This document shows, one piece after another, positions 1 through 64,000 of a stretch of 64,000 nucleotides of DNA. Source of the DNA: Patescibacteria group bacterium (GTDB lineage: Bacteria; Patescibacteriota; Microgenomatia; UBA12405). A program made the position numbers and the translations under genes. Numbering within the stretch: the first letter of the stretch is position 1; every line of letters begins with the position of its first letter. Location of the stretch: positions 82,766-146,765 of the forward strand of contig JAHIPV010000013.1 in assembly GCA_018902845.1 (NCBI GenBank), given 5' to 3'. Below the pieces are notes generated by a model. That model made no database searches and had not been told where the DNA came from. It worked only from the letters and a program-made list of their open reading frames with translations.

Positions 1-402
1 TGCCACAAAAATCAACACTGCCAAAGTCGACAAAGCAATTGCCATTATTGTTTTTTGCATCAATTCCTTTCCCAAGGAAGGCCCCATGCTGGCAAAACGC
101 AATTCCTCAAATCCTTCATCTATATCACCAAGTTCGTCTTTTAGTTCTCTTCCTTTATCTACCTCTATATATTCACTCTTTATTACAAAATTACCTTCAT
201 TTTCAGAAATAATCGGCAGTCCTAACCCCTTTTTTTCAAAAGTATTATTTATGTCCTCTTTTTTAATTTTTTCACTTTTAAATTCCCATACTGTCCCGCC
301 ACCAAAATCAAGTCCGATCTTAAAACCCCATTTGTTTATTGAAAAAATCGAAAAAACCAACAAAAACAAGGATACAAGATAAAACATCGGTCTTAATTTC
401 AT
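1..402 (-). CDS. secF: Protein translocase subunit SecF, N-terminal part; continues beyond the window edge
   Basis: Minus-strand translation begins MKLRPMFYLVSLFLLVFSIFSINKWGFKIGLDFGGGTVWEF... The N-terminal TM helix followed by a GLDFxGG motif is typical of SecF. It sits directly downstream of secD. The ORF is open to position 1. Confidence 0.7.
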   Translation of the reverse strand, partial: MKLRPMFYLVSLFLLVFSIFSINKWGFKIGLDFGGGTVWEFKSEKIKKEDINNTFEKKGLGLPIISENEGNFVIKSEYIEVDKGRELKDELGDIDEGFEELRFASMGPSLGKELMQKTIMAIALSTLAVLIFVA

Positions 403-407
403 TATAT

Positions 408-1775
408 TCACGATTGTTTCTCCTTGGCAAACATTCTAAGCAAGTTTCTAGTTACAACAATTCCCGTAAAAAGACTGATTCCAATCCCCAAAAGCAATGT
501 GACGGCAAAACCTCGTACCATACCGGAACTATTTAAGAATTTCCAATTAAGAGGATTAAATAGAATTAATCCGGTAATCAAAGTACAGACATTGGCGTCT
601 TTAATCGAGTCCCACGCCTTTCCAAATCCAAGTTCCATTGCTACACTCCACGGTCGCCCCTTTCTTAATTCTTCCTTCATTCTTTCAAAAATCAAAATAT
701 TGCTGTCAACCGCCATACCAATGGACAAAATAAATCCAACAATGCCAGGAAAAGTTAGAGTTATCGGTATCAGTCTATAAAGGCTTAGGGTGATAAGTCC
801 GTATACCAATAAGCCGATATTAGCAATCAAACCCAGTCTCCCATAATTCCCTATCATAAACATTGCCAGTATTATTAATCCGACCATTCCAGCCCTAAGG
901 CCCTTTTTTATGCTGTCTTTTCCCAGCGTTGCCCCAATTTTGTCCTGGGAAATCAGTTTTATAGGCATAGGTAAGGCACCGGCATTTAGTTGAGCTGACA
1001 ATGACTTAGCCTCTTTTAAGTCAAAATTCCCGCTTATAATCGCCTTGCCGTCCTTAATTACGTCATTGACGGTTGGAAAAGTAACAAGTCCGCTATCCAA
1101 AAAAATTGCAATTCTTTTACCAATCATGTCTTGGGTAGCCTTTTCAAATAGTTTAGCCCCTGTTTCATCAAATTCCAGTGCTACTTCGGCTTTTCCCGTA
1201 TTGTTGTTTATAACCACGTCACTTTTAGTCAAGTTTGAACCGGTTAGTCCTGTTTCTTTGGAAAACAAATCATAAACAGTGGCGCTTTCCGTTGCCTCCG
1301 GTGGAATTTCCACCTCTCCAAAAAATTCTAATTTAGCGGTTTGCCCCATTAAGCTTGCCGCTTGATCAATGTCTTCTATTCCGGGAAGTTCCACTATTAA
1401 TCTATCTGATTCTTCTTCTTTTAGTATTTGCACGTTGGCCTCACTGAGTCCAAATATATTAACCCTCCTTTCAATGTTTTCTTTTAAAGAAACGGTTGCC
1501 TTGTCTTTGTCTTCTTGATTAATTTCACTACTGTCAATCTCAAAAAGCAATCTAACTCCTCCGGCCAAGTCCAGTCCATACTTCAAATCCAGATCTTTTT
1601 TAAAGTTAAAATTTCCCCAAGAAAAATCTATTTTTGGTTTTTTTAAATCATATTCCTGATTAATTTTCCACCAATGAATTTTAATAGGGATATTTTGGGG
1701 CATATTTATTACCAAACCTAGCAAGCCTAATGCCAATATTGCCCAAAAAATCTTTTTTGTTCTTTTATTATTCAT
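408..1775 (-). CDS. secD: Protein translocase subunit SecD
   Basis: 455 aa with an N-terminal TM, a periplasmic domain (LDLAGGVRLLFEID) and a C-terminal multi-TM region typical of SecD. Stop codon is TGA. Confidence 0.85.
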   Translation of the reverse strand: MNNKRTKKIFWAILALGLLGLVINMPQNIPIKIHWWKINQEYDLKKPKIDFSWGNFNFKKDLDLKYGLDLAGGVRLLFEIDSSEINQEDKDKATVSLKENIERRVNIFGLSEANVQILKEEESDRLIVELPGIEDIDQAASLMGQTAKLEFFGEVEIPPEATESATVYDLFSKETGLTGSNLTKSDVVINNNTGKAEVALEFDETGAKLFEKATQDMIGKRIAIFLDSGLVTFPTVNDVIKDGKAIISGNFDLKEAKSLSAQLNAGALPMPIKLISQDKIGATLGKDSIKKGLRAGMVGLIILAMFMIGNYGRLGLIANIGLLVYGLITLSLYRLIPITLTFPGIVGFILSIGMAVDSNILIFERMKEELRKGRPWSVAMELGFGKAWDSIKDANVCTLITGLILFNPLNWKFLNSSGMVRGFAVTLLLGIGISLFTGIVVTRNLLRMFAKEKQS

Positions 1776-1804
1776 CGCTTTTACATTTTTTATTTATCTT
1801 TAGT

Positions 1805-1940
1805 ATAAGACTGTTGAATAACATCTCCACATCGTCATCCTGAGTGTAGCGAAGGATCTAGCGTTAGCGTAAAATACGGCACTTCGTGCCTAGATTTTTC
1901 ACTTCGTTCAGAATGACAAAGAGTTGTTCAACAGTCTGAG
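1805..1940. repeat. Palindromic MITE-like element, family A (GTCATCCTGAG...CGAAGGATC)
   Basis: Outer inverted repeat gactgttgaa (1809-1818) pairs with ttcaacagtc (1927-1936). Inner cgtcatcctgagtgtagcgaagg pairs with ttcgttcagaatgac. Central hairpin ggcacttcgtgcc. The same core recurs more than 15 times in the window. Confidence 0.7.
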
Positions 1941-2004
1941 TATTTGTTTTGAGTTTTGCTTGTCCTCCATAGCTTTAGCGAAGGAGGAAATTTTAAATTT
2001 TAAT

Positions 2005-2190
2005 TTATTTACTTACCAACGATAATTGTTGAGCCTTACCGGAAAAAATATAAGTTATTCTTGCTTTTGGTCTATTAACCTTTATCCGACCAACATCCCC
2101 CTCTCTGATGTTGAAACTTTTAGCTATTTTTGACGGAATAGTCAAAGCCAAGCTATTTCCGGTTTTGATTACTTTTCTAAATTTTGCCAC
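2005..2190 (-). CDS. AbrB/MazE/SpoVT-like small DNA-binding protein (possible antitoxin)
   Basis: 61 aa. KVIKTGNSLALTIPSKIAKSFNI matches the swapped-hairpin AbrB fold signature. It overlaps the upstream gene by 14 bp. Confidence 0.45.
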   Translation of the reverse strand: MAKFRKVIKTGNSLALTIPSKIAKSFNIREGDVGRIKVNRPKARITYIFSGKAQQLSLVSK

Positions 2191-2773
2191 TTATATTTCT
2201 AGTATTTCCTATTATAACAACTGGTAGGTTCAAAAAAAAATCAACCAAAAAAGGATCCCTTCTCAAAATTCTCATTTTAAATTCTTTCCTGTCCATCAAC
2301 ATATAATTGATTTCCTGTTTCCTGTCTTTTTCTTCATCTTTTATGTATGAATCTAACAATCCCAAGTTAACTTTTCCCACTACCACTAAATCAACCGAAC
2401 CAATCGGAGAACGTTTGCCATTTGCAAATGAATTGCTATATATAAGATATTTTAATTTTCCCAATCGATTTTGTCTTTTAATTATTTTTGCCCCCAAGCC
2501 GGTTGTTTTGTTCATTAATACCAGCAAATCACGATAAAAAATTGAATCAAAATTAGTCCAGTAATAAATTTTATTCCCTCTAGGCTCACTTTCAATCACT
2601 CCGATTTTTAACAAATTCGCCAACTCTCTTCTGACTGAGTTGATTTCCTCTTTGCTTATTCTTACTAATTCGCGCACAAAGTACATCTCTCCTGGTTCCT
2701 TAAAAAAAATACCCAACAAACCAAGCCTCGTTCTCGAAGTTAGTAAAAGTTTTAATTTTTTATTCACTAGCAT
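2177..2773 (-). CDS. Predicted wHTH regulator fused to a nucleotidyltransferase-like domain
   Basis: 198 aa. The N-terminal region is wHTH-like (FVRELVRISKEEINSVRRELANLLKIGVIE). The C-terminal region is NTase-like (GSVDLVVVGK). Call is by resemblance only. Confidence 0.3.
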   Translation of the reverse strand: MLVNKKLKLLLTSRTRLGLLGIFFKEPGEMYFVRELVRISKEEINSVRRELANLLKIGVIESEPRGNKIYYWTNFDSIFYRDLLVLMNKTTGLGAKIIKRQNRLGKLKYLIYSNSFANGKRSPIGSVDLVVVGKVNLGLLDSYIKDEEKDRKQEINYMLMDRKEFKMRILRRDPFLVDFFLNLPVVIIGNTRNISGKI

Positions 2774-4010
2774 ATTCTACTTTTGTACCCAAAGGCAGAA
2801 TTTCAACCCAAGTCCTTCCAGGCACAAAACCTATTTCTTTACCGCTACTGTTTTTAAATATTGTTCTGGCCGTCCTAGATTTTTTCGACCAGTTAATATC
2901 AATTTCTTTTCCGTTTTGTAGTAATACTCCCTTACCGCTACCTATCACTTCATACAAATTGTGTTTGTGTTCATCAATAGACCTGCTTTCTTTACTAAAC
3001 TGAATCAAAATATTTTTTGCAGTTAAAGTTTCCTCGGTATTAAAATCGATCTGTTTTTTGTCTGCGTTATATCTTTCATATTCGTTAGCTTCTTGGTTAT
3101 ATTTCCATTCAACCAAATATTCATCATCACCCCAAAATCCGAAACTGATACTTTTCGCTTCTGTACCACTATCAATTCCGTCTTCATCAAAACTCCATTC
3201 ATCAAAATCTTTATCCCATGAATTTTTACTCATCGCAGTCATGTTAGTCAAACCTCTTTCCTCGGCAACATTCCACAATTCCTCCGTAGAGCAATACATG
3301 GTATGTTCAGCCGCTCTGATCTCTCCGGTCCTTTCTTTTTCTCTTCGGCAAACTTTGTAAGACAAGGAAAACTGGCTTAAATCAGACCAACTGCCCTTAT
3401 TATTCCAACCGTAACCGGCGATTTGCTCAATTGCTTGTGCTTTGCTCTGAGTTGTACATGGTCCTGATTGCCTGCCGGTGCTTGGGTCTTTTGGTGCACT
3501 GCAGTTGGCTCCGCCCACGTGAGCATAAAGGGGATAATCTGAATATTCAGAGGCTATGTCAAGAAAGTAAGTCCTGGCTGACCTAACCGGTCCTACGTCA
3601 TAGTTTTTGCTGGCACCTCTAACGGCATTGCAATAATAAACAGCTATAAATCTTGTTATACCGCCTTCCGCTATCGCCTCGTAAACAACATCAGCATTTT
3701 GTAATCCGGATTGTGGTCGCGAATCAACATGATTTTCAATCATTACCAGTAACGGTCGTCTTTTTTCCCAAATTTCTTTTTCTTCTTTTGTAAATAATTG
3801 TCCATTAATAGGACATTTTTCAGTTTTTGGTCCTTCAAATTCCAAAACTCCTGTTATTTTTTTCTCTTCATTTTTACTTTCGTTGTCTACTTCGTCACTT
3901 TTAGCATTTTTTACCTGAGGTAAAAAATTATCAAAGGACCAATACGACAATCCGGAAAAAAATAAAAATAAACCGGCCAAAAACACAACCATTTGATTTT
4001 TTTTGTTCAT
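2760..4010 (-). CDS. Secreted DUF3048 (YerB-like) domain protein
   Basis: N-terminal TM or signal, then PLLVMIENHVDSRPQSGLQNADVVYEAIAEGGITRFIAVYY, which matches the DUF3048 N-terminal signature. Confidence 0.55.
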   Translation of the reverse strand: MNKKNQMVVFLAGLFLFFSGLSYWSFDNFLPQVKNAKSDEVDNESKNEEKKITGVLEFEGPKTEKCPINGQLFTKEEKEIWEKRRPLLVMIENHVDSRPQSGLQNADVVYEAIAEGGITRFIAVYYCNAVRGASKNYDVGPVRSARTYFLDIASEYSDYPLYAHVGGANCSAPKDPSTGRQSGPCTTQSKAQAIEQIAGYGWNNKGSWSDLSQFSLSYKVCRREKERTGEIRAAEHTMYCSTEELWNVAEERGLTNMTAMSKNSWDKDFDEWSFDEDGIDSGTEAKSISFGFWGDDEYLVEWKYNQEANEYERYNADKKQIDFNTEETLTAKNILIQFSKESRSIDEHKHNLYEVIGSGKGVLLQNGKEIDINWSKKSRTARTIFKNSSGKEIGFVPGRTWVEILPLGTKVEYASE

Positions 4011-4014
4011 TTGT

Positions 4015-4383
4015 TCAAGAAACTTTTAATGCTTTTTTAATGGCTAGCTCTTCCTCTTTGGATAAAGTAATTCCATCTGCTTTGCCATTTTTAACTCGCT
4101 TAGAATAAATTCTGGTATTTTTTCTACCATGGAGCGATGTTACTATAATACCCGAATTGTCTGAATCAAGCAAAACCAAAACAAAACTCTGATTGCCACC
4201 TAGCTCGTTAAATGGATTAAATCGATGTAAACTAACTTTTTGGATACACTTTTCTCCCAAAAAAGAGCCATTCTTTTTTTCCTTTGCCGAAAACAAAGCA
4301 TTTTTTCTTGTTTTAGCTACCAAAAAGGCTAGATAAAGCAAAGCCAGAAAATTAATAATTATCAGTAATCTGTTCAAAAGCAT
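4015..4383 (-). CDS. Hypothetical membrane-anchored protein
   Basis: 122 aa with an N-terminal hydrophobic helix. No recognisable motif. Confidence 0.3.
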   Translation of the reverse strand: MLLNRLLIIINFLALLYLAFLVAKTRKNALFSAKEKKNGSFLGEKCIQKVSLHRFNPFNELGGNQSFVLVLLDSDNSGIIVTSLHGRKNTRIYSKRVKNGKADGITLSKEEELAIKKALKVS

Positions 4384-4425
4384 TTATTTATTGTATCAGT
4401 TCTTATGCTATACTAGCTTTGAATT

Positions 4426-4638
4426 ATGGCCAAGAAAAGTAAGCGAAATAAGCAGAACAAACGAAAGCGCACTTCGCTCCCGGTAGAGAGCAGTTTTCCG
4501 AAGACAAAAAAACAATCAACGCCTGTTTTGCCCGAAGCATCCACACCAAATTACCTCAAAAAAGACCTTGTCAAAAGCTTGTTTTTGAGTTTGCTTGCAA
4601 TTTTAGCTTTACTCACTGTATATTGGACTCAGAAGTAA
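4426..4638 (+). CDS. Hypothetical small basic protein with C-terminal TM helix
   Basis: 70 aa with a Lys/Arg-rich N-terminus and a C-terminal hydrophobic segment. May be spurious. Confidence 0.2.
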   Translation: MAKKSKRNKQNKRKRTSLPVESSFPKTKKQSTPVLPEASTPNYLKKDLVKSLFLSLLAILALLTVYWTQK

Positions 4639-4659
4639 AATCTAAAATTTTAATATTTA

Positions 4660-4745
4660 AATTTTGAAATTGTTTAGAATTTAGATATTAGAGTTTAAAA
4701 TTTCAATAATTTTGGAAATTTAGATTTTAAATTTTAGATTTAACT
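4660..4745. repeat. Family D repeat cluster (TTTGGAAATTTAGATTTTAGATTT-type)
   Basis: Reiterated tagattt/taaattt units. Similar copies at 7321-7352, 7925-7960, 20455-20510, 43301-43345, 46706-46740 and 48487-48520. Three copies end 5-25 bp upstream of start codons. Confidence 0.6.
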
Positions 4746-4764
4746 TAAAAGGAGGTGGTAATTA

Positions 4765-4926
4765 ATGGCAATGATAACTTTTTATTGTGTAAAATGTCGT
4801 GCAAAAAAAGACGTAGATGAAGAAAAGTGTGAAAAGGTGACGCTTAAAAACGGCAGACCAGCGGCAAAAACCGTTTGTCCAGACTGTGGCACAGGTATGT
4901 TCAAGATTCTACCCAAAAGCGCATAA
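4765..4926 (+). CDS. Small zinc-ribbon protein, 53 aa (below the ORF-track length cutoff)
   Basis: MAMITFYCVKCRAKKDVDEEKCEKVTLKNGRPAAKTVCPDCGTGMFKILPKSA contains two CxxC pairs. A near-perfect Shine-Dalgarno aaaggaggtg sits 8 bp upstream. A terminator hairpin follows. Confidence 0.5.
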   Translation: MAMITFYCVKCRAKKDVDEEKCEKVTLKNGRPAAKTVCPDCGTGMFKILPKSA

Positions 4927-4940
4927 AATATTTTAAATTA

Positions 4941-4968
4941 ACCCCGGCTTTTAATAGACGGGGTTAAT
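4941..4968 (+). terminator. Rho-independent terminator-like hairpin
   Basis: aaccccggc-ttttaatag-acggggtt, GC stem, downstream of the small CDS. Confidence 0.4.
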
Positions 4969-4990
4969 TTGTTATTGTATAATCCTTCTT

Positions 4991-5198
4991 AAGAATAAAA
5001 GGATCAACCCCGCCACGGCGGGGAGGAAAGTCCGGACCACAAAAGGCAAAAAAAGCTCTGCTACAGAGACGAGAAATGTGAAACGAGTATCTTTTTTGTG
5101 GAAATCTCAAAAATGAACGTTAATATCTAGCCTTTGAGAGTTCAAGGTAGAGAGAGTAGATAGATGATCCATAAACAAAATCCGGCTTATTTATTCTT
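4991..5198 (+). ncRNA. rnpB: RNase P RNA (rnpB), unusually small (~208 nt) with a reduced specificity domain
   Basis: P1 aagaataaa (4991-4999) pairs perfectly with tttattctt (5190-5198). P2 ggatc pairs with gatcc (5166-5170). P3 hairpin ccccgc-cacg-gcgggg. CR-I motif GGAGGAAAGTCCGGAC at 5024-5039. CR-V-like ACAAAATCCGGCTTAT at 5175-5190. The 3' part tagatagatgatcc...aaatccggcttat parallels E. coli M1 RNA CTAGATGAATGAC...AACCCGGCTTAT. Confidence 0.55.
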
Positions 5199-5208
5199 TT
5201 GTAAAATT

Positions 5209-6201
5209 TTATTTCTTTTCTTTCCAAAAAACCTTTATCAGAGTTTCAGTGGTCAAATAAGCCGGTATTGCCAAAACCGCCCCTGATATTCCCGCTAGCT
5301 TTGCTCCAATTGCTAATAAAAATATCGTTACCAAAGGATTCAGTCCTACCGCCGTTTTCATCACTTTTGGCACAATAAAATTATTTTCAATTTGTTGTAC
5401 AGTTATTCCCCAAACCAAAGACAATAAACCCAAAACAGGGGACATGGAAAAACCTATTATCATCGCCACTATAGTCGCAACGGTTGGTCCAATATTTGGA
5501 ACCAATTCCAATATTCCTGCCAAAATAGCCAATGGTACGGCAAATTGCAAACCAAGAATCAAATAACCAACATAAGATAACAATCCGACCGCCAGCATGA
5601 GAATCAGTTCTGCGTTAACCCACGAACCCAGTCTTTTTTCCAAGTGTTCCATTATTTTCATCGTTTTCTGGCTTCCTTTTTTGCCAAAAAGGTCAAGACT
5701 GTATTTTTTGAATTTCTTTCTTTCTACCAAAAGATAAAAAGTTATCATCAAAACCAAAAAACCGGAAAAAAGGTTAGAAAAAACTGACAAGGTGGCTTTG
5801 GTAATATTGGCCGGCAAATTTTCTAATATTTTTAACTGAGAAGAGATATCCATTGCCGACAAACCAAAAAAGTTTATTTCTTCTATTAACCTCGGAAAAG
5901 AATTAATCAGTCCTGTTGTTTGTTCTATTAATACCGGAATCACTCCGGCAATTCCAAAAGACAAAAAAGTTAACATGATAATATACAAAAAAACTATCGC
6001 CACTCCTCTTGGTATCTTAAATTTTTCTAATCTCTCCACGGTTGGATTAAGAGATTCCATCAGAATAAAACAGATAAAAAACAGTACTAGCAATTCTCTG
6101 ATTTTCCACACCAACAGCAAAGAACCCAAAAAGATAACAGCAAATATTATTGTTTTGTGTGAAATTTCAATTTTATGTACTTGTTTTTCTTCTTTTTTCA
6201 T
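5209..6201 (-). CDS. AI-2E family transporter (PerM/UPF0118)
   Basis: 330 aa multi-TM protein. LGSWVNAELILMLAVGLLSYVGYLILGLQFAVPLAILAGILELVPNIGP is typical of PF01594. Confidence 0.7.
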   Translation of the reverse strand: MKKEEKQVHKIEISHKTIIFAVIFLGSLLLVWKIRELLVLFFICFILMESLNPTVERLEKFKIPRGVAIVFLYIIMLTFLSFGIAGVIPVLIEQTTGLINSFPRLIEEINFFGLSAMDISSQLKILENLPANITKATLSVFSNLFSGFLVLMITFYLLVERKKFKKYSLDLFGKKGSQKTMKIMEHLEKRLGSWVNAELILMLAVGLLSYVGYLILGLQFAVPLAILAGILELVPNIGPTVATIVAMIIGFSMSPVLGLLSLVWGITVQQIENNFIVPKVMKTAVGLNPLVTIFLLAIGAKLAGISGAVLAIPAYLTTETLIKVFWKEKK

Positions 6202-6224
6202 AATCCTATTGTAGCATTTTTAAC

Positions 6225-6420
6225 ACTCGTCATCCCGAACTTGCCCCCCCGTCATCCTGAGTGAGTTTTACGACCGAAGGATCCCCTCGGAACCAAATCT
6301 TGCCTTTGAGATTCTTCGCTCCCGCTCAGAATGACGCCCCACCCGTCATCCTGACCCCCCGTCATCCTGAGCTTGCCGAAGGATCCCCTAGCCATTTTTT
6401 CACCATTTTTTCAATCTCTT
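6225..6420. repeat. Cluster of family A repeats (GTCATCCTGAG...GAAGGATC), several units in both orientations
   Basis: cgtcatcccgaacttg, cgtcatcctgagtgagttttacgaccgaaggatcccctcgg, ctcagaatgacg (inverted), cgtcatcctgaccccccgtcatcctgagcttgccgaaggatcccc. The last unit encodes the miaA C-terminus. Confidence 0.7.
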
Positions 6421-7555
6421 TTTTATATTCTTTTTTTCCTATATCAAAAATTATTGCTTCCTTTCTTTTTTTAAACCACACCCGCTGTCTTTTTGCATAT
6501 CTATGTTCATCCATTCTCCACCTCTCAATAGCGTCACCCCGAGCACACGCCGTCATCCTGAGTCTGTCGAAGGATCCCATCGGAATTTTACCCACCTTTT
6601 CGAAATACTCTTCAAACTCTTTATACGCCAGCGTATTCATCCCCGGATCACTCCACTTATATTTTTTCAGCAACCCCTCAATTTCACCCAACAGTCCCTG
6701 TTTTAATCTTTTTTTAATTCTTTTATCAATTCTTTTTTTAATTAATTCTCTATTTCCTGTTAGTGACACATGCAAACAATCAAAATCAATGTCACCCCGC
6801 CCTGGCGGGGTCTCCGTCGGAATCTTACTCAACCTAATCTCTATCTTTCTTATCAATCTATGTCTATTATTTTTTTCTGAATTGTTTAATTTATCAAAAC
6901 TCTTTTTATCCAAAACCTTATAAACATTTCTAATCAGACCTGTAGAACACTTGTTCAATATCAATCTTAATAACTTATTCGGCTTTATCAAAAAATTCTT
7001 TTTCATATTCAAAATCGCATCAATATAAAATCCCGTACCTCCCACCACGATTGGTAGCTTTCCTTTTCCATAAATTTCCTCAACAGCTACTTCAAAACAC
7101 CCCAACCAATCCACTACGCTAAATTCTTTATCCGGTTCTACCACATCCAGCAGCCAAACCGGCATACTATCAATTTCATAATATCCAACATCAAACGCGT
7201 CATTCCGACCGAAGCGGAGGAATCTCTGAACTCGTTTCAGTATTCCAACATCAAACGCGTCATTCCGACCGAAGCGGAGGAATCTCTGAACTCGTTTCAG
7301 TATTCCAACATCAAAATTAAAAAGTTTGGAAATTGTGATTTGTGATTTGTGATTTACCGGCAGGTCTTTGCCGGTTCCTATATCCATTCCCTTATAAATT
7401 TGCCTAGAATCAGCCGAAATCAATTCCCCGTTAAACTTTTTGGCCAATTTCACCGCCAAACCTGTTTTTCCGCTGGCCGTCACTCCAGAAATAATTAAAA
7501 GCCTTTGTTTTACCATGTAAGTTTCACACATTAAATCTAAACTCAACCACATCAT
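6362..7555 (-). CDS. miaA: tRNA dimethylallyltransferase MiaA with in-frame repeat-derived insertions
   Basis: ISGVTASGKTGLAVKLAKKFNGELISADSRQIYKGMDIGTGK is the MiaA P-loop N-terminus. At 397 aa it is about 80 aa longer than typical MiaA. The extra segments map to repeat copies: the tandem 60-bp unit at 7181-7300, family A at 6536-6600, a caccccgccctggcgggg unit at 6781-6830, and family A at 6362-6400. Confidence 0.75.
   Translation of the reverse strand: MMWLSLDLMCETYMVKQRLLIISGVTASGKTGLAVKLAKKFNGELISADSRQIYKGMDIGTGKDLPVNHKSQITISKLFNFDVGILKRVQRFLRFGRNDAFDVGILKRVQRFLRFGRNDAFDVGYYEIDSMPVWLLDVVEPDKEFSVVDWLGCFEVAVEEIYGKGKLPIVVGGTGFYIDAILNMKKNFLIKPNKLLRLILNKCSTGLIRNVYKVLDKKSFDKLNNSEKNNRHRLIRKIEIRLSKIPTETPPGRGDIDFDCLHVSLTGNRELIKKRIDKRIKKRLKQGLLGEIEGLLKKYKWSDPGMNTLAYKEFEEYFEKVGKIPMGSFDRLRMTACARGDAIERWRMDEHRYAKRQRVWFKKRKEAIIFDIGKKEYKKEIEKMVKKWLGDPSASSG
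7181..7300. repeat. Perfect 60-bp tandem duplication (2 copies plus a partial third) of a GTCATTCCGAC...GAACTCGTTTCAG element inside miaA
   Basis: 7201-7260 is identical to 7261-7320. It translates in-frame to FDVGILKRVQRFLRFGRNDA twice. Related elements occur at 58591-58640, 43207-43262 and 15641-15670. Confidence 0.85.
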
Positions 7556-8588
7556 CAGCCTTCATTTTGTATTCTTTCCCCTCTAGTCTTAATTTACCCG
7601 CTTCTTTGGCTCCCAGCCATCCCTTATACTCCACAAAATCAGTATAAGAAATAATTGCCGCTGCAATAAAACCTCTTTCAAAATCACTATGTATCACCCC
7701 CGCCGCTTCAGGGGCTTTGCTATCGATTCTGGTAGTCCAGGCCCTGGCTTCTTTTTCACCGGCAGTATAAAAAGATTGCAAACCCAATGTTTCATAAGCT
7801 CTCCCTATCACTCTTTCCAGCCCCGATTCTTCCAGCCCCAAATCTTTTAAATATTTTTCTCTTTCCTCCTTAGAAAAATCGGCCAACTCCGCCTCTAGTT
7901 TGGCGCAAACCGGCACTACTTCCCAATTTTGGAAATTTAGATTTGAGATTTTAGATTTGCTATACGTATCCTCGTCCACATTAACTACAATAAAAAACGG
8001 CTTTAAAGTTAACAAAAAAAACTCTTTTATCATCTTTTTTTCATCTTCATCTAATTCAATTCGACTAGCCAATACTCCCTTTTCCAGCTCCGATTTCAGT
8101 TTTAATGCCAATTCATATTTATCTATTTCCTCTTTCTTTTTTTTACTGGAATCAATATACCTGTCAATACCTTCAAGATCTTTGATAATCAATTCGGCGC
8201 AAACCACCTCAAAATCTCCATCAGGATCAGTTGAACCGGCCCTAGCCACGTTTACATCAGAAAAATTTCTGACTACATGGCAAATCGCATCGCATTCACG
8301 GATATTATTCAAAAATTTATTTCCCAAACCCTCTCCCTCTGCCGCTCCTTTCACTAATCCGGCTATGTCTACAAACTCAACTACTGCCGGTACAAGTCTT
8401 TTGCTTTTGGCAATTTCTCCCAATATTGGTAATTTTTTGTCAGGCACTCCAACAATTCCTACATTAGGCTCAATGGTGCAAAAAGGATAATTACTGGCGT
8501 CTGCAATTTGCCGGCCCAATAGGGCGTTAAACAAAGTAGATTTTCCCACGTTTGGCAATCCCACTATCCCAATACTTAATTTACTCAT
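7524..8588 (-). CDS. ychF: Ribosome-binding ATPase YchF
   Basis: G1 motif GLPNVGKSTLFNAL, plus the YchF coiled-coil and TGS domain (IHSDFERGFIAAAII). A family D repeat at 7925-7960 encodes the in-frame SNLNFQNWE segment. Confidence 0.85.
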   Translation of the reverse strand: MSKLSIGIVGLPNVGKSTLFNALLGRQIADASNYPFCTIEPNVGIVGVPDKKLPILGEIAKSKRLVPAVVEFVDIAGLVKGAAEGEGLGNKFLNNIRECDAICHVVRNFSDVNVARAGSTDPDGDFEVVCAELIIKDLEGIDRYIDSSKKKKEEIDKYELALKLKSELEKGVLASRIELDEDEKKMIKEFFLLTLKPFFIVVNVDEDTYSKSKISNLNFQNWEVVPVCAKLEAELADFSKEEREKYLKDLGLEESGLERVIGRAYETLGLQSFYTAGEKEARAWTTRIDSKAPEAAGVIHSDFERGFIAAAIISYTDFVEYKGWLGAKEAGKLRLEGKEYKMKADDVVEFRFNV

Positions 8589-8932
8589 AGCCTATTTTAT
8601 CTTATTTCTCTATCTACGACTGTATTATATATTTTTTTCTGTTTGTCAGTCTTGTCATCGGGACACACCTTACCTGGGGTTGCCCCAGTAATCTTATTTG
8701 TATTCTTTGGGCAACTTTAGCATCCCACCTGCCATCTCTTGTCGCCCGCAACACGCACAAGTCAAAAATTCTTTGCACCTCAGGACTCGCTAAACATCCT
8801 TTCTTTTTCATACTAGATATTATAACCCATTTTTTTAAAAATACACACTCAATATCCACCCAAAATTTGACAAAAGCCCAAAAAACAATAAAATATACTA
8901 CAAGACTTTATAATTAAACAAAATACTCAAAA

Positions 8933-9274
8933 ATGACTTTAAATGTAGAAGGCGAAAATCATCCAATATATGTAGCCCGTGAAGTAGGCAAGAGGCCAAG
9001 AATACAAGGGGTAGTAGATGTAAGGGAGAGAGATGTTGTAGAGGCAGAATATCGTGAATTCCTGGACGAAGAAGGGAAGAAGCTCGACGATCTCGGACAT
9101 GAACAAATAAAAGTACAAGTTTTTTTAGGTTCGGATAACCCCCGCGTTCGCCAAGCAGTCCAAGGCCGGTCGAAAAAATTAATCGAAGAAGCGGCAGTAC
9201 AACAAGAACGGTTAAACTTATTACGTTCTATTGGAAGAATGGCCCAGTTTAATTTTGACGAAGAGGGTTTGTAA
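8933..9274 (+). CDS. Hypothetical protein in a GC-elevated segment; could instead be a non-coding RNA
   Basis: 113-aa ORF with about 45% GC against a genome at about 33%. No recognisable motif. Confidence 0.2.
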   Translation: MTLNVEGENHPIYVAREVGKRPRIQGVVDVRERDVVEAEYREFLDEEGKKLDDLGHEQIKVQVFLGSDNPRVRQAVQGRSKKLIEEAAVQQERLNLLRSIGRMAQFNFDEEGL

Positions 9275-9407
9275 TCAATCAGCCCACTCACCCAAACCTT
9301 ATAAATTTATATTTTCCTCTCCAATTTAACTTGTGTTCACCCAACTTATGCCAATTCAGAAAGAACCATTGTTCACATACCGGACTAAATTTTTAATTCT
9401 CTAAACC

Positions 9408-9436
9408 AAAAACTCCCCCACAAAGTAGGGGAGTTT
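9408..9436 (-). terminator. Rho-independent terminator downstream of the HU gene
   Basis: aaactcccc-acaaagta-ggggagttt hairpin with flanking A/T runs. Confidence 0.5.
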
Positions 9437-9455
9437 AAAAATTTTTCAAAAATTT

Positions 9456-9728
9456 TTATCGTACCATTTTCTTTACTTTTGTACCGGGAATATATCTTGG
9501 CATTCTTCGGGCCGCAATCTTCTTTGATATCTTTGTACCAATTGCCTTAATTACTTTGGCCTTAAACATTTTTGTTTTGAAGGTTCCAAAGCCGGAAAGT
9601 TTAACCACTTCACCATTAGCAAGCGCTTTCATTATTTCATCCAAAAAGGTTTCAATTACCTGTTTGGTTGCTTTCTTGCTAAGTTTTGCTTTTTGAGCTA
9701 CTAGCTCTATCAGATCTTTTTTTGTCAT
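9456..9728 (-). CDS. hup: HU-family nucleoid-associated DNA-binding protein with a lysine-rich C-terminal tail
   Basis: MTKKDLIELVAQKAKLSKKATKQVIETFLDEIMKALANGEVVKLSGFGTFKTK is a canonical HU fold sequence. Confidence 0.8.
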   Translation of the reverse strand: MTKKDLIELVAQKAKLSKKATKQVIETFLDEIMKALANGEVVKLSGFGTFKTKMFKAKVIKAIGTKISKKIAARRMPRYIPGTKVKKMVR

Positions 9729-9794
9729 TTTTAAAAAATTCTTAAATTAATAATTCACCAATCATTCTAATTGATGAAAAACAAAATGCAAGGA

Positions 9795-11348
9795 TTAATT
9801 CACCGATTTAACCGCATTTTTATTGAGCTTACTTCCGGTCACCGTATTACTGGCTCTAGATTCTCGTATTACGGTTACCCTGATTTGTCCGGCCCACTTG
9901 GCCTCTTCATCGAGTTTTTCGGCAATATTTTGACTTAAAACGATTATTTCATCATCGCTTATTTTTTCGGGATCCACAATTACCACCACTTCTCTGCCGG
10001 CTTGATAAGCCGCTACGCTTTTTACTCCACTAAAAGATTTGGCTACCTCCTCAATGTTTTTCATTCTTTTTAAATATTCTTCGTGGGCCGCATACCTGGC
10101 TCCGGGCCTAGCTCCGGATATGGCATCACCAATATAAACAATGATTGACTCAGCCGAAGAAAATTCTTTTGCCTCGTGGTGTTCTGCTACGCAGTTTATA
10201 ATTTCTTCGGGAATACGATACCTTTTCAAAAAATCTATCCCCAATTCAATATGGGTACCTTCCTGATCGCTGACCACTTTGCCAATATCATGCAGTAAAG
10301 CTCCCAGTTTAACTGTTCTAAGATCAGCTCCTAATTCTCTGGCTATGGCACTGGCAATTTTTGTGGCTTCAATTGTGTGTAGCGCCAAATTCTGTCCATA
10401 AGAAAATCTAAATTTAAATTTACCTATCATCTTTATCAAGTCAATCGGTAAATTAAAAACTCCAACCTCTTGACATATTTTTCTTCCTTCGCTAAGCAAT
10501 ATCTTTTCCATGTCATTTTTTGTTTCAGCTACCACCCTTTCGATTTTTATCGGTTGTATTCTGCCATCCTTGATCAGTCTTTCCAGGGCCACTCTGGCTA
10601 TTTCTCTTCTGGTCGAATCAAAGGAAGAAATCCTGACATCGTTTCCTTCATCAAGGTCCAGTTCGACTCCAGTAGCTTTTTCAAAAGCCCTAATGTTTCG
10701 CCCCTCTCTGCCAATTATTTTACCTTTAACTTTTTCATCAGCTAAGCTTAAAGTAGATACGGTGTATTCAGGTACATAATCGGTCACTCCATGACGCAGA
10801 CTGTCAAGCAATATTTCTCTGCTTAATTCTTCCTCTTTTTCTCCGATACTTTCTTTTGCCTCTCCAATCTTTTTTGCAATCCAGGAAGACAATTTCTTTT
10901 CAGTACTGCTGATTATTAGTTTTTTTGCCTTATCTACATCAAAGTTTGCAATTTGTTCCAACTTCTCTAACTGTTTTCTGTAAAGATCATCAACAGATTC
11001 CCTTTTTTTGTCAACTTCGCTTGTCAAATTATCCAGTCTTTTCTCTTTTTCCAGTAAATATCTTTCCTTTTCACTCAAAGAATACAGTCTTTGAGAAATC
11101 TGGTTTTCTTTATTTTTAAGATCAAAAAGAGCTTTTTTGATCTTTTCTAATTCTCTCTTTTCCTTAATTAGACCAAGCTTTCTTTTTTTATTTACTTTAG
11201 CCCGACTTGCCTTAGCTGGCTTTAACTTTGATATAGAAACCCTGTTCTTTTCCTCAGTGCCAATCTCTTTAACAACCTTTTTACTACTTGTTACTGTTGT
11301 TGTATCACCAAAAACATTTCTGACTTTATTTAGCAAACCACCAAACAT
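9795..11348 (-). CDS. rny: Ribonuclease Y
   Basis: N-terminal coiled coil, KH domain (IGREGRNIRAFEKATGVELDLD), HD domain (LLHDIGK). 517 aa. Confidence 0.85.
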   Translation of the reverse strand: MFGGLLNKVRNVFGDTTTVTSSKKVVKEIGTEEKNRVSISKLKPAKASRAKVNKKRKLGLIKEKRELEKIKKALFDLKNKENQISQRLYSLSEKERYLLEKEKRLDNLTSEVDKKRESVDDLYRKQLEKLEQIANFDVDKAKKLIISSTEKKLSSWIAKKIGEAKESIGEKEEELSREILLDSLRHGVTDYVPEYTVSTLSLADEKVKGKIIGREGRNIRAFEKATGVELDLDEGNDVRISSFDSTRREIARVALERLIKDGRIQPIKIERVVAETKNDMEKILLSEGRKICQEVGVFNLPIDLIKMIGKFKFRFSYGQNLALHTIEATKIASAIARELGADLRTVKLGALLHDIGKVVSDQEGTHIELGIDFLKRYRIPEEIINCVAEHHEAKEFSSAESIIVYIGDAISGARPGARYAAHEEYLKRMKNIEEVAKSFSGVKSVAAYQAGREVVVIVDPEKISDDEIIVLSQNIAEKLDEEAKWAGQIRVTVIRESRASNTVTGSKLNKNAVKSVN

Positions 11349-11471
11349 ATATCCTCCTTTTACTCAATCGACAAAAACCTCCCGCTACAAAATCTCAACA
11401 AACTTTATTCAAAATATATGTATTTTTAAGCATTAATAATAAGAAGAGTCGATTAAAAGTAATATATTCTA

Positions 11472-12158
11472 CTATTTTTTTATGCTTTCGTCAATTACTC
11501 TTTTTACCTGATCAATGGCAAAACCCTTTCTATACAAAGCCGAAATTATTTTGTTTTTCTTTTTAAAATCCAACAAGTCTGATTTATCTTTGATTTTTTT
11601 AAAAATAATCTTCCTAATCTTTTCTTCTTCTAAGCCGGTATTCAATCTCACCCATTTATTTATTTTTTCTTTAATTACTTCTTTACCAACCCCTTCACGC
11701 CTGAGTTCATAGCTAATTTGCCTAAAAGATTTGTTTCCGCTTTTTTTTATATAAAATCGGACATATTCGATATCATCAATCAGTTTGTTTTTTCTAAAAT
11801 CCTCCAAAACCTCCTCAATTATTTTTTCAAAGTCTTCTTTTCCCAGTTTCCATTTGTCATCCTGATCCCAAATTTTATTCGGGAGAAGGATCTCTCTTTT
11901 TTTTAAATTCTGAATTAGTTTCTTTTTAAGGCCGGGAAATGATTTTGGGGACATGGCAACTTGCCTAAGACCGTAATCTTTTAGCAAATAGAGTAGGGAG
12001 GTGTAAACAATTTTTTTATAAAACTTCTCGTCAATCTCCTGATTTTTCTTGATTTTTAGATTAATTACATCGTCTACCCATAACACCAATTTTTTTTTGT
12101 TGGAAAACTCAACCACACACTTCCCATTCGCCTTAATTTTGACAGTAATTATTTTCAT
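11472..12158 (-). CDS. recX: RecX-like regulatory protein
   Basis: 228 aa, 39 bp downstream of recA on the same strand, with a helical-repeat-like composition. Call rests on position plus weak similarity. Confidence 0.5.
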   Translation of the reverse strand: MKIITVKIKANGKCVVEFSNKKKLVLWVDDVINLKIKKNQEIDEKFYKKIVYTSLLYLLKDYGLRQVAMSPKSFPGLKKKLIQNLKKREILLPNKIWDQDDKWKLGKEDFEKIIEEVLEDFRKNKLIDDIEYVRFYIKKSGNKSFRQISYELRREGVGKEVIKEKINKWVRLNTGLEEEKIRKIIFKKIKDKSDLLDFKKKNKIISALYRKGFAIDQVKRVIDESIKK

Positions 12159-12196
12159 TTTTATCCAGTTATCTAGTAATCTAGTAATCCAGTTGT

Positions 12197-13300
12197 CTAC
12201 TTTTTCTCTTCTTTTTCACCATCCTTTGACATTTTCCATATTTTTTCCTTAACTTCTTCGGTCAATTTTGGATGTTCTCCTAGATATCTTTTTGATACTT
12301 CTCTTCCTTGTCCAATAGTTTCGCCGTTTAGTTTATAAAAAGCACCGGCCCTATTGATAACACCATACTCCACCGCCAGGTCCAAAATTCCGCCAAAAAT
12401 AGATATACCCTCAGTATTCATCATTTCAATTTCACATGTTTTAAATGGTGGCGCCACTTTATTTTTTATAATTCTGACTCTATGTTGCGAACCGATTGAT
12501 TCACCGCTTGAAGTTTTGATATTGGCAATTTTTCTCATGTCAATTCGTATTGAAGCATAAAACTTTAAGGCCAACCCCCCTGGGGTTGTTTCCGGATTAC
12601 CAAACATAACTCCAATTTTTTGCCTGATCTGATTGGTAAAAATTACCACTGATTTTGATTTAGAAATTGCTCCAGCCAATTTTCTTAATGCTTGAGACAT
12701 TAGTCTGGCCTGCACACCCATCATCGATTGCCCCATTTCTCCTTCTATCTCGGCCTTTGGCACCAAAGCCGCCACCGAATCAATCACAATCACATCAACT
12801 GCATTTGATCTGACCAATGTTTCAACAATCTCCAATGCCTGTTCTCCGTTATCCGGTTGGGATATTAACATCTCATCTACATTTACTCCCACCACCTCAG
12901 CCCTAGCTGGATCCAAGGAATGTTCCGCGTCTACAAAGGCAGCCGATCCTCCCAATTTTTGGGCTTCGGCAATTACATGTAAACAAAAAGTTGTTTTTCC
13001 CGAAGCCTCGGGTCCAAATACTTCACATATCCTGCCTCTTGGCATTCCGCCCACACCAAGAGCAATGTCTATAGGCAAAGATCCAGTTGGAATTACGTCA
13101 ATTTTCATATCTTCTCTTCTGTCTCCCATTTTCATAATGGCTCCCTCGCCATATTCTTTTTTGATCTGTTCCATGGCAATTTTTACTGCCTCTAATTTTT
13201 TTTGTTTTAAGCTTTCTTCTTTTGGCTTTCTGCCTCTTTTTGCTTTAACCTTTTTTACTTTTTTTACATTTGCCTTTGCTTGTACTTTTGCATCTGTCAT
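12197..13300 (-). CDS. recA: Recombinase RecA with a ~25-aa lysine-rich N-terminal extension
   Basis: [20 protein letters not shown] is Walker A. Also [14 protein letters not shown] and the L2 loop region. Stop codon is TAG. The N-terminus [31 protein letters not shown] precedes the conserved [22 protein letters not shown]. Confidence 0.9.
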
Positions 13301-13319
13301 ATTTAATCCACTCCTTTTT

Positions 13320-13810
13320 ATTTAATTATTAAATTATTTATTATTTTTTTCCCCCTCGTCATCCTGAGTGTAGCGAAGGATCTCCTTTTATTTAATTGTT
13401 TTTGAATTTAATTGAATTGATTTAACTTTTAATTCAAAAAAACTCTTTTCTAAAAACATTTAACATTGTCAAAATTATCATGTCAATACCCAAAACCAAA
13501 TAAAACCCGAAACTGTCTTACCATCCATAATACTTATTTTTGCCTGCCTCACAGTTACACTCAAACACACTTGTCACCCCGCCGTGGCGGGGCCCCGCCA
13601 GAATCAAGCCTCAATCCATTGTCATCCTGAACCACAACCGTCATCCCAAGTCCTCCCTCCGTCATCCTGAGTAAGTCTTACGACCGAAGGATCCCCTCGG
13701 AAAATACCTGTCATTGCGAGGAGTTCGACGACGTGACAACGTGTCCGCCTGTGGAGGATCCCGTCGGAATCAAACCAGTTTTGACAGTCAAAAGTAGTAT
13801 TGCAAGTTGT
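13320..13810. repeat. Repeat-rich intergenic region (families A and C and a gtcattgcgagga-type unit)
   Basis: cgtcatcctgagtgtagcgaaggatctcc at 13351. At 13617-13790 there are three gtcatcc units, then gtcattgcgaggagttcgacgacgtgacaacg, then gtccgcctgtggaggatcccgtcggaatc. Confidence 0.65.
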
Positions 13811-13869
13811 GAAATTTGAAAATTGTGTTTCATTTATGTAGGTCCCAAAAAATGGGAAAGGAGATCAGA

Positions 13870-14499
13870 ATGAACGTCCGAAAGTTTCGAGAAGTAGTTT
13901 TCACGATCGTAGTAGCAGCGGTTGTCTTGGGAATCCTCGTAGTGGCAGTTTACGGGATTATGAGGGGTATTGACTATGTCTTTACCCCTGCTCCGGTCCC
14001 CAGCCAGACCCCCGCCCCGTCGGCCGTTCCGCCCAGCCCGACTCCCACCCTGAGGCAAGAGGCCCCCACCCTTGAGCCAGAGCCGACCGACGCCCCGACT
14101 CTTCCGGTCGCCAGCCCGACCCCCGTCTCCGCCGTCGAGCTCGTAGTCCGCGACGCCTGGACCACGGGGAAAGACCAAGAGCAGAGTGGAGTTGTCTATC
14201 GCCCGGTCCAAGTCACGCTGGTCGGCGCGATTGCGATCGAAAGTGTCGCTGGGGACTATGTAGTGGACAACTACGTAGTTTCGGTAGCCGAAGATGCGTC
14301 TTCGACTACCATTAACCTTCTGTTCGTCATTGACAACGCCAACGCCATCGCCACTAAAGTCGTCGTTAACGGGATCATATTGACCAATCCTTCTTCTGGG
14401 GGCAAGGAGTTTTTCTTCGAGCGTTTCGCCGGTCCCACCGACGGCGGCGGCGGCGACGTAGAGCCCACTCCGACCCTGGCCGACCCACCCCGTCCGTAA
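13870..14499 (+). CDS. Membrane-anchored Pro/Thr-rich protein encoded in a GC-rich (~58-60%) island; probable horizontal acquisition
   Basis: RBS ggaaaggag, then ATG at 13870. N-terminal TM VVFTIVVAAVVLGILVVAVY, a PT-rich linker, then a ~120-aa domain. Codons end in G/C throughout, unlike neighbouring genes. Confidence 0.5.
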   Translation: MNVRKFREVVFTIVVAAVVLGILVVAVYGIMRGIDYVFTPAPVPSQTPAPSAVPPSPTPTLRQEAPTLEPEPTDAPTLPVASPTPVSAVELVVRDAWTTGKDQEQSGVVYRPVQVTLVGAIAIESVAGDYVVDNYVVSVAEDASSTTINLLFVIDNANAIATKVVVNGIILTNPSSGGKEFFFERFAGPTDGGGGDVEPTPTLADPPRP

Positions 14500-14539
14500 C
14501 TAGATAGTTCGTTCACAGTGCAACCCCCGCACCCGCTTC

Positions 14540-14580
14540 ACCACGTGGGGCAAGAGCCGAGTCTCTTGCCCCACGGCCTT
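14540..14580 (+). terminator. Strong GC hairpin, terminator-like
   Basis: cgtggggcaagag-ccgag-tctcttgccccacg forms a 13-bp perfect stem. It is followed by gacgggtgcttttttt. Confidence 0.5.
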
Positions 14581-14594
14581 CGGGCTTAAATTGG

Positions 14595-14921
14595 ATGAAG
14601 ACGGGTGCTTTTTTTATGTATAATTTACTTGTGTTATCAAAAAAAATTCTCAAACAAGTCAAAGACATAATTTTCCCACTTGTTGACAACCAAACAAAAG
14701 TTTTTATCTTTGGCTCCAGAGCCAACAATAAGGCCAGAAAATTTAGCGATATTGACATTGGTCTAGAAGCAGACAATCAAATTAATTTTGAAACCATCGG
14801 TCAAATCAAACAGGCCTTTGAAGAATCCGACCTGCCTTACAATGTAGATATAGTTGAATTTTCCAAACTACCAAAAAAATTTAAAAAAGTAGCTCAAAAA
14901 AACATTATTTATTTAAATTAA
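14595..14921 (+). CDS. Minimal nucleotidyltransferase (MNT, HI0073-like), antitoxin of an MNT/HEPN pair
   Basis: FIFGSRANNKARKFSDIDIGL fits the GS-x9-13-DxD NTase motif. The true start is probably M at 14616. Confidence 0.6.
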   Translation: MKTGAFFMYNLLVLSKKILKQVKDIIFPLVDNQTKVFIFGSRANNKARKFSDIDIGLEADNQINFETIGQIKQAFEESDLPYNVDIVEFSKLPKKFKKVAQKNIIYLN

Positions 14922-14929
14922 AAACAAAA

Positions 14930-15313
14930 GTGACAAAAAAACAATCATTACTGACTGATTTAAAAAAAACCACCGCCAGTCTAGAAAAAGTTTTGAAATT
15001 ACCGGAAAGCGAAATCAATCGCGATGCCAGTATCCAAAGGTTCGAATTTACCTTTGAATTAAGTTGGAAACTAATGCAGGAATTAGTGGCAGATGTCAAA
15101 AAAGGCGCTTACGGACCAAGAACTGTCATCAGAGAAGCGGCCAATATAGAGCTAATAAGTAATCCCAAAAAATGGCTCTATTTTTTGGACAAAAGAAATT
15201 TAACGGTACACACTTACAACGAAGCCATGGCAAAAGAAATGTATCAGGTGGCCAAAGAATTTATCTCTCATGTAAAAAATCTAACAAAACAAGTCAAAGA
15301 ATATCTATCTTAA
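14930..15313 (+). CDS. HI0074-family nucleotidyltransferase substrate-binding protein (HEPN)
   Basis: RDASIQRFEFTFELSWKLMQ is characteristic of PF08780. It immediately follows the MNT gene. Confidence 0.6.
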   Translation: MTKKQSLLTDLKKTTASLEKVLKLPESEINRDASIQRFEFTFELSWKLMQELVADVKKGAYGPRTVIREAANIELISNPKKWLYFLDKRNLTVHTYNEAMAKEMYQVAKEFISHVKNLTKQVKEYLS

Positions 15314-15586
15314 TCTCTTCTCAATTTTTATAGCCCATCCTTCAATCAATGCCTTTGTAATTTTTTCAAAAGCCAATGTGATGTCTCTTTGATATTGGCT
15401 CTGGGAAATACCCATTTTTTTAGCTGATTCATGTTGATCTAATTTTTCAACATATCTTAACCTCAATGCTTCTAATTCGTCCTCAGTTATACTCACTTCT
15501 TTTAATTGAGATAACGGTATCCCTCTGGGCTTAAAATAAATTTCCCGAAAATTAAATCTAATTTTTCTTTTACACCTTCTTCGCAT
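15305..15586 (-). CDS. DUF134/UPF0251 family predicted DNA-binding protein
   Basis: CKRKIRFNFREIYFKPRGIPLSQLKEVSITEDELEALRLRYVEKLDQHESAKKMGIS parallels the DUF134 consensus, including the sigma-70 region-4-like HTH. Confidence 0.55.
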   Translation of the reverse strand: MRRRCKRKIRFNFREIYFKPRGIPLSQLKEVSITEDELEALRLRYVEKLDQHESAKKMGISQSQYQRDITLAFEKITKALIEGWAIKIEKRLR

Positions 15587-15634
15587 ATGTATTTTTCTAT
15601 TTTTTAAATTATATAACAGTTTTTCTCGTCACCC

Positions 15635-15716
15635 CGTCATCTCATCATCATGCTGAACTTGTTTCAGCATCCTCTCGGAAAACACCTATCACCCCGCCAT
15701 AACGGGGTGACAAGTA
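15635..15716. repeat. Family A variant with GAACTTGTTTCAG hairpin plus a caccccgccataacggggtg hairpin
   Basis: cgtcatctcatcatcatgctgaacttgtttcagcatcc...atcaccccgccataacggggtgacaag. Confidence 0.6.
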
Positions 15717-15735
15717 ATCTTGTCTCCCCATACTT

Positions 15736-15933
15736 TTATCTGCAAAACACACCTTTCATTGCTGTTTTACACTTGGGGCATTTGGTCTGCGTACAAGGTT
15801 TACCTCGTACATGTGCTTCTGTATGACCGCATTTTGGACATACACAATCGCCACTGCTTACTTGTCTCCTACCTAAAACTCTACCAGTTAAAGGGCCTTT
15901 TCCACTTGGACCTGTTCCACCTAGATTTGGCAT
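15736..15933 (-). CDS. Gly-rich N-terminus plus zinc-ribbon small protein (DUF5320-like partner of DUF134)
   Basis: MPNLGGTGPSGKGPLTGR followed by CVCPKCGH...CPKCK, two CxxC pairs. Confidence 0.4.
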   Translation of the reverse strand: MPNLGGTGPSGKGPLTGRVLGRRQVSSGDCVCPKCGHTEAHVRGKPCTQTKCPKCKTAMKGVFCR

Positions 15934-16398
15934 AATTTTTCCTCGATTTAAACAATTAATCTTATGGGTATATACCCACTAACACAAATGTACCATCCAA
16001 AACTGAACGGGTCAATACCCAAAATAATTTATCTTTTTTATTCTTCTCTCAGCGTTTATTTTATTATTTTAGCCCAATACTTCCTGTTCCCTAGCTATCT
16101 TTTCGTTTAAAAAGGGAATTCTTCATCAGACTCAGGAAGAAATATGGCTCTAAGTGCCCTAACTCCTCCATCTTTACATCTGCAAGCCATCTGAACAATA
16201 AGTGCACCATCTTCACCTATCAAGTATCCTTCAGGACAATGATCGGGACCCTTGAATGTCTGAAAATCAGGATGTCCTTCTATAGATCCATAATTAAAGC
16301 TAAGTTTCCCATTGACTTAATTTTAACTACTTGATAAATTAAATACACAGACCCCTACCTATGGTCGGGGTATAAATAACTTATTAATTAACAAAAAC

Positions 16399-16665
16399 AT
16401 GACAAAATCTAAAACCATCGTCAATTTTAAAAAAGCCCAAAGTTTACTGGCCAAAATAATGAAAATGGTCGAAGATAACGAATATTGCATTGACATAATG
16501 CAGCAAAATTTAGCAGTAGTCGGGCTTTTAAAATCGGCTCACCAAATGCTAATGGAAGGCCATCTTAATACTTGTTTTAAAAAAGCAATGCAAACCAAAA
16601 ATGAAAAAAGAAAGCAGGAAATGACTCAGGAGATTTTAAAAGTCACCAAACTATTTAATAAATAA
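16399..16665 (+). CDS. csoR: CsoR/RcnR-family metal-sensing transcriptional repressor
   Basis: LLAKIMKMVEDNEYCIDIMQQNLAVVGLLKSAHQMLMEGHLNTC carries the conserved C-H-C ligand pattern. It sits upstream of copA. Confidence 0.65.
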   Translation: MTKSKTIVNFKKAQSLLAKIMKMVEDNEYCIDIMQQNLAVVGLLKSAHQMLMEGHLNTCFKKAMQTKNEKRKQEMTQEILKVTKLFNK

Positions 16666-16675
16666 TTTAAATAAT

Positions 16676-18073
16676 ATGACCAAAAATACAAAAGAATATA
16701 TTTATTATGTCAGAGGAATGCATTGCGCTTCTTGCCAGATTTTAATCGAAAAGAAATTATTAAAATTAAGGAACATAAAATCAGTTGAGGTCTCAACTGC
16801 CAAAGGCAAGGCGCTAATCGAATACGACGGCCAAAAACCAACCCTCCAAAGATTGAACCGAATTTTCAAAAAAGAAACTTATACTTTTTTCGACAGACCA
16901 CAAAAAATAATAAATAATTTTAAGTCGAAAGAATTTCTTATTACTCTTGGCATCGGACTATTAATTATTATCGGTTTTATCGGATTAAACAAACTGGGAT
17001 TATCGAGCTTAATAAATGTTAATTCAAAATCGTCTTTACCGGTATTTTTTATATTTGGAATTATGGCCGGCATTTCTAGTTGCGCCGCCTTAATTGGTGG
17101 AATAATTCTTTCTATGTCAAAACAATGGGGCGAATTATATTCAGATACCGATTCTATCTGGAAGAAAATTCAGCCACACTTAATTTTTAATGCTGGCAGA
17201 CTTACTTCTTACGGTCTGTTGGGAGCAGTATTGGGAATAGTCGGTAGCAAACTAGATTTTTCCTTAAATTTTGGACCGGTTTTGGCCATCGCTGTTTCTG
17301 TCATGATGATTTTTTTGGCTTTTCAAATGTTTGGTTTCAAAGTCTTTAGGAAATTTCAATTTACAATGCCAAGGTTTATCACCGGATTTATCGCCGACGA
17401 ATCTAATTTTAAAGGTCGCTATATGCCATTTTTAATGGGCGCCTTTACTTTTTTTCTACCCTGCGGTTTTACCATAACGGCCCAAGGACTCGCTTTAATA
17501 TCCGGCAGTGCAACTCAAGGGGCTTTGATCATGGTTTTATTTGCGCTAGGGACCCTACCGATGCTTTTAACTATTGGTTTGTCTAGTGTTAAATTTTCTC
17601 AAAAGCCACACCTATCCACCAAATTCCTGAAAGTTGCCGGAATTTTGGTTTTATTTTTCGCTCTCTACAATATAAATTTCCAACTAAATGTCCTAGGGGT
17701 TTCCAGTCTTAGCGATTTGGGCATTAATTCTAGTCAATCTTCCGGCACTGCAAAAAATAATTTGCTTCAAAACGAAGAAGGCTTACCTCCAATTGTTAAT
17801 GGTAAACAAATTATAAAAATGGACGCTTCTTCTCGTGGCTATTTACCAAGCTATTTTAAAGTAAAAGCCGGAATACCGGTAAGGTGGGAAATTACCGACA
17901 AAGGAACCAGTGGTTGTACCAATGCCATTATTTCAAAAAGCTTGTTTGAGGGAGAAATCCCCCTGACTCCGGGTCAAACTAGTATTAAGGAATTTACTCC
18001 CAAAAAGCCGGGTAAGTATAAATTTAGTTGTTGGATGGGAATGGTTTCGGGGATTATAGAAGTTAAAATATAA
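16676..18073 (+). CDS. Fusion protein: HMA metal-binding domain, DsbD_2-like Cys-containing membrane domain, and a C-terminal cupredoxin-like domain
   Basis: YYVRGMHCASCQILIEKKL is the MxCxxC HMA motif. TM helices carry conserved Cys (ISSCAALIGG, FFLPCGFTITAQG). The C-terminal beta-rich domain has C and M ligands (SGCTNAI...FSCWMGM). Confidence 0.5.
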   Translation: MTKNTKEYIYYVRGMHCASCQILIEKKLLKLRNIKSVEVSTAKGKALIEYDGQKPTLQRLNRIFKKETYTFFDRPQKIINNFKSKEFLITLGIGLLIIIGFIGLNKLGLSSLINVNSKSSLPVFFIFGIMAGISSCAALIGGIILSMSKQWGELYSDTDSIWKKIQPHLIFNAGRLTSYGLLGAVLGIVGSKLDFSLNFGPVLAIAVSVMMIFLAFQMFGFKVFRKFQFTMPRFITGFIADESNFKGRYMPFLMGAFTFFLPCGFTITAQGLALISGSATQGALIMVLFALGTLPMLLTIGLSSVKFSQKPHLSTKFLKVAGILVLFFALYNINFQLNVLGVSSLSDLGINSSQSSGTAKNNLLQNEEGLPPIVNGKQIIKMDASSRGYLPSYFKVKAGIPVRWEITDKGTSGCTNAIISKSLFEGEIPLTPGQTSIKEFTPKKPGKYKFSCWMGMVSGIIEVKI

Positions 18074-18091
18074 AATTTTAATTTTATAAAT

Positions 18092-20290
18092 ATGAATCAA
18101 AAAACAATTTTACAAATTCAAGGCATGCACTGTGCCTCGTGTGCAACCACTATAGAAAATGCTCTCAAAAAGGAAAAGGCCATCATTTCAGCCAATATTA
18201 ATTTTGCTTCGGAAAAAGCCAATTTAGAGTTTGACTCTAAAAAAATCAAAATCAAGCAAATCAAAAAAATTATTCAAAAATTAGGCTATCAAACTAATCA
18301 GCAAAAAACTCAAGGAATAAAACAATTAAAAAAACGACTTATTTTTTCCTCTCTATTTGCCTTGCCACTCATTTATATTGTTATGGGCCAAATGCTTGGT
18401 CTGCCAATACCGCCATTTATTAAAGAATCAAATATTTTGATTCAATTTGTTTTAGCCACAATTGTAATTTTGGCTTGTTTTAATCTCTGGATCTCTGGAT
18501 TTAAGAATTTAATACAGCTAAGGCCCAATATGGATTCTCTAATTTTTATTGGCACGGCCACCGCTTATTTTTACAGCCTTGCTCTGTCTGTTTCTTTTTG
18601 GTTGCAAATTCAAAAATCACCTCCTCATTTATATTATGAAAGCACTGTCTTTATTCTTGTTTTTATTTCACTTGGCAAATATCTGGAAACAATTACAAAA
18701 GGAAAGACCGGTCAAGCCATAAAAAAATTAATTGGGCTTCAGCCAAAAGAAGCAACGATTATCAAAAACGGTCAGGAAATGAAAATTCCCATTTCCGAAG
18801 TAAAAGTTGGGGATATTGTTTTGGTAAAACCCGGCCAAAAAATTCCGGTCGATGGAATCGTAATTGATGGATATTCAGGCGTGGACGAAAAAGCAATAAC
18901 CGGTGAGAGCCTTCCGGTTGAAAAAAGAAAAGGGGACAGAGTTATTGGCGCCACAATTAACAAAACTGGTGTTTTAAGGTTTAAAGCAACAAAAGTTGGA
19001 AAAGATACCATGTTGGCTCAAATTATAAAAACAGTGGAAGAAGCAATCGGTTCAAAAGCGCCGATTCAACTTCTGGCTGACAGAGTTTCTTTTTATTTTG
19101 TTCCCGCAGTAATCGCTATGGCCATTTTTGCTTTTATTATCTGGATTATTTTAGGCCAATCTCTTGCTTTTGCCTTGACTGTTTTTGTAGCTGTTCTTAT
19201 TATTGCCTGTCCTTGCGCCTTAGGATTGGCAACTCCCACAGCCGTCATGATGGGCACAGGGCTGGCGGCTCAACATGGCATTTTAATTAAAACCAGCAAA
19301 GCCTTAGAGACGGCCCAAAAAGTAAACATAATTATTTTTGATAAAACAGGCACTTTAACCAAAGGCGAACCAAAAGTGACAAACATCCTAAGCCTATTAA
19401 AGTCCATGTCTCAAAAGCAAGTTTTGCAGATAGCCGCTTCAATAGAAAAAAACTCTCAACATCCTCTTGCTCAAGCTATTGTTCAAAAAGCCAAATTAGA
19501 AAACCTTAGTTTTTTAAACATCCAAAATTTTGAAGAAATACCAGGCAAAGGTGTTATAGCTCAATCCAAAGGAATCAAGCTTTTATTGGGAACAAGAAAG
19601 TTAATGGGCCAAAATAATATCAATACGAATTCTATCGAGAAACAATTGGCCAAATTAGAAAATCAAGGCAAAACAGCCATGATTTTGGCTCAAGCTAAAA
19701 ATATTATTGGAATAATTGCCGTAGCCGATACTTTAAAAAAGTATTCCAAAGAAGCGGTGGCCATGTTGCACAAATTGGGCAAAAAAGTCGCCATAATTAC
19801 GGGGGATAACAAAAGAGTAGGACAAGCCATTGCCAAACAAGTCAATATAGACAAAATTTTAGCCCAAGTTTTACCCCGGCAAAAATCAGAAGAAATCAAA
19901 AAATTACAAAAAGAAGGAAATGTTGTGGCCATGGTGGGCGATGGCATAAACGACGCTCCGGCTTTGGCTCAAGCTGATTTGGGTATTGCTTTAGGTTCCG
20001 GCACAGATGTGGCTATGGAAACCGGAGAAATAGTTTTAATTAAAGATGATCTAAGAGATGTGATAACAGCCATTGATTTAAGCAAATACACTTTAAACAA
20101 AATTAAACAAAATCTTTTCTGGGCTTTCTTTTACAATATTGTCAGTATTCCTATCGCCGCCGGTATTTTGTATCCTTTTACCGGCTGGCTTTTAAATCCG
20201 GCAATTGCCGCCGCAGCCATGGCACTTTCGTCAATTAGTGTTGTTTCAAATGCTCTTTTGATGAAAAGATACCAACCCAAACAACTCTAA
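18092..20290 (+). CDS. copA: Copper-translocating P1B-type ATPase
   Basis: HMA motif [18 protein letters not shown] motif ([12 protein letters not shown]), [17 protein letters not shown]. 732 aa. Confidence 0.9.
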
Positions 20291-20400
20291 TCCAGCCTCG
20301 CCATCTTTTGACAATCAAAATTTTATTTTTCTCTTATTTTTTTATTTTTCAAAAATTCCCTAGTCCGCCTTTGGCGGATAAATTTGTGATTTGCTTTCCC

Positions 20401-20520
20401 CTTCCGTCATCCTGAGTGAGTTTTACGACCGAAGGATCTAGCGAAGCGTTTTTTTTGGAAATTCTTTAGTCCGCCTTTGGAGGAAGAATTTCGGATTTGG
20501 GATTTAGGATTTATTAAAAA
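20401..20520. repeat. Composite repeat: family A, family C (tagtccgcctttggcgga) and family D units
   Basis: ccgtcatcctgagtgagttttacgaccgaaggatctagcgaagcg, then ttggaaattctttagtccgcctttggaggaagaatttcggatttgggatttaggattt. Confidence 0.6.
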
Positions 20521-20539
20521 TTTCCCGCTCCCAGCGTGG

Positions 20540-20665
20540 TCGGCATTGTACCGAAAAATTCGAACTATATATATGAAATTATAACACTCGCCCCGCACGC
20601 TGTGCCTGTCCGCCTGTGGCGGAGGCGGTCGGCACGGCGAAAACAGCGGGGCTCCGCCGACGCAA
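20540..20665. repeat. IR-A left copy; its reverse complement is 27681-27804
   Basis: tcggcattgtaccgaaaaattcgaactatatatatgaaattataacactcgccccgcacgctgtgcctgtccgcctgtggcggaggcggtcggcacggcg matches the reverse complement of 27700-27804 with about 2 mismatches. Similarity decays over the outer ~20 bp. Confidence 0.85.
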
Positions 20666-20844
20666 AGCTATGGCGGACACAGTCGATTGAAAATTATTTT
20701 TTGCGCGCGCGATTTTTCAAAAACGCAGAATCATCGAAAAACTTTGTCAGTATATTTTTCTTAAATTTGACTACACTCCTACTGTCACTTTTAATGATAA
20801 AAGCTCTGCCTATAATATTTTGCTAACAGATTCAATCAAATCTC

Positions 20845-21504
20845 TTACTTGATATCGTTTGTCCGACATTCGATATAAAGATTCTTCACTAATTTATCTA
20901 GTTTCTTAAACCTACTTTTTGCTAGTTGACCTATTTTCTTGAAGTGATATTCACTCAATTGGCTAAGGGCAATTGGTCTTCCTTTTTTGCTCCAATATTC
21001 AAACATGCCATCTAAATTACGTTCCCTATGTTCATTAAATGCGATGAGACGAATTAAAAGCATTATTCCACTATTATCTAACCTATCTGCATCCCAGATT
21101 ACATATGATTCAAATTCAGTTAGGTTATTTCCATGGTGACCACCAATTATTCTGCTGATCTTTTTTATTAAATCACTGTTACCCACGTATTTACCTAAAT
21201 AATCTGCAATTATTTTCTCTCCAACTTCATCGTGTTTGAATTTTTCATCATCATAGCCTTCCATAAATTTCATATCATTAACTTTATGTATTTTACCAAT
21301 GTCATGGAATAAGGCAGCGATCAATAAAGCGTCTTTGTTGACATTTTTATTCTTTAAAAAATCCATTTCACAAAAATGTTTACAATAATTAAACACTCTG
21401 ACACCGTGATCTAAGCGGTATTCATATCCTGTGTATTCTTTTACACCTTTAAATACTCTCGTATATTTTTTTATTAAATCATCGTAATTAATGCTATTGC
21501 TCAT
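20845..21504 (-). CDS. HD-domain phosphohydrolase
   Basis: LLIAALFHDIGKIH, IIGGHHG, WDADRLD. Confidence 0.65.
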   Translation of the reverse strand: MSNSINYDDLIKKYTRVFKGVKEYTGYEYRLDHGVRVFNYCKHFCEMDFLKNKNVNKDALLIAALFHDIGKIHKVNDMKFMEGYDDEKFKHDEVGEKIIADYLGKYVGNSDLIKKISRIIGGHHGNNLTEFESYVIWDADRLDNSGIMLLIRLIAFNEHRERNLDGMFEYWSKKGRPIALSQLSEYHFKKIGQLAKSRFKKLDKLVKNLYIECRTNDIK

Positions 21505-21516
21505 ACATACCGGACT

Positions 21517-22554
21517 TTAATTAAAAGACGATCCTCCAGGAAACCATAAGCCTTCGGTTTCGTCAAAGCCATTCATTAAATTATAATTTTGTATAGCCTG
21601 TCCCGCCCCACCTTTAATTAAATTATCAATCGCGGCAAGAATAACGATAAATTTGTTCTTAGCGTAAACTGAAATGTCAATGAAATTTGTACCAGACACA
21701 TTTCTAATCTCGGGAGAAACGTCTCTGAATCTCACAAACGGTTCGCCTCGGTAGCGTTCGGTAAAAATATTTTTTATTTCTGATGTGGTTACTGTCTTAT
21801 CTGTAGTTATGCACATACTAGCCAACATACCTCTTTTCCACGGCCCAACATGCGGGATTATTGCAGGTACTAACCGTACTCCTGTCTTGTCATTAATAAA
21901 CGCAACTATTTCATCTTCGTGCTGATGGGTAAAAACTTTAAATGCTCTATAGTTTTCATTCCTAATAGGGAAATGCGTGCCATAAATTGGTTCTGATCCG
22001 GAGCTGCTAGCCCCGCTACTAAAATTGATACAAAGGTTGTTGATGTTGTATTTTGATAGAACTGGAAATAATCCCAACTGAATGACTGTAGCGGCACAGC
22101 CAGGATTTGCTATCTTTGTGGAGCTACATATTGTTGTTCTGTTTATTTCCGAAAGACCATAGACAAATTCATTATTAACCAGTGGGTGTTGGATTGATGG
22201 CCTAAAAAAAGATCCCAAATCAATAATTTGGATGTTTACATGTTCTGTCTTTGCTGACTTTATTATTGTATTGATTTCATCTTCTACGATATCAGAAGGG
22301 AATATTGAAAATATCGTCAAATTATCGTTTTTGTATTGATTAAGATTCTTTAGGTTTTCACTAAACTTGATATCTGTAAAACTCTTCAGGCGCGGATGAA
22401 TATCTGAAATAAATTTTCCAGGATTACTATGGGATGTTACTTGAACCACGTCAGTGAACTTGTGTAACAGTAGTATACTAAGTAGTTCACCTGCTACATA
22501 ACCAGATCCACCACATATAACAACTTTTCTTTTTTTCATATTCATAGAAATCAA
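21517..22554 (-). CDS. ArgC/LysY-family semialdehyde dehydrogenase (N-acetyl-gamma-glutamyl-phosphate reductase-like)
   Basis: KVVICGGSGYVAGELL is the Rossmann motif. ANPGCAATVIQLGLFPV is the catalytic Cys motif of the ArgC type. C-terminal NLIKGGAGQAIQNYNLMNGFDETEGL. Confidence 0.6.
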   Translation of the reverse strand: MISMNMKKRKVVICGGSGYVAGELLSILLLHKFTDVVQVTSHSNPGKFISDIHPRLKSFTDIKFSENLKNLNQYKNDNLTIFSIFPSDIVEDEINTIIKSAKTEHVNIQIIDLGSFFRPSIQHPLVNNEFVYGLSEINRTTICSSTKIANPGCAATVIQLGLFPVLSKYNINNLCINFSSGASSSGSEPIYGTHFPIRNENYRAFKVFTHQHEDEIVAFINDKTGVRLVPAIIPHVGPWKRGMLASMCITTDKTVTTSEIKNIFTERYRGEPFVRFRDVSPEIRNVSGTNFIDISVYAKNKFIVILAAIDNLIKGGAGQAIQNYNLMNGFDETEGLWFPGGSSFN

Positions 22555-22579
22555 ATAGTTGTGATATTATAGATAATAT

Positions 22580-23545
22580 ATGCATCAAAATATAGATACA
22601 ATAAACAATTTGATTGGTATCTTCAAGAAGAGGTTAGCAAGACAGTTTGGTCAAAGTCTGGTGCTTTTTGATATCACTGCTTACCAAAACAAAGGTGAAG
22701 TTATTCTTAATGGCGAGGTGGGAACTGTCAAATTAAAGAATAAATTTATGGGCATAATTAACAGAAAAAAGATAACTGTAACTGATAATATTAAAACTTT
22801 ATCAGACCCAAAAGATCATCTGGAAAGTGGTTGGGGTAAATCTCTTATAGATCAAAACACATATAGGTCTACAGAAGAGCAGCCGAAGCTAGCGACACAT
22901 GTTTTAAGTGGTGAAACATTTCGTGTCCTGAAGCAAATTAGTGGTTGGTATTTAGTTCAGTTAGAGGACTTGTCTATGGGATGGATCCGCATACCAAACA
23001 AGGATTGTGTTGTGGTTTTTAACGATAAAATCCCAGAATATCGTGAATTTTCAGACCGTTGGCAGAAAGTTCCAAGAGTAAACTCTACTAGATTACAGTT
23101 TGTCTTTCCAGATCAGGAGACACTAGAGAGGAAATTAACAGATATATTTTCTACATATATGGGAATGCCATATATATTTGGTGGACGTTCACCTAAATTC
23201 GGTTTCGATTGTTCCGGATTGATCCAGAATATTATTTTCAAACTTGAGAATGTTCTTTTACCTAAAAACAGTTTGGACCAAATCGTACTTGGAAAAAAAG
23301 CCAATATAAAAGCATTTGATAAAAACCAATTCAAAATTGGTGACATAGTTTTTATTAGGATCAGAAAGAAGATCCCTCATAGTGGAATAGTGACCAGTCA
23401 GGGCATTTTGCATGCAGAAGGTTTAAATCAAAAAATAGTTCTTATCGATAGTTTTGAGGATATTGCTAATCCAGCTAAATTTGCTCATCAATGGCAAAGA
23501 GATTTTGGTAAAGTAGTCCGGTTTTTTCGGTTTCAAAATGACTAG
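22580..23545 (+). CDS. NlpC/P60-family peptidase with N-terminal SH3-like domain
   Basis: YIFGGRSPKFGFDCSGLIQNI carries the catalytic Cys. HSGIV carries the His. An upstream region is SH3b-like. Confidence 0.6.
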   Translation: MHQNIDTINNLIGIFKKRLARQFGQSLVLFDITAYQNKGEVILNGEVGTVKLKNKFMGIINRKKITVTDNIKTLSDPKDHLESGWGKSLIDQNTYRSTEEQPKLATHVLSGETFRVLKQISGWYLVQLEDLSMGWIRIPNKDCVVVFNDKIPEYREFSDRWQKVPRVNSTRLQFVFPDQETLERKLTDIFSTYMGMPYIFGGRSPKFGFDCSGLIQNIIFKLENVLLPKNSLDQIVLGKKANIKAFDKNQFKIGDIVFIRIRKKIPHSGIVTSQGILHAEGLNQKIVLIDSFEDIANPAKFAHQWQRDFGKVVRFFRFQND

Positions 23546-25221
23546 AACCTAACAGGTGGCATAATATCTCTATTAGAGATTATATCTATAACCGATGGTA
23601 CTTGGTTTTTCAATATTGTATTTACTAATTCACTGTTAAGGTTGTTCAAGTTGGTTATTCTATATCCAGCCGCACCAAGTGATCTTGCCATTGTGTCAAA
23701 CCTCGGTTTTGTACTGTAGAAATTTGCACTGCTTGTAAATCCGGTTTGAACCTGACCATGGTGAATTGCCGCCAAACCATAATTGTTAATAATTATCCAT
23801 ATAATCGGTAATTTATACTCAACTGCTGTGTGCACTTCTGTACCATGCATAAGGAAGCTTCCATCACCAACGATAGCAACAACAGGTTTATTAAGGGCAA
23901 AACTTGCACCAATAACACCAGCAGTAGCATAACCCATTGGTGAAAATCCTCCACCTTCAATAAAAGTATACGGGGTATTGAACTCCATTCGGTTTATGGC
24001 CCATGCTCGAGGTGTGCCAGCGTCAACAATAAAAATAGTTTTATCGTCGAACAAGAAACGGACTTTATCTATAACCATACCAGGATCAAGGCCGGATTTG
24101 TCGTATTTTTTGTTGAGGATTTCACACTTATCGTAGTATTTACTTTTAAGTTCTAAATTTTTCTTAAGGGCAGTATCCGTTGCTCGTAATTTGATCCTAT
24201 TATTCATCTCTTTTAGAATTACTTTAATATCACCAAGCACACTTATCCCGACCTTCAGATTTTTCCCAAATGAGGCAAAATCATTATCAATTTGGATAAT
24301 GAAGCTGTCTCTTAGATTGTCACACCAAAGGTTCGTTGACCATGAACCGAGTCTTGAACCGACAACTAATACTATGTCAAACTTCTCTTTATTTAATAAA
24401 TTATTTGCTAAACATGAACCTGCATGTCCTATAGTTCCGAAGAATAGTTTGTTTTTGTTTGCAAAGCAACTCTTTGCCTTGCTAGTAGTTACCACAGGTA
24501 CGAATAATTTGTTTACTAATTCTCCAAATTCATCGACTGCCCTAGAAGCTAAAACTCCATGTCCACCAATAACTAAAATCGTTTTTGCTTTGGAAATTTT
24601 ATCTACAGCAGCGCATATATTTTTTTTACTTTCATCTAGTAAATAATTGTTTTCAGATAACTTGCAACTTGGGAGATTCTTCGTTTGTAGGACACTGACA
24701 TCTGAAGTAATTATATTTACAGGTAAGGATAAAAATATAGGCTGTTTCTTGTCATTTATTGTATTGACTGTTTGAATTAGTCGTTTGACCGCATTTTTTG
24801 GATTGGTACATATCAAACTTTGGTTGATTACCATCTTATACATTCCAACGACATTAATAGACTTTGGATCTGAACTCTGAAACACATCTTTACCAAAATA
24901 CTTTGTATTTACCTCACCCGAAATTATCAGAAGGGGTGTAGAGTTGGATTTTGCCATGGCCAATGCTGTTCCTAGCCCTGTGGCACCAGGACCAGATGAT
25001 ACAAGACACACACCAATTTTACCTGATACTCTCGAATATACCTCGGCCATGTAGCCAGCACCTAACTCTGATTTAGCAAGAACAAATTTAATTTTTTTTG
25101 ATTTACTTATATCTTCAAGTATTGGTTTAATAGGAGCACCAGGAATTCCAAACACATATTCGACCCCTATGTTTTCCAGTAGACTTACCAAAACTTCACT
25201 AAACTTCTTTTTTAGAATCAT
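23542..25221 (-). CDS. Thiamine-diphosphate-dependent enzyme (acetolactate synthase large-subunit family)
   Basis: N-terminal ThDP pyrimidine-binding domain (GIPGAPIKPIL...ELGAGYMAEVYSRVSG...SGPGATGLGTALAMA). C-terminal GDGSFLMHG Mg-ThDP motif. Confidence 0.7.
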   Translation of the reverse strand: MILKKKFSEVLVSLLENIGVEYVFGIPGAPIKPILEDISKSKKIKFVLAKSELGAGYMAEVYSRVSGKIGVCLVSSGPGATGLGTALAMAKSNSTPLLIISGEVNTKYFGKDVFQSSDPKSINVVGMYKMVINQSLICTNPKNAVKRLIQTVNTINDKKQPIFLSLPVNIITSDVSVLQTKNLPSCKLSENNYLLDESKKNICAAVDKISKAKTILVIGGHGVLASRAVDEFGELVNKLFVPVVTTSKAKSCFANKNKLFFGTIGHAGSCLANNLLNKEKFDIVLVVGSRLGSWSTNLWCDNLRDSFIIQIDNDFASFGKNLKVGISVLGDIKVILKEMNNRIKLRATDTALKKNLELKSKYYDKCEILNKKYDKSGLDPGMVIDKVRFLFDDKTIFIVDAGTPRAWAINRMEFNTPYTFIEGGGFSPMGYATAGVIGASFALNKPVVAIVGDGSFLMHGTEVHTAVEYKLPIIWIIINNYGLAAIHHGQVQTGFTSSANFYSTKPRFDTMARSLGAAGYRITNLNNLNSELVNTILKNQVPSVIDIISNRDIMPPVRF

Positions 25222-26029
25222 AATTCTTTTTCGAGCAACTTTATTATGTTATTTTGATCTTTATGTTTGTATCCCGAAAATACTTTTTCTGTTAAATCAA
25301 TTAATGGAAAACGACCGTACTTTCGTGTAAATTTTTTTATCATGGCAGTATCTTTTTCTCTGATGTCAATACATTCACTTGGAGTAATTTGTTTGGTCAG
25401 TATACTGTTAATGTTTCTTTTCCACACCCAATAAATATTTGTCAATATTCCATCTAGTAAAATTTTTTGATGTCGTTTATTTAATTTCAACAAATTAATC
25501 AATCTCAATATCTCAAAAGATATGATCAAGTTTGTATATCTTGGTGTATTTCTCAACAGTTTTAGTGTTGATGCTGAACCCACATCGCCGGTATAAACGA
25601 TATGTTTTGAAAATAATTTGAGTAAAGGCTTCATTCTTCTATAAACATTGGGAGCTCCACCTACCTCCAAGTGTAAAATACCAAGTTTGGCATCATTTTC
25701 GCGTCCTTTTATGGGAGACTCCAGGTAAGAGACTTTCTTTTTTTTACATATTTGAGTATGCCATTTTTCCCAAAAATAACTTCTTTTGATACTCTTGGTA
25801 GAGGCAGGCATATAAAAAATACTTTTGCACTTTGTGCAATACTAGTTAAATCCGGGCAAGCTATGCAACTGTCACCAAATTCTGACTTTAATTTGTTAGA
25901 TTTTGCTTTATCTTTATCAAAAACAAATATGGAGCTACTAGTATTTTTGATGATGTTTGAAGCAATACCATATCCCATTCTTCCAAGGCCTATAACTCCT
26001 ATCAGAAAGCTGTCCTTATTCATTTTCAA
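25218..26029 (-). pseudogene. 3-hydroxyisobutyrate/6-phosphogluconate dehydrogenase-family oxidoreductase split by a frameshift in a T8 homopolymer
   Basis: ORF 25709-26029 carries the NAD-binding IGVIGLGRMGYGIASNI. ORF 25218-25811 carries the C-terminal HIBADH-like HLEVGGAPNVYRRMKPLLKLFSKHIVYTGDVGSASTLKLLRN. The two overlap out of frame around the poly-A/T run at 25735-25745. Confidence 0.5.
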
Positions 26030-27611
26030 GTAATTCCTTTAATACCAAATAATCATTAAACGGTATTTTTTCAGAACCTATTTGTTGGAGGTTGTGATGA
26101 CCACTGCCTAAAACAATAATTAAATCTCCCGGATGTCGTATTTCCAAAGCTTTTTTAATTGCCAACCTTCTGTCGGGAATTGTAATAAATGCGCTATTTG
26201 ACTTTATAACACCTTCTTTAATTTCCTTTACTGCAACATCAACTGATTCAAGTTTAGGGTTATTAGTGGTTATCACAACGATATCAGCTTTTTCCCCAAT
26301 CACTTGTCCCATTAGTCGCCTCTTTTGATTTTGGCCATCCCACTCTCCTCCATAAACGGCAATGACTCTTCCTTTGACGAGAGATCTTGATAAATTGAGT
26401 GATTCGGACAATGAGCTCTCATTGTGGGCGTAATCAACCACAAATACAGAATCGTTCTTCTCGATGATCTGGTATCTACCAGGAGGAACCGTGATTTCGG
26501 GTAGTACTTTGACAATGTTTTCTATAGATACTCCCATCTCGGCGGCCGCTAGAATGGCCGCTAAACAATTCTGTACCTGAAAAGCACCCATTAAATTAAT
26601 TTTAGTTTGGTATGATGCTCCGTTAATCGTAAAACAAAAAATAGTTCCCCGAAGTGTTTCAATTATTTCTTCGGCGTAGAGGTCGGCCATTTTGTCTTTG
26701 GTGCTAAATGTTAATACTTTAAGATTGGATGGGAAGATCTTGTCTTGGCCTAATGTAGAATCGTCCTTGTTAGTAACTATAAAACCGCCACTTTTAATTA
26801 GATCACCCAAATGTTTTTTTGTAGCTAGGTACTCTGCAAACGTACCATGGTAGTCGATGTGATCGTTGGAGATATTCGTAAAAATCGCCCCAGTAAACAT
26901 AGAGGAGTCAACTCTTTTTAGCGCTAAATCATATGAGTTCACTTCCATGACTACGGCATTTTTACCTCCGTCCGCGTCAAGACGAATTCTTTCAACAATT
27001 CTATTTGCCTCCAGTATCTGGCTATCCGATTTAACACCAGTAAACGAAAATAATGCGCCACTTGTGTAAGAACCAAATGCATCTACTTGTTTACCGCAGA
27101 GTTTTAGTATAGAAGCAAGCATCCAAATTGTACTAGTTTTTCCACTCGATCCAGTAACACCTATAACAGAAATCTCTTTTGAGGGGAAACCAAAGTAATA
27201 ATTCGATATTTTTGCAACCGCTTCTCTAGTATCTTTAACTTGAACTTGTGGGATATTTATACCTTCTTGCAACTCAGAAACTATACAGCATACCGCACCT
27301 TGTTGTTTGACGTCTTGTATAAACTTGTGACTATCAAAATTTCTTCCTTGATTTGCTACAAAAATAGCATTCTGTTTGACTTCTCGCGAATCAAAACATA
27401 TATCACTAACTTCCACCCCATTTATTGATTTATCGAAAAATACCGTATTAACAATATCGTCGCTAAGATATTTAAGAATATTTCCTACTTTTTTTTTGCT
27501 TAATAGACATTTACTTTTATCGTTCAAATATAATTTTTGTGCATTATACAGCAATTTTATCACTATCCATTTTAAATGGATCACCAAAAACGGTCTGGCT
27601 GATAACATCAA
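26016..27611 (-). CDS. murE: UDP-N-acetylmuramoyl-tripeptide ligase MurE-like (Mur ligase family)
   Basis: VIGVTGSSGKTSTIWMLASIL P-loop. DYAHNESSL corresponds to the Mur ligase DxAHNP motif. Three-domain architecture. The true start is probably an internal Met or TTG. Confidence 0.7.
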   Translation of the reverse strand: MMLSARPFLVIHLKWIVIKLLYNAQKLYLNDKSKCLLSKKKVGNILKYLSDDIVNTVFFDKSINGVEVSDICFDSREVKQNAIFVANQGRNFDSHKFIQDVKQQGAVCCIVSELQEGINIPQVQVKDTREAVAKISNYYFGFPSKEISVIGVTGSSGKTSTIWMLASILKLCGKQVDAFGSYTSGALFSFTGVKSDSQILEANRIVERIRLDADGGKNAVVMEVNSYDLALKRVDSSMFTGAIFTNISNDHIDYHGTFAEYLATKKHLGDLIKSGGFIVTNKDDSTLGQDKIFPSNLKVLTFSTKDKMADLYAEEIIETLRGTIFCFTINGASYQTKINLMGAFQVQNCLAAILAAAEMGVSIENIVKVLPEITVPPGRYQIIEKNDSVFVVDYAHNESSLSESLNLSRSLVKGRVIAVYGGEWDGQNQKRRLMGQVIGEKADIVVITTNNPKLESVDVAVKEIKEGVIKSNSAFITIPDRRLAIKKALEIRHPGDLIIVLGSGHHNLQQIGSEKIPFNDYLVLKELLENE

Positions 27612-27680
27612 GCTATTTGAATATTGGAAATTTTTAGAACCAAATATTACTAAAATTTTTGCGTTACGAGCCGACAGTTT

Positions 27681-27804
27681 TGTTCAATCGAGCCCCGCGT
27701 TTTACGCCGTGCCGACCGCCTCCGCCACAGGCGGACAGGCACGGCGTGCGGGGCGAGTGTTATAATTTCATATATATAGTTCGAATTTTTCGGTACAATG
27801 CCGA
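27681..27804. repeat. IR-A right copy (reverse complement of 20540-20665), directly abutting IR-B
   Basis: See IR-A left. Reading the minus strand through 27895-27681 gives continuous R2-TCGG-R1. Confidence 0.85.
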
Positions 27805-27895
27805 CAATTCATGAATGTTCTGATTTTTTAAAGTGGCGCAGGCCAAACTCGCACCGTTGGCCAGCGCCAAGAATCCGTCATTTTGAAATTTTGGG
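27805..27895. repeat. IR-B left copy; its reverse complement is 29340-29430 (91 bp, identical)
   Basis: caattcatgaatgttctgattttttaaagtggcgcaggccaaactcgcaccgttggccagcgccaagaatccgtcattttgaaattttggg is the reverse complement of 29340-29430. It encodes the same peptide RPKFQNDGFLALANGASLACATLKNQNIHEL on opposite strands. Confidence 0.9.
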
Positions 27896-29339
27896 CGTAC
27901 AATAAAAGTAGTTATAGAAACGCAAAAATTTTTATGAAGTACGTTGCTTACTGCCGTAAATCTACTGATGAACCTGATCGCCAAATTCTTTCAATTGAAG
28001 CTCAAATTGCCGAAGTAAAAGAATTCGCCCAAAGAGAAAACCTAGAAATTGTCAATTTTATTATCGAAAGTCGCACCGCTCGAAAGCCGGGTCGACCAGA
28101 ATTCCAAAAAGTGTTGCAAATGCTTGAGACTGGCAAGGTTGGTGGCATCATTTCATGGCATCCGGATAGGCTAGCTAGAAATTCAATCGATAGCGGTCAA
28201 CTGATATATCTTCTAGACATTGGAAAACTACTTGATTTAAAGTTTCCAACTTTTTGGTTTGATAACACTCCCCAAGGCAAATTTATGCTTAATATCGCTT
28301 TTGGCCAATCCAAATATTATGTCGATAACCTGTCCGAAAATGTAAGGCGCGGAATAAGGCAAAAACTCCGCAGGGGTGAATGGCCATCAAAAGCTCCCTT
28401 TGGTTATCAAATGGATTCCACCAAAAAGTTGATAGTTGACCGTAAAACTGGTAAATATGTTAAACAAATTTTTGAAATGTATGCCACCTGTCGGTATACA
28501 TATGTTGATTTGCAAAACTTTTTGTTCGATCACAAAATTTATTCTAAGCATGGTAATAAAATCGACATTGGTACATTAAAACGAATTCTGATCGACCCCA
28601 TCTATTACGGAACAATGAAGATGAAGGGCGAATTCTTTTAGGGAGTCCATAAACCCATCATCACCAAGAAACTTTTTGACAAAGTTCAAACGGTAATCAA
28701 TCGTAAATCAAAAAATTATTTATCCAACAAAACTGATTTTCACTTCTTAGGTCTAGCCACCTGTGGCGAATGTGGCTCGTCCATTACCGCTGAAAAACAT
28801 CGTAAGCATTACTTGCGTCGAAACATTGATGTTGATTACCACTATTATCGGTGCAGTAAGAAGAAAATGCCATGTCATCAATCATATCTACCATCATCAA
28901 TATTTGAAAATCAATTAAGACAAATAATTTTTAAGGCTTCAATATCACCATTTGTCGCCAAAAAGTTTCTTGATTGGGCTAGTGATGATGTTAATAGTGA
29001 AACCCAAAATACATCAGATGAGATTAATACCCTATCTTCGGCAATTTCAGATACAGATTCCAAACTTAATAATCTTCTCGATGGTTACATTGATAAAACC
29101 ATCGATCCACTTGATTACCAAAGAAAGAAAAACGAATTAATTCAATATAAAGTTACCACCGAGGAGAAAATCAAAGAAATTAATACCAATGGTTCGAGTT
29201 GGCTCGAACCATTTACGGAATTTGTTAATAGTGCGCTACTAGCGCACAAAATCGCGCGTGCAAAAAATAATTGCACCGATTTACTAATCGGTGCCAAAAC
29301 TGTCGGCTCGAACTACTTTTTATTGGATAAAACAATACA

Positions 29340-29430
29340 CCCAAAATTTCAAAATGACGGATTCTTGGCGCTGGCCAACGGTGCGAGTTTGGCCTGCGCC
29401 ACTTTAAAAAATCAGAACATTCATGAATTG
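29340..29430. repeat. IR-B right copy, ending exactly at the 3' end of tRNA-Pro
   Basis: See IR-B left. The junction reads gaattgTCGG|ggatacaggattcgaacc. Confidence 0.9.
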
Positions 29431-29504
29431 TCGGGGATACAGGATTCGAACCTGCAACCTCACGCACCCCATGCGTGCGCGCTAGCCAATTGCGCCAATC
29501 CCCG
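29431..29504 (-). tRNA. tRNA-Pro (anticodon GGG)
   Basis: Minus-strand fold: acceptor CGGGGAT/ATCCCCG, D-stem GCGC/GCGC, anticodon stem CACGC/GCGTG with loop ATGGGGT (U33, anticodon GGG, G37), T-arm GCAGG-TTCGAAT-CCTGT, discriminator A. CCA is not encoded. Confidence 0.75.
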
Positions 29505-29526
29505 AGCATTTCTATTATATCTCAAC

Positions 29527-30774
29527 TTATCTCAAAAAATCACCCAACTCGATCAATTTCACATTAGCCGAAAAATCTTTTATTTTTTTTAAAATATTCA
29601 TAGAAACAACATTTATTTTTTTATTAATAAAATCATACCTTTCCAGTATTTTACCATCCAGTTTCATCCCTGTTTTTACTTCAAACAAACCATCTTTGCA
29701 TTCAAAATCAATCTCCAGGTCGTCAAAAATTTCATAATATATTCTATATTTTTCTCTTAACGACTCTCTCCTTAATAATTCAAGGAAAACCGCATTTTCA
29801 ACCAAATGTCCTATCCTTGGTCTAATACTCATCAAGCTTAACACTCCTGTATCGTTAAAATAATATTTCGGATTTGATGATCTACTTATTCGATTAGATC
29901 TTCCTTTGCGATACACGGGATAAACAAGATATACCGATTCCAAGTATTTCAAATAAAATTTGGCTGTTTCATCATCTATTTTCAAGTCTTTCTGAATTCT
30001 CTTTGCGCTTACAGGTGTTGTAATTTTATCAGCCAAATAATAAAGCAAATCCTCCAGAATAACAGGATTTCTTATTCCATAAAGCGACAGAAGATCTCTA
30101 TACAAAGTAGACTCAATTGCTTGTTTTAAATATGTTTGATTATTTTTTAAAACAAATTCAGGATAACCGCCTTTTTTCAAATATTCCTCAAGTAAGTTTT
30201 TCTTTTTATTTTTAGAAAGTCTGGAAACAACCACTCCGTTAAAATTAAGAAATTCAGAAAAACTCAATGGCAATATTTTTTGCAAAAAATATCTGCCAGT
30301 CAATTTGCTGGTTTTTTGCGTCAATATCAAGCTGGAAGATCCGGAAATATAAAACTTTATCTTAGTGTGGTCATACAAAGTTTTTAGATCTGACTGCCAG
30401 TTATCAAGCTCTTGAATTTCATCTACCAATATGTGCAAAGAATCACCGATTTTACATTTATTTAATTTAATTACATCAGTAATTATTTGCCTCAATCCTG
30501 CTTCTTTCACCTCTCTCAAATCAGCGCTCAAAAAAATGATTTTTTTAGGAGATATGCCATGTTTTAACAAGCGGTTTACAACAGAATAAAGAATATATGT
30601 TTTTCCAACCCTTCTTGCTCCAATAAGTATGTCTATTAGTCGATCTTTTCTGTCCATAATTTCTCTCAAATAAGCTGGCCTGTTAAAAACATCATACTTA
30701 AACGTTTTTTTCTCCCACCATGGATTTAATGTTTCTATAAAATCAAAGTCAGTTCTTACATCCATACTACTCAT
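29527..30774 (-). CDS. AAA+ ATPase of the AAA_14/DUF4143 family
   Basis: LIGARRVGKTYIL Walker A. LHILVDEIQEL Walker B. The C-terminal half is DUF4143-like. 415 aa. Confidence 0.6.
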   Translation of the reverse strand: MSSMDVRTDFDFIETLNPWWEKKTFKYDVFNRPAYLREIMDRKDRLIDILIGARRVGKTYILYSVVNRLLKHGISPKKIIFLSADLREVKEAGLRQIITDVIKLNKCKIGDSLHILVDEIQELDNWQSDLKTLYDHTKIKFYISGSSSLILTQKTSKLTGRYFLQKILPLSFSEFLNFNGVVVSRLSKNKKKNLLEEYLKKGGYPEFVLKNNQTYLKQAIESTLYRDLLSLYGIRNPVILEDLLYYLADKITTPVSAKRIQKDLKIDDETAKFYLKYLESVYLVYPVYRKGRSNRISRSSNPKYYFNDTGVLSLMSIRPRIGHLVENAVFLELLRRESLREKYRIYYEIFDDLEIDFECKDGLFEVKTGMKLDGKILERYDFINKKINVVSMNILKKIKDFSANVKLIELGDFLR

Positions 30775-30785
30775 TATATCATTAG

Positions 30786-30831
30786 TCGATTATAATCGAC
30801 CATTAAACAAAGATCGATTATAATCGACCTT
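30786..30831. promoter_or_regulatory. Two copies of the perfect palindrome TCGATTATAATCGA, 16 bp apart, upstream of the ATPase gene; candidate operator overlapping a -10 TATAAT
   Basis: agtcgattataatcgacc (30785-30802) and gatcgattataatcgacc (30815-30832). Each contains TATAAT. They are 10-45 bp upstream of the ATG at 30774 (minus strand). Confidence 0.45.
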
Positions 30832-30838
30832 CCTTGTT

Positions 30839-31510
30839 TTACTCATTCTCAGGACACCTTTTTGATTTCACATATCCCGCCTCTTGTGCTTCTTTTTCAC
30901 TGCAAAACCACTTCTCGCCCACATTTTTTTCCACCACCGTAAACTTATACTGCACGCAACCGGGTAAATAATATTTCTTTTCTTGAGTTGAAGGATCAAT
31001 ATTTCCCTTAATTACACATTCAGGATTTTCCAAATTTTCCATTTGCCTGCATTCGGGCCCAAAAATTCCTCTTTTTTCTTTTCTTGCCAACTCTCCGGCC
31101 TTTTTCAAGTCTTCTTTCTTTGAAGTAGAATCGCTGTGGTATTTTACCCAACCGCCGGCCAGTAATTCTTCGTTAATTAATTTATTTTTCACATAAACCA
31201 AGGCCATGTCTCTTCCCATTTGATCCAAAATTTTTTCTTCCAAAACCACTTTTTCACCACCAACCAATTCTTCTAACTTTTCCTTAGCCTCTTTTCCTCC
31301 GCAAAATTCTAACTCTGGCGCATCTACTTGCCTTAGTCTTAATCGCACTTTTCCATCCAAAACTATCGTGTCTCCATCAATCACCCCAATCACTTTAATC
31401 CCCGGAGTCAGTCTTTTATTTTCTGAATAGAAAAAAACATTTAACACCAAAGATCCGACTAACATTATCCCGCCAATTATTTTTAACCAAAAACTTTTGT
31501 TTCCCTTCAC
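30839..31510 (-). CDS. Secreted thermonuclease (staphylococcal nuclease homologue) with a Cys-containing C-terminal extension
   Basis: N-terminal TM. VIDGDTIVLDGKVRLRLRQVDAPE matches the SNase DGDT...R.IGIDAPE signature. Further on is GGW.KYHSD. Confidence 0.7.
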   Translation of the reverse strand: MKGNKSFWLKIIGGIMLVGSLVLNVFFYSENKRLTPGIKVIGVIDGDTIVLDGKVRLRLRQVDAPELEFCGGKEAKEKLEELVGGEKVVLEEKILDQMGRDMALVYVKNKLINEELLAGGWVKYHSDSTSKKEDLKKAGELARKEKRGIFGPECRQMENLENPECVIKGNIDPSTQEKKYYLPGCVQYKFTVVEKNVGEKWFCSEKEAQEAGYVKSKRCPENE

Positions 31511-31546
31511 TAATCAATTAAAACACAAATTATATATAATCAATCT

Positions 31547-32128
31547 ATGAAAATATTTTTTACCCGTCATGGCGAAGCCATGGACGATATCGAAAACAAA
31601 TATGGTGGCTGGTATGACCCAGATCTATCACCGGCAGGCACAAAAGGAGCTTTAGAAACCGGTCATAAATTAAAAGAAAAAGCTGTCAAAGCCGATCTGA
31701 TTTTAAGCTCACCGCTCAAAAGAGCAATCCAGACGGCAAAAGGCATTGCAAAAGAGTTAAATCTTCCCATCGAAACTTTTGTATATCTAAAAGAACGAAA
31801 CACCTATGGTCTTCTTTGTGGAGTTAACAAAGATGAAGCCAAACAAAAATACCCCGATCTTGTTGATGCCTACCAAAATGATCAAGAAGTTTTGGGTTAC
31901 GAACCTTACGATTTTTTCCTAAAACGGGTCAAAGAATTAATCAAAAAACTCAAATATCGTTCGGAAAAAACCTTAATTTGTGTTACACACGGAAAACTGC
32001 TCAAAGCTTTGTTCAAAGAAATTTTAGGCATAGAAGCCAAAAAGTTTCACGACAACTGCATTGCCGAAATTGATATTGACAAGCAGGGGAATCTCAACCT
32101 TGTCACCACCGACGGTATAGAAATCTAA
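31547..32128 (+). CDS. Histidine phosphatase (phosphoglycerate mutase) family protein
   Basis: IFFTRHGEA is the RHG catalytic motif. 193 aa. Confidence 0.65.
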   Translation: MKIFFTRHGEAMDDIENKYGGWYDPDLSPAGTKGALETGHKLKEKAVKADLILSSPLKRAIQTAKGIAKELNLPIETFVYLKERNTYGLLCGVNKDEAKQKYPDLVDAYQNDQEVLGYEPYDFFLKRVKELIKKLKYRSEKTLICVTHGKLLKALFKEILGIEAKKFHDNCIAEIDIDKQGNLNLVTTDGIEI

Positions 32129-32350
32129 TTATTTCCTCACAATCCCAATTGTTGTCGTATGCCAGGAAACAGAATTAAGAGAACGAACTTTTGTTAATTC
32201 ACGATGTGCAGCAACATCTTTGCTTGCTTGTCGAACAGCTCTTTGTATAGGCAACCAACCTATTCCGGCGAAATGTCTTTCCTCACCAACCCAACCACAA
32301 GGCTCGCCTTCTTCGTTACTAGCCAAACACCTTGCTTGCACATAACTCAT
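32129..32350 (-). CDS. Hypothetical small protein
   Basis: 73 aa, no recognisable motif, GC slightly elevated. Confidence 0.2.
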   Translation of the reverse strand: MSYVQARCLASNEEGEPCGWVGEERHFAGIGWLPIQRAVRQASKDVAAHRELTKVRSLNSVSWHTTTIGIVRK

Positions 32351-32369
32351 TGTTTTTATTATAACTTAT

Positions 32370-32413
32370 TTTTTTCTGCTATTCTTAATTTGTGCATAAA
32401 CCAAAACTTTGCT
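32370..32413 (+). repeat. 44-bp direct repeat copy 1 (identical to 33374-33417 except 1 nt); contains a truncated duplicate of the downstream LTD gene start
   Basis: ttttttctgctattcttaatttgtgcataaaccaaaactttgc. From the gtg it encodes MHKPKLCSSLTLSHF and then stops. Confidence 0.8.
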
Positions 32414-32455
32414 CTTCCCTTACTCTCTCATTTTTAAAGTATAATAATAATAGAA

Positions 32456-32764
32456 ATGAACAAAACACAGCAAAAATATTTAAAAAATTCAGATAAATAC
32501 AAACAACTGGTTTGGGAATACAACATTTCTCCACAAATTTTTTTTAACATACTAAATGGCAAGGAAACCCAAAAGTGGTTTAACAGGCAATGGGCCACAA
32601 CAAAAGTTTTAGAAAATGCCACTTACTATGACGCAATAAATCTTATTGATATGGATTATCTAAAAAAAAACTGGAATATTATAAAATCTAGAATTTTTAA
32701 CAAAAGTATAAAAAATGGATATCAATTCGTACTACAAAAAAAAGCTCTATCCTCTTCAAGATAA
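32456..32764 (+). CDS. Putative AbiEi-like antitoxin (small protein overlapping the AbiEii gene)
   Basis: 102 aa, overlaps the downstream NTase toxin gene by 50 bp. Call is by position only. Confidence 0.3.
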   Translation: MNKTQQKYLKNSDKYKQLVWEYNISPQIFFNILNGKETQKWFNRQWATTKVLENATYYDAINLIDMDYLKKNWNIIKSRIFNKSIKNGYQFVLQKKALSSSR

Positions 32765-33368
32765 AGTTTTAAAAATTTTAGACAAACTAAAAAGCCCCTT
32801 TTATTTAACGGGTGGCACGGCTTTATCTCGTTGTTATTTTAATCACAGGTATTCCGATGATCTGGATTTATTTCTAAATGATAATCCAAAATTTAGAGCA
32901 AATTCAGAAAAAATAATAAAGGAATTAAAAAAAATCTTTAAAGTCCAAATAATTACAAAGGCAGACAAATATTACTCACTCCAAATTGACAAAAAACTTA
33001 AAATAGACTTAATAAACGACGTAGCTTCATACATTGGTAAAACCAAAAAAACTCCTATATATTCCAAAGTCGACAACCCGGTTAATATTTTTTCAAACAA
33101 AATTTCAGCCCTTATAAGCAGAGACGAACCCAAAGATGTAGTGGATATTTGGATTATTTCCAAAAATCAAAAAATTGACTGGGAGCAAATTTTTATAGAC
33201 ACATCATCAAAAGCAATAGGTATTTTTCCGCCAACAGTAGCCCAAAAATTAGACACATTTCCAATTGATCTTATAGATAAAATAAATTGGGTCAAAAATA
33301 ACAAACCTGCAAAAAACTTATTTAAAACAGATATGCAAAAATTAATTCTGGATATTTTAAAGATTTGA
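32715..33368 (+). CDS. AbiEii/AbiGii-family nucleotidyltransferase toxin (DUF1814)
   Basis: FYLTGGTALSRCYFNHRYSDDLDLF matches the family motif (GGTAL...R.S.DLD). Confidence 0.6.
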   Translation: MDINSYYKKKLYPLQDKVLKILDKLKSPFYLTGGTALSRCYFNHRYSDDLDLFLNDNPKFRANSEKIIKELKKIFKVQIITKADKYYSLQIDKKLKIDLINDVASYIGKTKKTPIYSKVDNPVNIFSNKISALISRDEPKDVVDIWIISKNQKIDWEQIFIDTSSKAIGIFPPTVAQKLDTFPIDLIDKINWVKNNKPAKNLFKTDMQKLILDILKI

Positions 33369-33373
33369 TATCA

Positions 33374-33417
33374 TTTTTTCTGCTATTCTTAATTTGTGCA
33401 TAAACCAAAACTCTGCA
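33374..33417 (+). repeat. 44-bp direct repeat copy 2; contains the GTG start and signal-peptide start of the LTD protein
   Basis: ttttttctgctattcttaatttgtgcataaaccaaaactctgc. Confidence 0.8.
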
Positions 33418-34631
33418 TCCCCCTTTTCTTTTTTCTAATTTTCCTTTTGTACAATAACACAAGCTACGCACAAACACCAACTATTATTACGAATCCAAAT
33501 TCGGGAATTTATCTTAATGAAATCATGCCAAATCCGCCAGATGGCGATGAATGGGTTGAAATTTATAATAACAACAATTTTTCTATTATTTTAGAAAATT
33601 GGAAGATTCAAGATGAAACCACAAAAACAAGGCCTATTCCAACTGAAATTATCCAAGCTAAGTCTTATTATGGTTTTTCTGTCGGAAGCGGATTCCTGAA
33701 CAATGGTGGTGATACGGCTAAATTATTAAATGATCAAGGTGTTAATATAAATGAATTCAACTATTCTAAAAGTTCAACGGATTTAAGTTGGTCGAAACAA
33801 ACAGATATTATTTGGTGCGAAGCCGATCCAAGTAAAGGAGAAATCAACGGCACTTGTTTTAAAGCAGCCCCAACTAATACTTCCACTCCAACCAACACTC
33901 CCACCAATTCTCCAACTCCCACCCAAACTCCCACCCCCACAGTCACCCCCACCCCACTCCCTCAACTTTCAGTTCGCATCATCGACATACCCTCTTACAC
34001 CACCCAAAACCAAATTTTTACCATCAAATTTTTAATCGAAAATGCTCCATCTCAAAAAGAATATTATGCCAAGGCTTTTGGTGGTGTTAACGATTATTCT
34101 TCTATACAAACCGAAAACAACGGCAAGTGGCTAAACTATACCGGTAGTTCATGGACTGAATTTCGGTCTTTTAAAGTTGGCGTTGGTGGCTCCGGCAGTT
34201 TTATCTTAACCGCCAAAGTCAAAGAATCCGCCCCAACCGGGGAGTACAAGGTCCAAATCCGTATCAAGCCAACCGACGAGGAAAAAACAACCGATAGCGA
34301 TCTTCACATCCTTCAAGTTTCCCAATCAGTGCCAACACTCGTCCCAACCCCAACCCCCACCCCCACTTCAAAACTTTCTCCCACCCCGACCTTGTCTTCC
34401 ACAGAAAAACTAAAAGAAAAATTATCAGACAAAGATTACGACGGCGATGTTCTGGGTATCACTGATATCACCATGACACCCACCCCAACCAAAACAAATT
34501 CAAAAGAAAAATCCGGCAATCAAAACATTTTCCCGGCTATTTTTATGTTAATTGGTGGCGGACTCTTACTTATTCCTGTCATAATTACCAAAATCAATGA
34601 ATGGAAAAACAACAAACAAACCAACACATAA
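33396..34631 (+). CDS. Cell-surface protein: signal peptide, lamin-tail domain (LTD), Pro/Thr linkers, beta-rich domain, C-terminal TM anchor
   Basis: Signal MHKPKLCIPLFFFLIFLLYNNTSYA. LTD signature IYLNEIMPNPPDGDEWVEIYNNNNFSIILENWKIQD. PT tracts TPTNTPTNSPTPTQTPTPTVTPTP. C-terminal IFPAIFMLIGGGLLLIPVII. Confidence 0.6.
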   Translation: MHKPKLCIPLFFFLIFLLYNNTSYAQTPTIITNPNSGIYLNEIMPNPPDGDEWVEIYNNNNFSIILENWKIQDETTKTRPIPTEIIQAKSYYGFSVGSGFLNNGGDTAKLLNDQGVNINEFNYSKSSTDLSWSKQTDIIWCEADPSKGEINGTCFKAAPTNTSTPTNTPTNSPTPTQTPTPTVTPTPLPQLSVRIIDIPSYTTQNQIFTIKFLIENAPSQKEYYAKAFGGVNDYSSIQTENNGKWLNYTGSSWTEFRSFKVGVGGSGSFILTAKVKESAPTGEYKVQIRIKPTDEEKTTDSDLHILQVSQSVPTLVPTPTPTPTSKLSPTPTLSSTEKLKEKLSDKDYDGDVLGITDITMTPTPTKTNSKEKSGNQNIFPAIFMLIGGGLLLIPVIITKINEWKNNKQTNT

Positions 34632-35049
34632 TCCCAATCTGTCATTGCGCCGTGTCCGCCTCTGGCTGGAAGTGAAGCGTGGCAAAATCTATTATTTCAT
34701 CCCATCAATCCTCTGGATGCTTGTCATTTTTTTTCTCTCCGGCCGTTCCAGTACCGGCATTGGTGGTTCCAGAACTAACCGTTTTTTAATCCACAAAACT
34801 CTTCATATAATAGAATACGCCATTCTTGCCATTACTTTTTACTTCGCCTTTTTTAAAACCAAAATTTTTCCTCAAGTGCAAAAATACACTATTTTTGTCT
34901 CCTATCTCTACGCCCTCACCGACGAACTCCACCAACACTTTATCCCCGGTCGCGACGGCAAAATCTCCGACACCTTTATAGACCTATTAGGAATCCTGCT
35001 TGGTTTATATCTGGTCAAATCGTTTTTACAAAAACGTCAACCAAGTTAG
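34597..35049 (+). CDS. VanZ-family membrane protein (true start probably internal, ~34700-34730)
   Basis: TDELHQHFIPGRDGKISDTFIDLLGILLG is the VanZ-like signature. The first ~30 codons overlap a family C repeat. Confidence 0.5.
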   Translation: MNGKTTNKPTHNPNLSLRRVRLWLEVKRGKIYYFIPSILWMLVIFFLSGRSSTGIGGSRTNRFLIHKTLHIIEYAILAITFYFAFFKTKIFPQVQKYTIFVSYLYALTDELHQHFIPGRDGKISDTFIDLLGILLGLYLVKSFLQKRQPS

Positions 35050-35075
35050 GCAAATTTTTAAAATTAAACTAGTGA

Positions 35076-37385
35076 TTGACATACTCTAACAAAATCATTT
35101 ATCCTAAATTTACCAGTATCATGAAAAAAAGAAACGGTTTCTCAACAATTGCAGCCATGATATTAATGGTGTTGGCACTACCGGTTGCTGTGGTTTTAGT
35201 CAAAAATAATCAGGAATTAAGAAAATCAGCCGCCGGTAATCACTTCATATGTTCTTGGCATCGTCTCTACAATTTATCCCAAAAATGGTTTAGTATTTGT
35301 GAAGGACCGGAGAATTACAAAGATGCCATAGGTCGCGGAGAAAATTTGGGTTATTGTCAAATGCTTCAAGATGACAGTCATTACAATGGCTGTCGAGCCG
35401 ATGGTTATCCGAGCAACGACAAAGAAGTCAGGTGGGTTTACAAAGGCCCCAGAGGGGATACATGTACATACAAATGGGATTTTTGCAGTTCAGAAGCCTC
35501 AGGAAAAAATTGCGAACAAGAAATCAGTCGAAGCTGGAATTTTGCCGAATGTGCTAAGTGTAAACAAATTGATGTTAATTGGAATATGATCATCCCCAGA
35601 GAAGATCAACCCATATATCCGGATGACCCCGTCGATGGTGCTCAGCCAATACCACCGGCTACCAATGACGGCAGTCATATATTTCCAATGGTTGTTATTA
35701 AAAAAATAACCGCCTACAACTGGCATCCGGCCATGACCAAAACCAACAACAATACCAAAATAGATTGGTCCAGTCCTCAAACCCTTATGGACTTTAGAAT
35801 CAAAATTTTTAACCCAAGCAACACAGAGATTAGTTCTACAGACATTCTTCATGGAGATTCTCACATCAACTGTTCCTATGCCACCACTGATTCTTATGAT
35901 GAAAGAGACAACCTAAACCATTATGTAATTTGTAATCTGCAAAACTATATAATCTATACAAGGGAAGATTTAACAAATTTCCAATATCCTCAACAATATT
36001 CTCTGAAAGTTTGGGTCAAAATTGCCTCCTACGGAGAAGATGGCTGGGTCGATTATGATTACACCTCTCCGGATAACAAACTATTTAACTGTGTCAGTAC
36101 TGTTACCGGTCCAACCATTACTCCCACCCCAACTTTTACTCCCACCCAAACTCCAACCTCAACCATAACTCCAACTTTAACGCCCACCCAAACTCCCACC
36201 CCAACTCCCACCCAAACTCCAACTCCAACCACAACCCCCACTCCTACTCCCACTAACACCCCAACTCCAAAGCCAAATATCTGTGGTTACACTCCCTGCG
36301 ATAACTCATCCAGTCCCTGTCAATCTGGTCTAATTTGTGTCGACGCCAACAATGGCAATTCATACTGCTCTATGCCTCAATTTGAAGATGCTTGTGTCGC
36401 CAGACCTTCCTTCTCGTCTTGTTGTACGGCCCCGCCTCCAACCTCAACCCCAACCCCAACCATAACCCCGACTCCAGCCGAAATTTGCAAAGGCCAGTTT
36501 GAGATAAAGATTTGGAAAGATTGGAGAGATTCAAGTTGCAATGGTTGCAACAGGATAATTGATAATTGTGATCACGCTTGGAGCGATAAAACTTATCAAT
36601 ACACCATAACTTATTATGATTCAAACAATACACAAGTTGGTTCCGTTGCTCATGGCAGTTGCGTTGCCAGCAATGGTTCCTGTGGGCCTTTTGATCTAAA
36701 CATTCCCTCCGGTGGACACGCCATAGTAAAAGTTACTCAAGAATCAATGACTCAGGGATGGGCCAGCATAACTCAAGTTGAGCAGTCTTTAACCATCTAT
36801 GAAGATCAAAAAGGAATTTTCAAATATTTAATTTGCCTCGACAGAATGTGTAACGACACCTGTATTGCTTCAGGGGTGGTCAATGGACAAGAAAATTTCT
36901 CAGAAATAATTACTCTAAATTCAAGTTCATGTCAGCCACTTTCATCAGTTCAAAATACGCCGACTTCAACCAGAAATACACCGACCCTAGCCATACCACC
37001 AACCGGTACTCCGCGGCCAACAAGTAGATCTCTACCTACACCTAAACCCACAATCTTAATTAGCGGATCTTGCGACACAGTTGGTGGCAAGTGTACATAC
37101 AAATGGAGATCTTGTAGCAATGGTCACATAGAAAGCAAAACAAGCAGTTGTCAAAAATGGTATTACAAATGTTGCTTACCACCCCAGTCTAGTAATGATG
37201 TTAAACCCACTCCCACCACAAAGCCTGTTCCCACCGCAAAACCAGTCAGTCAATCTTGTAGTACATCCGGTGGTAAGTGCACCTACAAATGGAGATCTTG
37301 TGGCAATGGTTACGTTGAAAGCAAAAATAAAGATGAAAATAGTAGCTGTGGAGGGTGGTTTTACAAGTGTTGTTTACCGTTTTAA
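35076..37385 (+). CDS. Large secreted Cys-rich protein with PT-rich linkers and two C-terminal ~42-aa Cys modules
   Basis: Probable start at M 35121 (MKKRNGFSTIAAMILMVLALPVAVVLV). PT linkers TPTPTFTPTQTPTSTITPTLTPTQTPTPTPTQTP. C-terminal modules GSCDTVGGKCTYKWRSCSNGHIESKTSSCQKWYYKCCLP and QSCSTSGGKCTYKWRSCGNGYVESK...SCGGWFYKCCLP. Confidence 0.4.
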   Translation: MTYSNKIIYPKFTSIMKKRNGFSTIAAMILMVLALPVAVVLVKNNQELRKSAAGNHFICSWHRLYNLSQKWFSICEGPENYKDAIGRGENLGYCQMLQDDSHYNGCRADGYPSNDKEVRWVYKGPRGDTCTYKWDFCSSEASGKNCEQEISRSWNFAECAKCKQIDVNWNMIIPREDQPIYPDDPVDGAQPIPPATNDGSHIFPMVVIKKITAYNWHPAMTKTNNNTKIDWSSPQTLMDFRIKIFNPSNTEISSTDILHGDSHINCSYATTDSYDERDNLNHYVICNLQNYIIYTREDLTNFQYPQQYSLKVWVKIASYGEDGWVDYDYTSPDNKLFNCVSTVTGPTITPTPTFTPTQTPTSTITPTLTPTQTPTPTPTQTPTPTTTPTPTPTNTPTPKPNICGYTPCDNSSSPCQSGLICVDANNGNSYCSMPQFEDACVARPSFSSCCTAPPPTSTPTPTITPTPAEICKGQFEIKIWKDWRDSSCNGCNRIIDNCDHAWSDKTYQYTITYYDSNNTQVGSVAHGSCVASNGSCGPFDLNIPSGGHAIVKVTQESMTQGWASITQVEQSLTIYEDQKGIFKYLICLDRMCNDTCIASGVVNGQENFSEIITLNSSSCQPLSSVQNTPTSTRNTPTLAIPPTGTPRPTSRSLPTPKPTILISGSCDTVGGKCTYKWRSCSNGHIESKTSSCQKWYYKCCLPPQSSNDVKPTPTTKPVPTAKPVSQSCSTSGGKCTYKWRSCGNGYVESKNKDENSSCGGWFYKCCLPF

Positions 37386-37473
37386 CCTACTAATACCAAC
37401 AAACGAATCGGTCTAGTGATAAAAGGTAATTTGTGATACTATGTATGGTTAATTATTTCATAAAACAAAAAAG

Positions 37474-38173
37474 GATAAAAATGTTAAAAAAATCAAAAAA
37501 ACTTATTCTGCCCATTTTGGCAGTCGTCTTCTTTTCAGTCATAGCTTCTTCTGTTATGGCGGTAGGGGACAAAGTTCAACAGGAAAATCGTGGAGGTAGT
37601 GAAAATGCTCAAGGCCCAGGTAATGATAGTGCCGATGATATCGGTAACGAAGATGGTCGTCAAGAAAGTAGGGGTTCAGGCGATCCAACCATGGGTGCCC
37701 CAGCAAACATTAGTAAAGAAACAAGGGAGCATGTTAATGTTGTTGCCCAGGAAGTTGAGAATCTACTTACCATCGAGAGTGCAGACGATGCTGACAATCA
37801 AGGAATTGGTCCGCAGGTTAAATTGATTGCCCAAGAGCAAAAAAGAATTCAAGAGCAAATCAAAACTCAGCTAAACAAGCTGGAAGCCAGACAAGGCTTG
37901 GCAAAAAAGCTTTTTGGCCCTGATTATGGTGCTATAAAGACCATGAACAAATTAATGGAAACCAATCGGGAAAAGCTTGGAGCCTTGACTCAGCTACAGA
38001 CTCAAGTACAAAGTCAAACAGCCAATCAAGGTGCTGACACACAGTTTAAGACAGCCATGCAGACAGCTCTGCAAGGCATGAGTCAGCAAAATACTGCTCT
38101 ACAAGAACAGGTACAAGCGGAACAGCAAACAAAAAGTATGTTTGGCTGGCTTTTCAGGTTTTTCGCTAAGTAA
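37474..38173 (+). CDS. Secreted Gln-rich coiled-coil protein
   Basis: Signal MLKKSKKLILPILAVVFFSVIASSVMA. The Q/A/L-rich C-terminal half is predicted coiled coil. Confidence 0.35.
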
Positions 38174-38189
38174 AATTTAATTCGATTTT

Positions 38190-38226
38190 TACAAAACAAA
38201 GCGGGCTCACGCCCGCTTTGTTTTTC
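38190..38226 (+). terminator. Rho-independent terminator
   Basis: aaagcgggc-tcac-gcccgcttt followed by gttttt. Confidence 0.6.
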
Positions 38227-38440
38227 TCCTCCTGCGGTAAATTTGCTAGCAATATAAGATATTCTCCTCTTGACAATTTTCACACCCCGCCATATTATTC
38301 TTTACAGATGAATTATCACTATATTTTTTATTTTCATCAAAATAAAAACTGGAACGGAAATTCATTGGAACATTAATCCTCCACCAACTGGGGGATTTTT
38401 TTTGTTCTACCGCCCCACCATTAATAAAAACCTGCGTAGC

Positions 38441-38520
38441 CGAGTTTGACTCGGTCATTGCGAGGATCCGCCAGCTGGCGGAGACGTGGCAATCCCGCTG
38501 TGCCTCGCCGTAGCTTTATG
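38441..38520. repeat. gtcattgcgagga...gacgtggcaatc repeat unit
   Basis: ggtcattgcgaggatccgccagctggcggagacgtggcaatcccgctgtgcctcgccg. A near-copy lies at 40396-40450. Confidence 0.6.
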
Positions 38521-38598
38521 CAAAGGCGGGTCTCAAGTCTACATTGTTTATAATTAATTAAATTATATAAAAGGAGGTGAAAATTTAAAAAATAAAAT

Positions 38599-39744
38599 AT
38601 GCGAAAAATATTAAAAAGTTTATTAGTTCTTGCATTAGTAGCAGGTTCGGTTTATGGTATCGCCCAATCCGGCGCTTGGTTTACTGATGAAGAAAATATT
38701 CCAGGTAACAATATTCATGCCGGTACTATTGATATCACCGCTGGTTTGGTTAACGGTGCAGAAACTTTCACCATTGCTGACATGAAGCCATCAACTGTCC
38801 ACTATATGCAGATGGAAATTAAAAATGTTGGTGAAAACGAAGCCGATGTCTGGAAAAGATTGGTTATAGATCGAGAAAACTATTCTGACGGTTTAACGCC
38901 GGAATCAGAACCAGCCGGATCAGATAACAATATTGGCGGAGTAATTCGCTATGACATGCAAATTGACGGAGATGTTTTGATAAGTGAAAGCGATGGCTTT
39001 GTTTTAGATGACAATCCTATACCGGAGCATTTGCTTGGTGTACCAATCAATGGTTTTTGGATGTATTTGGGTCGTTTATTGCCACAAGAAATCATGGCAG
39101 TTGACCAAAGTTACCACATGGACGGCACAACCGGAAACTGGGCCCAGGGCGACGAAATGACTTTTGATGTTGAACTATTTGCTCAACAAATTGTTGGCGG
39201 TGCTCCTTCACCGGATGGTGAATTGGCCGGCCTGACTCGTTGTCAAAATGGTGATAGTCTGGAAATGTACAATATTGGCACAGGAGAAGATACTAGTCAT
39301 AACCTGCTAGGTTGGAGTAACGCATGGACAGAGGCGTGGGGTGGAGGCTATGGTGGTAGAGACGATGGCTCTTTCCGTCTTCTTACTGGTCCAGGTGACA
39401 GTTGTGACGCTGGTTACGAATCTGCCGAATTTACCATGCACGCAGGCACAGATTATGGAGTTCAATTGACCCTAAACCATCTTGACGGATCTCAAGACGA
39501 CAGTTTTGACCTCTATGTCAAGATTGCAGGTATTTGGACAAAATTCGGTCATTATCAAGCTTTGTTAGGTGGAGAAAATTGGGTAACCACTACCTTCAAT
39601 CTTCCACAGCCAGTTACGGGTAATGTTGAGTTCAAGCTAGTTGCTACTCAGCCAAACGATTCTTGGTGTGCCACTTGGGGGCAAGTTGCCTTCAGTTGGG
39701 CTGAACTACTACACAGTACTTGTCCAACACCAACACCGGATTGA
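38599..39744 (+). CDS. Secreted protein with SipW-cognate (TasA/camelysin-like) N-terminal region
   Basis: Signal MRKILKSLLVLALVAGSVYG. The motif AWFTDEENIPGNNIHAGTIDIT parallels the TasA-type AYFSD.E...N.F.AGTLDL signature. RBS aaaggaggtg at 38570. Confidence 0.55.
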   Translation: MRKILKSLLVLALVAGSVYGIAQSGAWFTDEENIPGNNIHAGTIDITAGLVNGAETFTIADMKPSTVHYMQMEIKNVGENEADVWKRLVIDRENYSDGLTPESEPAGSDNNIGGVIRYDMQIDGDVLISESDGFVLDDNPIPEHLLGVPINGFWMYLGRLLPQEIMAVDQSYHMDGTTGNWAQGDEMTFDVELFAQQIVGGAPSPDGELAGLTRCQNGDSLEMYNIGTGEDTSHNLLGWSNAWTEAWGGGYGGRDDGSFRLLTGPGDSCDAGYESAEFTMHAGTDYGVQLTLNHLDGSQDDSFDLYVKIAGIWTKFGHYQALLGGENWVTTTFNLPQPVTGNVEFKLVATQPNDSWCATWGQVAFSWAELLHSTCPTPTPD

Positions 39745-39784
39745 CAATAGGTGTTGCTTTGGATTTGTCTGATAGTGGTTTGGA

Positions 39785-40486
39785 ATGCGCATCCAAACCA
39801 CTATCATGAGTAGTGTTATGACAATGAAACTAAAAAAAATATTAAATATCTTTACTGCCTTAACCCAGCTACTATTAATACTATTAATAATACTAACTCT
39901 GGCCGTTACATTTTTATCCCGTCGCGGAATATCTAACCTTAGAGCCTTTGTAATTTCTACCGGTTCCATGGGTACCTCAATTCCCGCCGGCTCTCTTATC
40001 ATTACCCAGCCCCAAGATTCTTATCAAAAAGATGACATTATTACTTATTACACTAACGATTCTAACGGCAACCGCCAAAAACTGCCCACCACTCACCGCC
40101 TAGTCGAAGTAAAACAGGGCGAAAATTTAGGCTATCAAACCAAAGGTGATGGCAATCAAACTGTCGATCCATTTATCACTCCAGCCAAAAGTCTTATCGG
40201 TAAAGTAATTTTCCACTTGCCTTTTTTTGGTTATTTTAGTAATTTTGCCCAAAGCAGAAACGGATTTATATTCCTAATAGTCATCCCTGCTACTATTCTT
40301 ATATACGGTGAAATCAATACTATTTTTAAAGAAATTAATAAATTAATTAAAAAGAAAAAAGTAGGGGCGACCCTTGCGGTCGCCCGCAAGAAACATCTGT
40401 CATCACGAGGATCCGCCAACTGGCGGAGACGTGGTGATCCCGTCGGGATTGCCACATCCTCCGATAAATCGGAGTCTTCGCAATGA
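39785..40486 (+). CDS. sipW: Signal peptidase I, SipW (archaeal/ER S26B) type
   Basis: TM anchor, then STGSMGTSIPAGSLIIT. The motif is the S26B-type SGSMEP with the Ser nucleophile. It ends in a lysine-rich C-terminus. The true start is probably M at ~39824. Confidence 0.6.
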   Translation: MRIQTTIMSSVMTMKLKKILNIFTALTQLLLILLIILTLAVTFLSRRGISNLRAFVISTGSMGTSIPAGSLIITQPQDSYQKDDIITYYTNDSNGNRQKLPTTHRLVEVKQGENLGYQTKGDGNQTVDPFITPAKSLIGKVIFHLPFFGYFSNFAQSRNGFIFLIVIPATILIYGEINTIFKEINKLIKKKKVGATLAVARKKHLSSRGSANWRRRGDPVGIATSSDKSESSQ

Positions 40487-40495
40487 CAAACATAA
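40361..40495. repeat. Family B palindrome (GTAGGGGCGACCCTTGCGGTCGCCCGCA) plus a gtcatcacgagga unit, at the sipW 3' end and the N-terminus of the next gene
   Basis: gtaggggcgacccttgcggtcgcccgcaag at 40361, identical to 43155, 48396 and 62945. Then tgtcatcacgaggatccgccaactggcggagacgtggtgatcccgtcggg. Confidence 0.75.
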
Positions 40496-40496
40496 A

Positions 40497-43130
40497 ATGA
40501 AATTAAAAAAATTATTATTTTTACTAACTCTCACTCTCCTCTTTTGGGGCGGGGGAGTATCACCGGCTTTTGCCTATCTTGATGACACGGAAGAAAGTTT
40601 AAACAATCAGCTTAATTCCGCCGTTCTTGACTTGGAAGTCAGCTCAGATTCAGATTTTTCTAGTGGTGTTATCCCTGATCGTCTCACCCCTGATCAAGAC
40701 AGCAGCAGAAATATAGATCTATCAAAAACAACCATCAGTATTCCTCTTTGGCACAAAGTTTCTTATCAGGCCGTCGGCGCTACCGATTCTTATCCGGATC
40801 TTTGCAACGCTATCAATCTAAACACGTTTTACGACGCTACACCAAAATACACCGGTCCCCTTTCAGCTCTTTCCGATTTTACCGATGCCGATTTTTTCAT
40901 CGATTCCTCCACTCCTCAGCATTTTGTCTACAGCTTATCTCTTGGCACAACCGACCCCGATTTGCAAAATCGGACTTGCAAATTCAATTTGGTTTTTTCC
41001 GCCTGGCAGGAATTAAGCGATGGCACTTGGGGATTTGTTGATGAGGAAATTCTAGAAAATACAATTAGTTCCGGCGATTGGCAAAATCCACTTTCTGCTA
41101 TCACCGCAACTTTTAGTTCCGACGCCCAATCTGGTTTGCCTCTTATCATAGGCTACACCGCCAGTGACAATATTGATATTGACTATGTCCAGCTTTGCTA
41201 TTCTTTTGATCTAAACGATTGGAATTGCGACGATCCCAACTTAACAGATATTCCCAGTTCCCCCGGCTCTTTTAACTTCAACGCGCCGGAGGGAGACGGT
41301 CTTTATTATTTTGCCACTATTGCCTACGACAAAGAAGGCAATCAAGAAAACAAAGATTTACCGGACCCGGAAACCATTGGCCCCTTTGATTTTTACTCAG
41401 TTCAAATTGATACCCAAAACCCATACACTGTTTTATCTTTAGGCGAATTTGGCGACACAAGAAACGCCCAGGGAGATCAGCTCAATAATGGTAATTTTGA
41501 CAACGATTCTTTTTGGACTTGGGCAGGAGCCGGCCAACATCAATTGGTTAATAATACCGATCTTTCCGCAACTTCAATTGAGGTCAAAAGTCCCGATAAC
41601 TCCGCCTTGGTTGGCTGGCTAAACGACCCCGTCGGCACCGGTGGTCAGGATTACACCTATCAAATTTTAACCTTACCGGCTGATACACCCTCGACTCTAT
41701 CATTTTGGTATCGGGTAGTCGGCGGTGATCATGTCGACAACGATTATTTTCAGGCCACTATCATAGATGACAACAATCCTTCCGGCAACGAGACTATTAT
41801 TACTACCGGTTCTGATGAAATTGGCGGTTGGTACGATGACACTTATTGGCAAGAAATCACTCATTCCTTATCCGGCTGGAGCGGACAGAGCATCCGTCTT
41901 CATTTTTCTGTTGACAATAATCCTTCATCAAACACTTTTGCCCTGATAGACAATGTCAGAGTTACCGCTTCTCCTAATTATATTAATATCAACAATCAAA
42001 TAGTTCTAAACAGCAATGACACCGGTGCCGGAGTAGAAAAAACTTTTTATAAAACAGGTACAAATGCTTGGCAGGAATATTCGACTTCATTTAATCTGGC
42101 CAGTCAAGGGGTTAATACCAGTGATACTGTTTTGTTGTCCTATTATTCTACCGATTTAGTGGGAAACACCGAAACTGTCAGAACCATAGAATTAACAGCC
42201 TTTGGTGAAATCGAAACTCCACCCCAGCCCCAAGCTCAAATCACAGTATTTAGTCCCATGGTCCAAACATTCACGCCAATTTTATTAACAAAAGCCGAAG
42301 ATCCTAATCAGGACAGAATATTAATAACCGCATTTATACCGCAACCAAAATTTCATATGAATGAACTGGTTTGGCTAAAAAACACCCAAAGCTCTCCCGA
42401 TCTCAAAGCCGGTGACAATCCGTCCGATGACAAATTCCAGCCTGTTGATATAACAGAATGGCAAATTTGCCACACTGATTCATCACTGCCAAAGTATGAT
42501 GAAAATAACCAGGAGCAATACAACCCAACTCCGACTCCGGATGAATGTGTCAAAATTGAACCAAAGCTAAATCCGGATCAAGATCCCGATGACAAAAAAA
42601 CAGAAATTCCAACCGAAAAAGAGATTATACTTATTGCTGATTTCAAGCTAGACGATGACAAAGACACTATTTTCCTGCTCGACAAAGACAACAACATAAT
42701 TGACCAATACTCCTATGAATACAAAGAAGACAACACCGATCCGAAAAAAAACCATCTTTTCACTCGTGACCCGAATGATGATTACTCTTGGAAAGATCCG
42801 GAACAAAAAGATAACCTTTTGGAATATTATCTCTATTCATCTCTAAATCAGGACAAAGATACTGTTAATTTCAAGCTCTACGGTATGCCGGACAAAGATT
42901 CCTACCAACTAGAACTGCTTTATTTGTCAGAAAAACTGGAAAAAGGTGTTTATACTTTTCATGATTTTGATTCCAATGATCCGGATATAATTAAAGAAGA
43001 CATGTTTATGGGAACCTGCTCTACCGATGGCCTCGTCTGCACTCCAGACCCTCTTATAACTAATATCAATTACATCTTCACCCTCCACCAAGGAGAAAAC
43101 AACCAAATTTTAAAAAATGAAATCAATTAA
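40497..43130 (+). CDS. Very large (878 aa) secreted protein with SipW-cognate-like N-terminus
   Basis: MKLKKLLFLLTLTLLFWGGGVSPAFAYLDDTEESLNNQLNSAVLDLEV carries a signal plus the A-Y-x-D-x-E...N...LDL motif. No catalytic motifs. The upstream 123 nt of the track ORF is repeat-derived. Confidence 0.5.
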   Translation: MKLKKLLFLLTLTLLFWGGGVSPAFAYLDDTEESLNNQLNSAVLDLEVSSDSDFSSGVIPDRLTPDQDSSRNIDLSKTTISIPLWHKVSYQAVGATDSYPDLCNAINLNTFYDATPKYTGPLSALSDFTDADFFIDSSTPQHFVYSLSLGTTDPDLQNRTCKFNLVFSAWQELSDGTWGFVDEEILENTISSGDWQNPLSAITATFSSDAQSGLPLIIGYTASDNIDIDYVQLCYSFDLNDWNCDDPNLTDIPSSPGSFNFNAPEGDGLYYFATIAYDKEGNQENKDLPDPETIGPFDFYSVQIDTQNPYTVLSLGEFGDTRNAQGDQLNNGNFDNDSFWTWAGAGQHQLVNNTDLSATSIEVKSPDNSALVGWLNDPVGTGGQDYTYQILTLPADTPSTLSFWYRVVGGDHVDNDYFQATIIDDNNPSGNETIITTGSDEIGGWYDDTYWQEITHSLSGWSGQSIRLHFSVDNNPSSNTFALIDNVRVTASPNYININNQIVLNSNDTGAGVEKTFYKTGTNAWQEYSTSFNLASQGVNTSDTVLLSYYSTDLVGNTETVRTIELTAFGEIETPPQPQAQITVFSPMVQTFTPILLTKAEDPNQDRILITAFIPQPKFHMNELVWLKNTQSSPDLKAGDNPSDDKFQPVDITEWQICHTDSSLPKYDENNQEQYNPTPTPDECVKIEPKLNPDQDPDDKKTEIPTEKEIILIADFKLDDDKDTIFLLDKDNNIIDQYSYEYKEDNTDPKKNHLFTRDPNDDYSWKDPEQKDNLLEYYLYSSLNQDKDTVNFKLYGMPDKDSYQLELLYLSEKLEKGVYTFHDFDSNDPDIIKEDMFMGTCSTDGLVCTPDPLITNINYIFTLHQGENNQILKNEIN

Positions 43131-43139
43131 CAACCTTGT

Positions 43140-43270
43140 CATTCCGACCAAAATGTAGGGGCGACCCTTGCGGTCGCCCGCAAAAAACAACAATGCTAAA
43201 AAAAATATTAACATCCGTCATCCTGAACTTGTTTCAGGATCCCATTGAGATTCTGAACTAAATTCAGAAT
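43140..43270. repeat. Family B palindrome plus a palindromic family A unit (cgtcatcctgaacttgtttcagg...ctgaactaaattcagaatgacg)
   Basis: aatgtaggggcgacccttgcggtcgcccgcaaaaaac, then catccgtcatcctgaacttgtttcaggatcccattgagattctgaactaaattcagaatgacgaa. Confidence 0.75.
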
Positions 43271-43347
43271 GACGAATATATTAATTTAAAAAGTCTTGAA
43301 ATTATTTGGAAATTTAAATTTTAGATTTAACATCTAAATTTAACTTA

Positions 43348-44982
43348 ATGAAACTTAAAAATACATTATTACTAGCTTTATCATTCCTTTTTTTTGTAAA
43401 ACCTATTCTCGCCGGCAACGACTTAGCGGTCACTTGTTCCCAATCTGAAGAATTCGGTTTTTGTGACACCTCTCCCGCCAATATCCCTCTTTTTTCAGAA
43501 ACAGATGTAAAACCCGGTTTTAATTTTTACCAAAATATTACTGTTGATACTACTAGTTTAGAAGAAGAATTTTGCAATCTTACTATAGGCACTTCAAAAG
43601 TTAGTGATCCCTCTGGTCTTGGTGGAGTTTTAGTAAATCAACTTAGAAGAGATGGTTCAATTATTAAAGAATTTACCATCGCTGATTTATCGACCCCAAC
43701 ATTTTTAGAAACAATTCCCAATAATTCTACCTATATTTACAACTGGAAAATGACCATGAAAGAAAACGCCGGCAATGAATTTCAAGGTCAAAATCTTTCT
43801 TTTGATCTTCTACTCAATTTTTCCTGTGGCCAAGAACCGGAGCCAACCCTCACTCCCACTCCAGTCATAAACCCGTCCGGAATAATCCTAAACGAACTCA
43901 TGCCAGCCCCGTCAGACAATCAAGAATGGTTTGAAATTTATAATACCAACAATTTTGCTGTTATCTTAGAAAATTGGCAATATGACGATCTTGATGCTAT
44001 TAGCAGTGGAGCAGTCAGAAATTTACCAATCATTAATATTCCCGCTTTTGGTTTTTATGTTATCCAAGCCGGTGGCAGTTATTTTAACAATGGTGGCGAT
44101 TTTGTCAGATTAATAAACCAAGATGGGATTGAAGTCGATTCTTTTGACTATACTAGTTATTCTTATATTTTTAGTTGGTCACGCCAGCCCGACAATTCCT
44201 GGTGTCTTACCGATCCAACCAAAGACGATGCCAACAATCTTTGTCCCAGCGACGACGGCCCAACTCCCACCTCACCCCCATCACCTCCAACCTGCGATGA
44301 TGAAAAACCCAACACTCCTACCGGTTTGTTTGCCACCGATATAGGTAACGGCCAAGTTTCTTTAATTTGGAATCCTGTCGTTACACCACCGCCATTTACT
44401 TACTATCTTTTGGCCTACGGCCCATCTCCCGGTAATTACATTTATGGCAATCCTAATGTTGGCTCCAACAATTCCTACATTGTTTCCGGCTTAACAACCG
44501 GTGCTCAATATTGTTTTTATGTCAAAGCCATAAACAATTGCATGCCAGGTGATCCTTCCAACGAATCGTGTATAAATATTGGTTCAACAACTCCTATATT
44601 AGAAACTACCCCTCCTGAAGGATTTGTAGAGGGAGTTTTGGGGGAAGAAACAGAAGAGACGGAAGGGGAGGTTGAGGGCTTGGTTGGTGGTAATGTTGAA
44701 GGTGTTTCTGAATGTGAAAAATATTGGCTTCCGATTCTTTATCTGGTGGCATTTTTTATCAACATAATTTACATGAATAGACAGGCGTCCAAAAAGCCCT
44801 ATAATCGTTCTTCCTTGCGCCATATTGTACCCTTGCTTCTACCGGTTCTAGCTTTCTTTGTTGATACATACATACTAAAAACCCGCTGTTGCAAAGTCGC
44901 CCTTTGGTATTGCAAATATTTTTGGATCGGCAACATCCTCTCCCTATTTGTTCCTGTTTACTATTACAATAAGACCAAATAA
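43348..44982 (+). CDS. Cell-surface protein: signal peptide, lamin-tail domain, fibronectin type III domain, C-terminal TM region (paralogue of 33396)
   Basis: LTD signature IILNELMPAPSDNQEWFEIYNTNNFAVILENWQYDD. FN3-like PNTPTGLFATDIGNGQVSLIWNPV...YCFYVKAINN. C-terminal hydrophobic helices. Confidence 0.55.
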   Translation: MKLKNTLLLALSFLFFVKPILAGNDLAVTCSQSEEFGFCDTSPANIPLFSETDVKPGFNFYQNITVDTTSLEEEFCNLTIGTSKVSDPSGLGGVLVNQLRRDGSIIKEFTIADLSTPTFLETIPNNSTYIYNWKMTMKENAGNEFQGQNLSFDLLLNFSCGQEPEPTLTPTPVINPSGIILNELMPAPSDNQEWFEIYNTNNFAVILENWQYDDLDAISSGAVRNLPIINIPAFGFYVIQAGGSYFNNGGDFVRLINQDGIEVDSFDYTSYSYIFSWSRQPDNSWCLTDPTKDDANNLCPSDDGPTPTSPPSPPTCDDEKPNTPTGLFATDIGNGQVSLIWNPVVTPPPFTYYLLAYGPSPGNYIYGNPNVGSNNSYIVSGLTTGAQYCFYVKAINNCMPGDPSNESCINIGSTTPILETTPPEGFVEGVLGEETEETEGEVEGLVGGNVEGVSECEKYWLPILYLVAFFINIIYMNRQASKKPYNRSSLRHIVPLLLPVLAFFVDTYILKTRCCKVALWYCKYFWIGNILSLFVPVYYYNKTK

Positions 44983-45488
44983 GTGCCAATCTAGGGATTT
45001 GCACCCTAGGCGGACAACTCAACCTACTAAAAGTAGCTATCTTGTCATCGAAGGTCTTAAGCCCCTCATAGTGGATCTCCCACTACCTGCTTGGCTTGTT
45101 TCATATTTTATTTTTTTAATTTTTAAGGATATCTCCTCACTCTGTCGCGACTTGGTCTTCTACGGTCAGTATCGTGTAAAGTGCCAGGAACAACATCTCC
45201 TCCTTGATCCCTGTCCCAGCTTATTCTTCTAGGTGCTCTTCGATCATAAACCGTTGAATGACCTCCTCCACCGGGTCTTCGTTGTATATTAAACCCAAAA
45301 TCATCCTGCTGAAACGGATCGGGATCGCGATATAAGACCATATCATACAAAACAGGGTGAACTAAGGGTATAATAGAATCACTTCTACCTTCAAAAACTG
45401 CATGTAAATATGTTTCTAACATTTTTGTTTAATAAATTAATAAATCTTACAACCTAGAATAACATAGAAACCATAGTAAACTTAACTC

Positions 45489-46613
45489 ATGAATAAATTT
45501 CTCTCTTTTTTAATCTTTCCAATTTTATTTCTCACTTGTTTTTTGTTTTTTACCCCAATCTCTCTCGCCCAATCATCGACTGAGGGTGAAAACATTATCG
45601 AAGCCAAAGTTATAGAGATATTGGAAGAAGGGGAAAGAGAAACTTTAGGGACCAAGCATATTTACCAGGAACTCAAGCTTGATGTTTACAAGGGAGATTT
45701 AAAGGGTGAACAAATAACCATAATAAACGGTGACTTGCCATTTGCAAATTTACAAAAATACAAAATCAATGATCGGCTTATTATTAATCATGGCACCGAT
45801 TTTGAGGGTAACCAATTTTTCCAAATTATCGACTATGTCCGTCGCGACAGCCTCTTGCTCCTCTTCATAATTTTTATGGCTGTTACTCTTTTTATCACCC
45901 GTTGGTATGGTTTTACTTCCATTCTTGGCATGTTTTTTTCATTTTTCGTTATTTTCAAACTTATTCTTCCGCAAATTATTGCAGGAACTAACCCCATATT
46001 AATTTCAATTTTAGCTTCAGTTATCATCATTCCCATTACTTTTTATCTTTCTCATGGTTTTAATGTCAAAACAAACGTAGCCATTATAAGCACTATTGTT
46101 TCCCTTGTGGTTACCGGTATTTTGGCCTATATTTTCATAGAGATCGGAAAACTTACAGGTTTTTCTTCCGAAGAAGCCGCTATTTTAAAAACAAATTTTG
46201 AAAATACCATCAGCATGAAAGGCTTAATTCTTTCCGGCATTATCTTGGCTTCTCTGGGAGCCCTAGATGATATTACCGTAGCTCAAGCATCTATTGTTAC
46301 GGAATTAGTCGATGCACACAATAATCCCAAATTTATAGATATTTATAAACACGCCATGTCTGTCGGTCGTGATCATATTAGTTCTATGGTCAACACCCTA
46401 ATTTTGGTTTATACCGGCGCTTCCTTGCCCTTGCTCTTACTATTCGTAAATAATCCCCATCCTTTTACTGAAATTATAAATTATGAATTCATTGCCGAAG
46501 AAATAATAAGAACCCTGGTAGCCAGTATCGGCCTGATTCTTTCCGTTCCCCTATCTACCGTTCTCGCCACTTTCCTCTTCTTAAAAAAAGCCAAACACAC
46601 ACCATCATCCTAA
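45489..46613 (+). CDS. YibE/F-family integral membrane protein
   Basis: Signal, then an extracellular N-domain and a multi-TM region with LGALDDITVAQASIV typical of PF07907. Confidence 0.5.
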   Translation: MNKFLSFLIFPILFLTCFLFFTPISLAQSSTEGENIIEAKVIEILEEGERETLGTKHIYQELKLDVYKGDLKGEQITIINGDLPFANLQKYKINDRLIINHGTDFEGNQFFQIIDYVRRDSLLLLFIIFMAVTLFITRWYGFTSILGMFFSFFVIFKLILPQIIAGTNPILISILASVIIIPITFYLSHGFNVKTNVAIISTIVSLVVTGILAYIFIEIGKLTGFSSEEAAILKTNFENTISMKGLILSGIILASLGALDDITVAQASIVTELVDAHNNPKFIDIYKHAMSVGRDHISSMVNTLILVYTGASLPLLLLFVNNPHPFTEIINYEFIAEEIIRTLVASIGLILSVPLSTVLATFLFLKKAKHTPSS

Positions 46614-46759
46614 AACCACATCCGTCATCCTGATCACCCGCAGGGGGAGAAGGATCTAGCAAAGCATTCTTCGTCACAGTCACCCGCAAATAAAATTTTA
46701 AATTTTATATTTGGAAATTTGAATTTTAGATTTTAGATTTTTATGTATATACTGATATT

Positions 46760-47626
46760 GTGAAACAAAAACTTTCGCTTCTGTTTATTCCTCAGGAAAA
46801 AAACAACTACAAATCGCTTTTGACCCATCCCAGTTTTTTGGGAATTTTTATTGCCGTCTATCTGCTCAACCAATCTCTTATCAGGTCCTTTACTATTCTT
46901 AAACCCGGTGTTTTGGGTTATTCGTCTGAAATTACAGTTCAAAAAGTTATTAAGCTAACCAATCAAGAAAGGCAAAAAAACGGCCTGCCCCAGCTTGTTT
47001 ATAACCAAGACTTAGCCAGCTCAGCTACCAATAAAGCCAAAGACATGTTCGCCTACAACTACTGGGCCCACAATTCCCCATCCGGCAAAACCCCTTGGGA
47101 TTTCTTTAAGGAAATAGGATATGACTATTCTACTGCCGGTGAAAATCTGGCCAAAGACTTTTATGATACCGATTCTATGGTCAAGGCCTGGATGAAATCT
47201 CCCACTCATCGGGACAATATCCTTCATGCCAAATACAAAGAAATTGGCATAGGGGTAGTTAACGGTACCTTAAACGGAGTAAAAACCACCCTAGTCGTTC
47301 AGCATTTTGGCTTGCCTCTTAATCTTGCTTCTGTTTCCAATCAACAAAATCCGCCCAATGATCTTAATTCAGAATCACCGGTTTTGACAGAAACTCAGCA
47401 AATTTTATCTCAAGAGAATTCAGCGCCTTTAATTAGCCCGCTTCAAATTAGTAAAACTTTGGGTATCATTATGTTTACAATACTGATTTTAGCCATGTTA
47501 ACAGACGGTTACATAACCATGAAAAACAAAACCAAGCGCCTGGCTGGTTCAGCTACTGGACACATTAGTTTTTTGGCCATTATTTTGATGTTATTACTTT
47601 TTAGCCAACAGGGGAGTATATTTTAA
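46760..47626 (+). CDS. CAP/SCP (PR-1/YkwD-like) domain protein, membrane-anchored at both ends
   Basis: LTNQERQKNGLPQLVYNQDLASSATNKAKDM...WAHNSPSGKTPWDFF...GENLAKDF...WMKSPTHRDNIL matches the CAP domain signatures. GTG start. Confidence 0.6.
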   Translation: MKQKLSLLFIPQEKNNYKSLLTHPSFLGIFIAVYLLNQSLIRSFTILKPGVLGYSSEITVQKVIKLTNQERQKNGLPQLVYNQDLASSATNKAKDMFAYNYWAHNSPSGKTPWDFFKEIGYDYSTAGENLAKDFYDTDSMVKAWMKSPTHRDNILHAKYKEIGIGVVNGTLNGVKTTLVVQHFGLPLNLASVSNQQNPPNDLNSESPVLTETQQILSQENSAPLISPLQISKTLGIIMFTILILAMLTDGYITMKNKTKRLAGSATGHISFLAIILMLLLFSQQGSIF

Positions 47627-47691
47627 AACACCCCGTCATCCTGAGTCCGATTCATCGGACGAAGGATCTAGCGAAGCGTTTATAATAAACT

Positions 47692-47961
47692 ATGAAAACT
47701 GACATTTTAAAAGATCTAAAAAAAAATCCATTCGAATTTATTTTATTATTCCTCATTCTTTTAACCGGCGCTTTATTTTTTCTTTATTTCAGCTTTAATT
47801 CCCATTATCAGCGCCGGGTAATTTATGCCACTGGAGCCGCCTATTGTTTTTGGAGTTTAATTCACCATTACCGCCGTGGAGATTTACAACTTTCCATCGT
47901 AGTCGAATACATTCTCATCGCCCTTTTCGCCACCATCCTCCTCACCGGCACCTTGTTTTAG
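47692..47961 (+). CDS. Hypothetical small membrane protein
   Basis: 89 aa with two hydrophobic helices. Confidence 0.25.
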   Translation: MKTDILKDLKKNPFEFILLFLILLTGALFFLYFSFNSHYQRRVIYATGAAYCFWSLIHHYRRGDLQLSIVVEYILIALFATILLTGTLF

Positions 47962-48763
47962 CTTCTCTCCACTTCTTGATCCTTTCATGATCCCCGGACA
48001 AAAGTATTTCCGGCACTTCATACCCCATAAACTCCCTTGGTCTGGTATATTGGGGATACTCTACTTTTCTCACTTTTTTTCCTTTAATCTTCACTTCCGA
48101 AAAACTATCGATCTCTTTCGATTCTTCTTTTCCCAAAACATCAGGTAAAAGTCTTGTTACACTATCAATCAATATCATGGCCGGTATTTCTCCACCCGTT
48201 AATACATAGTCACCTATCGATATGACCTCATCTACCATGTAATCCATTACTCTCTGATCAAAGCCTTCATAATGCCCACACAGCAAAATCAAATTGTCCA
48301 ATCTAGACAACTCCTCCGCCTTTTTCTGCGTATATCTTTCTCCTTTAGCCGACAAAACCACCACTTTTATTACAGGCCTGTCGTTGCCTGTTTTTGTAGG
48401 GGCGACCCTTGCGGTCGCCCGCAGATGTGTCGACCTGTCCGCCCTTGATGGATCTCGTCGCAGTTTAGTATTTCCTTTCTTCTTTTTTGTTTTATTTGGA
48501 AATTTAAATTTTAGATTTTGGGCTTTAACGCCATTTATAGCCTCATATACCACATCCGCCCTTATTAGCATTCCCGCTCCGCCTCCAAATGGTTTATCAT
48601 CTACAGTTCCATAATCATCAATCGCCCAATCTCTTAAATTATGTATATCAAGCTCCAAGATCTTATTCTTAACGGCTCTGCCAATCATACTTTCCTCAAA
48701 AACCGACTCAAACATTTTTGGAAACAAACTTACCACATCAATTTTCATATTTGATTTTACCAA
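47942..48763 (-). CDS. trmD: tRNA (guanine37-N1)-methyltransferase TrmD with ~40-aa in-frame repeat-derived insertion
   Basis: MKIDVVSLFPKMFESV...GRAVKN...DDKPFGGGAGM...LLCGHYEGFDQRV...IGDYVLTGGEIPAMILIDSV all match TrmD. The segment NLKFKFPNKTKKKKGNTKLRRDPSRADRSTHLRATARVAPTKTGNDRP is encoded by family D (48487-48520) and family B (48396-48470) repeats. Confidence 0.85.
   Translation of the reverse strand: MVKSNMKIDVVSLFPKMFESVFEESMIGRAVKNKILELDIHNLRDWAIDDYGTVDDKPFGGGAGMLIRADVVYEAINGVKAQNLKFKFPNKTKKKKGNTKLRRDPSRADRSTHLRATARVAPTKTGNDRPVIKVVVLSAKGERYTQKKAEELSRLDNLILLCGHYEGFDQRVMDYMVDEVISIGDYVLTGGEIPAMILIDSVTRLLPDVLGKEESKEIDSFSEVKIKGKKVRKVEYPQYTRPREFMGYEVPEILLSGDHERIKKWREAKTRCR
48396..48520. 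repeat. Family B palindrome plus family D unit inside the trmD coding sequence
   Basis: ttgtaggggcgacccttgcggtcgcccgcagatgtgtcgacctgtccgcccttgatggatctcgtcgc...tttggaaatttaaattttagattttgggc. Confidence 0.8.
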
Positions 48764-48819
48764 ATTACTACACCCTATCTTCTTTTAATCTCCATATATT
48801 TTTATTATAATAAAAATAT

Positions 48820-49110
48820 ATGGCTGACAGAATAATCCCTGCTCAAATAGACCCAATCGATTTTTGGGGAAATTCAACCAAGGCATTGCTAGGTTCAGCC
48901 AGACAAGCAATTGATTGTGGGGAGTGTACAGGAGAGATTATTAATGTTCGGCAAAGAAAACCACTAAAAAAAAGACAACTATTGCAAGTACTAGTCGATT
49001 GTCGCGACGGTCCGCCAGCCAAAGAACCACACCCTCCTTGTTATAGAGAAGTCCTACCATCAAAACAAGGGCCAATCATAATTCGTTTAAATCAGTCTTC
49101 TTCTTCTTAA
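48820..49110 (+). CDS. Hypothetical protein; uncertain, in a GC-elevated region
   Basis: 96-aa ORF, no motif. Convergent with the small ORF 49151-49378. Confidence 0.15.
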   Translation: MADRIIPAQIDPIDFWGNSTKALLGSARQAIDCGECTGEIINVRQRKPLKKRQLLQVLVDCRDGPPAKEPHPPCYREVLPSKQGPIIIRLNQSSSS

Positions 49111-49537
49111 AATCCCTATCGTTTCATCAGCAATCTCGCCACATCGATTTTTATAAATCCACAGTTCCCAAGTCTTGGCAATTTTCACCAACGCCACGTG
49201 CCGTTTTCAAAACTCTTCTTGCGAAAGGTTTCACGTCTTTTTCTAAGTCTTTTGCTATTTGTCGTAAAATCGGTCTTATATGTACGAGTTCTCTCCTGTC
49301 TACGGTTCTAACTCTCATCAGCTGTTGTGTAAGTAACCCTCCTTCACCAGCCTCGCCTCCCAAATTGTGTATAAGCAACTCTTGTTACTCCATCATTCCC
49401 CACTTCGCGTACTAAAGAACGAACCACCTTCATAAACTAAGTATAACATGCCTGTTTTCACTATTTATTTTCAAAATTTATACTGTTATTATTTTTTAAT
49501 GCCCCAGTTATAAAGTTATAAAATTAAACTCTAACTG

Positions 49538-50146
49538 GTGATATATAAAAAAGGTAAATTTTTCGTTATTTACGGATCAAACAATTTAGGTAAAAGCACT
49601 CTTAGCAAAGGAATTGCTCACTATCTTGAATGGGGAGGTTTTCCTGTTAGATATATAAAATATCCGGTTTATAGTCTGAAACCGACTGGGCCACAGATAA
49701 ACGCATATCTTCGAAAAGGAAATCCAAAAAAATTGACCATGTTTGCAGCTCAAAAAATATATGCCCAAAACCGCAGAGATTTTGAACCCAAGCTAATAGA
49801 CACAATCAATAGGGGTATTAGCGTTATTGCTGAAGATTATATAGGAACAGGAATAGCTTGGGGCATGACCAAGAATGTATCACAAGAATTATTGGAACAA
49901 ATCAACAGCAATCTGCTGGATCCTGATCTGGCCATCCTTGTTGATGGTAATAGGTTCAATTCTGGCATTGAGCCCAATCACACACACGAAAGCTTAAATG
50001 AATTATGGCAGACAAATCGCCAAATACATCTAGAATTAGCCAAAAAATACAATTGGAAAATAATCAATACCAACAAACCAATAAAAAAAGTCCTACAGGA
50101 TGCACTTCTGCATATTCTGCCTCTACTTAAAAATCGCTTTGTTTAA
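49538..50146 (+). CDS. tmk: Thymidylate (dTMP) kinase-like P-loop nucleoside monophosphate kinase
   Basis: FFVIYGSNNLGKSTL P-loop. YIKYPVYSLKPTGPQINAYL is a nucleotide-binding-like region. 202 aa. Family assignment is tentative. Confidence 0.45.
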   Translation: MIYKKGKFFVIYGSNNLGKSTLSKGIAHYLEWGGFPVRYIKYPVYSLKPTGPQINAYLRKGNPKKLTMFAAQKIYAQNRRDFEPKLIDTINRGISVIAEDYIGTGIAWGMTKNVSQELLEQINSNLLDPDLAILVDGNRFNSGIEPNHTHESLNELWQTNRQIHLELAKKYNWKIINTNKPIKKVLQDALLHILPLLKNRFV

Positions 50147-50173
50147 TTTCTTTTTTTGTGGCAAACTTAAGAT

Positions 50174-51397
50174 ATGTCAAAACACAAGCGAATGCGCAGT
50201 CCGCCTCTGGAGGAAGCAAAAACTCAAACCGCAGTTTTAGTGATTCCAACCTACAATGAGGCCGAAAACATCGGTCTTATGATGGATCATCTTTTTAGCA
50301 AAACTTTCAAAAATATAAAAGCCAAAAAAGTAAACAAAAATAATTGGCAAATGAAAGTTCTGGTGGTTGACGGAAATTCTCCCGATGGCACCGGCAAAGT
50401 AGTCAAGCAAAAAGCCAAAAAATACAAAGATATTTACTTATATACCGAAACCAGCAAAGACGGTATTGGCGCCGCCTATCTAAAAGGTTTTAAATATGCC
50501 ATCAATAAGTTAAAAGCTGATTTTGTTTTTGAATTTGACGGTGATTTTCAGCACCCTCCCGAGTCTATTCCCATCATGTTGAAAGCCGTAGAAGATGGTT
50601 GTGACTATGTAATCGGATCTCGAAAAATAGAAGGTGGCTCTAATCCGGAAGGTTGGGGGTTCAAAAGAGTTTTCTTTTCCGAAGTCGGCGGTTTCACGGC
50701 TCGTTTCATTTTATTTTTCCCTTTCAAAAACTTTTTCAAAGTTACCGATCCCACCACCGGTCTAAAAGTTACCCGAGTTAAAGGCTTTTTGGACAAACTA
50801 GACATGGATTATCATAATCTTTATTCAAAAAGTTTTGGCTATAAACTGGAATTACTCTTTAATACCTTAAAGTTAAAACCAAAATTCAAAGAAATCCCTC
50901 TAAAATTTCAAGTCAGGACAGCCGGTGAATCAAAAATTCAAACTCAAACCGCCAAAGATATTTTTAGAGTTGCCGTACTTCTTCGCTGGCATGACGATTT
51001 TACCCAAAAATTCCTCAAATTTGGCACAGTCGGATTTATAGGCTATCTTGTCAATGCCACCCTTTTAAGTTTTATTTCAAAAAAATGGGGCATAGAATGG
51101 CTTTCTTGGCTTCTGTCCACAGAAGCTGCCATTATCAGTAATTTCACCCTTAACAATCTCTGGACTTTCAAATCAGATGAGATAAAAGGTTTAAAAATTA
51201 TTGGCAAATTCCTTCAGTTTAATTTTACCTCCATGGGGGCTTTATTGATCCAAACCATTATGGGTACAATCGGAGTTTATTTAACTAGCCCGGAGTACCG
51301 CCAGCTCCTTTTGCCCTTTATTATCGTCTTTATAGTTTTACCTTACAACTGGTTCATGTATAATAAGGTAATTTGGAAGAAGAAAAGTGGAAAGTAG
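50174..51397 (+). CDS. GT2 glycosyltransferase (Dpm1/polyprenol-phosphate sugar synthase-like) fused to a GtrA-like membrane domain
   Basis: VLVIPTYNEAENIG, VVDGNSPDGT and the DxD region are GT2 features. The C-terminal LKFGTVGFIGYLVNATLLSFI with 4 TM is GtrA-like. N-terminal residues RSPPLEEA are encoded by a family C repeat. Confidence 0.6.
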   Translation: MSKHKRMRSPPLEEAKTQTAVLVIPTYNEAENIGLMMDHLFSKTFKNIKAKKVNKNNWQMKVLVVDGNSPDGTGKVVKQKAKKYKDIYLYTETSKDGIGAAYLKGFKYAINKLKADFVFEFDGDFQHPPESIPIMLKAVEDGCDYVIGSRKIEGGSNPEGWGFKRVFFSEVGGFTARFILFFPFKNFFKVTDPTTGLKVTRVKGFLDKLDMDYHNLYSKSFGYKLELLFNTLKLKPKFKEIPLKFQVRTAGESKIQTQTAKDIFRVAVLLRWHDDFTQKFLKFGTVGFIGYLVNATLLSFISKKWGIEWLSWLLSTEAAIISNFTLNNLWTFKSDEIKGLKIIGKFLQFNFTSMGALLIQTIMGTIGVYLTSPEYRQLLLPFIIVFIVLPYNWFMYNKVIWKKKSGK

Positions 51398-51641
51398 AAC
51401 AAAATTATCTTTTGAGAAACAAAAAGCTGTAAGTTTAGTTGTTGATGATATGGTCAATCTTTTATTGCAACCTGCCCCATCTGAAAGTCAAGAAAGAATT
51501 CAGAGACACGAAGCAAAAATCGATCTAAGAAACAGATTGGCACAACTTGTTCCGAAATACAAAAAAGCTCATTACATGGGAATTGCAATGCAAAAAGCAA
51601 ACGAAATCAGGCGAGAAAGAGCCAGAAACTCTTCAAATTGA
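51387..51641 (+). CDS. Hypothetical small protein
   Basis: 84 aa, charged and helical, no motif. Confidence 0.2.
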   Translation: MESRTKLSFEKQKAVSLVVDDMVNLLLQPAPSESQERIQRHEAKIDLRNRLAQLVPKYKKAHYMGIAMQKANEIRRERARNSSN

Positions 51642-51672
51642 CACAAACGTACATTTGTGGTAACTTATTGAC

Positions 51673-51984
51673 ATGAAAACAACAAATACTCAAATAATTA
51701 GCGCCACTCAAGTCCGAAACAACTTTTTTAATCTTTTAACACAAGGTTATTTAAAACAACAAACTTATATCATCAAAAAAGGCGGAATCCCCTTAATGCG
51801 TCTTGCCCCTCTTGACGATATTCATTTTGACTATATAGAAAAAGCCGAGAAAAAAATCAGCTTAACAAAAGAACAAACAGATCAATTGGCTCTTTTAGAG
51901 GAAATGGCCAAAATCAGAAAGACAATGAAAAAAACATCCGACTCCGCAATAATGCTTAGAAAAATGAGAAGACATGGCAAATAA
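51673..51984 (+). CDS. Phd/YefM-like antitoxin
   Basis: ISATQVRNNFFNLLTQ...IIKKGGIPLMRL matches the Phd/YefM N-terminal fold pattern. It overlaps the PIN gene by 11 bp. Confidence 0.45.
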   Translation: MKTTNTQIISATQVRNNFFNLLTQGYLKQQTYIIKKGGIPLMRLAPLDDIHFDYIEKAEKKISLTKEQTDQLALLEEMAKIRKTMKKTSDSAIMLRKMRRHGK

Positions 51985-52426
51985 GAAAAAATATTGTTTT
52001 GACGCTAATATCATTATCAAGCTGATCATCGAAGAAGATTATTCAGACAAAGCCAAGCATCTTTTTGTCCAAATTATCAAAGACGACAAAACAATCATCT
52101 CGCCTTCTTTTGCAAAAGTAGAAATATTTTCAGTGTTAAGAAAAAAAATATTTTTCAAAAAACTTAATCAAGCCAAGCTTGCAAAGAACCTACTAAAACT
52201 TCCGAAATTAAAAATCAATTACATATCCGAAAACTGGAAATTGCTGGATTTAGCCATGGAATTAGCCAAAAAATTAAAAGAAACAGTAGTTTATGATTGT
52301 ATCTATCTTGCCTTAGCCAAACAGCAAAAAGCAATTTTTGTCACAGCTGATAAAAAATTCTTTAACAAAGCCAAAACAGTCTACAAACCCTCCCTTCTTC
52401 TTTCCCAATACAAACCAACTAAATAG
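51974..52426 (+). CDS. vapC: PIN-domain (VapC-like) ribonuclease toxin
   Basis: CFDANIII carries the first acidic residue. DCIYLALA and VTADKKF carry the later acidic residues of the PIN fold. Confidence 0.6.
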   Translation: MANKKKYCFDANIIIKLIIEEDYSDKAKHLFVQIIKDDKTIISPSFAKVEIFSVLRKKIFFKKLNQAKLAKNLLKLPKLKINYISENWKLLDLAMELAKKLKETVVYDCIYLALAKQQKAIFVTADKKFFNKAKTVYKPSLLLSQYKPTK

Positions 52427-52484
52427 AATCAGGTATCATTTCGTAGACACTAAGTTTTAAACCTGTCTAAAATTTTAATTTTTA

Positions 52485-52556
52485 GCGCCCATAGTTCAAT
52501 GGATAGAACACTAGCCTCCGAAGCTAGCGATGAAGGTTCAACCCCCTCTGGGCGTA
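52485..52556 (+). tRNA. tRNA-Arg (anticodon CCG)
   Basis: Acceptor GCGCCCA/TGGGCGT with G-U at 1-72. D-arm GTTC-AATGGATA-GAAC. Anticodon stem CTAGC/GCTAG with loop CTCCGAA, anticodon CCG. T-arm GAAGG-TTCAACC-CCCTC with one mismatch. Discriminator A. It sits 33 bp upstream of argS. Confidence 0.6.
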
Positions 52557-52588
52557 CACATTTTTAGGTTATAATTCTAAATAGAAAA

Positions 52589-54742
52589 ATGAAATTCAAA
52601 TCAAACCCAAAAATTTTTAATGACAAAATCATTATTGCCAAAATAACCAATCTTGCCAATCATCCAAACGCCGACAAACTTCAAATTGTTACTTTAGATA
52701 TAAAATCTAAAAAACCAGTCCATATTGTTTGTGGAGCAAATAATCTAAAAACCAATCAAATAGTCCCACTTGTTCTACCAGACGGGCAAGTTTTGGATCC
52801 AAAGAACAATTTGTTTTCAATCTCTGTTGCAAAAATTAGAGATGTAGAGTCACACGGAATGATCTGCTCGCCCGCCGAATTGGGAGTTGGCAGTGATAGT
52901 CAAAACATCTGGATTTTGCCAAACAGACTTAAAAAACACATCGGTAAACCCTTATCAAGCTTTTTAGACACTCTACGATTACCGCTAAAGTTAGTTAAAA
53001 ATAAGCAAAAAAAAATAAAACAGGACACACAAACTGTCAAAAATCTTAAAGACTATATTCTAAAAGCTTGTAAAAAACTAAACCTAGAAATCGATCAAAA
53101 TCAGATTATCCTTACTCACCCTCCCGACTCAAAATTCGGTCATTTTTCCGCTAATATCGCTTTTATTTTGGCCAAAAAATTAAAACAAAATCCTATTAAA
53201 TTAGCCGACCAATTCAAAAAAGAACTGGACAATATCGTTGACAAAAACACTCTAGTTGAAAAAATCGAAATCGCCCCTCCTGGATTCATAAACTTCTATT
53301 TTAAAAAAGACTTTCTTCTCAAACAAGCCGAAAAGCTGAATTATCAAATCGAATTTAAAAAATCACTCAAGCAATACAATCATGGCAAAACTGTAGTAAT
53401 CGACTATTCAGCCCCAAATATCGCCAAACCCTTTGGTATTGGCCATCTTAGGTCAACAAACATTGGCCAAGCTATTTACAACACCTACAAAATCTTAGGT
53501 TGGAATTGTATTGGCGATAATCACTTAGGCGATTGGGGAACTCAGTTTGGAAAACTCATAGTAGCCATAAAAAAATGGGCCACCAAAGACATTTCAAAAA
53601 TGAGTATTAGTGATCTAGAAAAACTTTATGTCAAATTTCACACCAAATCAAAAGAAGATGAATCGCTAATCACGGCCGGCCGTCAATGGTTTTCAAAATT
53701 AGAAAAAGGCGACACAGAAGCTCGTCAACTTTGGCAACAATGCGTTGATATTTCACTAAAAGAATTCAACAGAGTATATGAATTACTGGATATAAAAACA
53801 GACTACGCTTATGGAGAATCTTTTTATCTAAAAATGCTTCCAAATATTATTCAGCAATTTGTTGACAAAAAGATTGCCACCAAAAGTCAAGGAGCTTTAA
53901 TAGTTGAATTTGATAATTTACCACCGGCTATCTTGCAAAAATCAGATGGTGCTACCACTTATCTTACCCGCGATCTTGCCACAATTAAATATCGATTAGA
54001 TACATGGAACCCGGATTTAATAATTTATGAAGTCGGAGCCGATCAGACTTTACACTTTAAACAAGTATTTCAAGCCGTCAAAAAAATCGGATGGAAAACA
54101 GAATTTATTCACATAGCCCATGGTTTAATTCGCTGGCCAACCGGCAAATTCTCCACCAGAAAAGGTGACACCATCCATCTTTCTAATGTTATAGATAAAG
54201 CCATCAAAAAAGCCACCAAAATCGCTAAATCCAGTTTAATAAATAAAACTCTTACTTCTACCCAAAAAAAAGACATGATCAATGCAGTTGCCATAGGTGC
54301 AATTAAGTTTAACGATCTGGTCCAAGACCCAAAAAGAGACATTATCTTCGATTGGAACAAAATTATGGGTTTGCAGGGTGATTCTGGCCCATATCTCCAA
54401 TACACCTATGCCAGATGCAAAAGCGTCTTGGCTAAAACCAAAATCAAAGAACAAAAGAACCTTAATAATTTACCCCAGCAAATTAATCACGAAGAACAAC
54501 AGCTTCTTGATATTTTTTACCAATTTAAAGAAAAAATAATCGAATCAGCTCAGCGCTTTTCACCTTCTGTCATTTGCCAATATTTGCTTTCAGTAGCCCG
54601 AGCTTACAATGAATTTTATTCAAAACACAAAATAATAGGGGATAAACAAGAAATTTTTAGAATCTTTTTGACTCAAGCTACCAGCAATGTTCTTAAAACA
54701 GGTCTAAACCTTTTGGGTATCAAAGCAGTAGAAAAAATGTAA
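52589..54742 (+). CDS. argS: Arginine--tRNA ligase with an additional N-terminal OB-fold tRNA-binding (Myf/CsaA-like) domain
   Basis: The N-terminal ~110 aa (IIIAKITNLANHPNADKLQIVTLDI...VHIVCGANN...SHGMICS) resembles the tRNA_bind domain. Class I HIGH region SAPNIAKPFGIGHLRSTNIGQA follows. The DALR anticodon-binding C-terminus is present. 717 aa. Confidence 0.85.
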   Translation: MKFKSNPKIFNDKIIIAKITNLANHPNADKLQIVTLDIKSKKPVHIVCGANNLKTNQIVPLVLPDGQVLDPKNNLFSISVAKIRDVESHGMICSPAELGVGSDSQNIWILPNRLKKHIGKPLSSFLDTLRLPLKLVKNKQKKIKQDTQTVKNLKDYILKACKKLNLEIDQNQIILTHPPDSKFGHFSANIAFILAKKLKQNPIKLADQFKKELDNIVDKNTLVEKIEIAPPGFINFYFKKDFLLKQAEKLNYQIEFKKSLKQYNHGKTVVIDYSAPNIAKPFGIGHLRSTNIGQAIYNTYKILGWNCIGDNHLGDWGTQFGKLIVAIKKWATKDISKMSISDLEKLYVKFHTKSKEDESLITAGRQWFSKLEKGDTEARQLWQQCVDISLKEFNRVYELLDIKTDYAYGESFYLKMLPNIIQQFVDKKIATKSQGALIVEFDNLPPAILQKSDGATTYLTRDLATIKYRLDTWNPDLIIYEVGADQTLHFKQVFQAVKKIGWKTEFIHIAHGLIRWPTGKFSTRKGDTIHLSNVIDKAIKKATKIAKSSLINKTLTSTQKKDMINAVAIGAIKFNDLVQDPKRDIIFDWNKIMGLQGDSGPYLQYTYARCKSVLAKTKIKEQKNLNNLPQQINHEEQQLLDIFYQFKEKIIESAQRFSPSVICQYLLSVARAYNEFYSKHKIIGDKQEIFRIFLTQATSNVLKTGLNLLGIKAVEKM

Positions 54743-57121
54743 TCACTCAAATACTCTTTTATATATATCCCCGTAATTTTCCACCGGCACAAATTCAATG
54801 TCTTTCTTTACCTCTTTTGGAATTTTAATCAAATCTTTTTTATTGTCTTTTGGGATCAAAATAGTTTTTAATCCGGCTCTGTGTCCCGCAATTGCTTTTT
54901 CTTTCAATCCTCCAATTTCAAGCACATAACCTCTTATTGTTATTTCTCCTGTCATACCAACATCTCTTGGCACTTTTTTACCTGTTAAGGCAGAAATCAA
55001 AGCAGTAGTTATGGCTCCGCCAGCCGATGGTCCGTCTTTTGGTGTTGCTCCTTCCGGCACATGGATATGAATGTCAATTTTAGAAAAATCCTGTTTGATC
55101 TTAAATTTTTTGGCTTGACTTCTGACATAAGACAAAGCCGCCTGACAAGATTCTTTCATCACGTCTCCCAAGGTTCCTGTCAATATTAACTTTCCCTTTC
55201 CTTTCATTATGTTAACTTCGACAAACAATATTGACCCTCCCACCGGAGACCAAGCCAAACCTGTCGACACTCCTACGTCATCTTTTTTACCCTTGACTTG
55301 CGAAGAATATCTTTCCGGCCCCAGCATTTTTTTGATAGCGATTTTACTGCTTATATTTATTTTTTTAATTTTTTTGCTTACTATTTTTTTGGCGATTTTT
55401 CTAAAAACACTGGCCCAAACTCTCTCTAGCCCCCTTACCCCCGCTTCTCTGGTGAATTTCTCAATCATAAAACGATGAATTTCATCACTTATCCGTCCAG
55501 TATCTTTTATCTTTAATCCGTTGAGTTTCAGTTGTTTTTTAATTAAATATTTTTTGGCAATTTTTAATTTTTCCTCCATGGTATAACCGGAAAATTCTAT
55601 TATTTCCACTCTATCGCGCAAAGGTCCGGGAATTTGGGAAACATCGTTACCCGTCAATATAAAAAACACTTGGGATAAATCCAGTGGGAAATCTAAATAA
55701 TGATCCACAAATTCTTTATTCTGTTCCGGATCTAGAGTTTCCAGTAAAGCCGCCGACGGGTCCCCTCTGTAATCATTTCCAACTTTATCTATCTCATCCA
55801 ACATGAATACTGGATTCATACTCTCGGCGTTTTTAAGTCCTTTTACAATTCTGCCCGGCATAGCTCCAACATAAGTTCTTCTATGCCCCCTGATTTCAGC
55901 CTCATCTCTAATTCCGCCTACTGAACTTCGTACAAACTTTCTTCCCATGGCTTCAGCAATAGATCTTCCTATTGAAGTTTTGCCTACACCCGGAGGGCCA
56001 ACAAAACACAATATGTTAGTCATTTTTTGTTTTTCGCTGGATTTATAGCCATTTTTTTCTTTTAGCTTCATTACCGCCAAATATTCCAAAATTCTTTCTT
56101 TAACATCTTTTAGGCCATAATGCTCCCTATTCAAAATAGACATTGATTTTTTTATATCAACCTTAGTTTTTCCATACTTTCCCCAGGGCAAATCAACCAC
56201 TATTCCCAGATAAGTTCGAATATAACTAGCTTCCGGAGCCATTGAGTTCATTTCCAAAAGTCTTTTGTGTTCCTTTAATATCTTCTTTTTAATATCTTTT
56301 GGCATTTTTGATTTTCTTATTTTCTTTTCCAATTCATCTGCCTCGCCGTTTCCGCCTTTTCCCAGTTTTTTTAGTTCTTTTTCAATCTGTTTTTTTCTTT
56401 CCTCTAAGACATTTCTCTTCATGCCTTTGTTAAACTTCAGTTGTGTTTTTTTCTCTATATCTTTTTCCAGTTCAGCTATTTTCATCTCCTTGATAAGCAT
56501 TTCGGTAGCCATTTTAAGTCTTTTGCTAACCGTTAATGTTTCCAGGAGTTTTTGTTTTTCTTCTATTTTTCCCTCCACTGAAAAACAAACCTGATCAGCC
56601 AAATCGCTGGAAGATATGCCTGTGCTTAATCGCATCATGGCCGGTAAGTCAAACTGTCTGCCCAAAGAAAAAGCTTTTTTCAACTGACTCAACACCGCTT
56701 CGGCTTCTTTTTGTATGTCGGTAATAGACTCGGTAACAATAGGTAAATCCGTAAATTCAGCCAATAAATGAGGTTCACTTTTTAATATCTTTAATATTTT
56801 GACTCTGGAAAGACCGGTTACCACTACATGCAAATTATCGTCAGTTTGCAATATATGCTCTATCCTTGCAATTACACCGGTAGAATAAAGATCTTCAATG
56901 CCTGGTTTTTCAGTTTTTGTATTTTTTTGAGTACAAATCAAAACCATCCTGCCACTTTTGTCACAGGAAGTAGCTACGGCCGATTTTGACATTGGTCGTC
57001 CCACAAAAAGAGACGCCTCTACAGAGGGAAATAAAACAAGATTTCTTAACGGAATCAATGGCAATATCTTTACCCTAGATTCTACTACCTTTTCGCTTTT
57101 TTCTATCCTTATTTCGTTCAT
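54743..57121 (-). CDS. lon: ATP-dependent Lon protease
   Basis: Lon N-domain, AAA+ Walker A (GPPGVGKTSIGRSIA), protease domain with PKDGPSAG catalytic Ser. 792 aa. Confidence 0.9.
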   Translation of the reverse strand: MNEIRIEKSEKVVESRVKILPLIPLRNLVLFPSVEASLFVGRPMSKSAVATSCDKSGRMVLICTQKNTKTEKPGIEDLYSTGVIARIEHILQTDDNLHVVVTGLSRVKILKILKSEPHLLAEFTDLPIVTESITDIQKEAEAVLSQLKKAFSLGRQFDLPAMMRLSTGISSSDLADQVCFSVEGKIEEKQKLLETLTVSKRLKMATEMLIKEMKIAELEKDIEKKTQLKFNKGMKRNVLEERKKQIEKELKKLGKGGNGEADELEKKIRKSKMPKDIKKKILKEHKRLLEMNSMAPEASYIRTYLGIVVDLPWGKYGKTKVDIKKSMSILNREHYGLKDVKERILEYLAVMKLKEKNGYKSSEKQKMTNILCFVGPPGVGKTSIGRSIAEAMGRKFVRSSVGGIRDEAEIRGHRRTYVGAMPGRIVKGLKNAESMNPVFMLDEIDKVGNDYRGDPSAALLETLDPEQNKEFVDHYLDFPLDLSQVFFILTGNDVSQIPGPLRDRVEIIEFSGYTMEEKLKIAKKYLIKKQLKLNGLKIKDTGRISDEIHRFMIEKFTREAGVRGLERVWASVFRKIAKKIVSKKIKKINISSKIAIKKMLGPERYSSQVKGKKDDVGVSTGLAWSPVGGSILFVEVNIMKGKGKLILTGTLGDVMKESCQAALSYVRSQAKKFKIKQDFSKIDIHIHVPEGATPKDGPSAGGAITTALISALTGKKVPRDVGMTGEITIRGYVLEIGGLKEKAIAGHRAGLKTILIPKDNKKDLIKIPKEVKKDIEFVPVENYGDIYKRVFE

Positions 57122-57293
57122 CTTCTTAGCAGTCTATCACCTAACCTGCCAACCGTCAAATAGAGTTAGTAAATGGGATTCTTCTCCGTTTAAGGCGGAT
57201 CAGAATGACGTCTTTTCCATTCGTCATCCTGAGTGCAGCGAAGGATCCCGTTGGAAATGTAAGATCACCCTGTTTCTAACGTATAATACCACT

Positions 57294-58193
57294 ATGCCTA
57301 AAACTCAAAGTCAAAAATTTGGCCGGGTTGTTTTGCTCGGCCGTCCCAATGCCGGTAAATCTACCTTACTTAATCAAATAATCGGTCAAAAAGTTTCTAT
57401 AACCTCGCCTCGTCCTCAAACCACCCGAAAAAATACTCAAGCCCTTTTTGTAAGTTCCAAAGGCAAAATTATTTTTTCCGATACACCGGGTATCATGCAC
57501 AAGGTTGAAGACTTGATTGGCAAAAAAATAAATCTAAAAACCCCCAAAGAATTAAACAAGGCCGATCTTTTGGTTCTTTTGATTGATATTTCTCGGGCAA
57601 AAGGGGAAGAGGAAAACAGGGTAATCGGTTTAGCCAGAAACTCTCCGGCCAAAAAGATTTTGGCTTACAACAAAATTGATGTAGCCAAGGGTAAAAAAGA
57701 TTATCTCTCGGACTACAACTTTCTTGAAGAAGAATTTGACGGTGTTGTTGCTATCTCGGCTCTAAAAAGCACCCATGTAAAAAGCTTAATAGAAAAAATT
57801 TTTGATTTGCTTCCAGCCAAAGCACCGGTGGGGATAAAAAAAGACATTAAATTAATGGAATCCCAAAAATCTCCGATTTCTGATCAGTCGTCTGATACCT
57901 ATATAAGTGAAATAATCCGGGAAAAAGCATTTTTGGTATTAAGAAAAGAATTGCCCTATACTGTCAGCGTAGAAGTAAAAGAGATTAACGACAAAGGTAA
58001 TATAATAGTTATAAAGGCTAATCTTTTAACCACCGACAAAAGATACAAAAAAATGATCATAGGCAAAAAAGCCTCTACCATAAAGCTCATCGGTCAAAAA
58101 GCCAGAAGAGAACTTGAGCTTGTTTCACAAAGGAAGATTTACTTAGAGTTGACGGTTATTTCTGACCCTCACTGGCCCGAAAGATTTGTGTAG
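57294..58193 (+). CDS. era: GTPase Era
   Basis: GRVVLLGRPNAGKSTLLNQIIGQKVSITSPRPQTTR is the G1 motif plus Era signature. C-terminal KH domain. The upstream part of the track ORF (56958-57293) is repeat-derived or antisense of lon. Confidence 0.85.
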   Translation: MPKTQSQKFGRVVLLGRPNAGKSTLLNQIIGQKVSITSPRPQTTRKNTQALFVSSKGKIIFSDTPGIMHKVEDLIGKKINLKTPKELNKADLLVLLIDISRAKGEEENRVIGLARNSPAKKILAYNKIDVAKGKKDYLSDYNFLEEEFDGVVAISALKSTHVKSLIEKIFDLLPAKAPVGIKKDIKLMESQKSPISDQSSDTYISEIIREKAFLVLRKELPYTVSVEVKEINDKGNIIVIKANLLTTDKRYKKMIIGKKASTIKLIGQKARRELELVSQRKIYLELTVISDPHWPERFV

Positions 58194-58205
58194 TATAATC
58201 ACACC

Positions 58206-58547
58206 ATGAAAACCAAAAATCCTACAAACCCTAAAGACTTTATAAATTTTCTCAAAAAAAACAACGTTTTAGGATTAGCTATTGGTGTAGTTATCGCCAA
58301 TGCCGCCAAAGATCTGGTTACTTCAATAGTAAACAATCTCATCATGCCTTTTGTTGGCATATTCACCCCAAACGGATCTTGGCGCCAAATTTCATTTACA
58401 ATTGTTAATTCTCAATTCAAAGTAGGGGAGTTAATCGGCGCTTTTGTTGATTTCTTTATCATCGCTTTCACTGTTTATTTCATTATGAAAAAACTCTTGA
58501 AAATAGACGACAAGAGCATTAAAGTAAAAAAACAAAAGCTGATATAA
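58206..58547 (+). CDS. mscL: Large-conductance mechanosensitive channel MscL
   Basis: KDFINFLKKNNVLGLAIGVVIANAAKDLVTSIVNNLIMP, then a second TM. 113 aa. Confidence 0.8.
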   Translation: MKTKNPTNPKDFINFLKKNNVLGLAIGVVIANAAKDLVTSIVNNLIMPFVGIFTPNGSWRQISFTIVNSQFKVGELIGAFVDFFIIAFTVYFIMKKLLKIDDKSIKVKKQKLI

Positions 58548-58580
58548 TCTGTCCCAGTATCACATTTTTTTAAATTAAAG

Positions 58581-58700
58581 TCATTGTCATTCCGACTGAA
58601 ATGGAGGAATCTCTGAACTTGTTTCAGAAATCCCGCTATAAGCGGGATACCTCAGACAAGCTGAGAGATCCCTCGACTTCGCTCGGGATGACATCAAATC
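58581..58700. repeat. Palindromic family A variant (gtcattccgactgaa...gaacttgtttcag...cgggatgacatc)
   Basis: gtcattgtcattccgactgaaatggaggaatctctgaacttgtttcagaaatcc...cctcgacttcgctcgggatgacatc. Confidence 0.65.
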
Positions 58701-59393
58701 ATGTTAAAACTTACAAAAATCTGTAAATCATTTTCAAACACTCAAGTCTTAAAAGACATTAGTTTTGAAATTCCCAAAAACAAAATAGTCGGACTTCTTG
58801 GTCCTAATGGTGCCGGCAAAACCACTATCATGAGAATTATCACCGGGTTTTTGACCGCTAATCAGGGCACCCTGCGCTGGAAAAGAAAAATAATAGATCC
58901 CAGAGATCCCTCCTTTCGGTCTCTGATAGGATATCTCCCCGAGTCTAATCCTTTATATATGTCATTTACTCCGGTTGAATATCTTTCTTTTGTCGCTCGC
59001 CTAAAAGGCATATCAAAAACCAATCTGGTAAAAGAAGTAAAAAAAGTTTCACAACAAACCGACATTGCTTCAGTTTTAACAAAAAAAATAGAAACTTTAT
59101 CAAAAGGATTCAAACAAAGAGTCGCTTTGTCTGCCACCCTCCTTGGCGATCCCCAATTGCTTGTTTTAGACGAAGCCACCTCTGGCTTAGACCCAAAACA
59201 AATTCTTGAAGTCAGAAAATTAATTAAAAAACTAGCTAAAGACAAATCAATTCTTTTTTCTACTCATATACTTCCAGAAGCCAAGGCTATTTGTGATCAA
59301 ATCCTTATTATTAATCAAGGTAGAATCGTACTAGATTCAGACATCAAAAAAGTTAGAAATCTAGAAAAAAAGTTTATCCAACTAACCCAATGA
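58701..59393 (+). CDS. ABC transporter ATP-binding protein
   Basis: GLLGPNGAGKTT, LSKGFKQRVALS, LLVLDEATSGLD. Confidence 0.8.
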   Translation: MLKLTKICKSFSNTQVLKDISFEIPKNKIVGLLGPNGAGKTTIMRIITGFLTANQGTLRWKRKIIDPRDPSFRSLIGYLPESNPLYMSFTPVEYLSFVARLKGISKTNLVKEVKKVSQQTDIASVLTKKIETLSKGFKQRVALSATLLGDPQLLVLDEATSGLDPKQILEVRKLIKKLAKDKSILFSTHILPEAKAICDQILIINQGRIVLDSDIKKVRNLEKKFIQLTQ

Positions 59394-60103
59394 AAAATAT
59401 TTTGATCATTGCCAAAAAAGAATTAAAAACTTATTTTACCAATCCGATTGGCTATGTTTTTGCCATCCTTTTGCTGGTTGTCAGCATTTGGATTTTCTTT
59501 GCCAATTTTTTTATAAATAATCAGTCAAGTCTTTCTTCTCTTTGGGAAATGGTAATTTTTCTTTTTTCTCTTTTTATTCCGGCCATTTCCATGACTTCTA
59601 TCGCCGACGAAAAAAAGTATGGTACCTGGGAACTTTTGTTGACACTGCCTCTTTCTGAAACAGAATTAGTTTTGGGTAAATTTTTGGGACTTTTATTTTA
59701 CGTTGTTACTGTTCTTCTTTTGTATATTCCCATAACCATTACCTTGCTTTTTATTGGCAAACCGGACATAGGCATTCTTTTGGGAGGCTTTTTATCAACC
59801 ATATTTTTATCGGCTAGTTACATTGCTTGTGGCGTTTTTGCCTCCAGTTTAACCTCACAATCCGTTGTGGCTTTTCTTATCTCTTTAGTATTTTTGCTCC
59901 TTAATAATTTTTTTGGACAAGAATTTTTTCTTTCTCGTCTCCCTTTATTTTTAAAAAATATTTTTTCTTATCTGAGTCTTTCATGGCACGCCAATCAGTT
60001 TTCGTGGGGAATAGTCAGCCTGATTGATGTTGTCTTTTTTCTATCATGGACAATTATTTTTCTTATACTAACCATTTTATCGTTAAAATCCAGAAACAAA
60101 TGA
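59390..60103 (+). CDS. ABC-2 type transporter permease (GldF-like)
   Basis: Six predicted TM helices. N-terminus IIAKKELKTYFTNPIGYVF is typical of ABC-2. Translationally coupled to the ATPase (ATGA overlap). Confidence 0.55.
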   Translation: MKNILIIAKKELKTYFTNPIGYVFAILLLVVSIWIFFANFFINNQSSLSSLWEMVIFLFSLFIPAISMTSIADEKKYGTWELLLTLPLSETELVLGKFLGLLFYVVTVLLLYIPITITLLFIGKPDIGILLGGFLSTIFLSASYIACGVFASSLTSQSVVAFLISLVFLLLNNFFGQEFFLSRLPLFLKNIFSYLSLSWHANQFSWGIVSLIDVVFFLSWTIIFLILTILSLKSRNK

Positions 60104-61560
60104 AAAGAATTCTAGTTTATCTAACAAATATCAATTTAATAATAAGCATTATTGTTATTAACCTTATTGTTATCGCCTTTCCCCAATTTAAACTGGATTT
60201 AACCAAAAATAAAATCCACACTTTGTCTCCAAGTACAAAAAAAATAATTAAAGATCTTGACGATGTTGTAAACGTAAAAGTATATCTGACACAACAACTT
60301 CCCCCAGAAGTTGAGCCCCTTTCCCAAAGTTTAAAAACCATTCTAAAAGAGTTTTCCGGTTTAAATAGTTCCAATTTTGTTGTTAAATATATTGACCCTA
60401 GTAAAGATGATGACATAAAAACAGAAGCCATCAGGGCCGGGATTCAACCGCTTCAATTCTCGTCTGTCAAGGGTGATAAGTTCGAAATCAGCAATGGTTT
60501 TTTTGGCTTAACCTTAAACTACGCCGATCAAAAAGAAACTCTGCCTGTTGCCAGTGACATTGGAAACATTGAGTATTTTCTTGTCTCGACTATTAAAAAA
60601 ATGGCTTCCAAACAAGTTCCCACATTATTGCTTTCATCAGGATACGGTGAAATTGATTCAAGCGAAATTCAGATTTTAACCAAATATCTTAGCCAAATTT
60701 ACCAGCTCGAAACAGTTGATTTATCCGACACAGAAAATCAGCTCAATGATTCAGCCACCACTCTTCTTATGCTTGGTCCAAAAGAAGAGCTAAACCAAGA
60801 AGCTATAGAAAAAATAACAAAGTGGGTAGAACAAAAAAAAGGATTCATTTTATTAACGGATAAATTTGACATCAACACCAATCTGCAATCTTCTCTAATA
60901 GAGAACATCGGCATAGAAAATCTTTTAAACAAAAATGGCATAAAACTGGAAAACAAATTAGTTCTTGATGAATCTTCCTCAATTGCTAATTTTCAAGGCC
61001 CAACCGGTCCATTTTTAACTCGCTATCCATATTGGATAAAAATACTTCCCGAAAATTTTAATGCAGATATTCCGGCAGTTTCTGGTTTAAACTCTCTGTT
61101 GTTATACTGGGCTTCACCGCTTACTGTATCCTCTCCGGCCCAAAGCTTATTTACCAGCAGTCAATACTCCTGGTTGGTAGACGAAAACGCCGATTTAAGC
61201 CCCGCCAAACAAGAAAAAATATCAGATTCAGAATTAAAGGTAAGCACCTTAGCTGCCGTTAATCTAAAAGATGCCAAGATTGCGGTTATTGGCGATACGG
61301 ATTTTATAAAAGATCAATTTATAACCAACGATCAAAGTAATTTAGCTGTTTTAATGAATTTAATTGATTATTTTTCTTCAGACGAGAGCCTTCTTTCTAT
61401 TAGAAGCAAAACCTTAGATCCGGCTCCCATTATTCCGCTCAAAGATGAATTTAAGCAACTGATAAAGTGGGTAAATATTGCAATTCCGCCAATAAGTTTG
61501 ATAATAGTCTTTTTTCTTTCTTCTTTTATCCGCCATCAGCGCAACAAAAAATTTGTTTAA
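60100..61560 (+). CDS. GldG-like ABC transporter auxiliary component
   Basis: ATGA overlap with the permease. N-terminal TM, large extracytoplasmic domain, C-terminal TM (IAIPPISLIIVFFLSSFI) as in GldG/PF09822. Confidence 0.5.
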   Translation: MKRILVYLTNINLIISIIVINLIVIAFPQFKLDLTKNKIHTLSPSTKKIIKDLDDVVNVKVYLTQQLPPEVEPLSQSLKTILKEFSGLNSSNFVVKYIDPSKDDDIKTEAIRAGIQPLQFSSVKGDKFEISNGFFGLTLNYADQKETLPVASDIGNIEYFLVSTIKKMASKQVPTLLLSSGYGEIDSSEIQILTKYLSQIYQLETVDLSDTENQLNDSATTLLMLGPKEELNQEAIEKITKWVEQKKGFILLTDKFDINTNLQSSLIENIGIENLLNKNGIKLENKLVLDESSSIANFQGPTGPFLTRYPYWIKILPENFNADIPAVSGLNSLLLYWASPLTVSSPAQSLFTSSQYSWLVDENADLSPAKQEKISDSELKVSTLAAVNLKDAKIAVIGDTDFIKDQFITNDQSNLAVLMNLIDYFSSDESLLSIRSKTLDPAPIIPLKDEFKQLIKWVNIAIPPISLIIVFFLSSFIRHQRNKKFV

Positions 61561-61569
61561 AACAAAACC

Positions 61570-62403
61570 ATGAAACAACTAACAAGTTCCGGTAAATCCT
61601 TATTAACTAGTTTTATCATTCTACTTGTCGTTATTACGGGCTTCCTTTTTTTAAAATACTCCACTACCCGTAGTCAACCAGTCGAACAATTTTATTTTTC
61701 ATTAGACGACCAAGACGAGATTTGTTTTGATGATTTTTGTTTAAACAAAAAAGACAATGCTTGGTTTATCTCTGAGTCAGATATTCCGGTTGAGCAAGAA
61801 ACGATTGATCGCTTTATTAGCCAATACAAACAAATAAAATTAGAGGATCTTATTTCAAAAAATCCCGACAAGTCAAAAGATTTTGGTTTCAATGATGATC
61901 AAAAAAATATTTTAAAAATAGGGGACAGGCAACTTCAAGTTGGCAGAATTACCGATTCCTACGATTCCACTTATGTCAAAAATCCCCAAAATGACAATAT
62001 TTACATAATTCCTTTTACATGGAATCCAAACACGCTCAAGCAGGATTCTTATTGGCAAAATTCCACCGTTACCAATTTACCCATTTTTCAGATTAAAAAA
62101 ATCATCATTAGTAAAGACAACAAAGAAACTGAAATCACAAAAAAAGACGACAAATGGGAAAACGATGAATTTATCGATAAGGTTTCTCATTTAAGCGCCA
62201 GTGATTATTTGGGTCAGCAGGCCCCGTCAAATCCATTTCTTACTATTAATATAGAAATAGAGGACGATAAAACTTATTCACTTGATATTGGACAAAAAAT
62301 AATATCGTGGAAAGAGTCAGTATATTGGGCAAAAACACCAGACAACTTTTATTACCGGATAGAAGCGGAAGATTTCAAAACATTGACTTCATTTTCTAAT
62401 TAG
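61570..62403 (+). CDS. DUF4340-like membrane-anchored protein (often follows GldG)
   Basis: N-terminal TM LLTSFIILLVVITGFLFL. Called by context. Confidence 0.35.
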   Translation: MKQLTSSGKSLLTSFIILLVVITGFLFLKYSTTRSQPVEQFYFSLDDQDEICFDDFCLNKKDNAWFISESDIPVEQETIDRFISQYKQIKLEDLISKNPDKSKDFGFNDDQKNILKIGDRQLQVGRITDSYDSTYVKNPQNDNIYIIPFTWNPNTLKQDSYWQNSTVTNLPIFQIKKIIISKDNKETEITKKDDKWENDEFIDKVSHLSASDYLGQQAPSNPFLTINIEIEDDKTYSLDIGQKIISWKESVYWAKTPDNFYYRIEAEDFKTLTSFSN

Positions 62404-62488
62404 CCTACACTGAAAGTGTAATGTCATCCCGCCACGGCGGGATCCTGTTGGAATCAAAATTAATTATTTATATTTTTAACAAAACAAA

Positions 62489-62926
62489 ATGAATCAAACA
62501 AACTCAAAAAAATCAAAATTCTTTTTAACGGCAGCGCTCGCTGCAATAGTCGGTGCCGTTGGCGGTTTATTATTAGCCCCCAAATCAGGCAAAGAAACCA
62601 GAAAAGATCTTCTTAAGCTGGGTGCAAATTTACAAAAAAAAGTAAAATCAAACGCCAACGAGGCGGAAAGAAAGGTTCGTAAAGTTTTTGGCAAAGTGAC
62701 CACAGATGCCAGAAACAAGTACGATGAAATCCAAAAAAAGGCTCTCAATAAAGTTGCCGCAGTAAAAAAAGCCGGTCAAGGTATAGATAAAGAAAAATAT
62801 TCAGCCATAGTCGATGAAATCATAGAGGAATTTAAAGATGATTTCAAAAGTACCAAAGGCGGAGCCAAAAAAATGGCCTTTCAGCTCAAAAGTGATTGGG
62901 ACAAAATCCGCAAAGCCCTAATTTAA
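62489..62926 (+). CDS. YtxH-domain (DUF948-like) protein
   Basis: FFLTAALAAIVGAVGGLLLAPKSGKETRKDL matches the YtxH N-terminus. The rest is helical and Lys-rich. Confidence 0.5.
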   Translation: MNQTNSKKSKFFLTAALAAIVGAVGGLLLAPKSGKETRKDLLKLGANLQKKVKSNANEAERKVRKVFGKVTTDARNKYDEIQKKALNKVAAVKKAGQGIDKEKYSAIVDEIIEEFKDDFKSTKGGAKKMAFQLKSDWDKIRKALI

Positions 62927-63967
62927 CCTGTCATTCTGAGTCTTTTGTAGGGGCGACCCTTGCGGTCGCCCACAGACATAGCAACCTGTCCGCCTCTGGA
63001 GGAAGCGTAACGAAGGATATAGCAAAGATTTGTGTATCAAGTCTGACAATTTTTTGATGCTCTCCCCATCTAATATTGACACGGCAATTTTGGCACCAAT
63101 TTTTTTAATAAAAACATCAATCTCTTTTTTGCTTAACAAATCGCTTTTTGTTAACACTATAATCTCTTTTCTGCTCGCCAGAGCCTCACTGTATCTTTTT
63201 AATTCTTCCTTTATGACTTCATAATCTTTTTTAGGATTCCCTGAATCCGCCGGTACACAATGAATCAACAATTTTGTTCTTTCTACATGTTTCAAAAATT
63301 TAAAACCCAAACCCTTCCCCATCGACGCACCTTCGATTAATCCGGGAATATCCGCAATTATCTTTTTGCCGGCACTCACACCCAAATTAGGTTCAAGGGT
63401 GGTAAAAGGATAATTAGCCACTCTGGCTTTTGCCCTGGTTAGCTCGTTTAATAAGCTTGATTTTCCTGCATTTGGTAGCCCTATCAGGCCAACATCAGCG
63501 ATTAACTTTAATTGCAAAAACAAGTTTCTCCATTCCTTTTTTTCGCCCTCTTCAAATTCCTTTGGAGTCGTATTAATAGAACTTCTAAAAGCATGGTTTC
63601 CTTTTCCACCTTTTCCACCTTTTACAATTATCACTTTTTCGCCTTTTTCTTTTATTTCCACACTTGTTCCGTTATCATAATTAACCACGGTCCCAATTGG
63701 TATTTTAAAAATCATATCTTCTCCATTCTTGCCATCTCTTTGATTCGTGCCACCCTTTTCACCATTTTCAGCAAAAAACCTTTTTTTAAAACGGAATTGT
63801 TTTAACGCTGTTATATCGTCAACTCCTTCGAAAATTACTATTCCTCCATTCCCTCCGTTTCCTCCATCTGGCCCCCCTTTTGGCCTATGTCGATCACGGT
63901 AAAAATGCATCATTCCATCTCCTCCGTCTCCAGCCTTTATCTTTATTTTTGTTTCATCAATCAACAT
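62918..63967 (-). CDS. obg: GTPase Obg with a repeat-encoded C-terminal tail
   Basis: FIDETKIKIKAGDGGDGMMHFYRDRHRPKGGPDGGNGGNGG is the Obg fold. GLIGLPNAGKSSLLNELT is G1. The last ~30 aa (RFLQRRTGCYVCGRPQGSPLQKTQNDRLN) are encoded by family A/B/C repeats at 62921-63020. Confidence 0.85.
   Translation of the reverse strand: MLIDETKIKIKAGDGGDGMMHFYRDRHRPKGGPDGGNGGNGGIVIFEGVDDITALKQFRFKKRFFAENGEKGGTNQRDGKNGEDMIFKIPIGTVVNYDNGTSVEIKEKGEKVIIVKGGKGGKGNHAFRSSINTTPKEFEEGEKKEWRNLFLQLKLIADVGLIGLPNAGKSSLLNELTRAKARVANYPFTTLEPNLGVSAGKKIIADIPGLIEGASMGKGLGFKFLKHVERTKLLIHCVPADSGNPKKDYEVIKEELKRYSEALASRKEIIVLTKSDLLSKKEIDVFIKKIGAKIAVSILDGESIKKLSDLIHKSLLYPSLRFLQRRTGCYVCGRPQGSPLQKTQNDRLN
62921..63020. repeat. Composite of family A (gtcattctgag), family B palindrome and family C (gtccgcctctggaggaagcg...cgaaggat)
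   Basis: cctgtcattctgagtcttttgtaggggcgacccttgcggtcgcccacagacatagcaacctgtccgcctctggaggaagcgtaacgaaggatatag. Confidence 0.75.
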
Positions 63968-64000
63968 GAGTCATTTTATCATCTCTCAAGCTACATAACT

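What the first reader, a model, noticed from the sequence alone, without database searches (positions are those of the whole stretch)
20536..29510. Nested inverted-repeat architecture: serine recombinase between 91-bp perfect IRs, a 7-kb cargo between ~120-bp IRs, all abutting tRNA-Pro with a shared TCGG junction
Three junctions share one core:
- 20536: gtggTCGG|cattgtaccgaaaaattcgaac, followed by R1.
- 27805 region, read on the minus strand: R2...gaattgTCGG|cattgtacc..., followed by R1.
- 29431: R2...gaattgTCGG|ggatacaggattcgaacc, which is the tRNA-Pro 3' end.
The middle site is therefore an exact left-half/right-half chimera of the other two, as expected from site-specific recombination at a TCGG crossover.
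IR-B (27805-27895 and 29340-29430) brackets the large serine recombinase gene. IR-A (20540-20665 and 27681-27804) brackets a 7-kb segment carrying six genes.
Possible explanations are a recombinase-driven invertible cassette, an integrative element at tRNA-Pro whose att sites were later duplicated and inverted, or an unusual serine-recombinase transposon with long terminal IRs. I do not recognise this arrangement as a described element type.
Basis: seen in the sequence. Interest (0 to 1): 0.8.

Follow-up and report, generated by a model that had tools for sequence, protein, structure and literature searches.

The report
tRNA-targeting serine-integrase element with internal attP
The nested inverted repeats are real and mark a now-dead copy of a widespread mobile element of ultra-small (CPR) bacteria, apparently not described before, that inserts next to tRNA genes and always keeps a complete, inverted copy of its own attachment site inside itself.

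Summary
IR-A (116 nt, 97 %) and IR-B (99 nt, one mismatch) exist, the three junctions share gTCGG, and the middle junction is an exact chimera of the outer two.

It is not a one-off, an assembly artefact or an invertible switch. The same architecture recurs in 135 of 163 related loci for IR-B and in 71 for both IR pairs. Almost all are from Patescibacteria, always with the recombinase reading into the 3' end of a tRNA gene.

Half-site geometry fits large serine integrases. A TTCGAAC motif lies 4-5 bp further from the crossover in R1 than in the tRNA T-arm (64 of 65 loci). So site A is attL, site C is attR, and site B is an intact attP held in inverted orientation between two divergent units (cargo, recombinase).

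A cross-species empty site supports insertion as one unit. Neither segment is ever found flipped.

Two further short repeat pairs, which co-vary across elements, link the cargo ends to the recombinase gene's 3' end. These, and the role of the internal attP, are unexplained.

The window copy is decaying: CAG->TAG nonsense in the recombinase and a frameshifted cargo gene. I found no description of this element type.

The parts
20539..20543 (+). Site A core (gTCGG): attL crossover region, X|core|R1. X on the minus strand reads tRNA...CCCCGA-CCA-hairpin-T run, like a native tRNA trailer.
20539..20654 (+). R1, the left arm of IR-A and the P'-type half-site. It has AAAAATTCGAAC at 20554-65 and a GC-rich internal hairpin. 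It extends to 20691 after a 30-nt insertion.
20692..20716 (-). 'a' copy: an inverted 25-nt copy (24/25) of recombinase-gene segment 29248-29272. It marks the left cargo end.
20845..27611 (-). Cargo genes: HD protein 20845-21504(-), ArgC 21517-22554(-), NlpC/P60+SH3 22580-23545(+), ALS-like TPP enzyme 23542-25221(-), frameshifted NAD-binding dehydrogenase 25218-26029(-), MurE 26016-27611(-).
27652..27664 (-). Mirror copy of the leader motif ACGCAAAAATTTT, heading the cargo unit on the minus strand.
27667..27682 (-). 'b' copy: an inverted 16-nt copy (16/16) of recombinase-gene segment 29295-29310. It marks the right cargo end.
27690..27805 (-). R1, the right arm of IR-A (plus the 7-nt extension 27683-89).
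27801..27805 (-). Site B core. Read on the minus strand, site B is R2|gTCGG|R1, a complete attP in inverted orientation.
27801..27899 (-). R2, the left arm of IR-B: an inverted copy of the recombinase gene's last ~33 codons plus the core.
27920..27932 (+). Leader motif ACGCAAAAATTTT, immediately before the recombinase ATG.
27934..29592 (+). Large serine recombinase gene (Resolvase + Recombinase + Zn-ribbon). It has an in-frame TAG at 28639-41 where the closest homologues have Gln. The frame stays open through R2, the core and the antisense tRNA.
29191..29210 (+). Two T-arm-like motifs (GGTTCGAG, TGGCTCGAACC) inside the coding sequence. GGCTCGAAC recurs in 'b' in a different reading frame.
29231..29310 (+). 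Hairpin g (29231-47), segment a (29248-72), hairpin h (29273-94; covaries across the family) and segment b (29295-310).
29336..29434 (+). R2, the right arm of IR-B: the P-type half-site and C-terminal coding sequence of the recombinase.
29430..29434 (+). Site C core (gTCGG): attR crossover region, R2|core|tRNA. TCGG is the last three acceptor-stem bases plus the discriminator of the tRNA.
29430..29504 (-). tRNA-Pro(GGG), the B'-type half-site. The T-arm motif GGATTCGAACC is at 29442-52.

Best explanation
Window 20544-29430 is an integrated and now decaying copy of a family of small mobile elements found almost entirely in Patescibacteria. They are driven by a large serine recombinase (LSR).

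The enzyme inserts the element at the 3' end of a tRNA gene by attP x attB recombination, with the crossover at the discriminator/acceptor end. In the B' half-site it most likely reads the tRNA T-arm (GGTTCGAAyC). In the element's P' arm (R1) it reads the same motif 4-5 bp further out.

This makes site A attL (trailer|R1) and site C attR (R2|tRNA). Site B is a complete second attP (R2|R1), kept in inverted orientation between two divergent transcription units, cargo and recombinase.

The nested inverted repeats follow directly: the P and P' arms are each present twice. If the element excises by A x C, the circle would carry two inverted attP copies separating cargo from recombinase.

Shown:
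- the sites and their half-site geometry;
- conservation of the architecture across the family;
- insertion as one unit, against an empty site in a relative;
- fixed polarity of both segments;
- decay of this copy.

Inferred:
- the excised circle;
- that only the attP downstream of the gene is used for integration;
- that the internal attP acts as a recombinase-binding control region between the two units;
- that it can occasionally act as a live attP and capture a second tRNA gene.
For: Enzyme:
- Pfam Resolvase, Recombinase and Zn_ribbon_recom domains.
- Profile match to SPbeta integrase over residues 4-461, E=9e-19.
- Invariant YCRKS...R..R and Cys4.

Architecture in 83 genome loci and 80 metagenome loci:
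- IR-B in 68 and 67 loci; IR-A abutting it in 41 and 30.
- Cargo 556-9344 bp and unrelated between elements.
- 13 or more tRNA types as targets, always overlapping R2 by 4-10 nt.

Geometry:
- The TTCGAAC offset in R1 minus that in the tRNA is +4 or +5 in 39/40 and 25/25 loci.
- This matches the rule that the zinc-ribbon motif lies 5 bp closer to the centre in attB than in attP (PMC3783163).

Insertion as one unit: L012 has ...tcgtaatatttg-GTGC-tRNA-Leu uninterrupted, where L017 has the whole R1-cargo-R1rc|R2rc-LSR-R2 unit.

Native trailer: X reads CCA plus a terminator-like hairpin.

Internal site:
- Its outer flank is R1-like in every locus examined.
- The same leader motif flanks it on both sides.
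- L065 and L175 have the LSR unit between two inverted tRNA genes with the same core. That is the product expected from site B x a second attB.
- L069 is a 4.6-kb contig with a 51-nt terminal overlap, reading LSR-R2|R1-cargo and with no tRNA.

Decay in the window:
- TAG at a conserved Gln, and TAG is an ordinary stop codon here.
- A frameshifted dehydrogenase gene.
- Mismatches in the IRs.
Against: - No empty site for the window's own locus was found. The exact X|TCGG|tRNA string had 0 hits in the metagenome collection.
- No unambiguous excised circle was found. L069 has a 10-N gap at site B, and its circular path could come from repeat switching in assembly.
- If a circle held two identical attP copies, integration should give both orientations. 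Yet the mirror arrangement is essentially never seen, so something unidentified must bias the choice.
- An intact attP next to an expressed integrase should be a liability for the host chromosome.
- The arms are ~100 nt, longer than a 50-bp att site needs.
- The model does not explain the two short co-varying repeat pairs a and b.
- No directionality factor was identified. An XRE-type regulator occurs in only 12/69 loci.
- No sigma-70-like promoters were detected around site B.
Confidence: 0.78

Rival explanations
1. Two-module composite. The recombinase unit (R2rc...R2) and the cargo unit (R1...R1rc) are separate mobile modules. Each has its own ~100-nt terminal inverted repeats and, when circular, a palindromic attachment site. 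The cargo unit is a non-autonomous cassette mobilised by the recombinase, rather like an integron cassette or a MITE next to its IS.
For: - Both units carry the same set of cis elements: leader, segment a preceded by a hairpin, and segment b. In both, a and b flank a palindrome, the small hairpin h in the gene and R1rc...R1 in the cargo unit.
- Cargo is highly variable, 0.56-9.3 kb.
- L065 and L175 show the recombinase unit alone between two tRNA genes.
Against: - In none of ~135 loci with IR-B is the recombinase unit inserted without an R1-type arm on its left.
- No palindromic R2|R2rc or R1rc|R1 junction was seen.
- In the genome-contig loci examined, the only empty site lacks both units together.
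- R2|R1 has attP-type geometry on the R1 side. The module model needs attP x attL-like or attP x attR-like reactions, which known LSRs do not perform (PMC3783163 abstract).
Confidence: 0.1
2. Invertible switch. The recombinase flips the 7-kb cargo and/or its own gene between the inverted repeats, as in Hin/Gin systems, to vary gene expression.
For: A serine recombinase gene lies between near-perfect inverted repeats, and a second segment lies between another pair. The hin gene likewise lies inside its invertible segment (own knowledge).
Against: - The recombinase always reads toward the tRNA. The 3 exceptions among 120 loci (L065, L175, L079) all involve a second or upstream tRNA.
- The a-copy is always at the left cargo end and the b-copy at the right: 0 swaps in 71 elements.
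- The XRE gene, where present, sits next to site B in 10 of 12 loci.
- The enzyme is a large serine integrase, not a small invertase.
- The site pairs would be attL x attP and attP x attR.
Confidence: 0.04
3. Single-strand or multi-site architecture. The four interlocking inverted-repeat pairs (R1, R2, a, b) exist because the element functions in a folded single-stranded form, ssDNA after uptake or a long RNA. Alternatively they build a three-site nucleoprotein complex in which the internal attP replaces a directionality factor.
For: - The short pairs a (15-27 nt) and b (16-28 nt) are ~100 % identical within an element but differ between elements, including at synonymous positions.
- They are probably too short for gene conversion to maintain (my inference).
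- Hairpin h covaries inside the coding sequence.
- The IR-A and IR-B arms have similar lengths, medians 105 and 101 nt.
- No directionality factor was found.
Against: - Serine recombinases act on duplex DNA through concerted double-strand breaks (established knowledge).
- No replication or ssDNA-processing gene is conserved in the elements.
- The pairings cross one another, so no simple fold forms.
- Nothing was tested directly. Antisense-RNA control of the recombinase could explain a and b without any exotic DNA form.
Confidence: 0.07
4. Assembly artefact: a collapse or mis-join at repeats.
For: Many related contigs break at the IR arms. Logan contig L004 ends inside IR-A.
Against: - The sequence is identical in three independent assemblies built with k=141, which exceeds the repeat length.
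- The same architecture appears in more than 70 unrelated loci from many projects and assemblers, including complete genomes.
Confidence: 0.01

Closest known systems
Phage-type large serine integrases (phiC31, Bxb1, A118/LI, SPbeta) and their attP/attB/attL/attR logic
   Same: - Same domain architecture, with detectable homology to SPbeta integrase.
- A short common core at the junctions.
- Hybrid sites flank the insert.
- The zinc-ribbon motif is displaced by ~5 bp between P-type and B-type half-sites.
   Different: - The target is the 3' end of tRNA genes, read through the T-arm. By my own knowledge, characterised LSRs mostly target protein-coding genes.
- The elements are tiny (about 2-11 kb) and non-phage. 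Only two true relatives occur in IMG/VR.
- The recombinase ORF runs across attP.
- A complete second attP is kept, inverted, inside the integrated element.
- No directionality factor was identified.
Large-serine-recombinase transposons Tn4451/Tn4453 (TnpX) and Tn5397 (TndX)
   Same: Small, non-phage elements moved by an LSR through a circular intermediate without a known separate directionality factor (own knowledge).
   Different: As far as I know those have no internal copy of the joint, no ~100-nt repeats and no tRNA specificity. Membership was not tested beyond the shared LSR domains.
Hin/Gin/Cin invertible segments
   Same: A serine recombinase gene lies between inverted repeats.
   Different: - Those use small invertases with short (~26 bp) sites and an enhancer, and both orientations coexist.
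- Here the enzyme is an LSR, the repeats are att arms, and no inversion is seen.
Yeast 2-micron plasmid (FLP/FRT) and engineered cassette-exchange landing pads with inverted attP pairs
   Same: - A circle with two inverted recombination sites dividing it into two unique segments is the predicted geometry of the excised form.
- L065 and L175 look like cassette-exchange products.
   Different: - 2-micron uses a tyrosine recombinase that recombines the two identical sites with each other.
- The landing pads are man-made.
- Here attP x attP is not expected, and no flipping is seen.
tRNA-targeting genomic islands, tycheposons and archaeal integrative plasmids (tyrosine integrases)
   Same: - Integration at the 3' end of tRNA genes.
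- Occasional rearrangements between tRNA genes (abstract of PMC5495485).
   Different: - Those use tyrosine recombinases and long direct repeats that rebuild the tRNA.
- Here only 4-10 nt are shared, and in the window the encoded CCA is replaced by CAA.

Membership tests
Large serine recombinase / serine integrase | N-terminal resolvase-type catalytic domain with the nucleophilic serine and conserved arginines | tested here: met
   PF00239 E=1.2e-22. Y6 C7 R8 K9 S10 and R79/R82 are invariant in 30 homologues.
Large serine recombinase / serine integrase | Recombinase domain plus a zinc-ribbon domain with an inserted coiled coil | tested here: met
   PF07508 E=1.4e-12 and PF13408 E=2.3e-7. Four invariant Cys: C277, C280, C307, C314. 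Full-length profile match to SPbeta integrase 9dxh. The coiled coil itself is inferred from the alignment, not modelled.
Large serine recombinase / serine integrase | Intact open reading frame (functional enzyme) in this window | tested here: not met
   There is an in-frame TAG at 28639-41 where the closest homologues have Q. TAG ends 8 of 31 long ORFs in the window. The same TAG is present in all assemblies.
LSR-driven integrative element (attP x attB -> attL + attR) | Insert flanked by hybrid sites that share only a short core with each other and with attP | tested here: met
   for the window; for the family (cores 2-17 nt).
LSR-driven integrative element (attP x attB -> attL + attR) | Zinc-ribbon motif ~5 bp closer to the crossover in B-type than in P-type half-sites | tested here: met
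   The offset is +4 or +5 in 64 of 65 loci. The rule comes from PMC3783163. It was shown for the right-hand half-sites only; the left half-sites (R2, X) are degenerate.
LSR-driven integrative element (attP x attB -> attL + attR) | Unoccupied attB in related genomes | tested here: inconclusive
   Window locus: 0 exact hits. Family: L012 is an empty site for L017 element 2, but this is a cross-species comparison.
LSR-driven integrative element (attP x attB -> attL + attR) | Excised circular form / recombination activity | tested here: inconclusive
   Only L069 is a candidate circle: a 51-nt terminal overlap but a 10-N gap. Activity cannot be tested with these tools.
Invertible DNA segment (Hin/Gin type, or LSR-driven inverton) | Both orientations of the segment occur in populations or relatives | tested here: not met
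   Of 120 loci with an adjacent tRNA call, 117 have it downstream only (L065 and L175 have one on each side; L079 upstream only). There are 0 swaps of cargo-end marks in 71 elements. Read-level heterogeneity could not be tested.
Invertible DNA segment (Hin/Gin type) | Small serine invertase (~190 aa, C-terminal HTH) | tested here: not met
   The protein is about 500 aa with LSR domains.
IS/transposon with terminal inverted repeats | The two outer ends of the mobile unit are inverted repeats of each other | tested here: not met
   The outer ends are R1 (left) and R2 (right), which share no repeat. Each pairs with the internal site.
tRNA-targeting island with tyrosine integrase | Tyrosine recombinase, and direct repeats duplicating the tRNA 3' end | tested here: not met
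   The six cargo proteins and the recombinase gave no tyrosine-recombinase (phage integrase) Pfam match. Only gTCGG is shared.

The most novel reading that the evidence does not exclude
This family represents a new way of organising a serine-integrase element. A built-in inverted attP, together with the interlocking co-varying repeats a and b (and hairpin h inside the gene), forms a higher-order structure. That structure would be either a three-site synaptic complex or a folded single strand. It would control directionality or site choice in place of a separate directionality factor, and would explain the fixed polarity and the concerted evolution of all four repeat pairs.
Probability: 0.15. 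Interest if true: 0.9.

Novelty: new variant of a known kind. Interest (0 to 1): 0.74.

Why it matters
Mobile DNA in Patescibacteria:
- The 83 genome-contig loci came from 575 relatives found in that collection, another 574 were found in metagenomes, and more than 7000 proteins matched. This may be one of the commonest mobile element types in Patescibacteria, a large and poorly understood part of bacterial diversity, and I found no description of it.
- It carries real metabolic and cell-wall genes (here MurE and ArgC), restriction-modification systems and regulators, so it bears on how these reduced genomes exchange genes.

Integrase biology and tools:
- It offers a large natural series of compact serine integrases whose attP and attB can be read directly from the genome, three sites per locus.
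- Their attB includes the near-universal tRNA T-arm, which is of obvious interest for integrase-based genome engineering.

Mechanism:
- A complete attP retained inside an integrated element is unusual, as are the short repeats that co-vary with the integrase gene.
- Neither is predicted by current models of serine-integrase directionality. Working out what they do could reveal a new form of control.

Tried and rejected
1. Recombinase-only module with a palindromic attachment site. Rejected: the flank outside the left IR-B arm is R1-like in every locus, including those with no detected IR-A.

2. R1 as the relic of a second recombinase gene tail. An HMM of the family does not detect it. Only a marginal KIARAKNN fragment (E=0.19) appears, which turned out to be the 'a' copy.

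3. Palindromic central dinucleotide allowing 'wrong-way' excision of each segment. Not general, because cores such as TCAC and CACA contain no palindromic dinucleotide.

4. Conserved directionality factor in the cargo. All-against-all clustering found only an XRE-type HTH, in 12/69 loci.

5. Phage origin. Only 2 true relatives occur in IMG/VR, both at contig ends.

6. Recent mobility from identical proteins in different contexts. P0070 and P0048 occur only in one context each.

7. Empty site for the window by exact search: 0 hits.

8. Circular contigs in the metagenome survey: none.

9. Known RNA families in the element: only the tRNA.

10. Sigma-70 promoters or intrinsic terminators around site B: none by consensus scan.

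11. Hairpin g in a single register. Only 45 % of cells pair, because the register shifts between subgroups, so I make no claim for g.

12. Contig breaks at the IR arms as evidence of inversion. Not interpretable, because short-k assemblers break there anyway.

Full report
**1. The observation**

- IR-A is 20539-20654 / 27690-27805: 116 nt, 97 %.
- IR-B is 27801-27899 / 29336-29434: 99 nt with one mismatch.
- tRNA-Pro(GGG) lies at 29430-29504 on the minus strand (Rfam 60 bits).
- Printed in register, junction B read on the minus strand is identical to junction C on its left for 95 nt. It is identical to junction A on its right for 61 nt before the first mismatch.
- A and C share only gTCGG. The 'exact chimera' claim therefore holds.
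- Every other inverted repeat in the 12-kb region is 31 nt or shorter, so these are far beyond chance.
- The arrangement is base-identical in an NCBI MAG (GCA_018897325.1) and two ENA MEGAHIT k141 assemblies. Since k exceeds the repeat length, collapse or mis-join is excluded.

Three details need correcting.
- The recombinase gene (ATG 27934) has an in-frame TAG at 28639-41.
- One cargo gene (25218-26029) is frameshifted.
- The recombinase frame stays open through IR-B, the core and the antisense tRNA to 29592.

**2. The genes**

The recombinase has Resolvase, Recombinase and zinc-ribbon domains. Its family profile matches SPbeta integrase over residues 4-461, so it is a large serine recombinase (LSR).

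The cargo encodes:
- an HD protein;
- ArgC (TIGR01850, above cut-off);
- an NlpC/P60 peptidase;
- an acetolactate-synthase-like TPP enzyme;
- a broken NAD-binding dehydrogenase;
- MurE (NF001126, at cut-off).

A protein search found more than 7000 relatives, almost all from Patescibacteria. Full-length homologues of about 500-525 aa align over the part encoded by R2, so R2 is coding sequence. Most homologues end in '...DSN...', the antisense translation of a tRNA T-arm. The window's TAG aligns with Gln in the nearest relatives (GEFYQGVHKP), which points to a CAG->TAG nonsense change. TAG is an ordinary stop codon in this genome, and the same TAG is present in all assemblies. This copy is dead.

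**3. The architecture is a property of the family**

Two close relatives with intact recombinases show the same nested repeats and three-junction logic, with unrelated cargo:
- L009: 78 % identical recombinase, tRNA-Pro, core gTCGG.
- L010: 71 % identical recombinase, tRNA-Gln, core AAAAACTGTTAC.

I then surveyed 80 loci from reference genomes and 80 from metagenomes.
- IR-B (median 101 nt, 97.5 % identity) flanks the recombinase gene in 68 of 83 and 67 of 80 loci. Most of the rest are contigs that end at the gene.
- IR-A (median 105 nt, 98.9 %) abuts IR-B through a 2-17-nt core in 41 and 30 loci.
- Cargo ranges from 556 to 9344 bp.
- The recombinase always reads into the 3' end of a tRNA gene, and R2 overlaps the tRNA by 4-10 nt. 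At least 13 tRNA types are used.
- L017 holds two complete elements in one tRNA cluster.

**4. What the three sites are**

In every locus the sequence outside the internal core carries (A)AAATTCGAAC about 14-17 nt from the core. The tRNA carries its T-arm GGATTCGAACC about 9-11 nt from the core. The difference is +4 or +5 bp in 39 of 40 genome loci and in 25 of 25 metagenome loci.

This matches the published rule for serine integrases: the zinc-ribbon-domain motif sits 5 bp closer to the crossover in attB than in attP half-sites (PMC3783163). So:
- R1 is a P'-type arm and the tRNA is a B' arm.
- Site C (R2|tRNA) is attR and site A (X|R1) is attL.
- Site B (R2|R1) is a complete attP, inverted relative to the outer sites.

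On the minus strand, X reads tRNA...CCCCGA-CCA-CGCTGGGAGCG-GGAAATTTTT. That is an encoded CCA plus a terminator-like hairpin, as expected of a native trailer. Integration replaced CCA with CAA.

A cross-species empty site exists for L017 element 2. L012 has '...tcgtaatatttg-GTGC-tRNA-Leu(GAG)' uninterrupted, where L017 has the whole R1-cargo-R1rc|R2rc-LSR-R2 unit between '...ttcgcaatatga-GTGC' and 'GTGC-tRNA-Leu'. Cargo, internal site and recombinase therefore arrived as one insertion. For the window's own locus, an exact search for the empty junction found nothing. That result is uninformative.

**5. It is not a switch**

- Of 120 loci with a tRNA call beside the gene, 117 have it downstream only. 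L065 and L175 have one on each side, and L079 has one upstream only.
- The cargo also has fixed polarity, shown by two further repeat pairs (next section) that are never swapped in 71 elements.
- An XRE-type regulator, where present, lies next to site B and divergent from the recombinase in 10 of 12 loci.

**6.

Two further repeat pairs link the cargo ends to the recombinase gene.
- Immediately inside the left IR-A arm lies an inverted copy (15-27 nt) of gene segment 'a', which sits about 65-108 nt before the R2 arm. In the window these are 20692-20716 and 29248-72. The copy is present in 32/41 and 24/30 elements.
- Immediately inside the right arm lies an inverted copy (16-28 nt) of segment 'b', which sits about 16-53 nt before the R2 arm. 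In the window these are 27667-82 and 29295-310. The copy is present in 37/41 and 23/30 elements.

These copies are about 100 % identical to the gene within each element, yet they differ between elements at what are largely synonymous positions.

Between a and b the gene holds a hairpin, h, whose stem differs from element to element:
- 80 % of cells are paired.
- 10 of 11 pairs change on both sides.
- The covariation score is 0.336, against 0.138 or less in the slid controls; 0 of 500 shuffles reach it.

Other conserved features:
- Segment b and an upstream site (29200-10) both contain GGCTCGAAC, a T-arm-like motif, in two different reading frames.
- Site B is flanked on both sides by the same outward-facing leader, ACGCAAAAATTTT. 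It occurs before the recombinase start in 51/71 elements and mirrored before the cargo genes in 54/71, against 9/71 in control windows.

The element is therefore two divergent units sharing a central attP. Each unit is bracketed by one att arm and its inverted copy. Each arm consists of a half-site plus a GC-rich hairpin.

**7. How it most likely works**

Shown: an LSR element integrated by attP x attB at a tRNA 3' end, with attL and attR at its borders and a spare inverted attP inside.

Inferred:
- Excision by A x C would give a circle with two inverted attP copies. L069, a 4.6-kb contig with a 51-nt terminal overlap that reads LSR-R2|R1-cargo with no tRNA, fits this. It has a 10-N gap at site B, however, and could be a repeat-induced assembly path.
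- L065 and L175, where the recombinase unit lies between two inverted tRNA genes with the same core, are the products expected if site B occasionally recombines with a second tRNA attB.
- Site B's position between two identical leaders suggests that it is also the recombinase's operator.

Not explained:
- why only the attP downstream of the gene is used;
- why the arms are about 100 nt long;
- how a and b are kept identical;
- what provides directionality, since no conserved factor is present.

**8. Comparison with known systems, and novelty**

The enzyme is a member of the LSR family. The element works like a serine-integrase integrative element. It differs from all described ones I know of or could find:
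- tRNA targeting through the T-arm;
- a tiny, non-phage format;
- the recombinase ORF running across attP;
- a constant internal inverted attP;
- interlocking repeats that co-vary.

Searches of 8 million papers found no description. 'Inverted attP' appears only in engineered landing pads. I rate it a new variant of a known kind.

The window copy itself is a decaying relic. The interest lies in the family it reveals.

Noticed in passing
window 13743, 20363, 20469, 20608, 27721, 50199, 62988: A small GC-rich hairpin, GTCCGCC-N3-GGCGGA, is strongly over-represented in the window (19 matches against 0.15 expected). It occurs in several intergenic spacers, often near 'gtcattgcgagg...cgaaggatc'-type repeats. 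The same hairpin forms the centre of R1.
   Followed up: partly
window 20345-20393 and 20451-20499: Two 49-nt direct repeats (80 %), each containing the hairpin above, lie in the spacer between copA and site A. They could be ordinary intergenic repeats or relics of earlier insertions.
   Followed up: no
window 21517-27611: The cargo looks like a coherent cell-wall or amino-acid module: MurE at the NCBIfam cut-off, ArgC above cut-off, an acetolactate-synthase-like TPP enzyme, a (broken) NAD-binding dehydrogenase, and an NlpC/P60+SH3 peptidase. It might supply an alternative peptidoglycan stem-peptide residue. I did not check whether the genome has another murE.
   Followed up: partly
window 29430-29434 and 20530-20543: Integration removed the tRNA-Pro gene's encoded CCA. 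The native trailer now at site A reads ...CCGA-CCA..., while the tRNA is now followed by CAA. The tRNA would therefore depend on CCA addition after processing.
   Followed up: no
window 29191-29210 and 29302-29310: The nucleotide motif GGCTCGAAC (T-arm-like) is conserved at two places in the recombinase gene in different reading frames (W-L-E-P and G-S-N). This suggests selection at the DNA or RNA level on top of the protein.
   Followed up: partly
L065 9796-11582; L175 9706-11531: The recombinase unit sits between two inverted tRNA genes of the same amino acid (Glu UUC/CUC; Gln CUG/UUG) with attR-type junctions on both sides. It looks like a cassette-exchange or inversion product of the internal attP.
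   Followed up: partly
L062 348-5694: One element appears to be inserted inside the recombinase gene of another: a partial gene copy at 508-876, the gene match split over 3064-5610, and two nested perfect IR pairs.
   Followed up: no
L112, L176, L179 (downstream of R2): Some elements abut only a tRNA 3' fragment (T-arm plus acceptor end) rather than a whole tRNA gene. Others (L049, L085, L089, L109, L114) abut sequence with a degenerate T-arm or none. These may be secondary or pseudo-sites.
   Followed up: no
L067, L068, L073, L082: A few family members lie in MAGs labelled Ignavibacteriota, Methylomirabilota, Bdellovibrio and Marinimicrobia. These could reflect host range beyond Patescibacteria or binning and labelling errors. 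Many 'uncultured Gammaproteobacteria' labels in this set are clearly wrong.
   Followed up: no
window 29527-30774 and 32456-33368: Just beyond the tRNA lie an AAA_14/DUF4143 ATPase and, further on, an AbiEii-type nucleotidyltransferase pair. This suggests the tRNA-Pro neighbourhood is a general hotspot for accessory or defence genes.
   Followed up: no

What the first reader, a model, noticed from the sequence alone, without database searches (positions are those of the whole stretch)
20845..27611. Cargo between IR-A copies looks like a cell-wall or amino-acid tailoring module
Six co-located genes on a segment bounded by recombinase-associated repeats: an HD phosphohydrolase, an ArgC/LysY-type semialdehyde dehydrogenase, an NlpC/P60 D,L-endopeptidase-like protein with SH3, an acetolactate-synthase-like ThDP enzyme, a beta-hydroxyacid dehydrogenase (frameshifted), and a MurE-like ligase.
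MurE adds the position-3 diamino acid to UDP-MurNAc-L-Ala-D-Glu, and NlpC/P60 enzymes cleave gamma-D-Glu to diamino-acid bonds.
The dehydrogenase/ThDP/reductase trio could make an unusual (di)amino acid substrate. This functional link is inference.
Basis: inference. Interest (0 to 1): 0.55.

Follow-up and report, generated by a model that had tools for sequence, protein, structure and literature searches.

The report
Mobile six-gene MurE-like tailoring cassette
A rare six-gene operon in a few uncultured Patescibacteria combines a cell-wall (MurE-type) ligase with a rebuilt amino-acid pocket, a cytoplasmic stem-peptide peptidase and three aldehyde-handling enzymes; this suggests an undescribed way of modifying cell-wall precursors, although the copy in this window is already decaying.

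Summary
All six domain assignments, the broken dehydrogenase and the 116-nt inverted repeats are real.

The six genes form a true unit. The same order (Mur ligase, HIBADH-like, ThDP enzyme, NlpC/P60 on the opposite strand, ArgC-like, HD) recurs in six Patescibacteria lineages at 57-95% amino-acid identity. The flanks are unrelated, the context is never dcw, and dN/dS is about 0.1-0.2.

The family is very isolated. Each protein drops from about 60% to 35% identity or less outside the cassette. Only one representative exists among 1.84 billion proteins.

The MurE-like ligase keeps its catalytic motifs. Every known position-3 determinant is replaced in a conserved way (DNPR to NNPK, GKGHE to GSGHH, GGDRD to GGEWD).

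My best reading is an accessory, horizontally moved pathway that tailors the gamma-D-Glu-linked position of cytoplasmic UDP-MurNAc-peptide. The chemistry is inferred, not shown. A diamino-acid product is unlikely, because there is no aminotransferase and no kinase.

The window copy is decaying. A 73-nt deletion breaks the dehydrogenase, and an A9 frameshift removes the ligase's ancestral start.

IR-A is not a dispersed repeat. It lies next to a large serine recombinase pseudogene, and the cassette is flipped relative to that module in another lineage.

The parts
20539..20654 (.). IR-A left arm (called 'alpha' in this report), outer end at 20539
   Evidence: 116 nt, 97% complementary to 27690-27805. 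Homologous copies with the same outer boundary lie next to the cassette in UBA1372 (L019/L010) and in L035. No other copy in the window or in 446 kb of related loci.
20692..20716 (.). 25-nt segment 'j', an inverted copy of 29248-29272 inside the recombinase 3' region
   Evidence: 96% match. In UBA1372 there is a single j, which joins the HD-downstream spacer directly to the recombinase 3' remnant.
20845..21504 (-). HD-domain metal-dependent hydrolase, subfamily undefined
   Evidence: PF01966 E=2e-11. Only weak hits in NCBIfam and PDB. Conserved as the last gene of the cassette in all lineages whose contigs reach it.
21517..22545 (-). ArgC/LysY-type NAD(P)-dependent semialdehyde dehydrogenase
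   Evidence: TIGR01850 254.9 bits against a cutoff of 233.6. Best PDB hits are ArgC and LysY, E~1e-38 to 1e-34. The catalytic Cys is kept (NPGCAAT), but the canonical SGxxGAGR is replaced by SGASSSGS.
22580..23545 (+). Cytoplasmic NlpC/P60 cysteine peptidase with an SH3b (SH3_16) domain, YkfC/DPP-VI type
   Evidence: PF00877 and PF18348. Best PDB hits are dipeptidyl-peptidase VI 3NPF/3PVQ and YkfC 3H41. Cys211, His267 and His278 are invariant. It has no signal peptide, unlike its nearest outside relative P0395.
23542..25221 (-). ALS-superfamily ThDP enzyme (carboligase or decarboxylase), not an acetolactate synthase equivalog
   Evidence: Three TPP domains. Best ALS model scores 303.7 against a cutoff of 538. 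The closest solved structure is BbmA 8X3X (312 bits), against 173 bits or less for any ALS.
25218..26029 (-). HIBADH-family beta-hydroxyacid/semialdehyde reductase, a pseudogene in this strain
   Evidence: NAD_binding_2 is split over two ORFs. There is a 73-nt deletion relative to the intact 292-298 aa orthologues.
26016..27527 (-). MurE-derived ATP-dependent ligase with a remodelled third-substrate pocket. The ancestral ATG (27508-27510) is out of frame because of an A9 run (27489-27497). Only the TTG at 27525-27527 keeps a 503-aa ORF.
   Evidence: for family and motifs. for the 5' frameshift, which is identical in five independent assemblies.
27543..27557 (-). Conserved upstream element (TTGCTGTATAAT, extended -10-like), marking the upstream edge of the DNA shared by all cassette versions
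   Evidence: DNA homology with L013 and L008 starts at window 27557. The motif is conserved in four lineages. Promoter function is inferred only.
27690..27805 (.). IR-A right arm (alpha), outer end at 27805, overlapping IR-B by 5 nt
   Evidence: Homology with UBA1372 starts exactly at this outer end.
27801..27899 (.). IR-B left arm, an inverted copy of the sequence that follows the 3' end of tRNA-Pro
   Evidence: 99 nt, 99% complementary to 29336-29434. UBA1372 has only the tRNA-side copy.
27937..29592 (+). Large serine recombinase (integrase type), a pseudogene. It has an in-frame TAG at 28639-28641, and its 3' end reads through IR-B and antisense through tRNA-Pro.
   Evidence: Resolvase and Recombinase domains. 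phrog_95 integrase. Single in-frame stop.
29336..29434 (.). IR-B right arm, immediately 3' of tRNA-Pro
29430..29504 (-). tRNA-Pro(GGG). The same tRNA flanks the cassette in UBA1372, but on the HD side.
   Evidence: ARAGORN and Rfam. L019 9683-9757.

Best explanation
The segment is a rare, self-contained accessory operon, about 6.7 kb (window about 20850-27557). It has moved between Patescibacteria genomes and is not the housekeeping cell-wall locus.

Its core is a MurE-derived, ATP-dependent ligase. This ligase still has the UDP-MurNAc-dipeptide-type domains and the catalytic motifs. The pocket that normally holds lysine or diaminopimelate has been rebuilt.

The ligase works with five other enzymes:
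- a cytoplasmic YkfC/DPP-VI-type peptidase, a type that cuts gamma-D-Glu-X bonds;
- an ArgC-type enzyme (acyl-phosphate to aldehyde);
- an ALS-like ThDP enzyme (C-C bond formation or decarboxylation at an aldehyde or 2-oxo acid);
- a HIBADH-type reductase (aldehyde/ketone to alcohol);
- an HD hydrolase.

The most likely job is to put, build or remodel a non-canonical, non-diamino residue at the gamma-D-Glu-linked position of the cytoplasmic stem-peptide precursor. The peptidase would then release or edit it.

Shown: the unit, its conservation, its isolation, the pocket changes and its mobility context. Inferred: the substrate, the order of steps and the product.

In this window the operon is no longer intact. 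The dehydrogenase is deleted internally, and the ligase has lost its ancestral start. The operon lies between inverted copies of a 116-nt element that belongs to the upstream region of a now-dead large serine recombinase next to tRNA-Pro. The cassette is flipped relative to that module in another lineage.
For: Unit and conservation:
- The six genes occur in the same order in six lineages with unrelated flanks.
- Shared DNA ends at the six genes plus about 50 nt upstream.
- dN/dS is 0.08-0.19 for every gene, with similar divergence across genes.
- Gene ends overlap.

Isolation:
- ThDP enzyme drops from 57% to 35% identity, the ligase from 62% to 35%, the P60 from 63% to 23%.
- One representative in 1.84 billion proteins; the next hits are ordinary MurE or MurE fusions.
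- One of 185,579 species genomes, one metagenome locus, no viral contig.

Ligase:
- MurE models pass their cutoffs, and it aligns over all three domains to solved MurE structures.
- The P-loop, DH..H and KCX-region motifs are kept. DNPR becomes NNPK, GKGHE becomes GSGHH and GGDRD becomes GGEWD, invariant in five lineages.
- These are the residues that hold the side-chain amine and distal carboxylate of Lys/mDAP (PMC3829189).

Non-dcw:
- The context is never dcw, while the nearest outside homologue sits in a textbook dcw cluster.

Peptidase:
- DPP-VI/YkfC type, catalytic triad intact, no signal peptide.

Accessory and mobile:
- It lies in a variable region with a copper operon, toxin-antitoxin and defence genes.
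- Two independent populations carry broken copies.
- Cassette dS between the window and UBA1372 is 0.2-0.6, while the neighbouring SNase gene is saturated at 58% aa identity.
- A recombinase or recombinase remnant is adjacent in three lineages.
Against: - There is no functional data of any kind.
- An ArgC-type reductase needs an acyl-phosphate, and no ArgB/LysZ-type kinase is in any version of the cassette.
- No aminotransferase is present, so a new amino or diamino acid cannot be made from scratch.
- The link to the cell wall rests on two of six proteins.
- The ThDP enzyme's closest characterised relative (BbmA/CsmA) is of a function I could not retrieve, and it may point to secondary metabolism.
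- I could not check whether these genomes also have a canonical murE.
- The P60 structure model was too poor to confirm the YkfC-like architecture.
- The HD protein is unassigned.
Confidence: 0.45

Rival explanations
1. Small-molecule (secondary-metabolite-like) pathway unrelated to the cell wall. The Mur-type ligase simply makes an amide bond in a gamma-glutamyl-type compound. The ThDP, ArgC-like and HIBADH-like enzymes build its carbon skeleton. The NlpC/P60 acts as a maturation or self-resistance amidase.
For: - The ThDP enzyme is much closer to BbmA/CsmA (312 and 209 bits) than to any acetolactate synthase. These carry gene-cluster-style names.
- The cassette is rare, patchy and mobile, like a biosynthetic gene cluster.
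- LysY-type reductase plus ThDP enzyme plus reductase is the logic of carrier-mediated DADH biosynthesis (PMC11726168).
Against: - The ligase keeps MurE-specific domain 1 and its DSR/DxH motifs, and passes the MurE family cutoffs.
- The peptidase is of the stem-peptide type.
- No transporter, regulator or core scaffold enzyme is present.
- Patescibacteria have very small biosynthetic repertoires (general knowledge).
Confidence: 0.2
2. Salvage or catabolic module for scavenged muropeptides. The cytoplasmic P60 splits imported L-Ala-gamma-D-Glu-X. The ligase re-attaches a usable residue to the cell's own precursor. The aldehyde-handling enzymes and the HD hydrolase degrade or convert the released moiety, with ArgC-like working oxidatively and HD hydrolysing the acyl-phosphate.
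For: - YkfC/DPP-VI enzymes act on free stem peptides in recycling (family knowledge).
- Patescibacteria depend on host-derived building blocks (general knowledge).
- No kinase is needed if ArgC-like runs in the oxidative direction and HD removes the phosphate.
- A DD-carboxypeptidase gene on the same contig shows the organism handles D-Ala-D-Ala stem peptides.
Against: - No peptide or muropeptide transporter, LD-carboxypeptidase or epimerase is in any version.
- The rebuilt, conserved ligase pocket argues for a new substrate rather than re-use of Lys/mDAP.
- The ThDP step has no obvious role.
Confidence: 0.15
3. The ligase is simply this lineage's housekeeping MurE, and the other five genes are unrelated neighbours.
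For: It passes the NCBIfam MurE thresholds and is annotated as MurE in GenBank. No other Mur ligase is in the 64-kb window or within about 20 kb of extensions.
Against: - The six-gene order is conserved with unrelated flanks and equal divergence.
- The context is never dcw (for contrast).
- There is a gap from 62% to 35% identity instead of a continuum of orthologues.
- The specificity residues are replaced.
- The ancestral start is lost in this strain.
Confidence: 0.04

Closest known systems
Canonical MurE (UDP-MurNAc-L-Ala-D-Glu:L-Lys/meso-DAP ligase) of the dcw cluster
   Same: - Three-domain Mur ligase with P-loop, Mg/ATP and carbamyl-lysine-region motifs.
- Aligns end to end with T. maritima, S. 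aureus and E. coli MurE.
- Passes TIGR01085.
   Different: - All known third-substrate determinants are replaced: Asp and Arg of DNPR, Glu-468/460, and Arg of GGDRD.
- Never in dcw. Always operonic with HIBADH-like and ThDP genes.
- 35% identity or less to any other MurE.
MurT-GatD (a Mur-ligase paralogue that phosphorylates a stem-peptide carboxylate so that a partner enzyme's nucleophile can attack); from my own knowledge
   Same: A Mur-ligase-family protein with a non-canonical third-substrate site, working with dedicated partner enzymes on a stem-peptide carboxylate.
   Different: - No sequence affinity beyond the family level. MurT-type chains were not among the good PDB hits.
- The partners here are a reductase and carboligase set, not a glutaminase.
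- Partnership is inferred from synteny only.
YkfC / dipeptidyl-peptidase VI (gamma-D-glutamyl-L-diamino-acid endopeptidases with SH3b domains)
   Same: SH3b plus NlpC/P60 architecture. These are the best PDB matches. Cys-His-His triad is present.
   Different: - Only about 23-27% identity to the nearest outside relative.
- Has an extra N-terminal alpha/beta domain of about 75 aa.
- No signal peptide.
- The fold could not be confirmed.
N-protected glutamate/aminoadipate pathways: ArgB-ArgC, LysW(AmCP)-LysX-LysZ-LysY, and the AmCP-mediated DADH pathway (LysY-type reductase, then ThDP enzyme, then further tailoring on the carrier; PMC11726168)
   Same: - An ArgC/LysY-type reductase followed by ThDP-dependent C-C chemistry and a reduction.
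- A gamma-glutamyl amide link as a possible protecting or carrier bond.
- A final hydrolase.
   Different: - No carrier protein, ATP-grasp ligase, amino-acid kinase or aminotransferase.
- The ThDP enzyme is ALS-type, not a transketolase.
- The ligase is Mur-type.
Glyoxylate carboligase (Gcl) + tartronate-semialdehyde reductase (GlxR) pair; from my own knowledge
   Same: An ALS-family ThDP carboligase translationally coupled to a HIBADH-family reductase. The HIBADH-like protein's best NCBIfam hits are tartronate-semialdehyde reductases, though far below cutoff.
   Different: Gcl structures score only about 118-120 bits. The cassette context is entirely different.
Serine-recombinase inversion modules (phage Mu G / P1 C segments with Gin/Cin) and large-serine-recombinase integrative islands at tRNA genes
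   Same: - A multi-kb segment between inverted repeats with a serine recombinase gene just outside one repeat.
- The two orientations are seen in different lineages.
- Adjacent to a tRNA 3' end.
   Different: - The recombinase is a large integrase-type enzyme and is a pseudogene here.
- The repeats are 116 nt.
- No flanking direct repeats or target duplication.
- Three lineages show no repeat or recombinase at the cassette ends their contigs cover.
- Inversion within a population was not tested.

Membership tests
MurE (TIGR01085 / NF001126) | Three Mur-ligase domains and a score above the curated family cutoffs | tested here: met
   PF01225, PF08245 and PF02875. TIGR01085 339.1 against 257.3. 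NF001126 373.9 against 373.
MurE (TIGR01085 / NF001126) | ATP/Mg catalytic motifs (P-loop GxxGKT/S, ExxS, DH..H, carbamylated-Lys region) | tested here: met
   GVTGSSGKTST, MEVNS, NDHIDYHG and YLATKK are conserved in five lineages.
MurE (TIGR01085 / NF001126) | Position-3 determinants: DNPR or D(D,N)P(N,A), plus Glu-468 (E. coli) / Glu-460 (S. aureus) | tested here: not met
   NNPK and GSGHH are invariant in the cassette clade. Residue roles are from PMC3829189.
MurE (TIGR01085 / NF001126) | Housekeeping dcw context (next to murF, mraY, murD, ftsW) | tested here: not met
   None of six lineages. Contrast P0126.
MurE (TIGR01085 / NF001126) | Adds Lys/mDAP to UDP-MurNAc-L-Ala-D-Glu; sole essential copy | not testable with these tools
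   Needs enzymology and the full genomes. Only about 85 kb around the locus was visible.
ArgC / LysY (TIGR01850) | Both semialdehyde-dehydrogenase domains, catalytic Cys, score above cutoff | tested here: met
   254.9 against 233.6. NPGC motif aligned to ArgC.
ArgC / LysY (TIGR01850) | Partner kinase (ArgB/LysZ) and other arg/lys pathway genes supplying the acyl-phosphate | tested here: not met
   No amino-acid-kinase family gene in any cassette locus or its flanks.
YkfC / DPP-VI gamma-D-Glu-X endopeptidase | NlpC/P60 Cys-His-His triad plus N-terminal SH3b domain | tested here: met
   PF00877 51.3 bits. PF18348 27.8 against 25.8. Invariant C211/H267/H278. Best PDB hits are 3NPF/3PVQ/3H41.
YkfC / DPP-VI gamma-D-Glu-X endopeptidase | Overall fold with SH3b closing the S2 site for an N-terminal L-Ala | tested here: inconclusive
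   The AlphaFold model has mean pLDDT 51.6, too poor for fold search.
Acetolactate synthase large subunit (TIGR00118) | Equivalog-level score; ilv context or small subunit | tested here: not met
   303.7 against a cutoff of 538. No ilv genes nearby. Closer to BbmA than to any ALS.
Serine-recombinase DNA-inversion module | Segment bounded by inverted repeats with an adjacent serine recombinase | tested here: met
   IR-A pair. Recombinase 132 nt beyond the right arm. The alpha-recombinase adjacency is also present in L035.
Serine-recombinase DNA-inversion module | Both orientations of the segment occur | tested here: inconclusive
   Opposite orientation relative to the alpha-recombinase module in the window and L035, and relative to tRNA-Pro in the window and UBA1372. 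These are different lineages. Heterogeneity within a population was not tested. The recombinase carries a TAG stop.
tRNA-linked integrative island | Integrase next to a tRNA 3' end, with att direct repeats at both island ends | tested here: inconclusive
   tRNA-Pro(GGG) is adjacent in two lineages, and tRNA-Glu is about 0.8 kb away in a third. The recombinase or its remnants are present. No convincing flanking direct repeats.
Known anti-phage defence systems (PADLOC) / phage modules (PHROGs) | Cassette proteins match system-specific models | tested here: not met
   Only generic HD/Cas3-HD similarity. The other five proteins have no PADLOC hit. PHROG hits are generic.

The most novel reading that the evidence does not exclude
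The nucleotide-muropeptide is itself used as an amino-group carrier, and the Mur-type ligase acts as the missing kinase.

Proposed steps:
1. The ligase forms the normal gamma-D-glutamyl phosphate on UDP-MurNAc-L-Ala-D-Glu. This is the 'UDP-MurNAc-phosphodipeptide' intermediate of every MurE. Chemically it is an N-acyl-gamma-glutamyl phosphate, which is the substrate type of ArgC.
2. Instead of passing it to an amino acid, the ligase hands it to the ArgC-like reductase. This yields a stem-peptide gamma-semialdehyde.
3. The ThDP enzyme extends the semialdehyde, the HIBADH-like enzyme reduces it, and the P60 and HD hydrolases release or trim the product.

This would be a MurT/GatD-like partnership used for reductive side-chain chemistry. 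It would also be a LysW-like carrier strategy built on a cell-wall precursor.
Probability: 0.15. Interest if true: 0.85.

Novelty: new variant of a known kind. Interest (0 to 1): 0.6.

Why it matters
- MurE decides the cross-linking residue of peptidoglycan. It is a textbook single-copy, dcw-embedded enzyme. Here a MurE clade has every position-3 determinant replaced and is locked in an operon with reductive and carboligase enzymes and a stem-peptide peptidase. That implies stem-peptide chemistry, or a use of UDP-MurNAc-peptide as a scaffold, that has not been described.
- It is directly testable. Intact versions (L013, UBA1372) are only 6.7 kb, and all substrates of the first step are available.
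- It shows that even minimal Patescibacteria genomes exchange metabolic cassettes through recombinase- and tRNA-linked segments, and lose them again quickly.
- For annotation: GenBank currently names this protein as an ordinary DAP-adding MurE.

Tried and rejected
- Second murE in the genome. Not testable. There is no paralogue in the window or in about 20 kb of contig extensions. The single genome-collection scan found only UBA1372.
- IR-A as a tRNA-like or structured RNA. ARAGORN and Rfam found nothing. The GC-rich hairpins differ in arrangement between lineages.
- IR-A as the terminal repeats of a transposon common to all cassettes. Rejected: L011 and L013 have no flanking repeats, L008 has none upstream of its ligase gene, and the window has no target duplication.
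- Defence-system or phage origin of the cassette. No PADLOC match, no viral contig.
- Function of BbmA/CsmA, the closest solved relatives of the ThDP enzyme. Not found in the paper library.
- Literature search for the gene combination. No paper.
- P60 structure. Only five sequences were available and the model was too poor, so no fold search was run.
- Promoter/terminator scan. No more sites than in shuffled sequence.
- A complete step-by-step history of the nested inverted duplications (IR-A, IR-B, j). Several inversion models fit partly and none fits fully.
- P0241, the 420-bit hit, is a tandem MurE-MurE fusion and not a cassette relative.

Full report
**1. Observation**

The window is a low-GC Patescibacteria chromosome segment. 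The same sequence is in NCBI MAG GCA_018897325.1, contig JAHIKP010000010.1, and in several ENA and Logan assemblies. ORF listing and profile searches confirm all six assignments:
- HD hydrolase, 20845-21504 (-).
- ArgC-type semialdehyde dehydrogenase, 21517-22545 (-). It passes TIGR01850.
- NlpC/P60 with an SH3_16 domain, 22580-23545 (+).
- Three-domain ThDP enzyme, 23542-25221 (-).
- HIBADH-type dehydrogenase split into two ORFs, 25218-26029 (-).
- Three-domain Mur ligase, 26016-27611 (-). It passes the MurE subfamily model.

The inverted repeats are real. IR-A is 116 nt at 97% (20539-20654 / 27690-27805). A second pair, IR-B, is 99 nt at 99% (27801-27899 / 29336-29434). IR-B brackets a large serine recombinase gene and ends at the 3' end of tRNA-Pro(GGG), 29430-29504.

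**2. The six genes are one conserved unit**

Exact-protein and homology look-ups recovered the same gene order: Mur ligase, HIBADH-like, ThDP enzyme, P60 on the opposite strand, ArgC-like, HD. Five further lineages carry it:
- L013-L016, 90-95% aa identity.
- UBA1372 (L010, L019, L021), 83-93%.
- L008, about 81%.
- L035/L036, 65-75%.
- L009/L011/L012, 57-65%.

The flanks differ in every lineage:
- Window: a copper operon and the recombinase.
- L013: DUF218, HD, His-phosphatase and NUDIX genes.
- L011: DUF5677 and PMT_2.
- L008: HAD, NUDIX and radical-SAM genes.

None of them is a dcw cluster. At DNA level, homology to L013 and L008 runs only from window 20854 to 27557. That is the six genes plus about 50 nt carrying a conserved TTGCTGTATAAT element.

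Gene ends overlap. All six genes show dN/dS of 0.08-0.19, with the same level of divergence in each lineage pair. This rules out chance co-location.

**3. The family is very isolated**

Outside the cassette, identity falls abruptly:
- ThDP enzyme, 57% to 35%.
- Ligase, 62% to 35%.
- P60, 63% to 23%.

An exhaustive profile search of 1.84 billion representatives found a single cassette representative at 1034 bits. The next hit, at 420 bits, is a tandem MurE-MurE fusion. After that come ordinary MurE and MurE-MurF proteins.

Among the 185,579 species-representative genomes, only UBA1372 matched (the scan used two peptide patterns). One JGI metagenome locus matched and no viral contig did.

The best outside ligase homologue (P0126, 35%) lies in a textbook dcw array: ftsL, PBP, murE, murF, mraY, murD, ftsW, murG, murC.

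**4. The ligase**

It aligns over its whole length with solved MurE structures. The best is T. maritima 4BUB at E=2e-70. It keeps the domain-1 DSR and DxH motifs, the P-loop (GVTGSSGKTST), MEVxS, NDHxDYHG and the carbamyl-lysine region.

The third-substrate site is changed, identically in all five lineages aligned:
- DNPR / D(D,N)P(N,A) becomes NNPK.
- GKGHE becomes GSGHH.
- GGDRD becomes GGEWD.

The S. aureus MurE structure paper gives the roles of these residues (PMC3829189):
- The first Asp of the motif together with Glu-468 (E. coli) / Glu-460 binds the side-chain amine.
- The Asn and Arg-416 hold the distal carboxylate of mDAP.

Here the Asp is Asn, the Arg is Lys and the Glu is His (alignment). 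The enzyme is therefore probably an active ATP-dependent ligase for a UDP-MurNAc-dipeptide-like acid. Its partner substrate is not a standard diamino acid. That step is inference.

**5. The other five proteins**

- *P60.* Its best solved relatives are Bacteroides dipeptidyl-peptidase VI and B. cereus YkfC. These are gamma-D-Glu-X endopeptidases acting on free stem peptides. The Cys-His-His triad is invariant. Unlike its nearest outside relative, it has no signal peptide, so it should act in the cytoplasm. The structure model was too poor to use.
- *ArgC-like.* It keeps the catalytic cysteine, but SGxxGAGR is replaced by SGASSSGS.
- *ThDP enzyme.* It fails every acetolactate-synthase equivalog cutoff. 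It is far closer to PDB 'BbmA' (312 bits) and 'CsmA' (209 bits) than to any ALS (173 bits or less). I could not find what those enzymes do.
- *HIBADH-like.* The intact orthologue resembles 2-(hydroxymethyl)glutarate, 3-hydroxyisobutyrate and tartronate-semialdehyde dehydrogenases. These enzymes interconvert aldehydes and primary alcohols.
- *HD protein.* It has no informative relative.

No version of the cassette contains an amino-acid kinase, an aminotransferase, a carrier protein or a transporter.

**6. The window copy is decaying**

- The dehydrogenase lacks 73 nt between short direct repeats. This removes the conserved ELSTLSP segment and shifts the frame.
- The ligase's ancestral ATG (27508-27510) is out of frame because an A-run is A9 (27489-27497), where relatives have A6 or A8. 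Only an upstream TTG preserves a 503-aa ORF.
- Both lesions are identical in independent assemblies from different samples.
- In a second lineage, one population (L009) carries a 97-nt deletion in the ThDP gene and a split ArgC-like gene. Its sister contig L011 is intact.

Repeated recent inactivation against a background of strong purifying selection fits a dispensable, conditionally useful accessory function. It argues against this being an essential MurE.

**7. The repeats and the recombinase**

IR-A ('alpha') is not a dispersed repeat. It has two copies in the window and none elsewhere in 446 kb of related loci, except next to the cassette.
- In UBA1372, one alpha copy lies upstream of the ligase gene. 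Homology with the window begins exactly at alpha's outer end.
- In L035, one alpha copy lies on the HD side. A remnant of the same recombinase family (60% aa identity) sits next to alpha's outer end.
- In the window, the right-hand alpha abuts IR-B and then the recombinase start.

The recombinase is an integrase-type large serine recombinase (phrog_95) with one in-frame TAG at 28639.

Relative to the alpha-recombinase module, the cassette is in opposite orientations in the window and in L035.

Relative to tRNA-Pro(GGG), the cassette is also reversed between the window and UBA1372. In UBA1372 the order is HD, spacer, j, the last 45 or so codons of the recombinase, IR-B sequence, tRNA-Pro. The 25-nt j segment and IR-B are single-copy there and duplicated in inverted orientation in the window.

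The cassette therefore behaves as a segment that has been inverted at least once. The breakpoints lie in recombinase-associated sequence at a tRNA-linked site.

Cassette genes are much less diverged between the window and UBA1372 (dS 0.2-0.6) than the neighbouring SNase gene (58% aa identity, dS saturated). This suggests horizontal transfer.

However, L011 and L013 have no flanking repeats and no recombinase, and L008 has none on its one visible flank. IR-A is therefore not the general vehicle. I could not derive a single clean rearrangement history.

The surrounding 13-35 kb of the window is a variable region. It holds a copper operon, an NTase toxin-antitoxin pair, a PDC-S01 candidate defence gene, AbiEii and a nuclease. 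Core genes lie on both sides: recA, RNase Y, ArgRS and Lon.

**8. Mechanism, most likely reading**

Shown:
- A conserved, isolated, mobile six-gene operon.
- A MurE-derived ligase with a rebuilt third-substrate site.
- A cytoplasmic stem-peptide-type peptidase.
- Three enzymes whose families all handle aldehydes.

Inferred:
- The operon tailors the gamma-D-Glu-linked position of the cytoplasmic UDP-MurNAc-peptide.
- Either the ligase attaches a non-diamino compound that the other enzymes make or modify, or (the novel case) the ligase's own gamma-glutamyl-phosphate intermediate is reduced by the ArgC-like enzyme. The latter would explain the missing kinase.
- The P60 would release or edit the product.

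The rivals cannot be excluded:
- A cell-wall-independent small-molecule pathway.
- A muropeptide salvage module.

A housekeeping MurE with unrelated neighbours is essentially excluded.

**9. Comparison with known systems**

It works most like a hybrid of three things:
- MurE.
- MurT/GatD-type partnerships (own knowledge).
- N-protected glutamate-semialdehyde pathways: ArgB/ArgC, LysW/AmCP, and the DADH pathway (PMC11726168).

It fails defining features of each:
- The MurE specificity residues and dcw context.
- The ArgB/LysZ kinase.
- The carrier protein.
- The ALS equivalog score.

I found no description of this gene combination. I rate it a new variant of a known kind, that is, Mur-ligase-based precursor chemistry. 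If the acyl-phosphate hand-off is real, it would rate higher.

**10. Limits**

- There is no functional data.
- The full genomes could not be searched for a second murE.
- The function of the nearest characterised ThDP relative is unknown to me.
- Inversion was inferred between lineages, not within a population.

Noticed in passing
window 27489-27510 (- strand): An A9 homopolymer lies right after the ancestral ATG of the MurE-like gene and puts that start out of frame. Relatives have A6 or A8 and are in frame. This could be a simple inactivating slip or a phase-variable tract.
   Followed up: partly
L009 vs L011 (L011 10344-10440): A sister population of the 60% lineage carries a 97-nt deletion in the ThDP gene and a split ArgC-like gene, while L011 is intact. 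This is a second independent case of cassette decay.
   Followed up: partly
window 16399-20290: Copper-resistance operon immediately left of the cassette: a CsoR-type repressor, an HMA-DsbD_2-cupredoxin membrane protein and a CopA-type P-type ATPase.
   Followed up: no
window 29527-30774, 32456-33368, 14595-15313: Defence and toxin-antitoxin genes around the cassette: an AAA_14/DUF4143 protein matching PADLOC candidate system PDC-S01 (E=4e-75), AbiEii with a small upstream ORF, and an NTP_transf_2 / NTase_sub_bind pair.
   Followed up: partly
window 1824-1863, 6241-6581, 13348-13702, 20400-20447, 57213-57252; also 40356-40395, 43150-43189, 48391-48430, 62942-62981: Two families of short dispersed intergenic repeats: CGTCATCCTGAG...GAAGGATC and the hairpin GTAGGGGCGACCCTTGCGGTCGCCC. 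They look REP-like and are unrelated to IR-A.
   Followed up: no
window 33396-34631, 35076-37385, 43348-44982: Large secreted or surface proteins with Thr/Pro-rich 12-nt-period repeats (ACTCCnACCCAA...) and Lamin-tail/fn3 domains. Several neighbouring large ORFs (38599-39744, 40374-43130) have no Pfam match.
   Followed up: no
P0241 (protein): A 979-aa tandem MurE-MurE fusion. The first half carries DNPR and the second half DNAE. This suggests two position-3 specificities in one polypeptide.
   Followed up: no
PDB 8X3X / 8X3Z: The cassette ThDP enzyme, a set of about 35%-identical 'ALS-like' proteins from bacteria and archaea, and phage family phrog_11199 (292 bits) all appear to belong with BbmA/CsmA rather than with acetolactate synthases. 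The function of that subfamily could not be retrieved.
   Followed up: partly
L031 20275-21189 (about 19 kb beyond the window's left end) and L033 2060-2872 (beyond the right end): A Peptidase_S11 DD-carboxypeptidase on the same contig indicates a D-Ala-D-Ala-containing wall. A tyrosine integrase gene lies beyond the right end.
   Followed up: no
L011 15245-15318; L013 16783-17424 and L035 842-1483: tRNA-Glu(CTC) lies about 0.8 kb downstream of the HD gene in the 60% lineage. A DUF218 gene directly follows HD in two other lineages, so it may be a seventh, facultative member of the cassette.
   Followed up: no

What the first reader, a model, noticed from the sequence alone, without database searches (positions are those of the whole stretch)
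33396..44982. Surface-protein locus with SipW-type signal peptidase and two SipW-cognate substrates, plus LTD, FN3 and Cys-module proteins
Eight consecutive same-strand genes are all secreted or membrane proteins: an LTD protein, VanZ, a 769-aa Cys-rich protein with duplicated CxYKWRSCxNG...CCLP modules, a coiled-coil protein, a TasA/camelysin-like protein (AWFTDEE...AGTIDIT), an S26B-type SipW (STGSMG), an 878-aa protein with an AYLDDTEE...LDLEV N-terminus, and an LTD-FN3 protein.
In Bacillus, SipW processes TasA and TapA for fibre assembly.
Here the arrangement suggests a dedicated sorting or fibre system for giant surface proteins, possibly for attachment. That is inference.
Basis: partly seen in the sequence, partly recalled or inferred. 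Interest (0 to 1): 0.6.

Follow-up and report, generated by a model that had tools for sequence, protein, structure and literature searches.

The report
TasA-type surface fibre gene cluster
An uncultivated ultrasmall (Patescibacteria) bacterium carries a conserved gene set for a Bacillus-TasA-like surface fibre: a dedicated SipW signal peptidase, a main fibre subunit, a giant probable tip protein, and a membrane-anchored relative that lacks the linking strand and may fasten the fibre to the cell.

Summary
Eight consecutive + strand genes (33396-44982) all have a signal peptide or transmembrane segments, and every quoted motif is present.

- **g6** is an ER/archaeal-type (SipW/SEC11-like) signal peptidase. 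It has invariant Ser61/His104/Asp and is not LepB-like.
- **g5** belongs to the TasA/camelysin family. It has a SipW-type N-terminus, a TasA-like jelly-roll and an extra C-terminal beta-sandwich domain.
- **g7** (877 aa) has a homologous N-terminus and a TasA-like body. It fails TIGR04088.
It lacks the donor-strand segment and ends in transmembrane helices.
- g8's N-terminal domain defines a family with at least 219 cluster representatives that Pfam almost never recognises. Members sit beside SipW and TasA-like genes in every informative locus, and all are cell-anchored by TM segments or LPxTG-like signals.

The conserved core is g5-g8, with g1/g2 and a downstream CAP gene kept in close relatives. 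The Cys-rich g3 and g4 are lineage-specific.

Most likely mechanism (inferred): a donor-strand-exchange fibre, with g7 as nucleator and tip, g5 as shaft and g8 as membrane anchor and terminator.

I rate this a new variant of a known kind, of moderate interest.

The parts
33396..34631 (+). g1: membrane-anchored surface protein. Order of parts: signal peptide, LTD, PT linker, Ig-like domain, PT linker, 'DVLG' motif, C-terminal TM. Conserved only in close relatives.
   Evidence: PF00932, 51.5 bits, aa 34-124. C-terminal TM at 378-396 and VLG at 352. Orthologues in L007 and L008.
34597..35049 (+). g2: VanZ-family membrane protein. It overlaps the end of g1. The pairing with g1 is conserved in L007 and L008.
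   Evidence: NF037970, 73.5 bits; PF04892, 50 bits. Three TM segments. Synteny.
35076..37385 (+). g3: lineage-specific Cys-rich (42 Cys) secreted or anchored protein. Two 6-Cys modules ending in CCLP lie at nt 37071-37181 and 37257-37379. Not part of the conserved core.
   Evidence: No Pfam or NCBIfam family. Modules found by regex. Absent from L007 and L008. Only one near-identical partial relative in metagenomes.
37433..38173 (+). g4: N-terminally anchored, Q-rich, probably helical protein of unknown function. Not conserved in close relatives.
   Evidence: No family. TM at 24-42. The only hit elsewhere is L018:10362-11045.
38270..38298 (+). Best sigma-70-like promoter match of the region (TTGACA-17-TATTAT). 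It follows a hairpin terminator after g4, so it may mark the start of a g5-g8 transcription unit.
   Evidence: This is a consensus match only.
38599..39744 (+). g5: probable major fibre subunit.
- Signal peptide, aa 1-26.
- Donor-strand-like WFTDEENIPGNN, aa 27-~40 (nt 38677-38718).
- TasA-like jelly-roll up to aa ~205 (nt 38719-39213).
- Conserved C-terminal beta-sandwich domain, aa 215-372 (nt 39241-39714).
   Evidence: - 199 homologues, most carrying PF12389.
- TIGR04088, 19.9 bits on the N-terminus.
- AF2 pLDDT 83.9, with aa 23-39 disordered.
- Foldseek rank 2 is the TasA fibre 8aur_A, E 2e-6.
- TasA is also the best PDB sequence hit, in the correct register.
39785..40486 (+). g6: SipW / ER-archaeal-type signal peptidase I. 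Ser61 is at nt 39965-39967, His104 at 40094-40096, Asp122 and Asp128 at 40148-40168. It has an N-terminal and a C-terminal TM. The last ~40 aa are the translation of a repeat element.
   Evidence: - TIGR02228, 84.1 bits, above the 51.85 cutoff.
- Invariant S61/H104/D128 and near-invariant D122 in 13 homologues.
- The family profile hits only SEC11A/C in the PDB, E 1e-14.
- Adjacent to TasA-like genes in all loci.
40363..40488 (.). Composite palindromic repeat element between g6 and g7. It also occurs elsewhere in the window.
40497..43130 (+). g7: giant minor subunit, proposed nucleator and tip adhesin.
- Signal peptide, aa 1-26.
- Donor-like YLDDTEESLNNQL.
- TasA-like body up to aa ~175 (nt 40575-41021).
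- Ig-like region.
- Choice-of-anchor-J/MAM-like jelly-roll (nt 41676-41963).
- OmpL47-type barrel (nt 41991-42197).
- Degenerate LTD (nt 42252-42803).
- C-terminal domain.
   Evidence: - hhalign versus the g5 family: 95.8%, E 8e-9.
- hhalign versus the g8N family body: 85.7%, E 5e-6.
- LTD match to g8: 96.8%.
- NCBIfam hits.
- 11 of 12 family members have an LTD and one has PF12389.
- SipW fusion in P0129.
43348..44982 (+). g8: proposed membrane anchor and terminator.
- AxA-type signal peptide, aa 1-22.
- TasA/AbpA-like domain without a donor strand, aa 23-165 (nt 43414-43842).
- LTD (nt 43873-44217).
- FN3 (nt 44314-44565).
- 'EGVLG' motif (nt 44635-44643).
- Cys-containing multi-TM C-terminus (nt 44722-44979).
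   Evidence: - hhalign of the 78-sequence family versus the g5 family: 97.6%, E 3e-12.
- AF2 pLDDT 89.4.
- Foldseek top hit is AbpA 7ueg_A. TasA 5of1_B has the best TM-score, 0.47.
- 0 of 147 relatives carry the donor motif and 111 of 147 have a C-terminal TM.
- Synteny with SipW and TasA-like genes.
46760..47626 (+). CAP-domain secreted or anchored protein. It is a conserved downstream neighbour of the cluster in relatives. In this window it is separated from g8 by an inserted YibE/F gene (45489-46613).
   Evidence: PF00188, 79 bits. CAP follows the g8 homologue in L007, L008 and L021, and lies beside the cluster in L025.

Best explanation
The core of the locus (g5-g8, 38599-44982) encodes a TasA-type extracellular fibre that depends on a SipW signal peptidase, in a Patescibacteria bacterium.

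**Shown here**
- g6 is an ER/archaeal-type Ser-His signal peptidase.
- g5, g7 and g8 each begin with a TasA-fold jelly-roll domain.
- g5 and g7 carry the SipW-type 'A|[WY][FL]xD[DET]E' N-terminus. g8 does not.
- The four gene types co-occur across many Patescibacteria loci and one Dehalococcoidia locus.

**Inferred**
1. SipW cuts g5 and g7 just before the aromatic residue. This frees an N-terminal strand equivalent to TasA residues 28-38.
2. That strand inserts into the beta-sandwich of the next subunit (donor-strand exchange).
3. g7 provides the first strand, as TapA does, so it ends up at the distal tip. There it displays its Ig-like, jelly-roll and LTD domains for adhesion.
4. g5 polymerises as the shaft. 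Its extra C-terminal beta-sandwich (lectin-like) domain decorates the shaft.
5. g8 can accept a strand but cannot donate one, and it is fixed in the membrane. It would take the last free strand, ending growth and tying the fibre to the cell.

g1-g4 are flanking envelope proteins, not core parts.
For: **Peptidase**
- TIGR02228 scores 84.1 bits against 17.4 bits for the LepB-type model.
- S61, H104 and D128 are invariant and D122 is near-invariant in 13 homologues.
- The family profile matches only SEC11A/C in the PDB (1e-14), with GSM, HR and GD..D aligned.

**g5**
- Most of the listed homologues (199 found at E<=0.001) carry PF12389, and NCBI names several TasA family or SipW-dependent.
- TIGR04088 scores 19.9 bits on the N-terminus.
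- In the AF2 model the putative donor strand (aa 23-39) is disordered.
- The TasA fibre 8aur is Foldseek rank 2, E 2e-6.
- TasA aligns in register at the GTxDL, KP and NxxQG...F motifs.

**g7**
- N-terminus versus g5: 95.8%, E 8e-9.
- Body versus g8N: 85.7%.
- Every g7-like protein in 12 loci keeps a donor-like motif, even those that lack the jelly-roll body.
- SipW is fused in frame to g7-like proteins in P0127-P0129.

**g8**
- 97.6%, E 3e-12 versus the g5 family. The alignment starts after the donor region.
- An AF2 model built from its own family alignment (pLDDT 89.4) has AbpA as top hit and TasA as best TM-score.
- 0 of 147 relatives carry the donor motif and 111 of 147 end in a TM. Some have LPETG, LAQTG or LPATG and a neighbouring sortase.

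**Synteny**
- A g8N-type gene is present in all 12 loci that have enough flank.
- SipW lies next to a TasA-like gene in every locus.

**Established knowledge**
- The TasA donor strand is residues 28-38. TapA supplies the first strand. A subunit cannot release its own strand until it is complemented (PMC9674648).
- A Phe at P2' makes TasA a poor LepB substrate (PMC10269814).
- BsaA fibres grow at the membrane before SipW cleavage, and TasA-family operons often hold anchors (PMC11580942).
Against: - No experiment exists, and no multimer model could be run. Polymerisation, polarity and the roles of g7 and g8 are therefore inference.
- g7 fails TIGR04088. g5 is below the Pfam cutoff on its own (18.8 versus 22.5 bits).
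- The Foldseek E-values for g8N are weak (best 2.8e-3; none at or below 1e-3).
- The statistically supported g8-g5 alignment starts at g8 residue 46. That g8 lacks exactly the donor strand therefore rests on motif matching (AGNDLxV versus AGTIDI).
- The conserved Cys30 and Cys39 of g8 may lock an N-terminal hairpin into the groove, which would block strand acceptance.
- g7 in this genome has its own groove, so a pure tip role is less clean here than in relatives that lack the body.
- The 217-nt gap and hairpin between g7 and g8 leave co-transcription uncertain.
Confidence: 0.6

Rival explanations
1. SipW-processed but non-polymerising surface proteins. On this reading g5, g7 and g8 are independent adhesins or envelope proteins that merely share a TasA-like beta-sandwich module, and no fibre is formed.
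For: - No polymerisation evidence exists.
- g5 carries a large extra domain that could hinder packing.
- g7 fails TIGR04088.
- The camelysin/TasA fold also occurs in soluble monomers (PMC9674648).
Against: - The donor-strand motif is conserved in g5 and g7 relatives, even where g7-like proteins have lost the jelly-roll body.
- The strand is predicted disordered in the monomer, as in BsaA and TasA (PMC11580942).
- Three complementary TasA-fold types (donor plus acceptor, donor-biased, acceptor-only) are strictly co-inherited.
Confidence: 0.2
2. A fibre is made from g5 (with or without g7), but g8 is not part of it. g8 would be a separate membrane-anchored LTD/FN3 adhesin whose TasA-like domain is self-complemented. 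Fibres would then be released or held by another factor, as in Bacillus biofilm matrix.
For: - In the AF2 model of g8N the protein's own N-terminal strands 26-31 and 38-42 are folded onto the domain with high confidence.
- Conserved Cys pairs are present.
- A 217-nt gap with a hairpin lies before g8.
- Foldseek support for the fold is weak.
Against: - g8N-type genes are present in 12 of 12 informative TasA/SipW loci. Conversely, SipW and TasA-like genes flank 4 of 4 independently sampled g8N genes.
- The family always has a cell anchor and never a donor motif.
- Monomeric TasA is also self-complemented before exchange (PMC9674648).
Confidence: 0.3
3. A camelysin-type (peptidase M73) secreted metalloprotease system.
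For: The Pfam family name Peptidase_M73 is the only family hit of g5.
Against: - No HExxH-type motif is visible in the g5 family alignment.
- The protease assignment of CalY is regarded as a likely misidentification (PMC11580942).
- The structural match is to the TasA fibre.
Confidence: 0.03

Closest known systems
Bacillus subtilis tapA-sipW-tasA operon (TasA biofilm fibres)
   Same: - A dedicated ER-type SipW lies next to TasA-fold proteins.
- Cleavage occurs before an aromatic or hydrophobic pair.
- An N-terminal donor-strand region is followed by GTxDL, KP and NxxQG..F motifs.
- A minor protein carries a TasA-like N-terminal strand, so g7 is analogous to TapA.
   Different: - g7 is not homologous to TapA beyond the N-terminus, and no TapA model hit was found.
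- The major subunit has an extra ~160-aa C-terminal domain.
- There is a third TasA-fold protein without a donor strand and with a membrane anchor.
- LTD and FN3 domains are present.
- The host is Patescibacteria, not Bacillota.
Clostridium perfringens sipW-bsaA-bsaB-bsaC (BsaA fibres) and related TasA-family operons with LPxTG proteins and sortases (PMC11580942)
   Same: - SipW occurs with several TasA-fold paralogues and a large adhesive-domain protein.
- A membrane-proximal assembly model and anchor proteins have been proposed.
- Relatives of this locus carry LPxTG-like g8N proteins and sortases.
   Different: - No sortase lies within 10 kb here. g8 is anchored by its own TM helices.
- An N-E-K isopeptide triad was not tested.
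- No vWA protein is present.
Archaeal bundling pili (AbpA/AbpB, Pyrobaculum; PMC9245690)
   Same: - The subunit is a TasA-fold donor-strand protein.
- AbpA (7ueg) is the top Foldseek hit of the g8 N-terminal domain.
- AbpB, a larger partner, has been proposed to donate the first strand and act as adhesin, as proposed here for g7.
   Different: No dedicated signal peptidase lies in the Abp locus. Sequence similarity is very remote.
Chaperone-usher and sortase pili (tip adhesin, shaft, then basal terminator or anchor, e.g. PapH, FctB)
   Same: Same logic: tip first, anchor last. The terminating subunit cannot be extended further.
   Different: Analogy only. There is no homology and no usher or chaperone. 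The FctB sequence hit of the g8N profile is not significant (E 1.1).

Membership tests
ER/archaeal-type signal peptidase I (SipW, S26B; TIGR02228) | Scores above the curated cutoff of the archaeal/ER-type model and below that of the bacterial LepB-type model | tested here: met
   TIGR02228 scores 84.1 bits (cutoff 51.85). TIGR02227 scores 17.4 bits (cutoff 47). The Bacillus SipW equivalog NF046067 scores 92 bits, below its 190 cutoff, so g6 is not an orthologue-level match.
ER/archaeal-type signal peptidase I (SipW, S26B; TIGR02228) | Ser-His(-Asp) catalytic residues instead of the Ser-Lys dyad | tested here: met
   S61 (GSM), H104 (THR) and D128 are invariant, and D122 is near-invariant, in 13 homologues. 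They align with the GSMEP, VHR and TKGD..D motifs of SEC11A/C. Which residues of SEC11 are catalytic comes from my own knowledge of that literature.
ER/archaeal-type signal peptidase I (SipW, S26B; TIGR02228) | Actually cleaves the neighbouring TasA-like preproteins | not testable with these tools
   Only genomic linkage and an in-frame SipW-substrate fusion, P0129.
TasA/camelysin family (PF12389, IPR022121): g5 | Sequence match to the family model | tested here: inconclusive
   g5 itself scores 18.8 bits, below the 22.5 cutoff. Most homologues down to 30-40% identity carry PF12389. TasA is the best PDB sequence hit of the family profile, but at E 0.15.
TasA/camelysin family (PF12389, IPR022121): g5 | TasA-like jelly-roll fold | tested here: met
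   AF2 pLDDT 83.9. Foldseek hit to 8aur_A (TasA fibre): E 2.1e-6, probability 1.00, TM-score 0.46 normalised to the target.
SipW-cognate signal peptide (TIGR04088) | N-terminus scores at or above 19 bits | tested here: met
   This row is for g5. Its N-terminal 70 aa score 19.9 bits. The full-length protein scores 15.7 bits. Homologues score 26.9-32.2 bits.
SipW-cognate signal peptide (TIGR04088) | The same test applied to g7 | tested here: not met
   No hit at E<=10. The L007 orthologue scores 11.9 bits. Homology of the N-terminus is seen only by hhalign (95.8%).
TasA-fold domain: g8 N-terminal domain (new subfamily) | Homology and fold similarity to TasA/AbpA | tested here: met
   hhalign 97.6%, E 3.2e-12 versus the g5 family. 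The AF2 model has AbpA as top Foldseek hit and TasA as best TM-score, 0.47, but all E-values are >= 2.8e-3. Pfam PF12389 hits only 1 of 78 members.
TasA-type fibre (donor-strand exchange polymer) | The N-terminal strand of one subunit completes the sandwich of the next, giving filaments | not testable with these tools
   No multimer prediction or experiment was possible. The only indirect evidence is the disordered aa 23-39 in the monomer model.
TapA | Sequence membership of g7 in the TapA family | tested here: not met
   No TapA-related NCBIfam or Pfam hit for g7. The resemblance is functional only, through the donor-like N-terminus.
Lamin tail domain (PF00932) | Score above the gathering threshold (34.3 bits) | tested here: met
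   g1 scores 51.5 and g8 scores 44.2. g7 scores only 15.5, but 11 of 12 family members pass and g7 586-769 aligns to the g8 LTD at 96.8%.
Sortase-dependent pilus | LPxTG substrate plus a sortase gene in the locus | tested here: not met
   No sortase among the called genes within 10 kb on either side. g8 has no LPxTG. Relatives L009, L018 and L025 do have them.

The most novel reading that the evidence does not exclude
Patescibacteria, and some other monoderm-like lineages, build a three-part, cell-anchored TasA-type pilus. A previously unrecognised family of acceptor-only, membrane- or sortase-anchored TasA-fold proteins (at least 219 cluster representatives, invisible to Pfam) terminates and anchors the fibre. 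An LTD-bearing giant protein forms the adhesive tip. Such a structure could be a host-attachment organelle of episymbiotic ultrasmall bacteria. It would also answer how TasA-like fibres are terminated and tied to the cell.
Probability: 0.35. Interest if true: 0.7.

Novelty: new variant of a known kind. Interest (0 to 1): 0.5.

Why it matters
TasA-family fibres are known mainly from Bacillus and Clostridium biofilms and from a few archaea. How they are nucleated, terminated and attached to the cell is still unsettled.

This locus and its relatives suggest a simple genetic answer: one paralogue donates the first strand, and another can only accept a strand and is fixed to the envelope.

Attachment to host cells is central to the lifestyle of Patescibacteria. 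So far only type IV pili have been implicated, in the papers my searches returned. A second, conserved fibre system with lectin-like and LTD domains would be a concrete candidate for host binding.

The g8N family also gives annotators a new handle on hundreds of 'hypothetical' or 'LTD-containing' proteins.

Tried and rejected
- **Single-sequence PDB searches** of g5 and g6 were uninformative. Family profiles were needed.
The exhaustive HMMER scan then found 219.
The g8N model was built from the representative-library family instead.
- **g3:** no family, no homologue in any fetched locus, and one near-identical partial metagenome contig. I rejected it as a core component.
- **Genome-collection scan with the g5 family** gave only 10 loci.
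- **The FctB basal-pilin hit of the g8N profile** (E 1.1) was rejected as not significant.
- **Camelysin protease reading** was rejected, as set out under the rival explanations.
- **N-E-K isopeptide triad (BsaA-type):** I considered whether the invariant N37, D61 and K63 of g5 could form one. It could not be tested without a BsaA alignment or a multimer model.
- **Literature:** two searches found no paper linking TasA or SipW functionally to Patescibacteria beyond a distribution survey.

Full report
**Observation**

The same proteins occur on several public Patescibacteria MAG contigs, for example GCA_018897325.1 JAHIKP010000010.1.

HMM scans confirm the following:
- LTD in g1 and g8.
- fn3 in g8.
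- VanZ in g2.
- An archaeal/ER-type signal peptidase in g6. TIGR02228 scores 84.1 bits against a 51.85 cutoff, while LepB-type TIGR02227 scores only 17.4.

The quoted motifs are all present, including two full 6-Cys 'CxYKWRSCxNG...CCLP' modules and a third degenerate copy in g3. Hydropathy shows a signal peptide or TM segment in every protein. The same-strand run of envelope proteins continues through YibE/F, a CAP-domain protein and a small TM protein up to 47961.

**The peptidase**

In an alignment of g6 with 12 homologues taken from related loci, S61 (GSM), H104 (THR) and D128 are invariant and D122 is nearly so. A profile of this alignment hits only SEC11C and SEC11A in the PDB (1.2e-14, 2e-12). 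The GSMEP, HR and TKGD..D motifs are aligned, and no LepB-type enzyme appears. g6 has an N-terminal and a C-terminal TM segment.

The last ~40 residues of g6 are the translation of a palindromic repeat element and are absent from the 66%-identical orthologue in L007.

**g5**

- 199 homologues were found. Most of those listed carry PF12389, and NCBI names several 'TasA family protein' or 'SipW-dependent-type signal peptide-containing protein'.
- g5 alone is just under the Pfam cutoff (18.8 versus 22.5 bits). Its N-terminal 70 residues reach the TIGR04088 cutoff (19.9 versus 19), and its homologues score 27-32 bits.
- The family has two domains. The N-terminal TasA-like domain has a consensus AYFSDTE..N.F.AGTIDI ... 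DMKPS ... NWAQGD.MTF.VE..AQQ. The conserved C-terminal domain has invariant His, Trp, Cys and 'HLDGSQDDSF'.
- AF2 gives pLDDT 83.9. Residues 23-39, the putative donor strand, fall below 50.
- Foldseek ranks the TasA fibre structure 8aur_A second (E 2e-6). Other hits are CBM-type beta-sandwich enzymes, which probably reflect the second domain.
- By sequence, TasA is also the top PDB hit of the family profile. The hit is weak (E 0.15) but in the right register.

**g7**

Only 13 homologues exist. Eleven of the 12 family members aligned, counting g7 itself, have an LTD, and one has PF12389.

- Profile-profile comparison links the first ~90 columns (signal peptide, donor-like motif, first strands) to the g5 family at 95.8%, E 8e-9.
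- Residues 60-168 match the g8 N-domain family at 85.7%, E 5e-6.
- g7 586-769 is a degenerate LTD (96.8% versus the g8 LTD).
- NCBIfam adds an OmpL47-type barrel and a choice-of-anchor-J-like region.
- g7 does not match TIGR04088.

Two comparative facts argue that g7 is nevertheless a SipW substrate and a strand donor:
- Every g7-like protein in 12 loci keeps an 'A|[YF][FLY].D.E' motif after its signal peptide, even those that have lost the TasA-like body.
- In P0129 a complete SipW (E 4e-49) is fused in frame to a g7-like protein that retains its own hydrophobic segment and a TNA|YFSD site. P0127 and P0128 show the same fusion.

**g8**

This is the main new point. The region before the LTD (aa 23-165) has 219 relatives in an exhaustive HMMER scan of 1.84 billion cluster representatives.

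- A 78-member alignment matches the g5 family at 97.6%, E 3.2e-12. The match covers g8 46-159 against g5 54-196, the jelly-roll body after the donor region.
- Pfam sees PF12389 in only 1 of the 78.
- An AF2 model built from this family's own alignment is confident (pLDDT 89.4).
- Its best Foldseek PDB hit is the archaeal TasA homologue AbpA (7ueg_A). TasA 5of1_B has the highest TM-score (0.47, rmsd 3.6 A over 169 columns). All E-values are modest, at 2.8e-3 or above.
- None of 147 relatives has the donor motif. Their AxA-type signal peptides lead almost directly into a conserved 'DLxVTC' strand.
- 111 of 147 relatives end in a TM segment. Several carry LPETG, LAQTG or LPATG signals.

By motif, g8 'AGNDLAV' corresponds to g5 'AGTIDIT' and TasA 'SGTLDLS'. 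On that reading g8 starts about where TasA residue 41-42 lies and lacks the equivalent of donor strand 28-38. This mapping is inference, because the statistically supported alignment begins later.

**Synteny**

- Relatives at 78% and 56% g5 identity keep LTD-VanZ ... TasA-like - SipW - giant protein - g8-like - CAP. In place of g3 and g4 they have a second TasA paralogue.
- A WWE3 genome has TasA-SipW-TasA-LTD protein-g8N protein-sortase.
- Local HMMs over all fetched loci show a SipW beside a TasA-like gene in every locus. A g8N-type gene is present in all 12 loci with enough flank.
- In the other direction, four g8N relatives on sufficiently long contigs all sit beside SipW and TasA-like or g7-like genes. 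One, with LAQTG, lies next to a sortase.
- g3 has only one near-identical partial relative anywhere searched.

The best promoter-like site of the region (38270-38298) follows a hairpin after g4. This is consistent with g5-g8 being a separate transcription unit, but it is a consensus match only.

**Mechanism**

Established knowledge:
- TasA polymerises when N-terminal residues 28-38, freed by SipW, insert into the next subunit. TapA probably provides the first strand. A subunit cannot extend its own strand until it is complemented (PMC9674648).
- TasA's P2' Phe makes it a poor LepB substrate (PMC10269814).
- BsaA fibres of C. perfringens appear to grow at the membrane before SipW cleavage. TasA-family operons often contain several paralogues, fn3 and LPxTG proteins and sortases, which suggests heteropolymers (PMC11580942).
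- PF12389 has been noted in Patescibacteria in a distribution survey (PMC9245690).

Applied here, as inference:
1. g6 cleaves g5 (SGA|WF) and g7 (AFA|YL).
2. g7 nucleates the fibre and becomes the distal adhesive tip.
3. g5 forms the shaft and displays its lectin-like C-domain.
4. g8 accepts a strand but cannot donate one, has a LepB-compatible signal peptide and is permanently membrane-bound. It captures the last free strand, which terminates the fibre and anchors it.

I put about 0.75 on the general statement that this is a SipW-dependent TasA-type fibre or adhesin system. I put about 0.4 on the specific roles of g7 and g8.

**Rivals**
- The proteins may be non-polymerising adhesins.
- g8 may be a self-complemented, disulfide-stapled, stand-alone adhesin.
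- The fibres may be released as matrix, as in Bacillus.
- The 'camelysin protease' reading is very unlikely.

No multimer modelling or experiment could be done.

**Comparison and novelty**

The module is a member of the known SipW/TasA kind, and automated annotation already names it as such. Four things differ:
- the two-domain shaft subunit;
- the giant LTD-bearing donor protein, sometimes fused to SipW;
- the large acceptor-only anchored TasA-fold family, which is not recognised by Pfam or NCBIfam;
- the setting in ultrasmall, probably episymbiotic bacteria.

I rate it a new variant of a known kind, with interest 0.5.

Noticed in passing
window 40365-40385, 43159-43179, 48400-48420, 62951-62971: An exact 21-nt palindromic hairpin, GGGCGACCCTTGCGGTCGCCC, occurs four times, always in the same orientation. 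Two copies follow g6 and g7. The copy at 48400 lies inside the trmD ORF (47942-48763, minus strand). trmD is 273 aa here against 229 aa in relative L007, and it matches its Pfam model in two stretches. This looks like an in-frame repeat insertion in an essential gene.
   Followed up: partly
window 38440-38500 and 40395-40488 (also 13710-13719): A second repeat, GAGGATCCGCCA[A/G]CTGGCGGAGACGTGG, flanked by ...TCGCAATGAC ends, occurs in the g5 leader and in the g6-g7 spacer. Together with the hairpin above it forms a composite MITE/REP-like element. Translating it adds about 40 non-conserved residues to the SipW ORF.
   Followed up: partly
window 4991-5198 (+): Rfam assigns an RNase P RNA of only 208 nt to the archaeal model RF00373 (90.7 bits, gathering score 84). 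The genome is otherwise bacterial: it has TrmD, and the record title says Patescibacteria.
   Followed up: no
window 38199-38214, 38270-38298, 38375-38397: After g4 there is a hairpin terminator. The region's best sigma-70-like promoter follows. Then a second terminator-like hairpin with a T-run lies inside the ~300-nt leader of g5, which might be an attenuator or regulatory leader.
   Followed up: no
g1 aa 352 (nt ~34449) and g8 aa 430 (nt 44635-44643); P0149-P0253: A '[DE/G]VLG' motif lies 25-60 residues before the C-terminal membrane anchor in g1, in g8 and in 58 of 147 g8N-family proteins. It sometimes precedes an LPxTG-like signal. It may be a conserved stalk or processing motif of Patescibacteria surface proteins.
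   Followed up: partly
g8 aa ~459-544 (nt 44722-44979); window 47692-47961; L020:6413-6787: The multi-TM C-terminus of g8 has conserved Cys ('C(C)...WC.YFW') and recurs in many relatives. It also seems to exist as a stand-alone small membrane protein next to some clusters, including the 89-aa ORF at 47692-47961 (g8N HMM E 1e-4).
   Followed up: no
L007:8756-9841, L008:11805-12872, L010:1465-2508, L016:10001-11014: Relatives carry a second TasA paralogue with a conserved C-terminal '...LFETGLMDYYD(A/S)D' tail. It sits at the position occupied in this window by the unrelated g3 and g4.
   Followed up: no
window 32456-33368: Immediately upstream of the locus there is an AbiEii-type toxin (PF08843) with an overlapping small upstream ORF, probably a type IV toxin-antitoxin pair. 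Further upstream lie an SNase-domain protein and an AAA_14/DUF4143 ATPase.
   Followed up: no
window 34001-42000: GC content is 0.40-0.43 across g3-g7, against 0.33-0.37 in the flanks. Part of this comes from Pro/Thr-rich linkers. Foreign origin was not examined.
   Followed up: no
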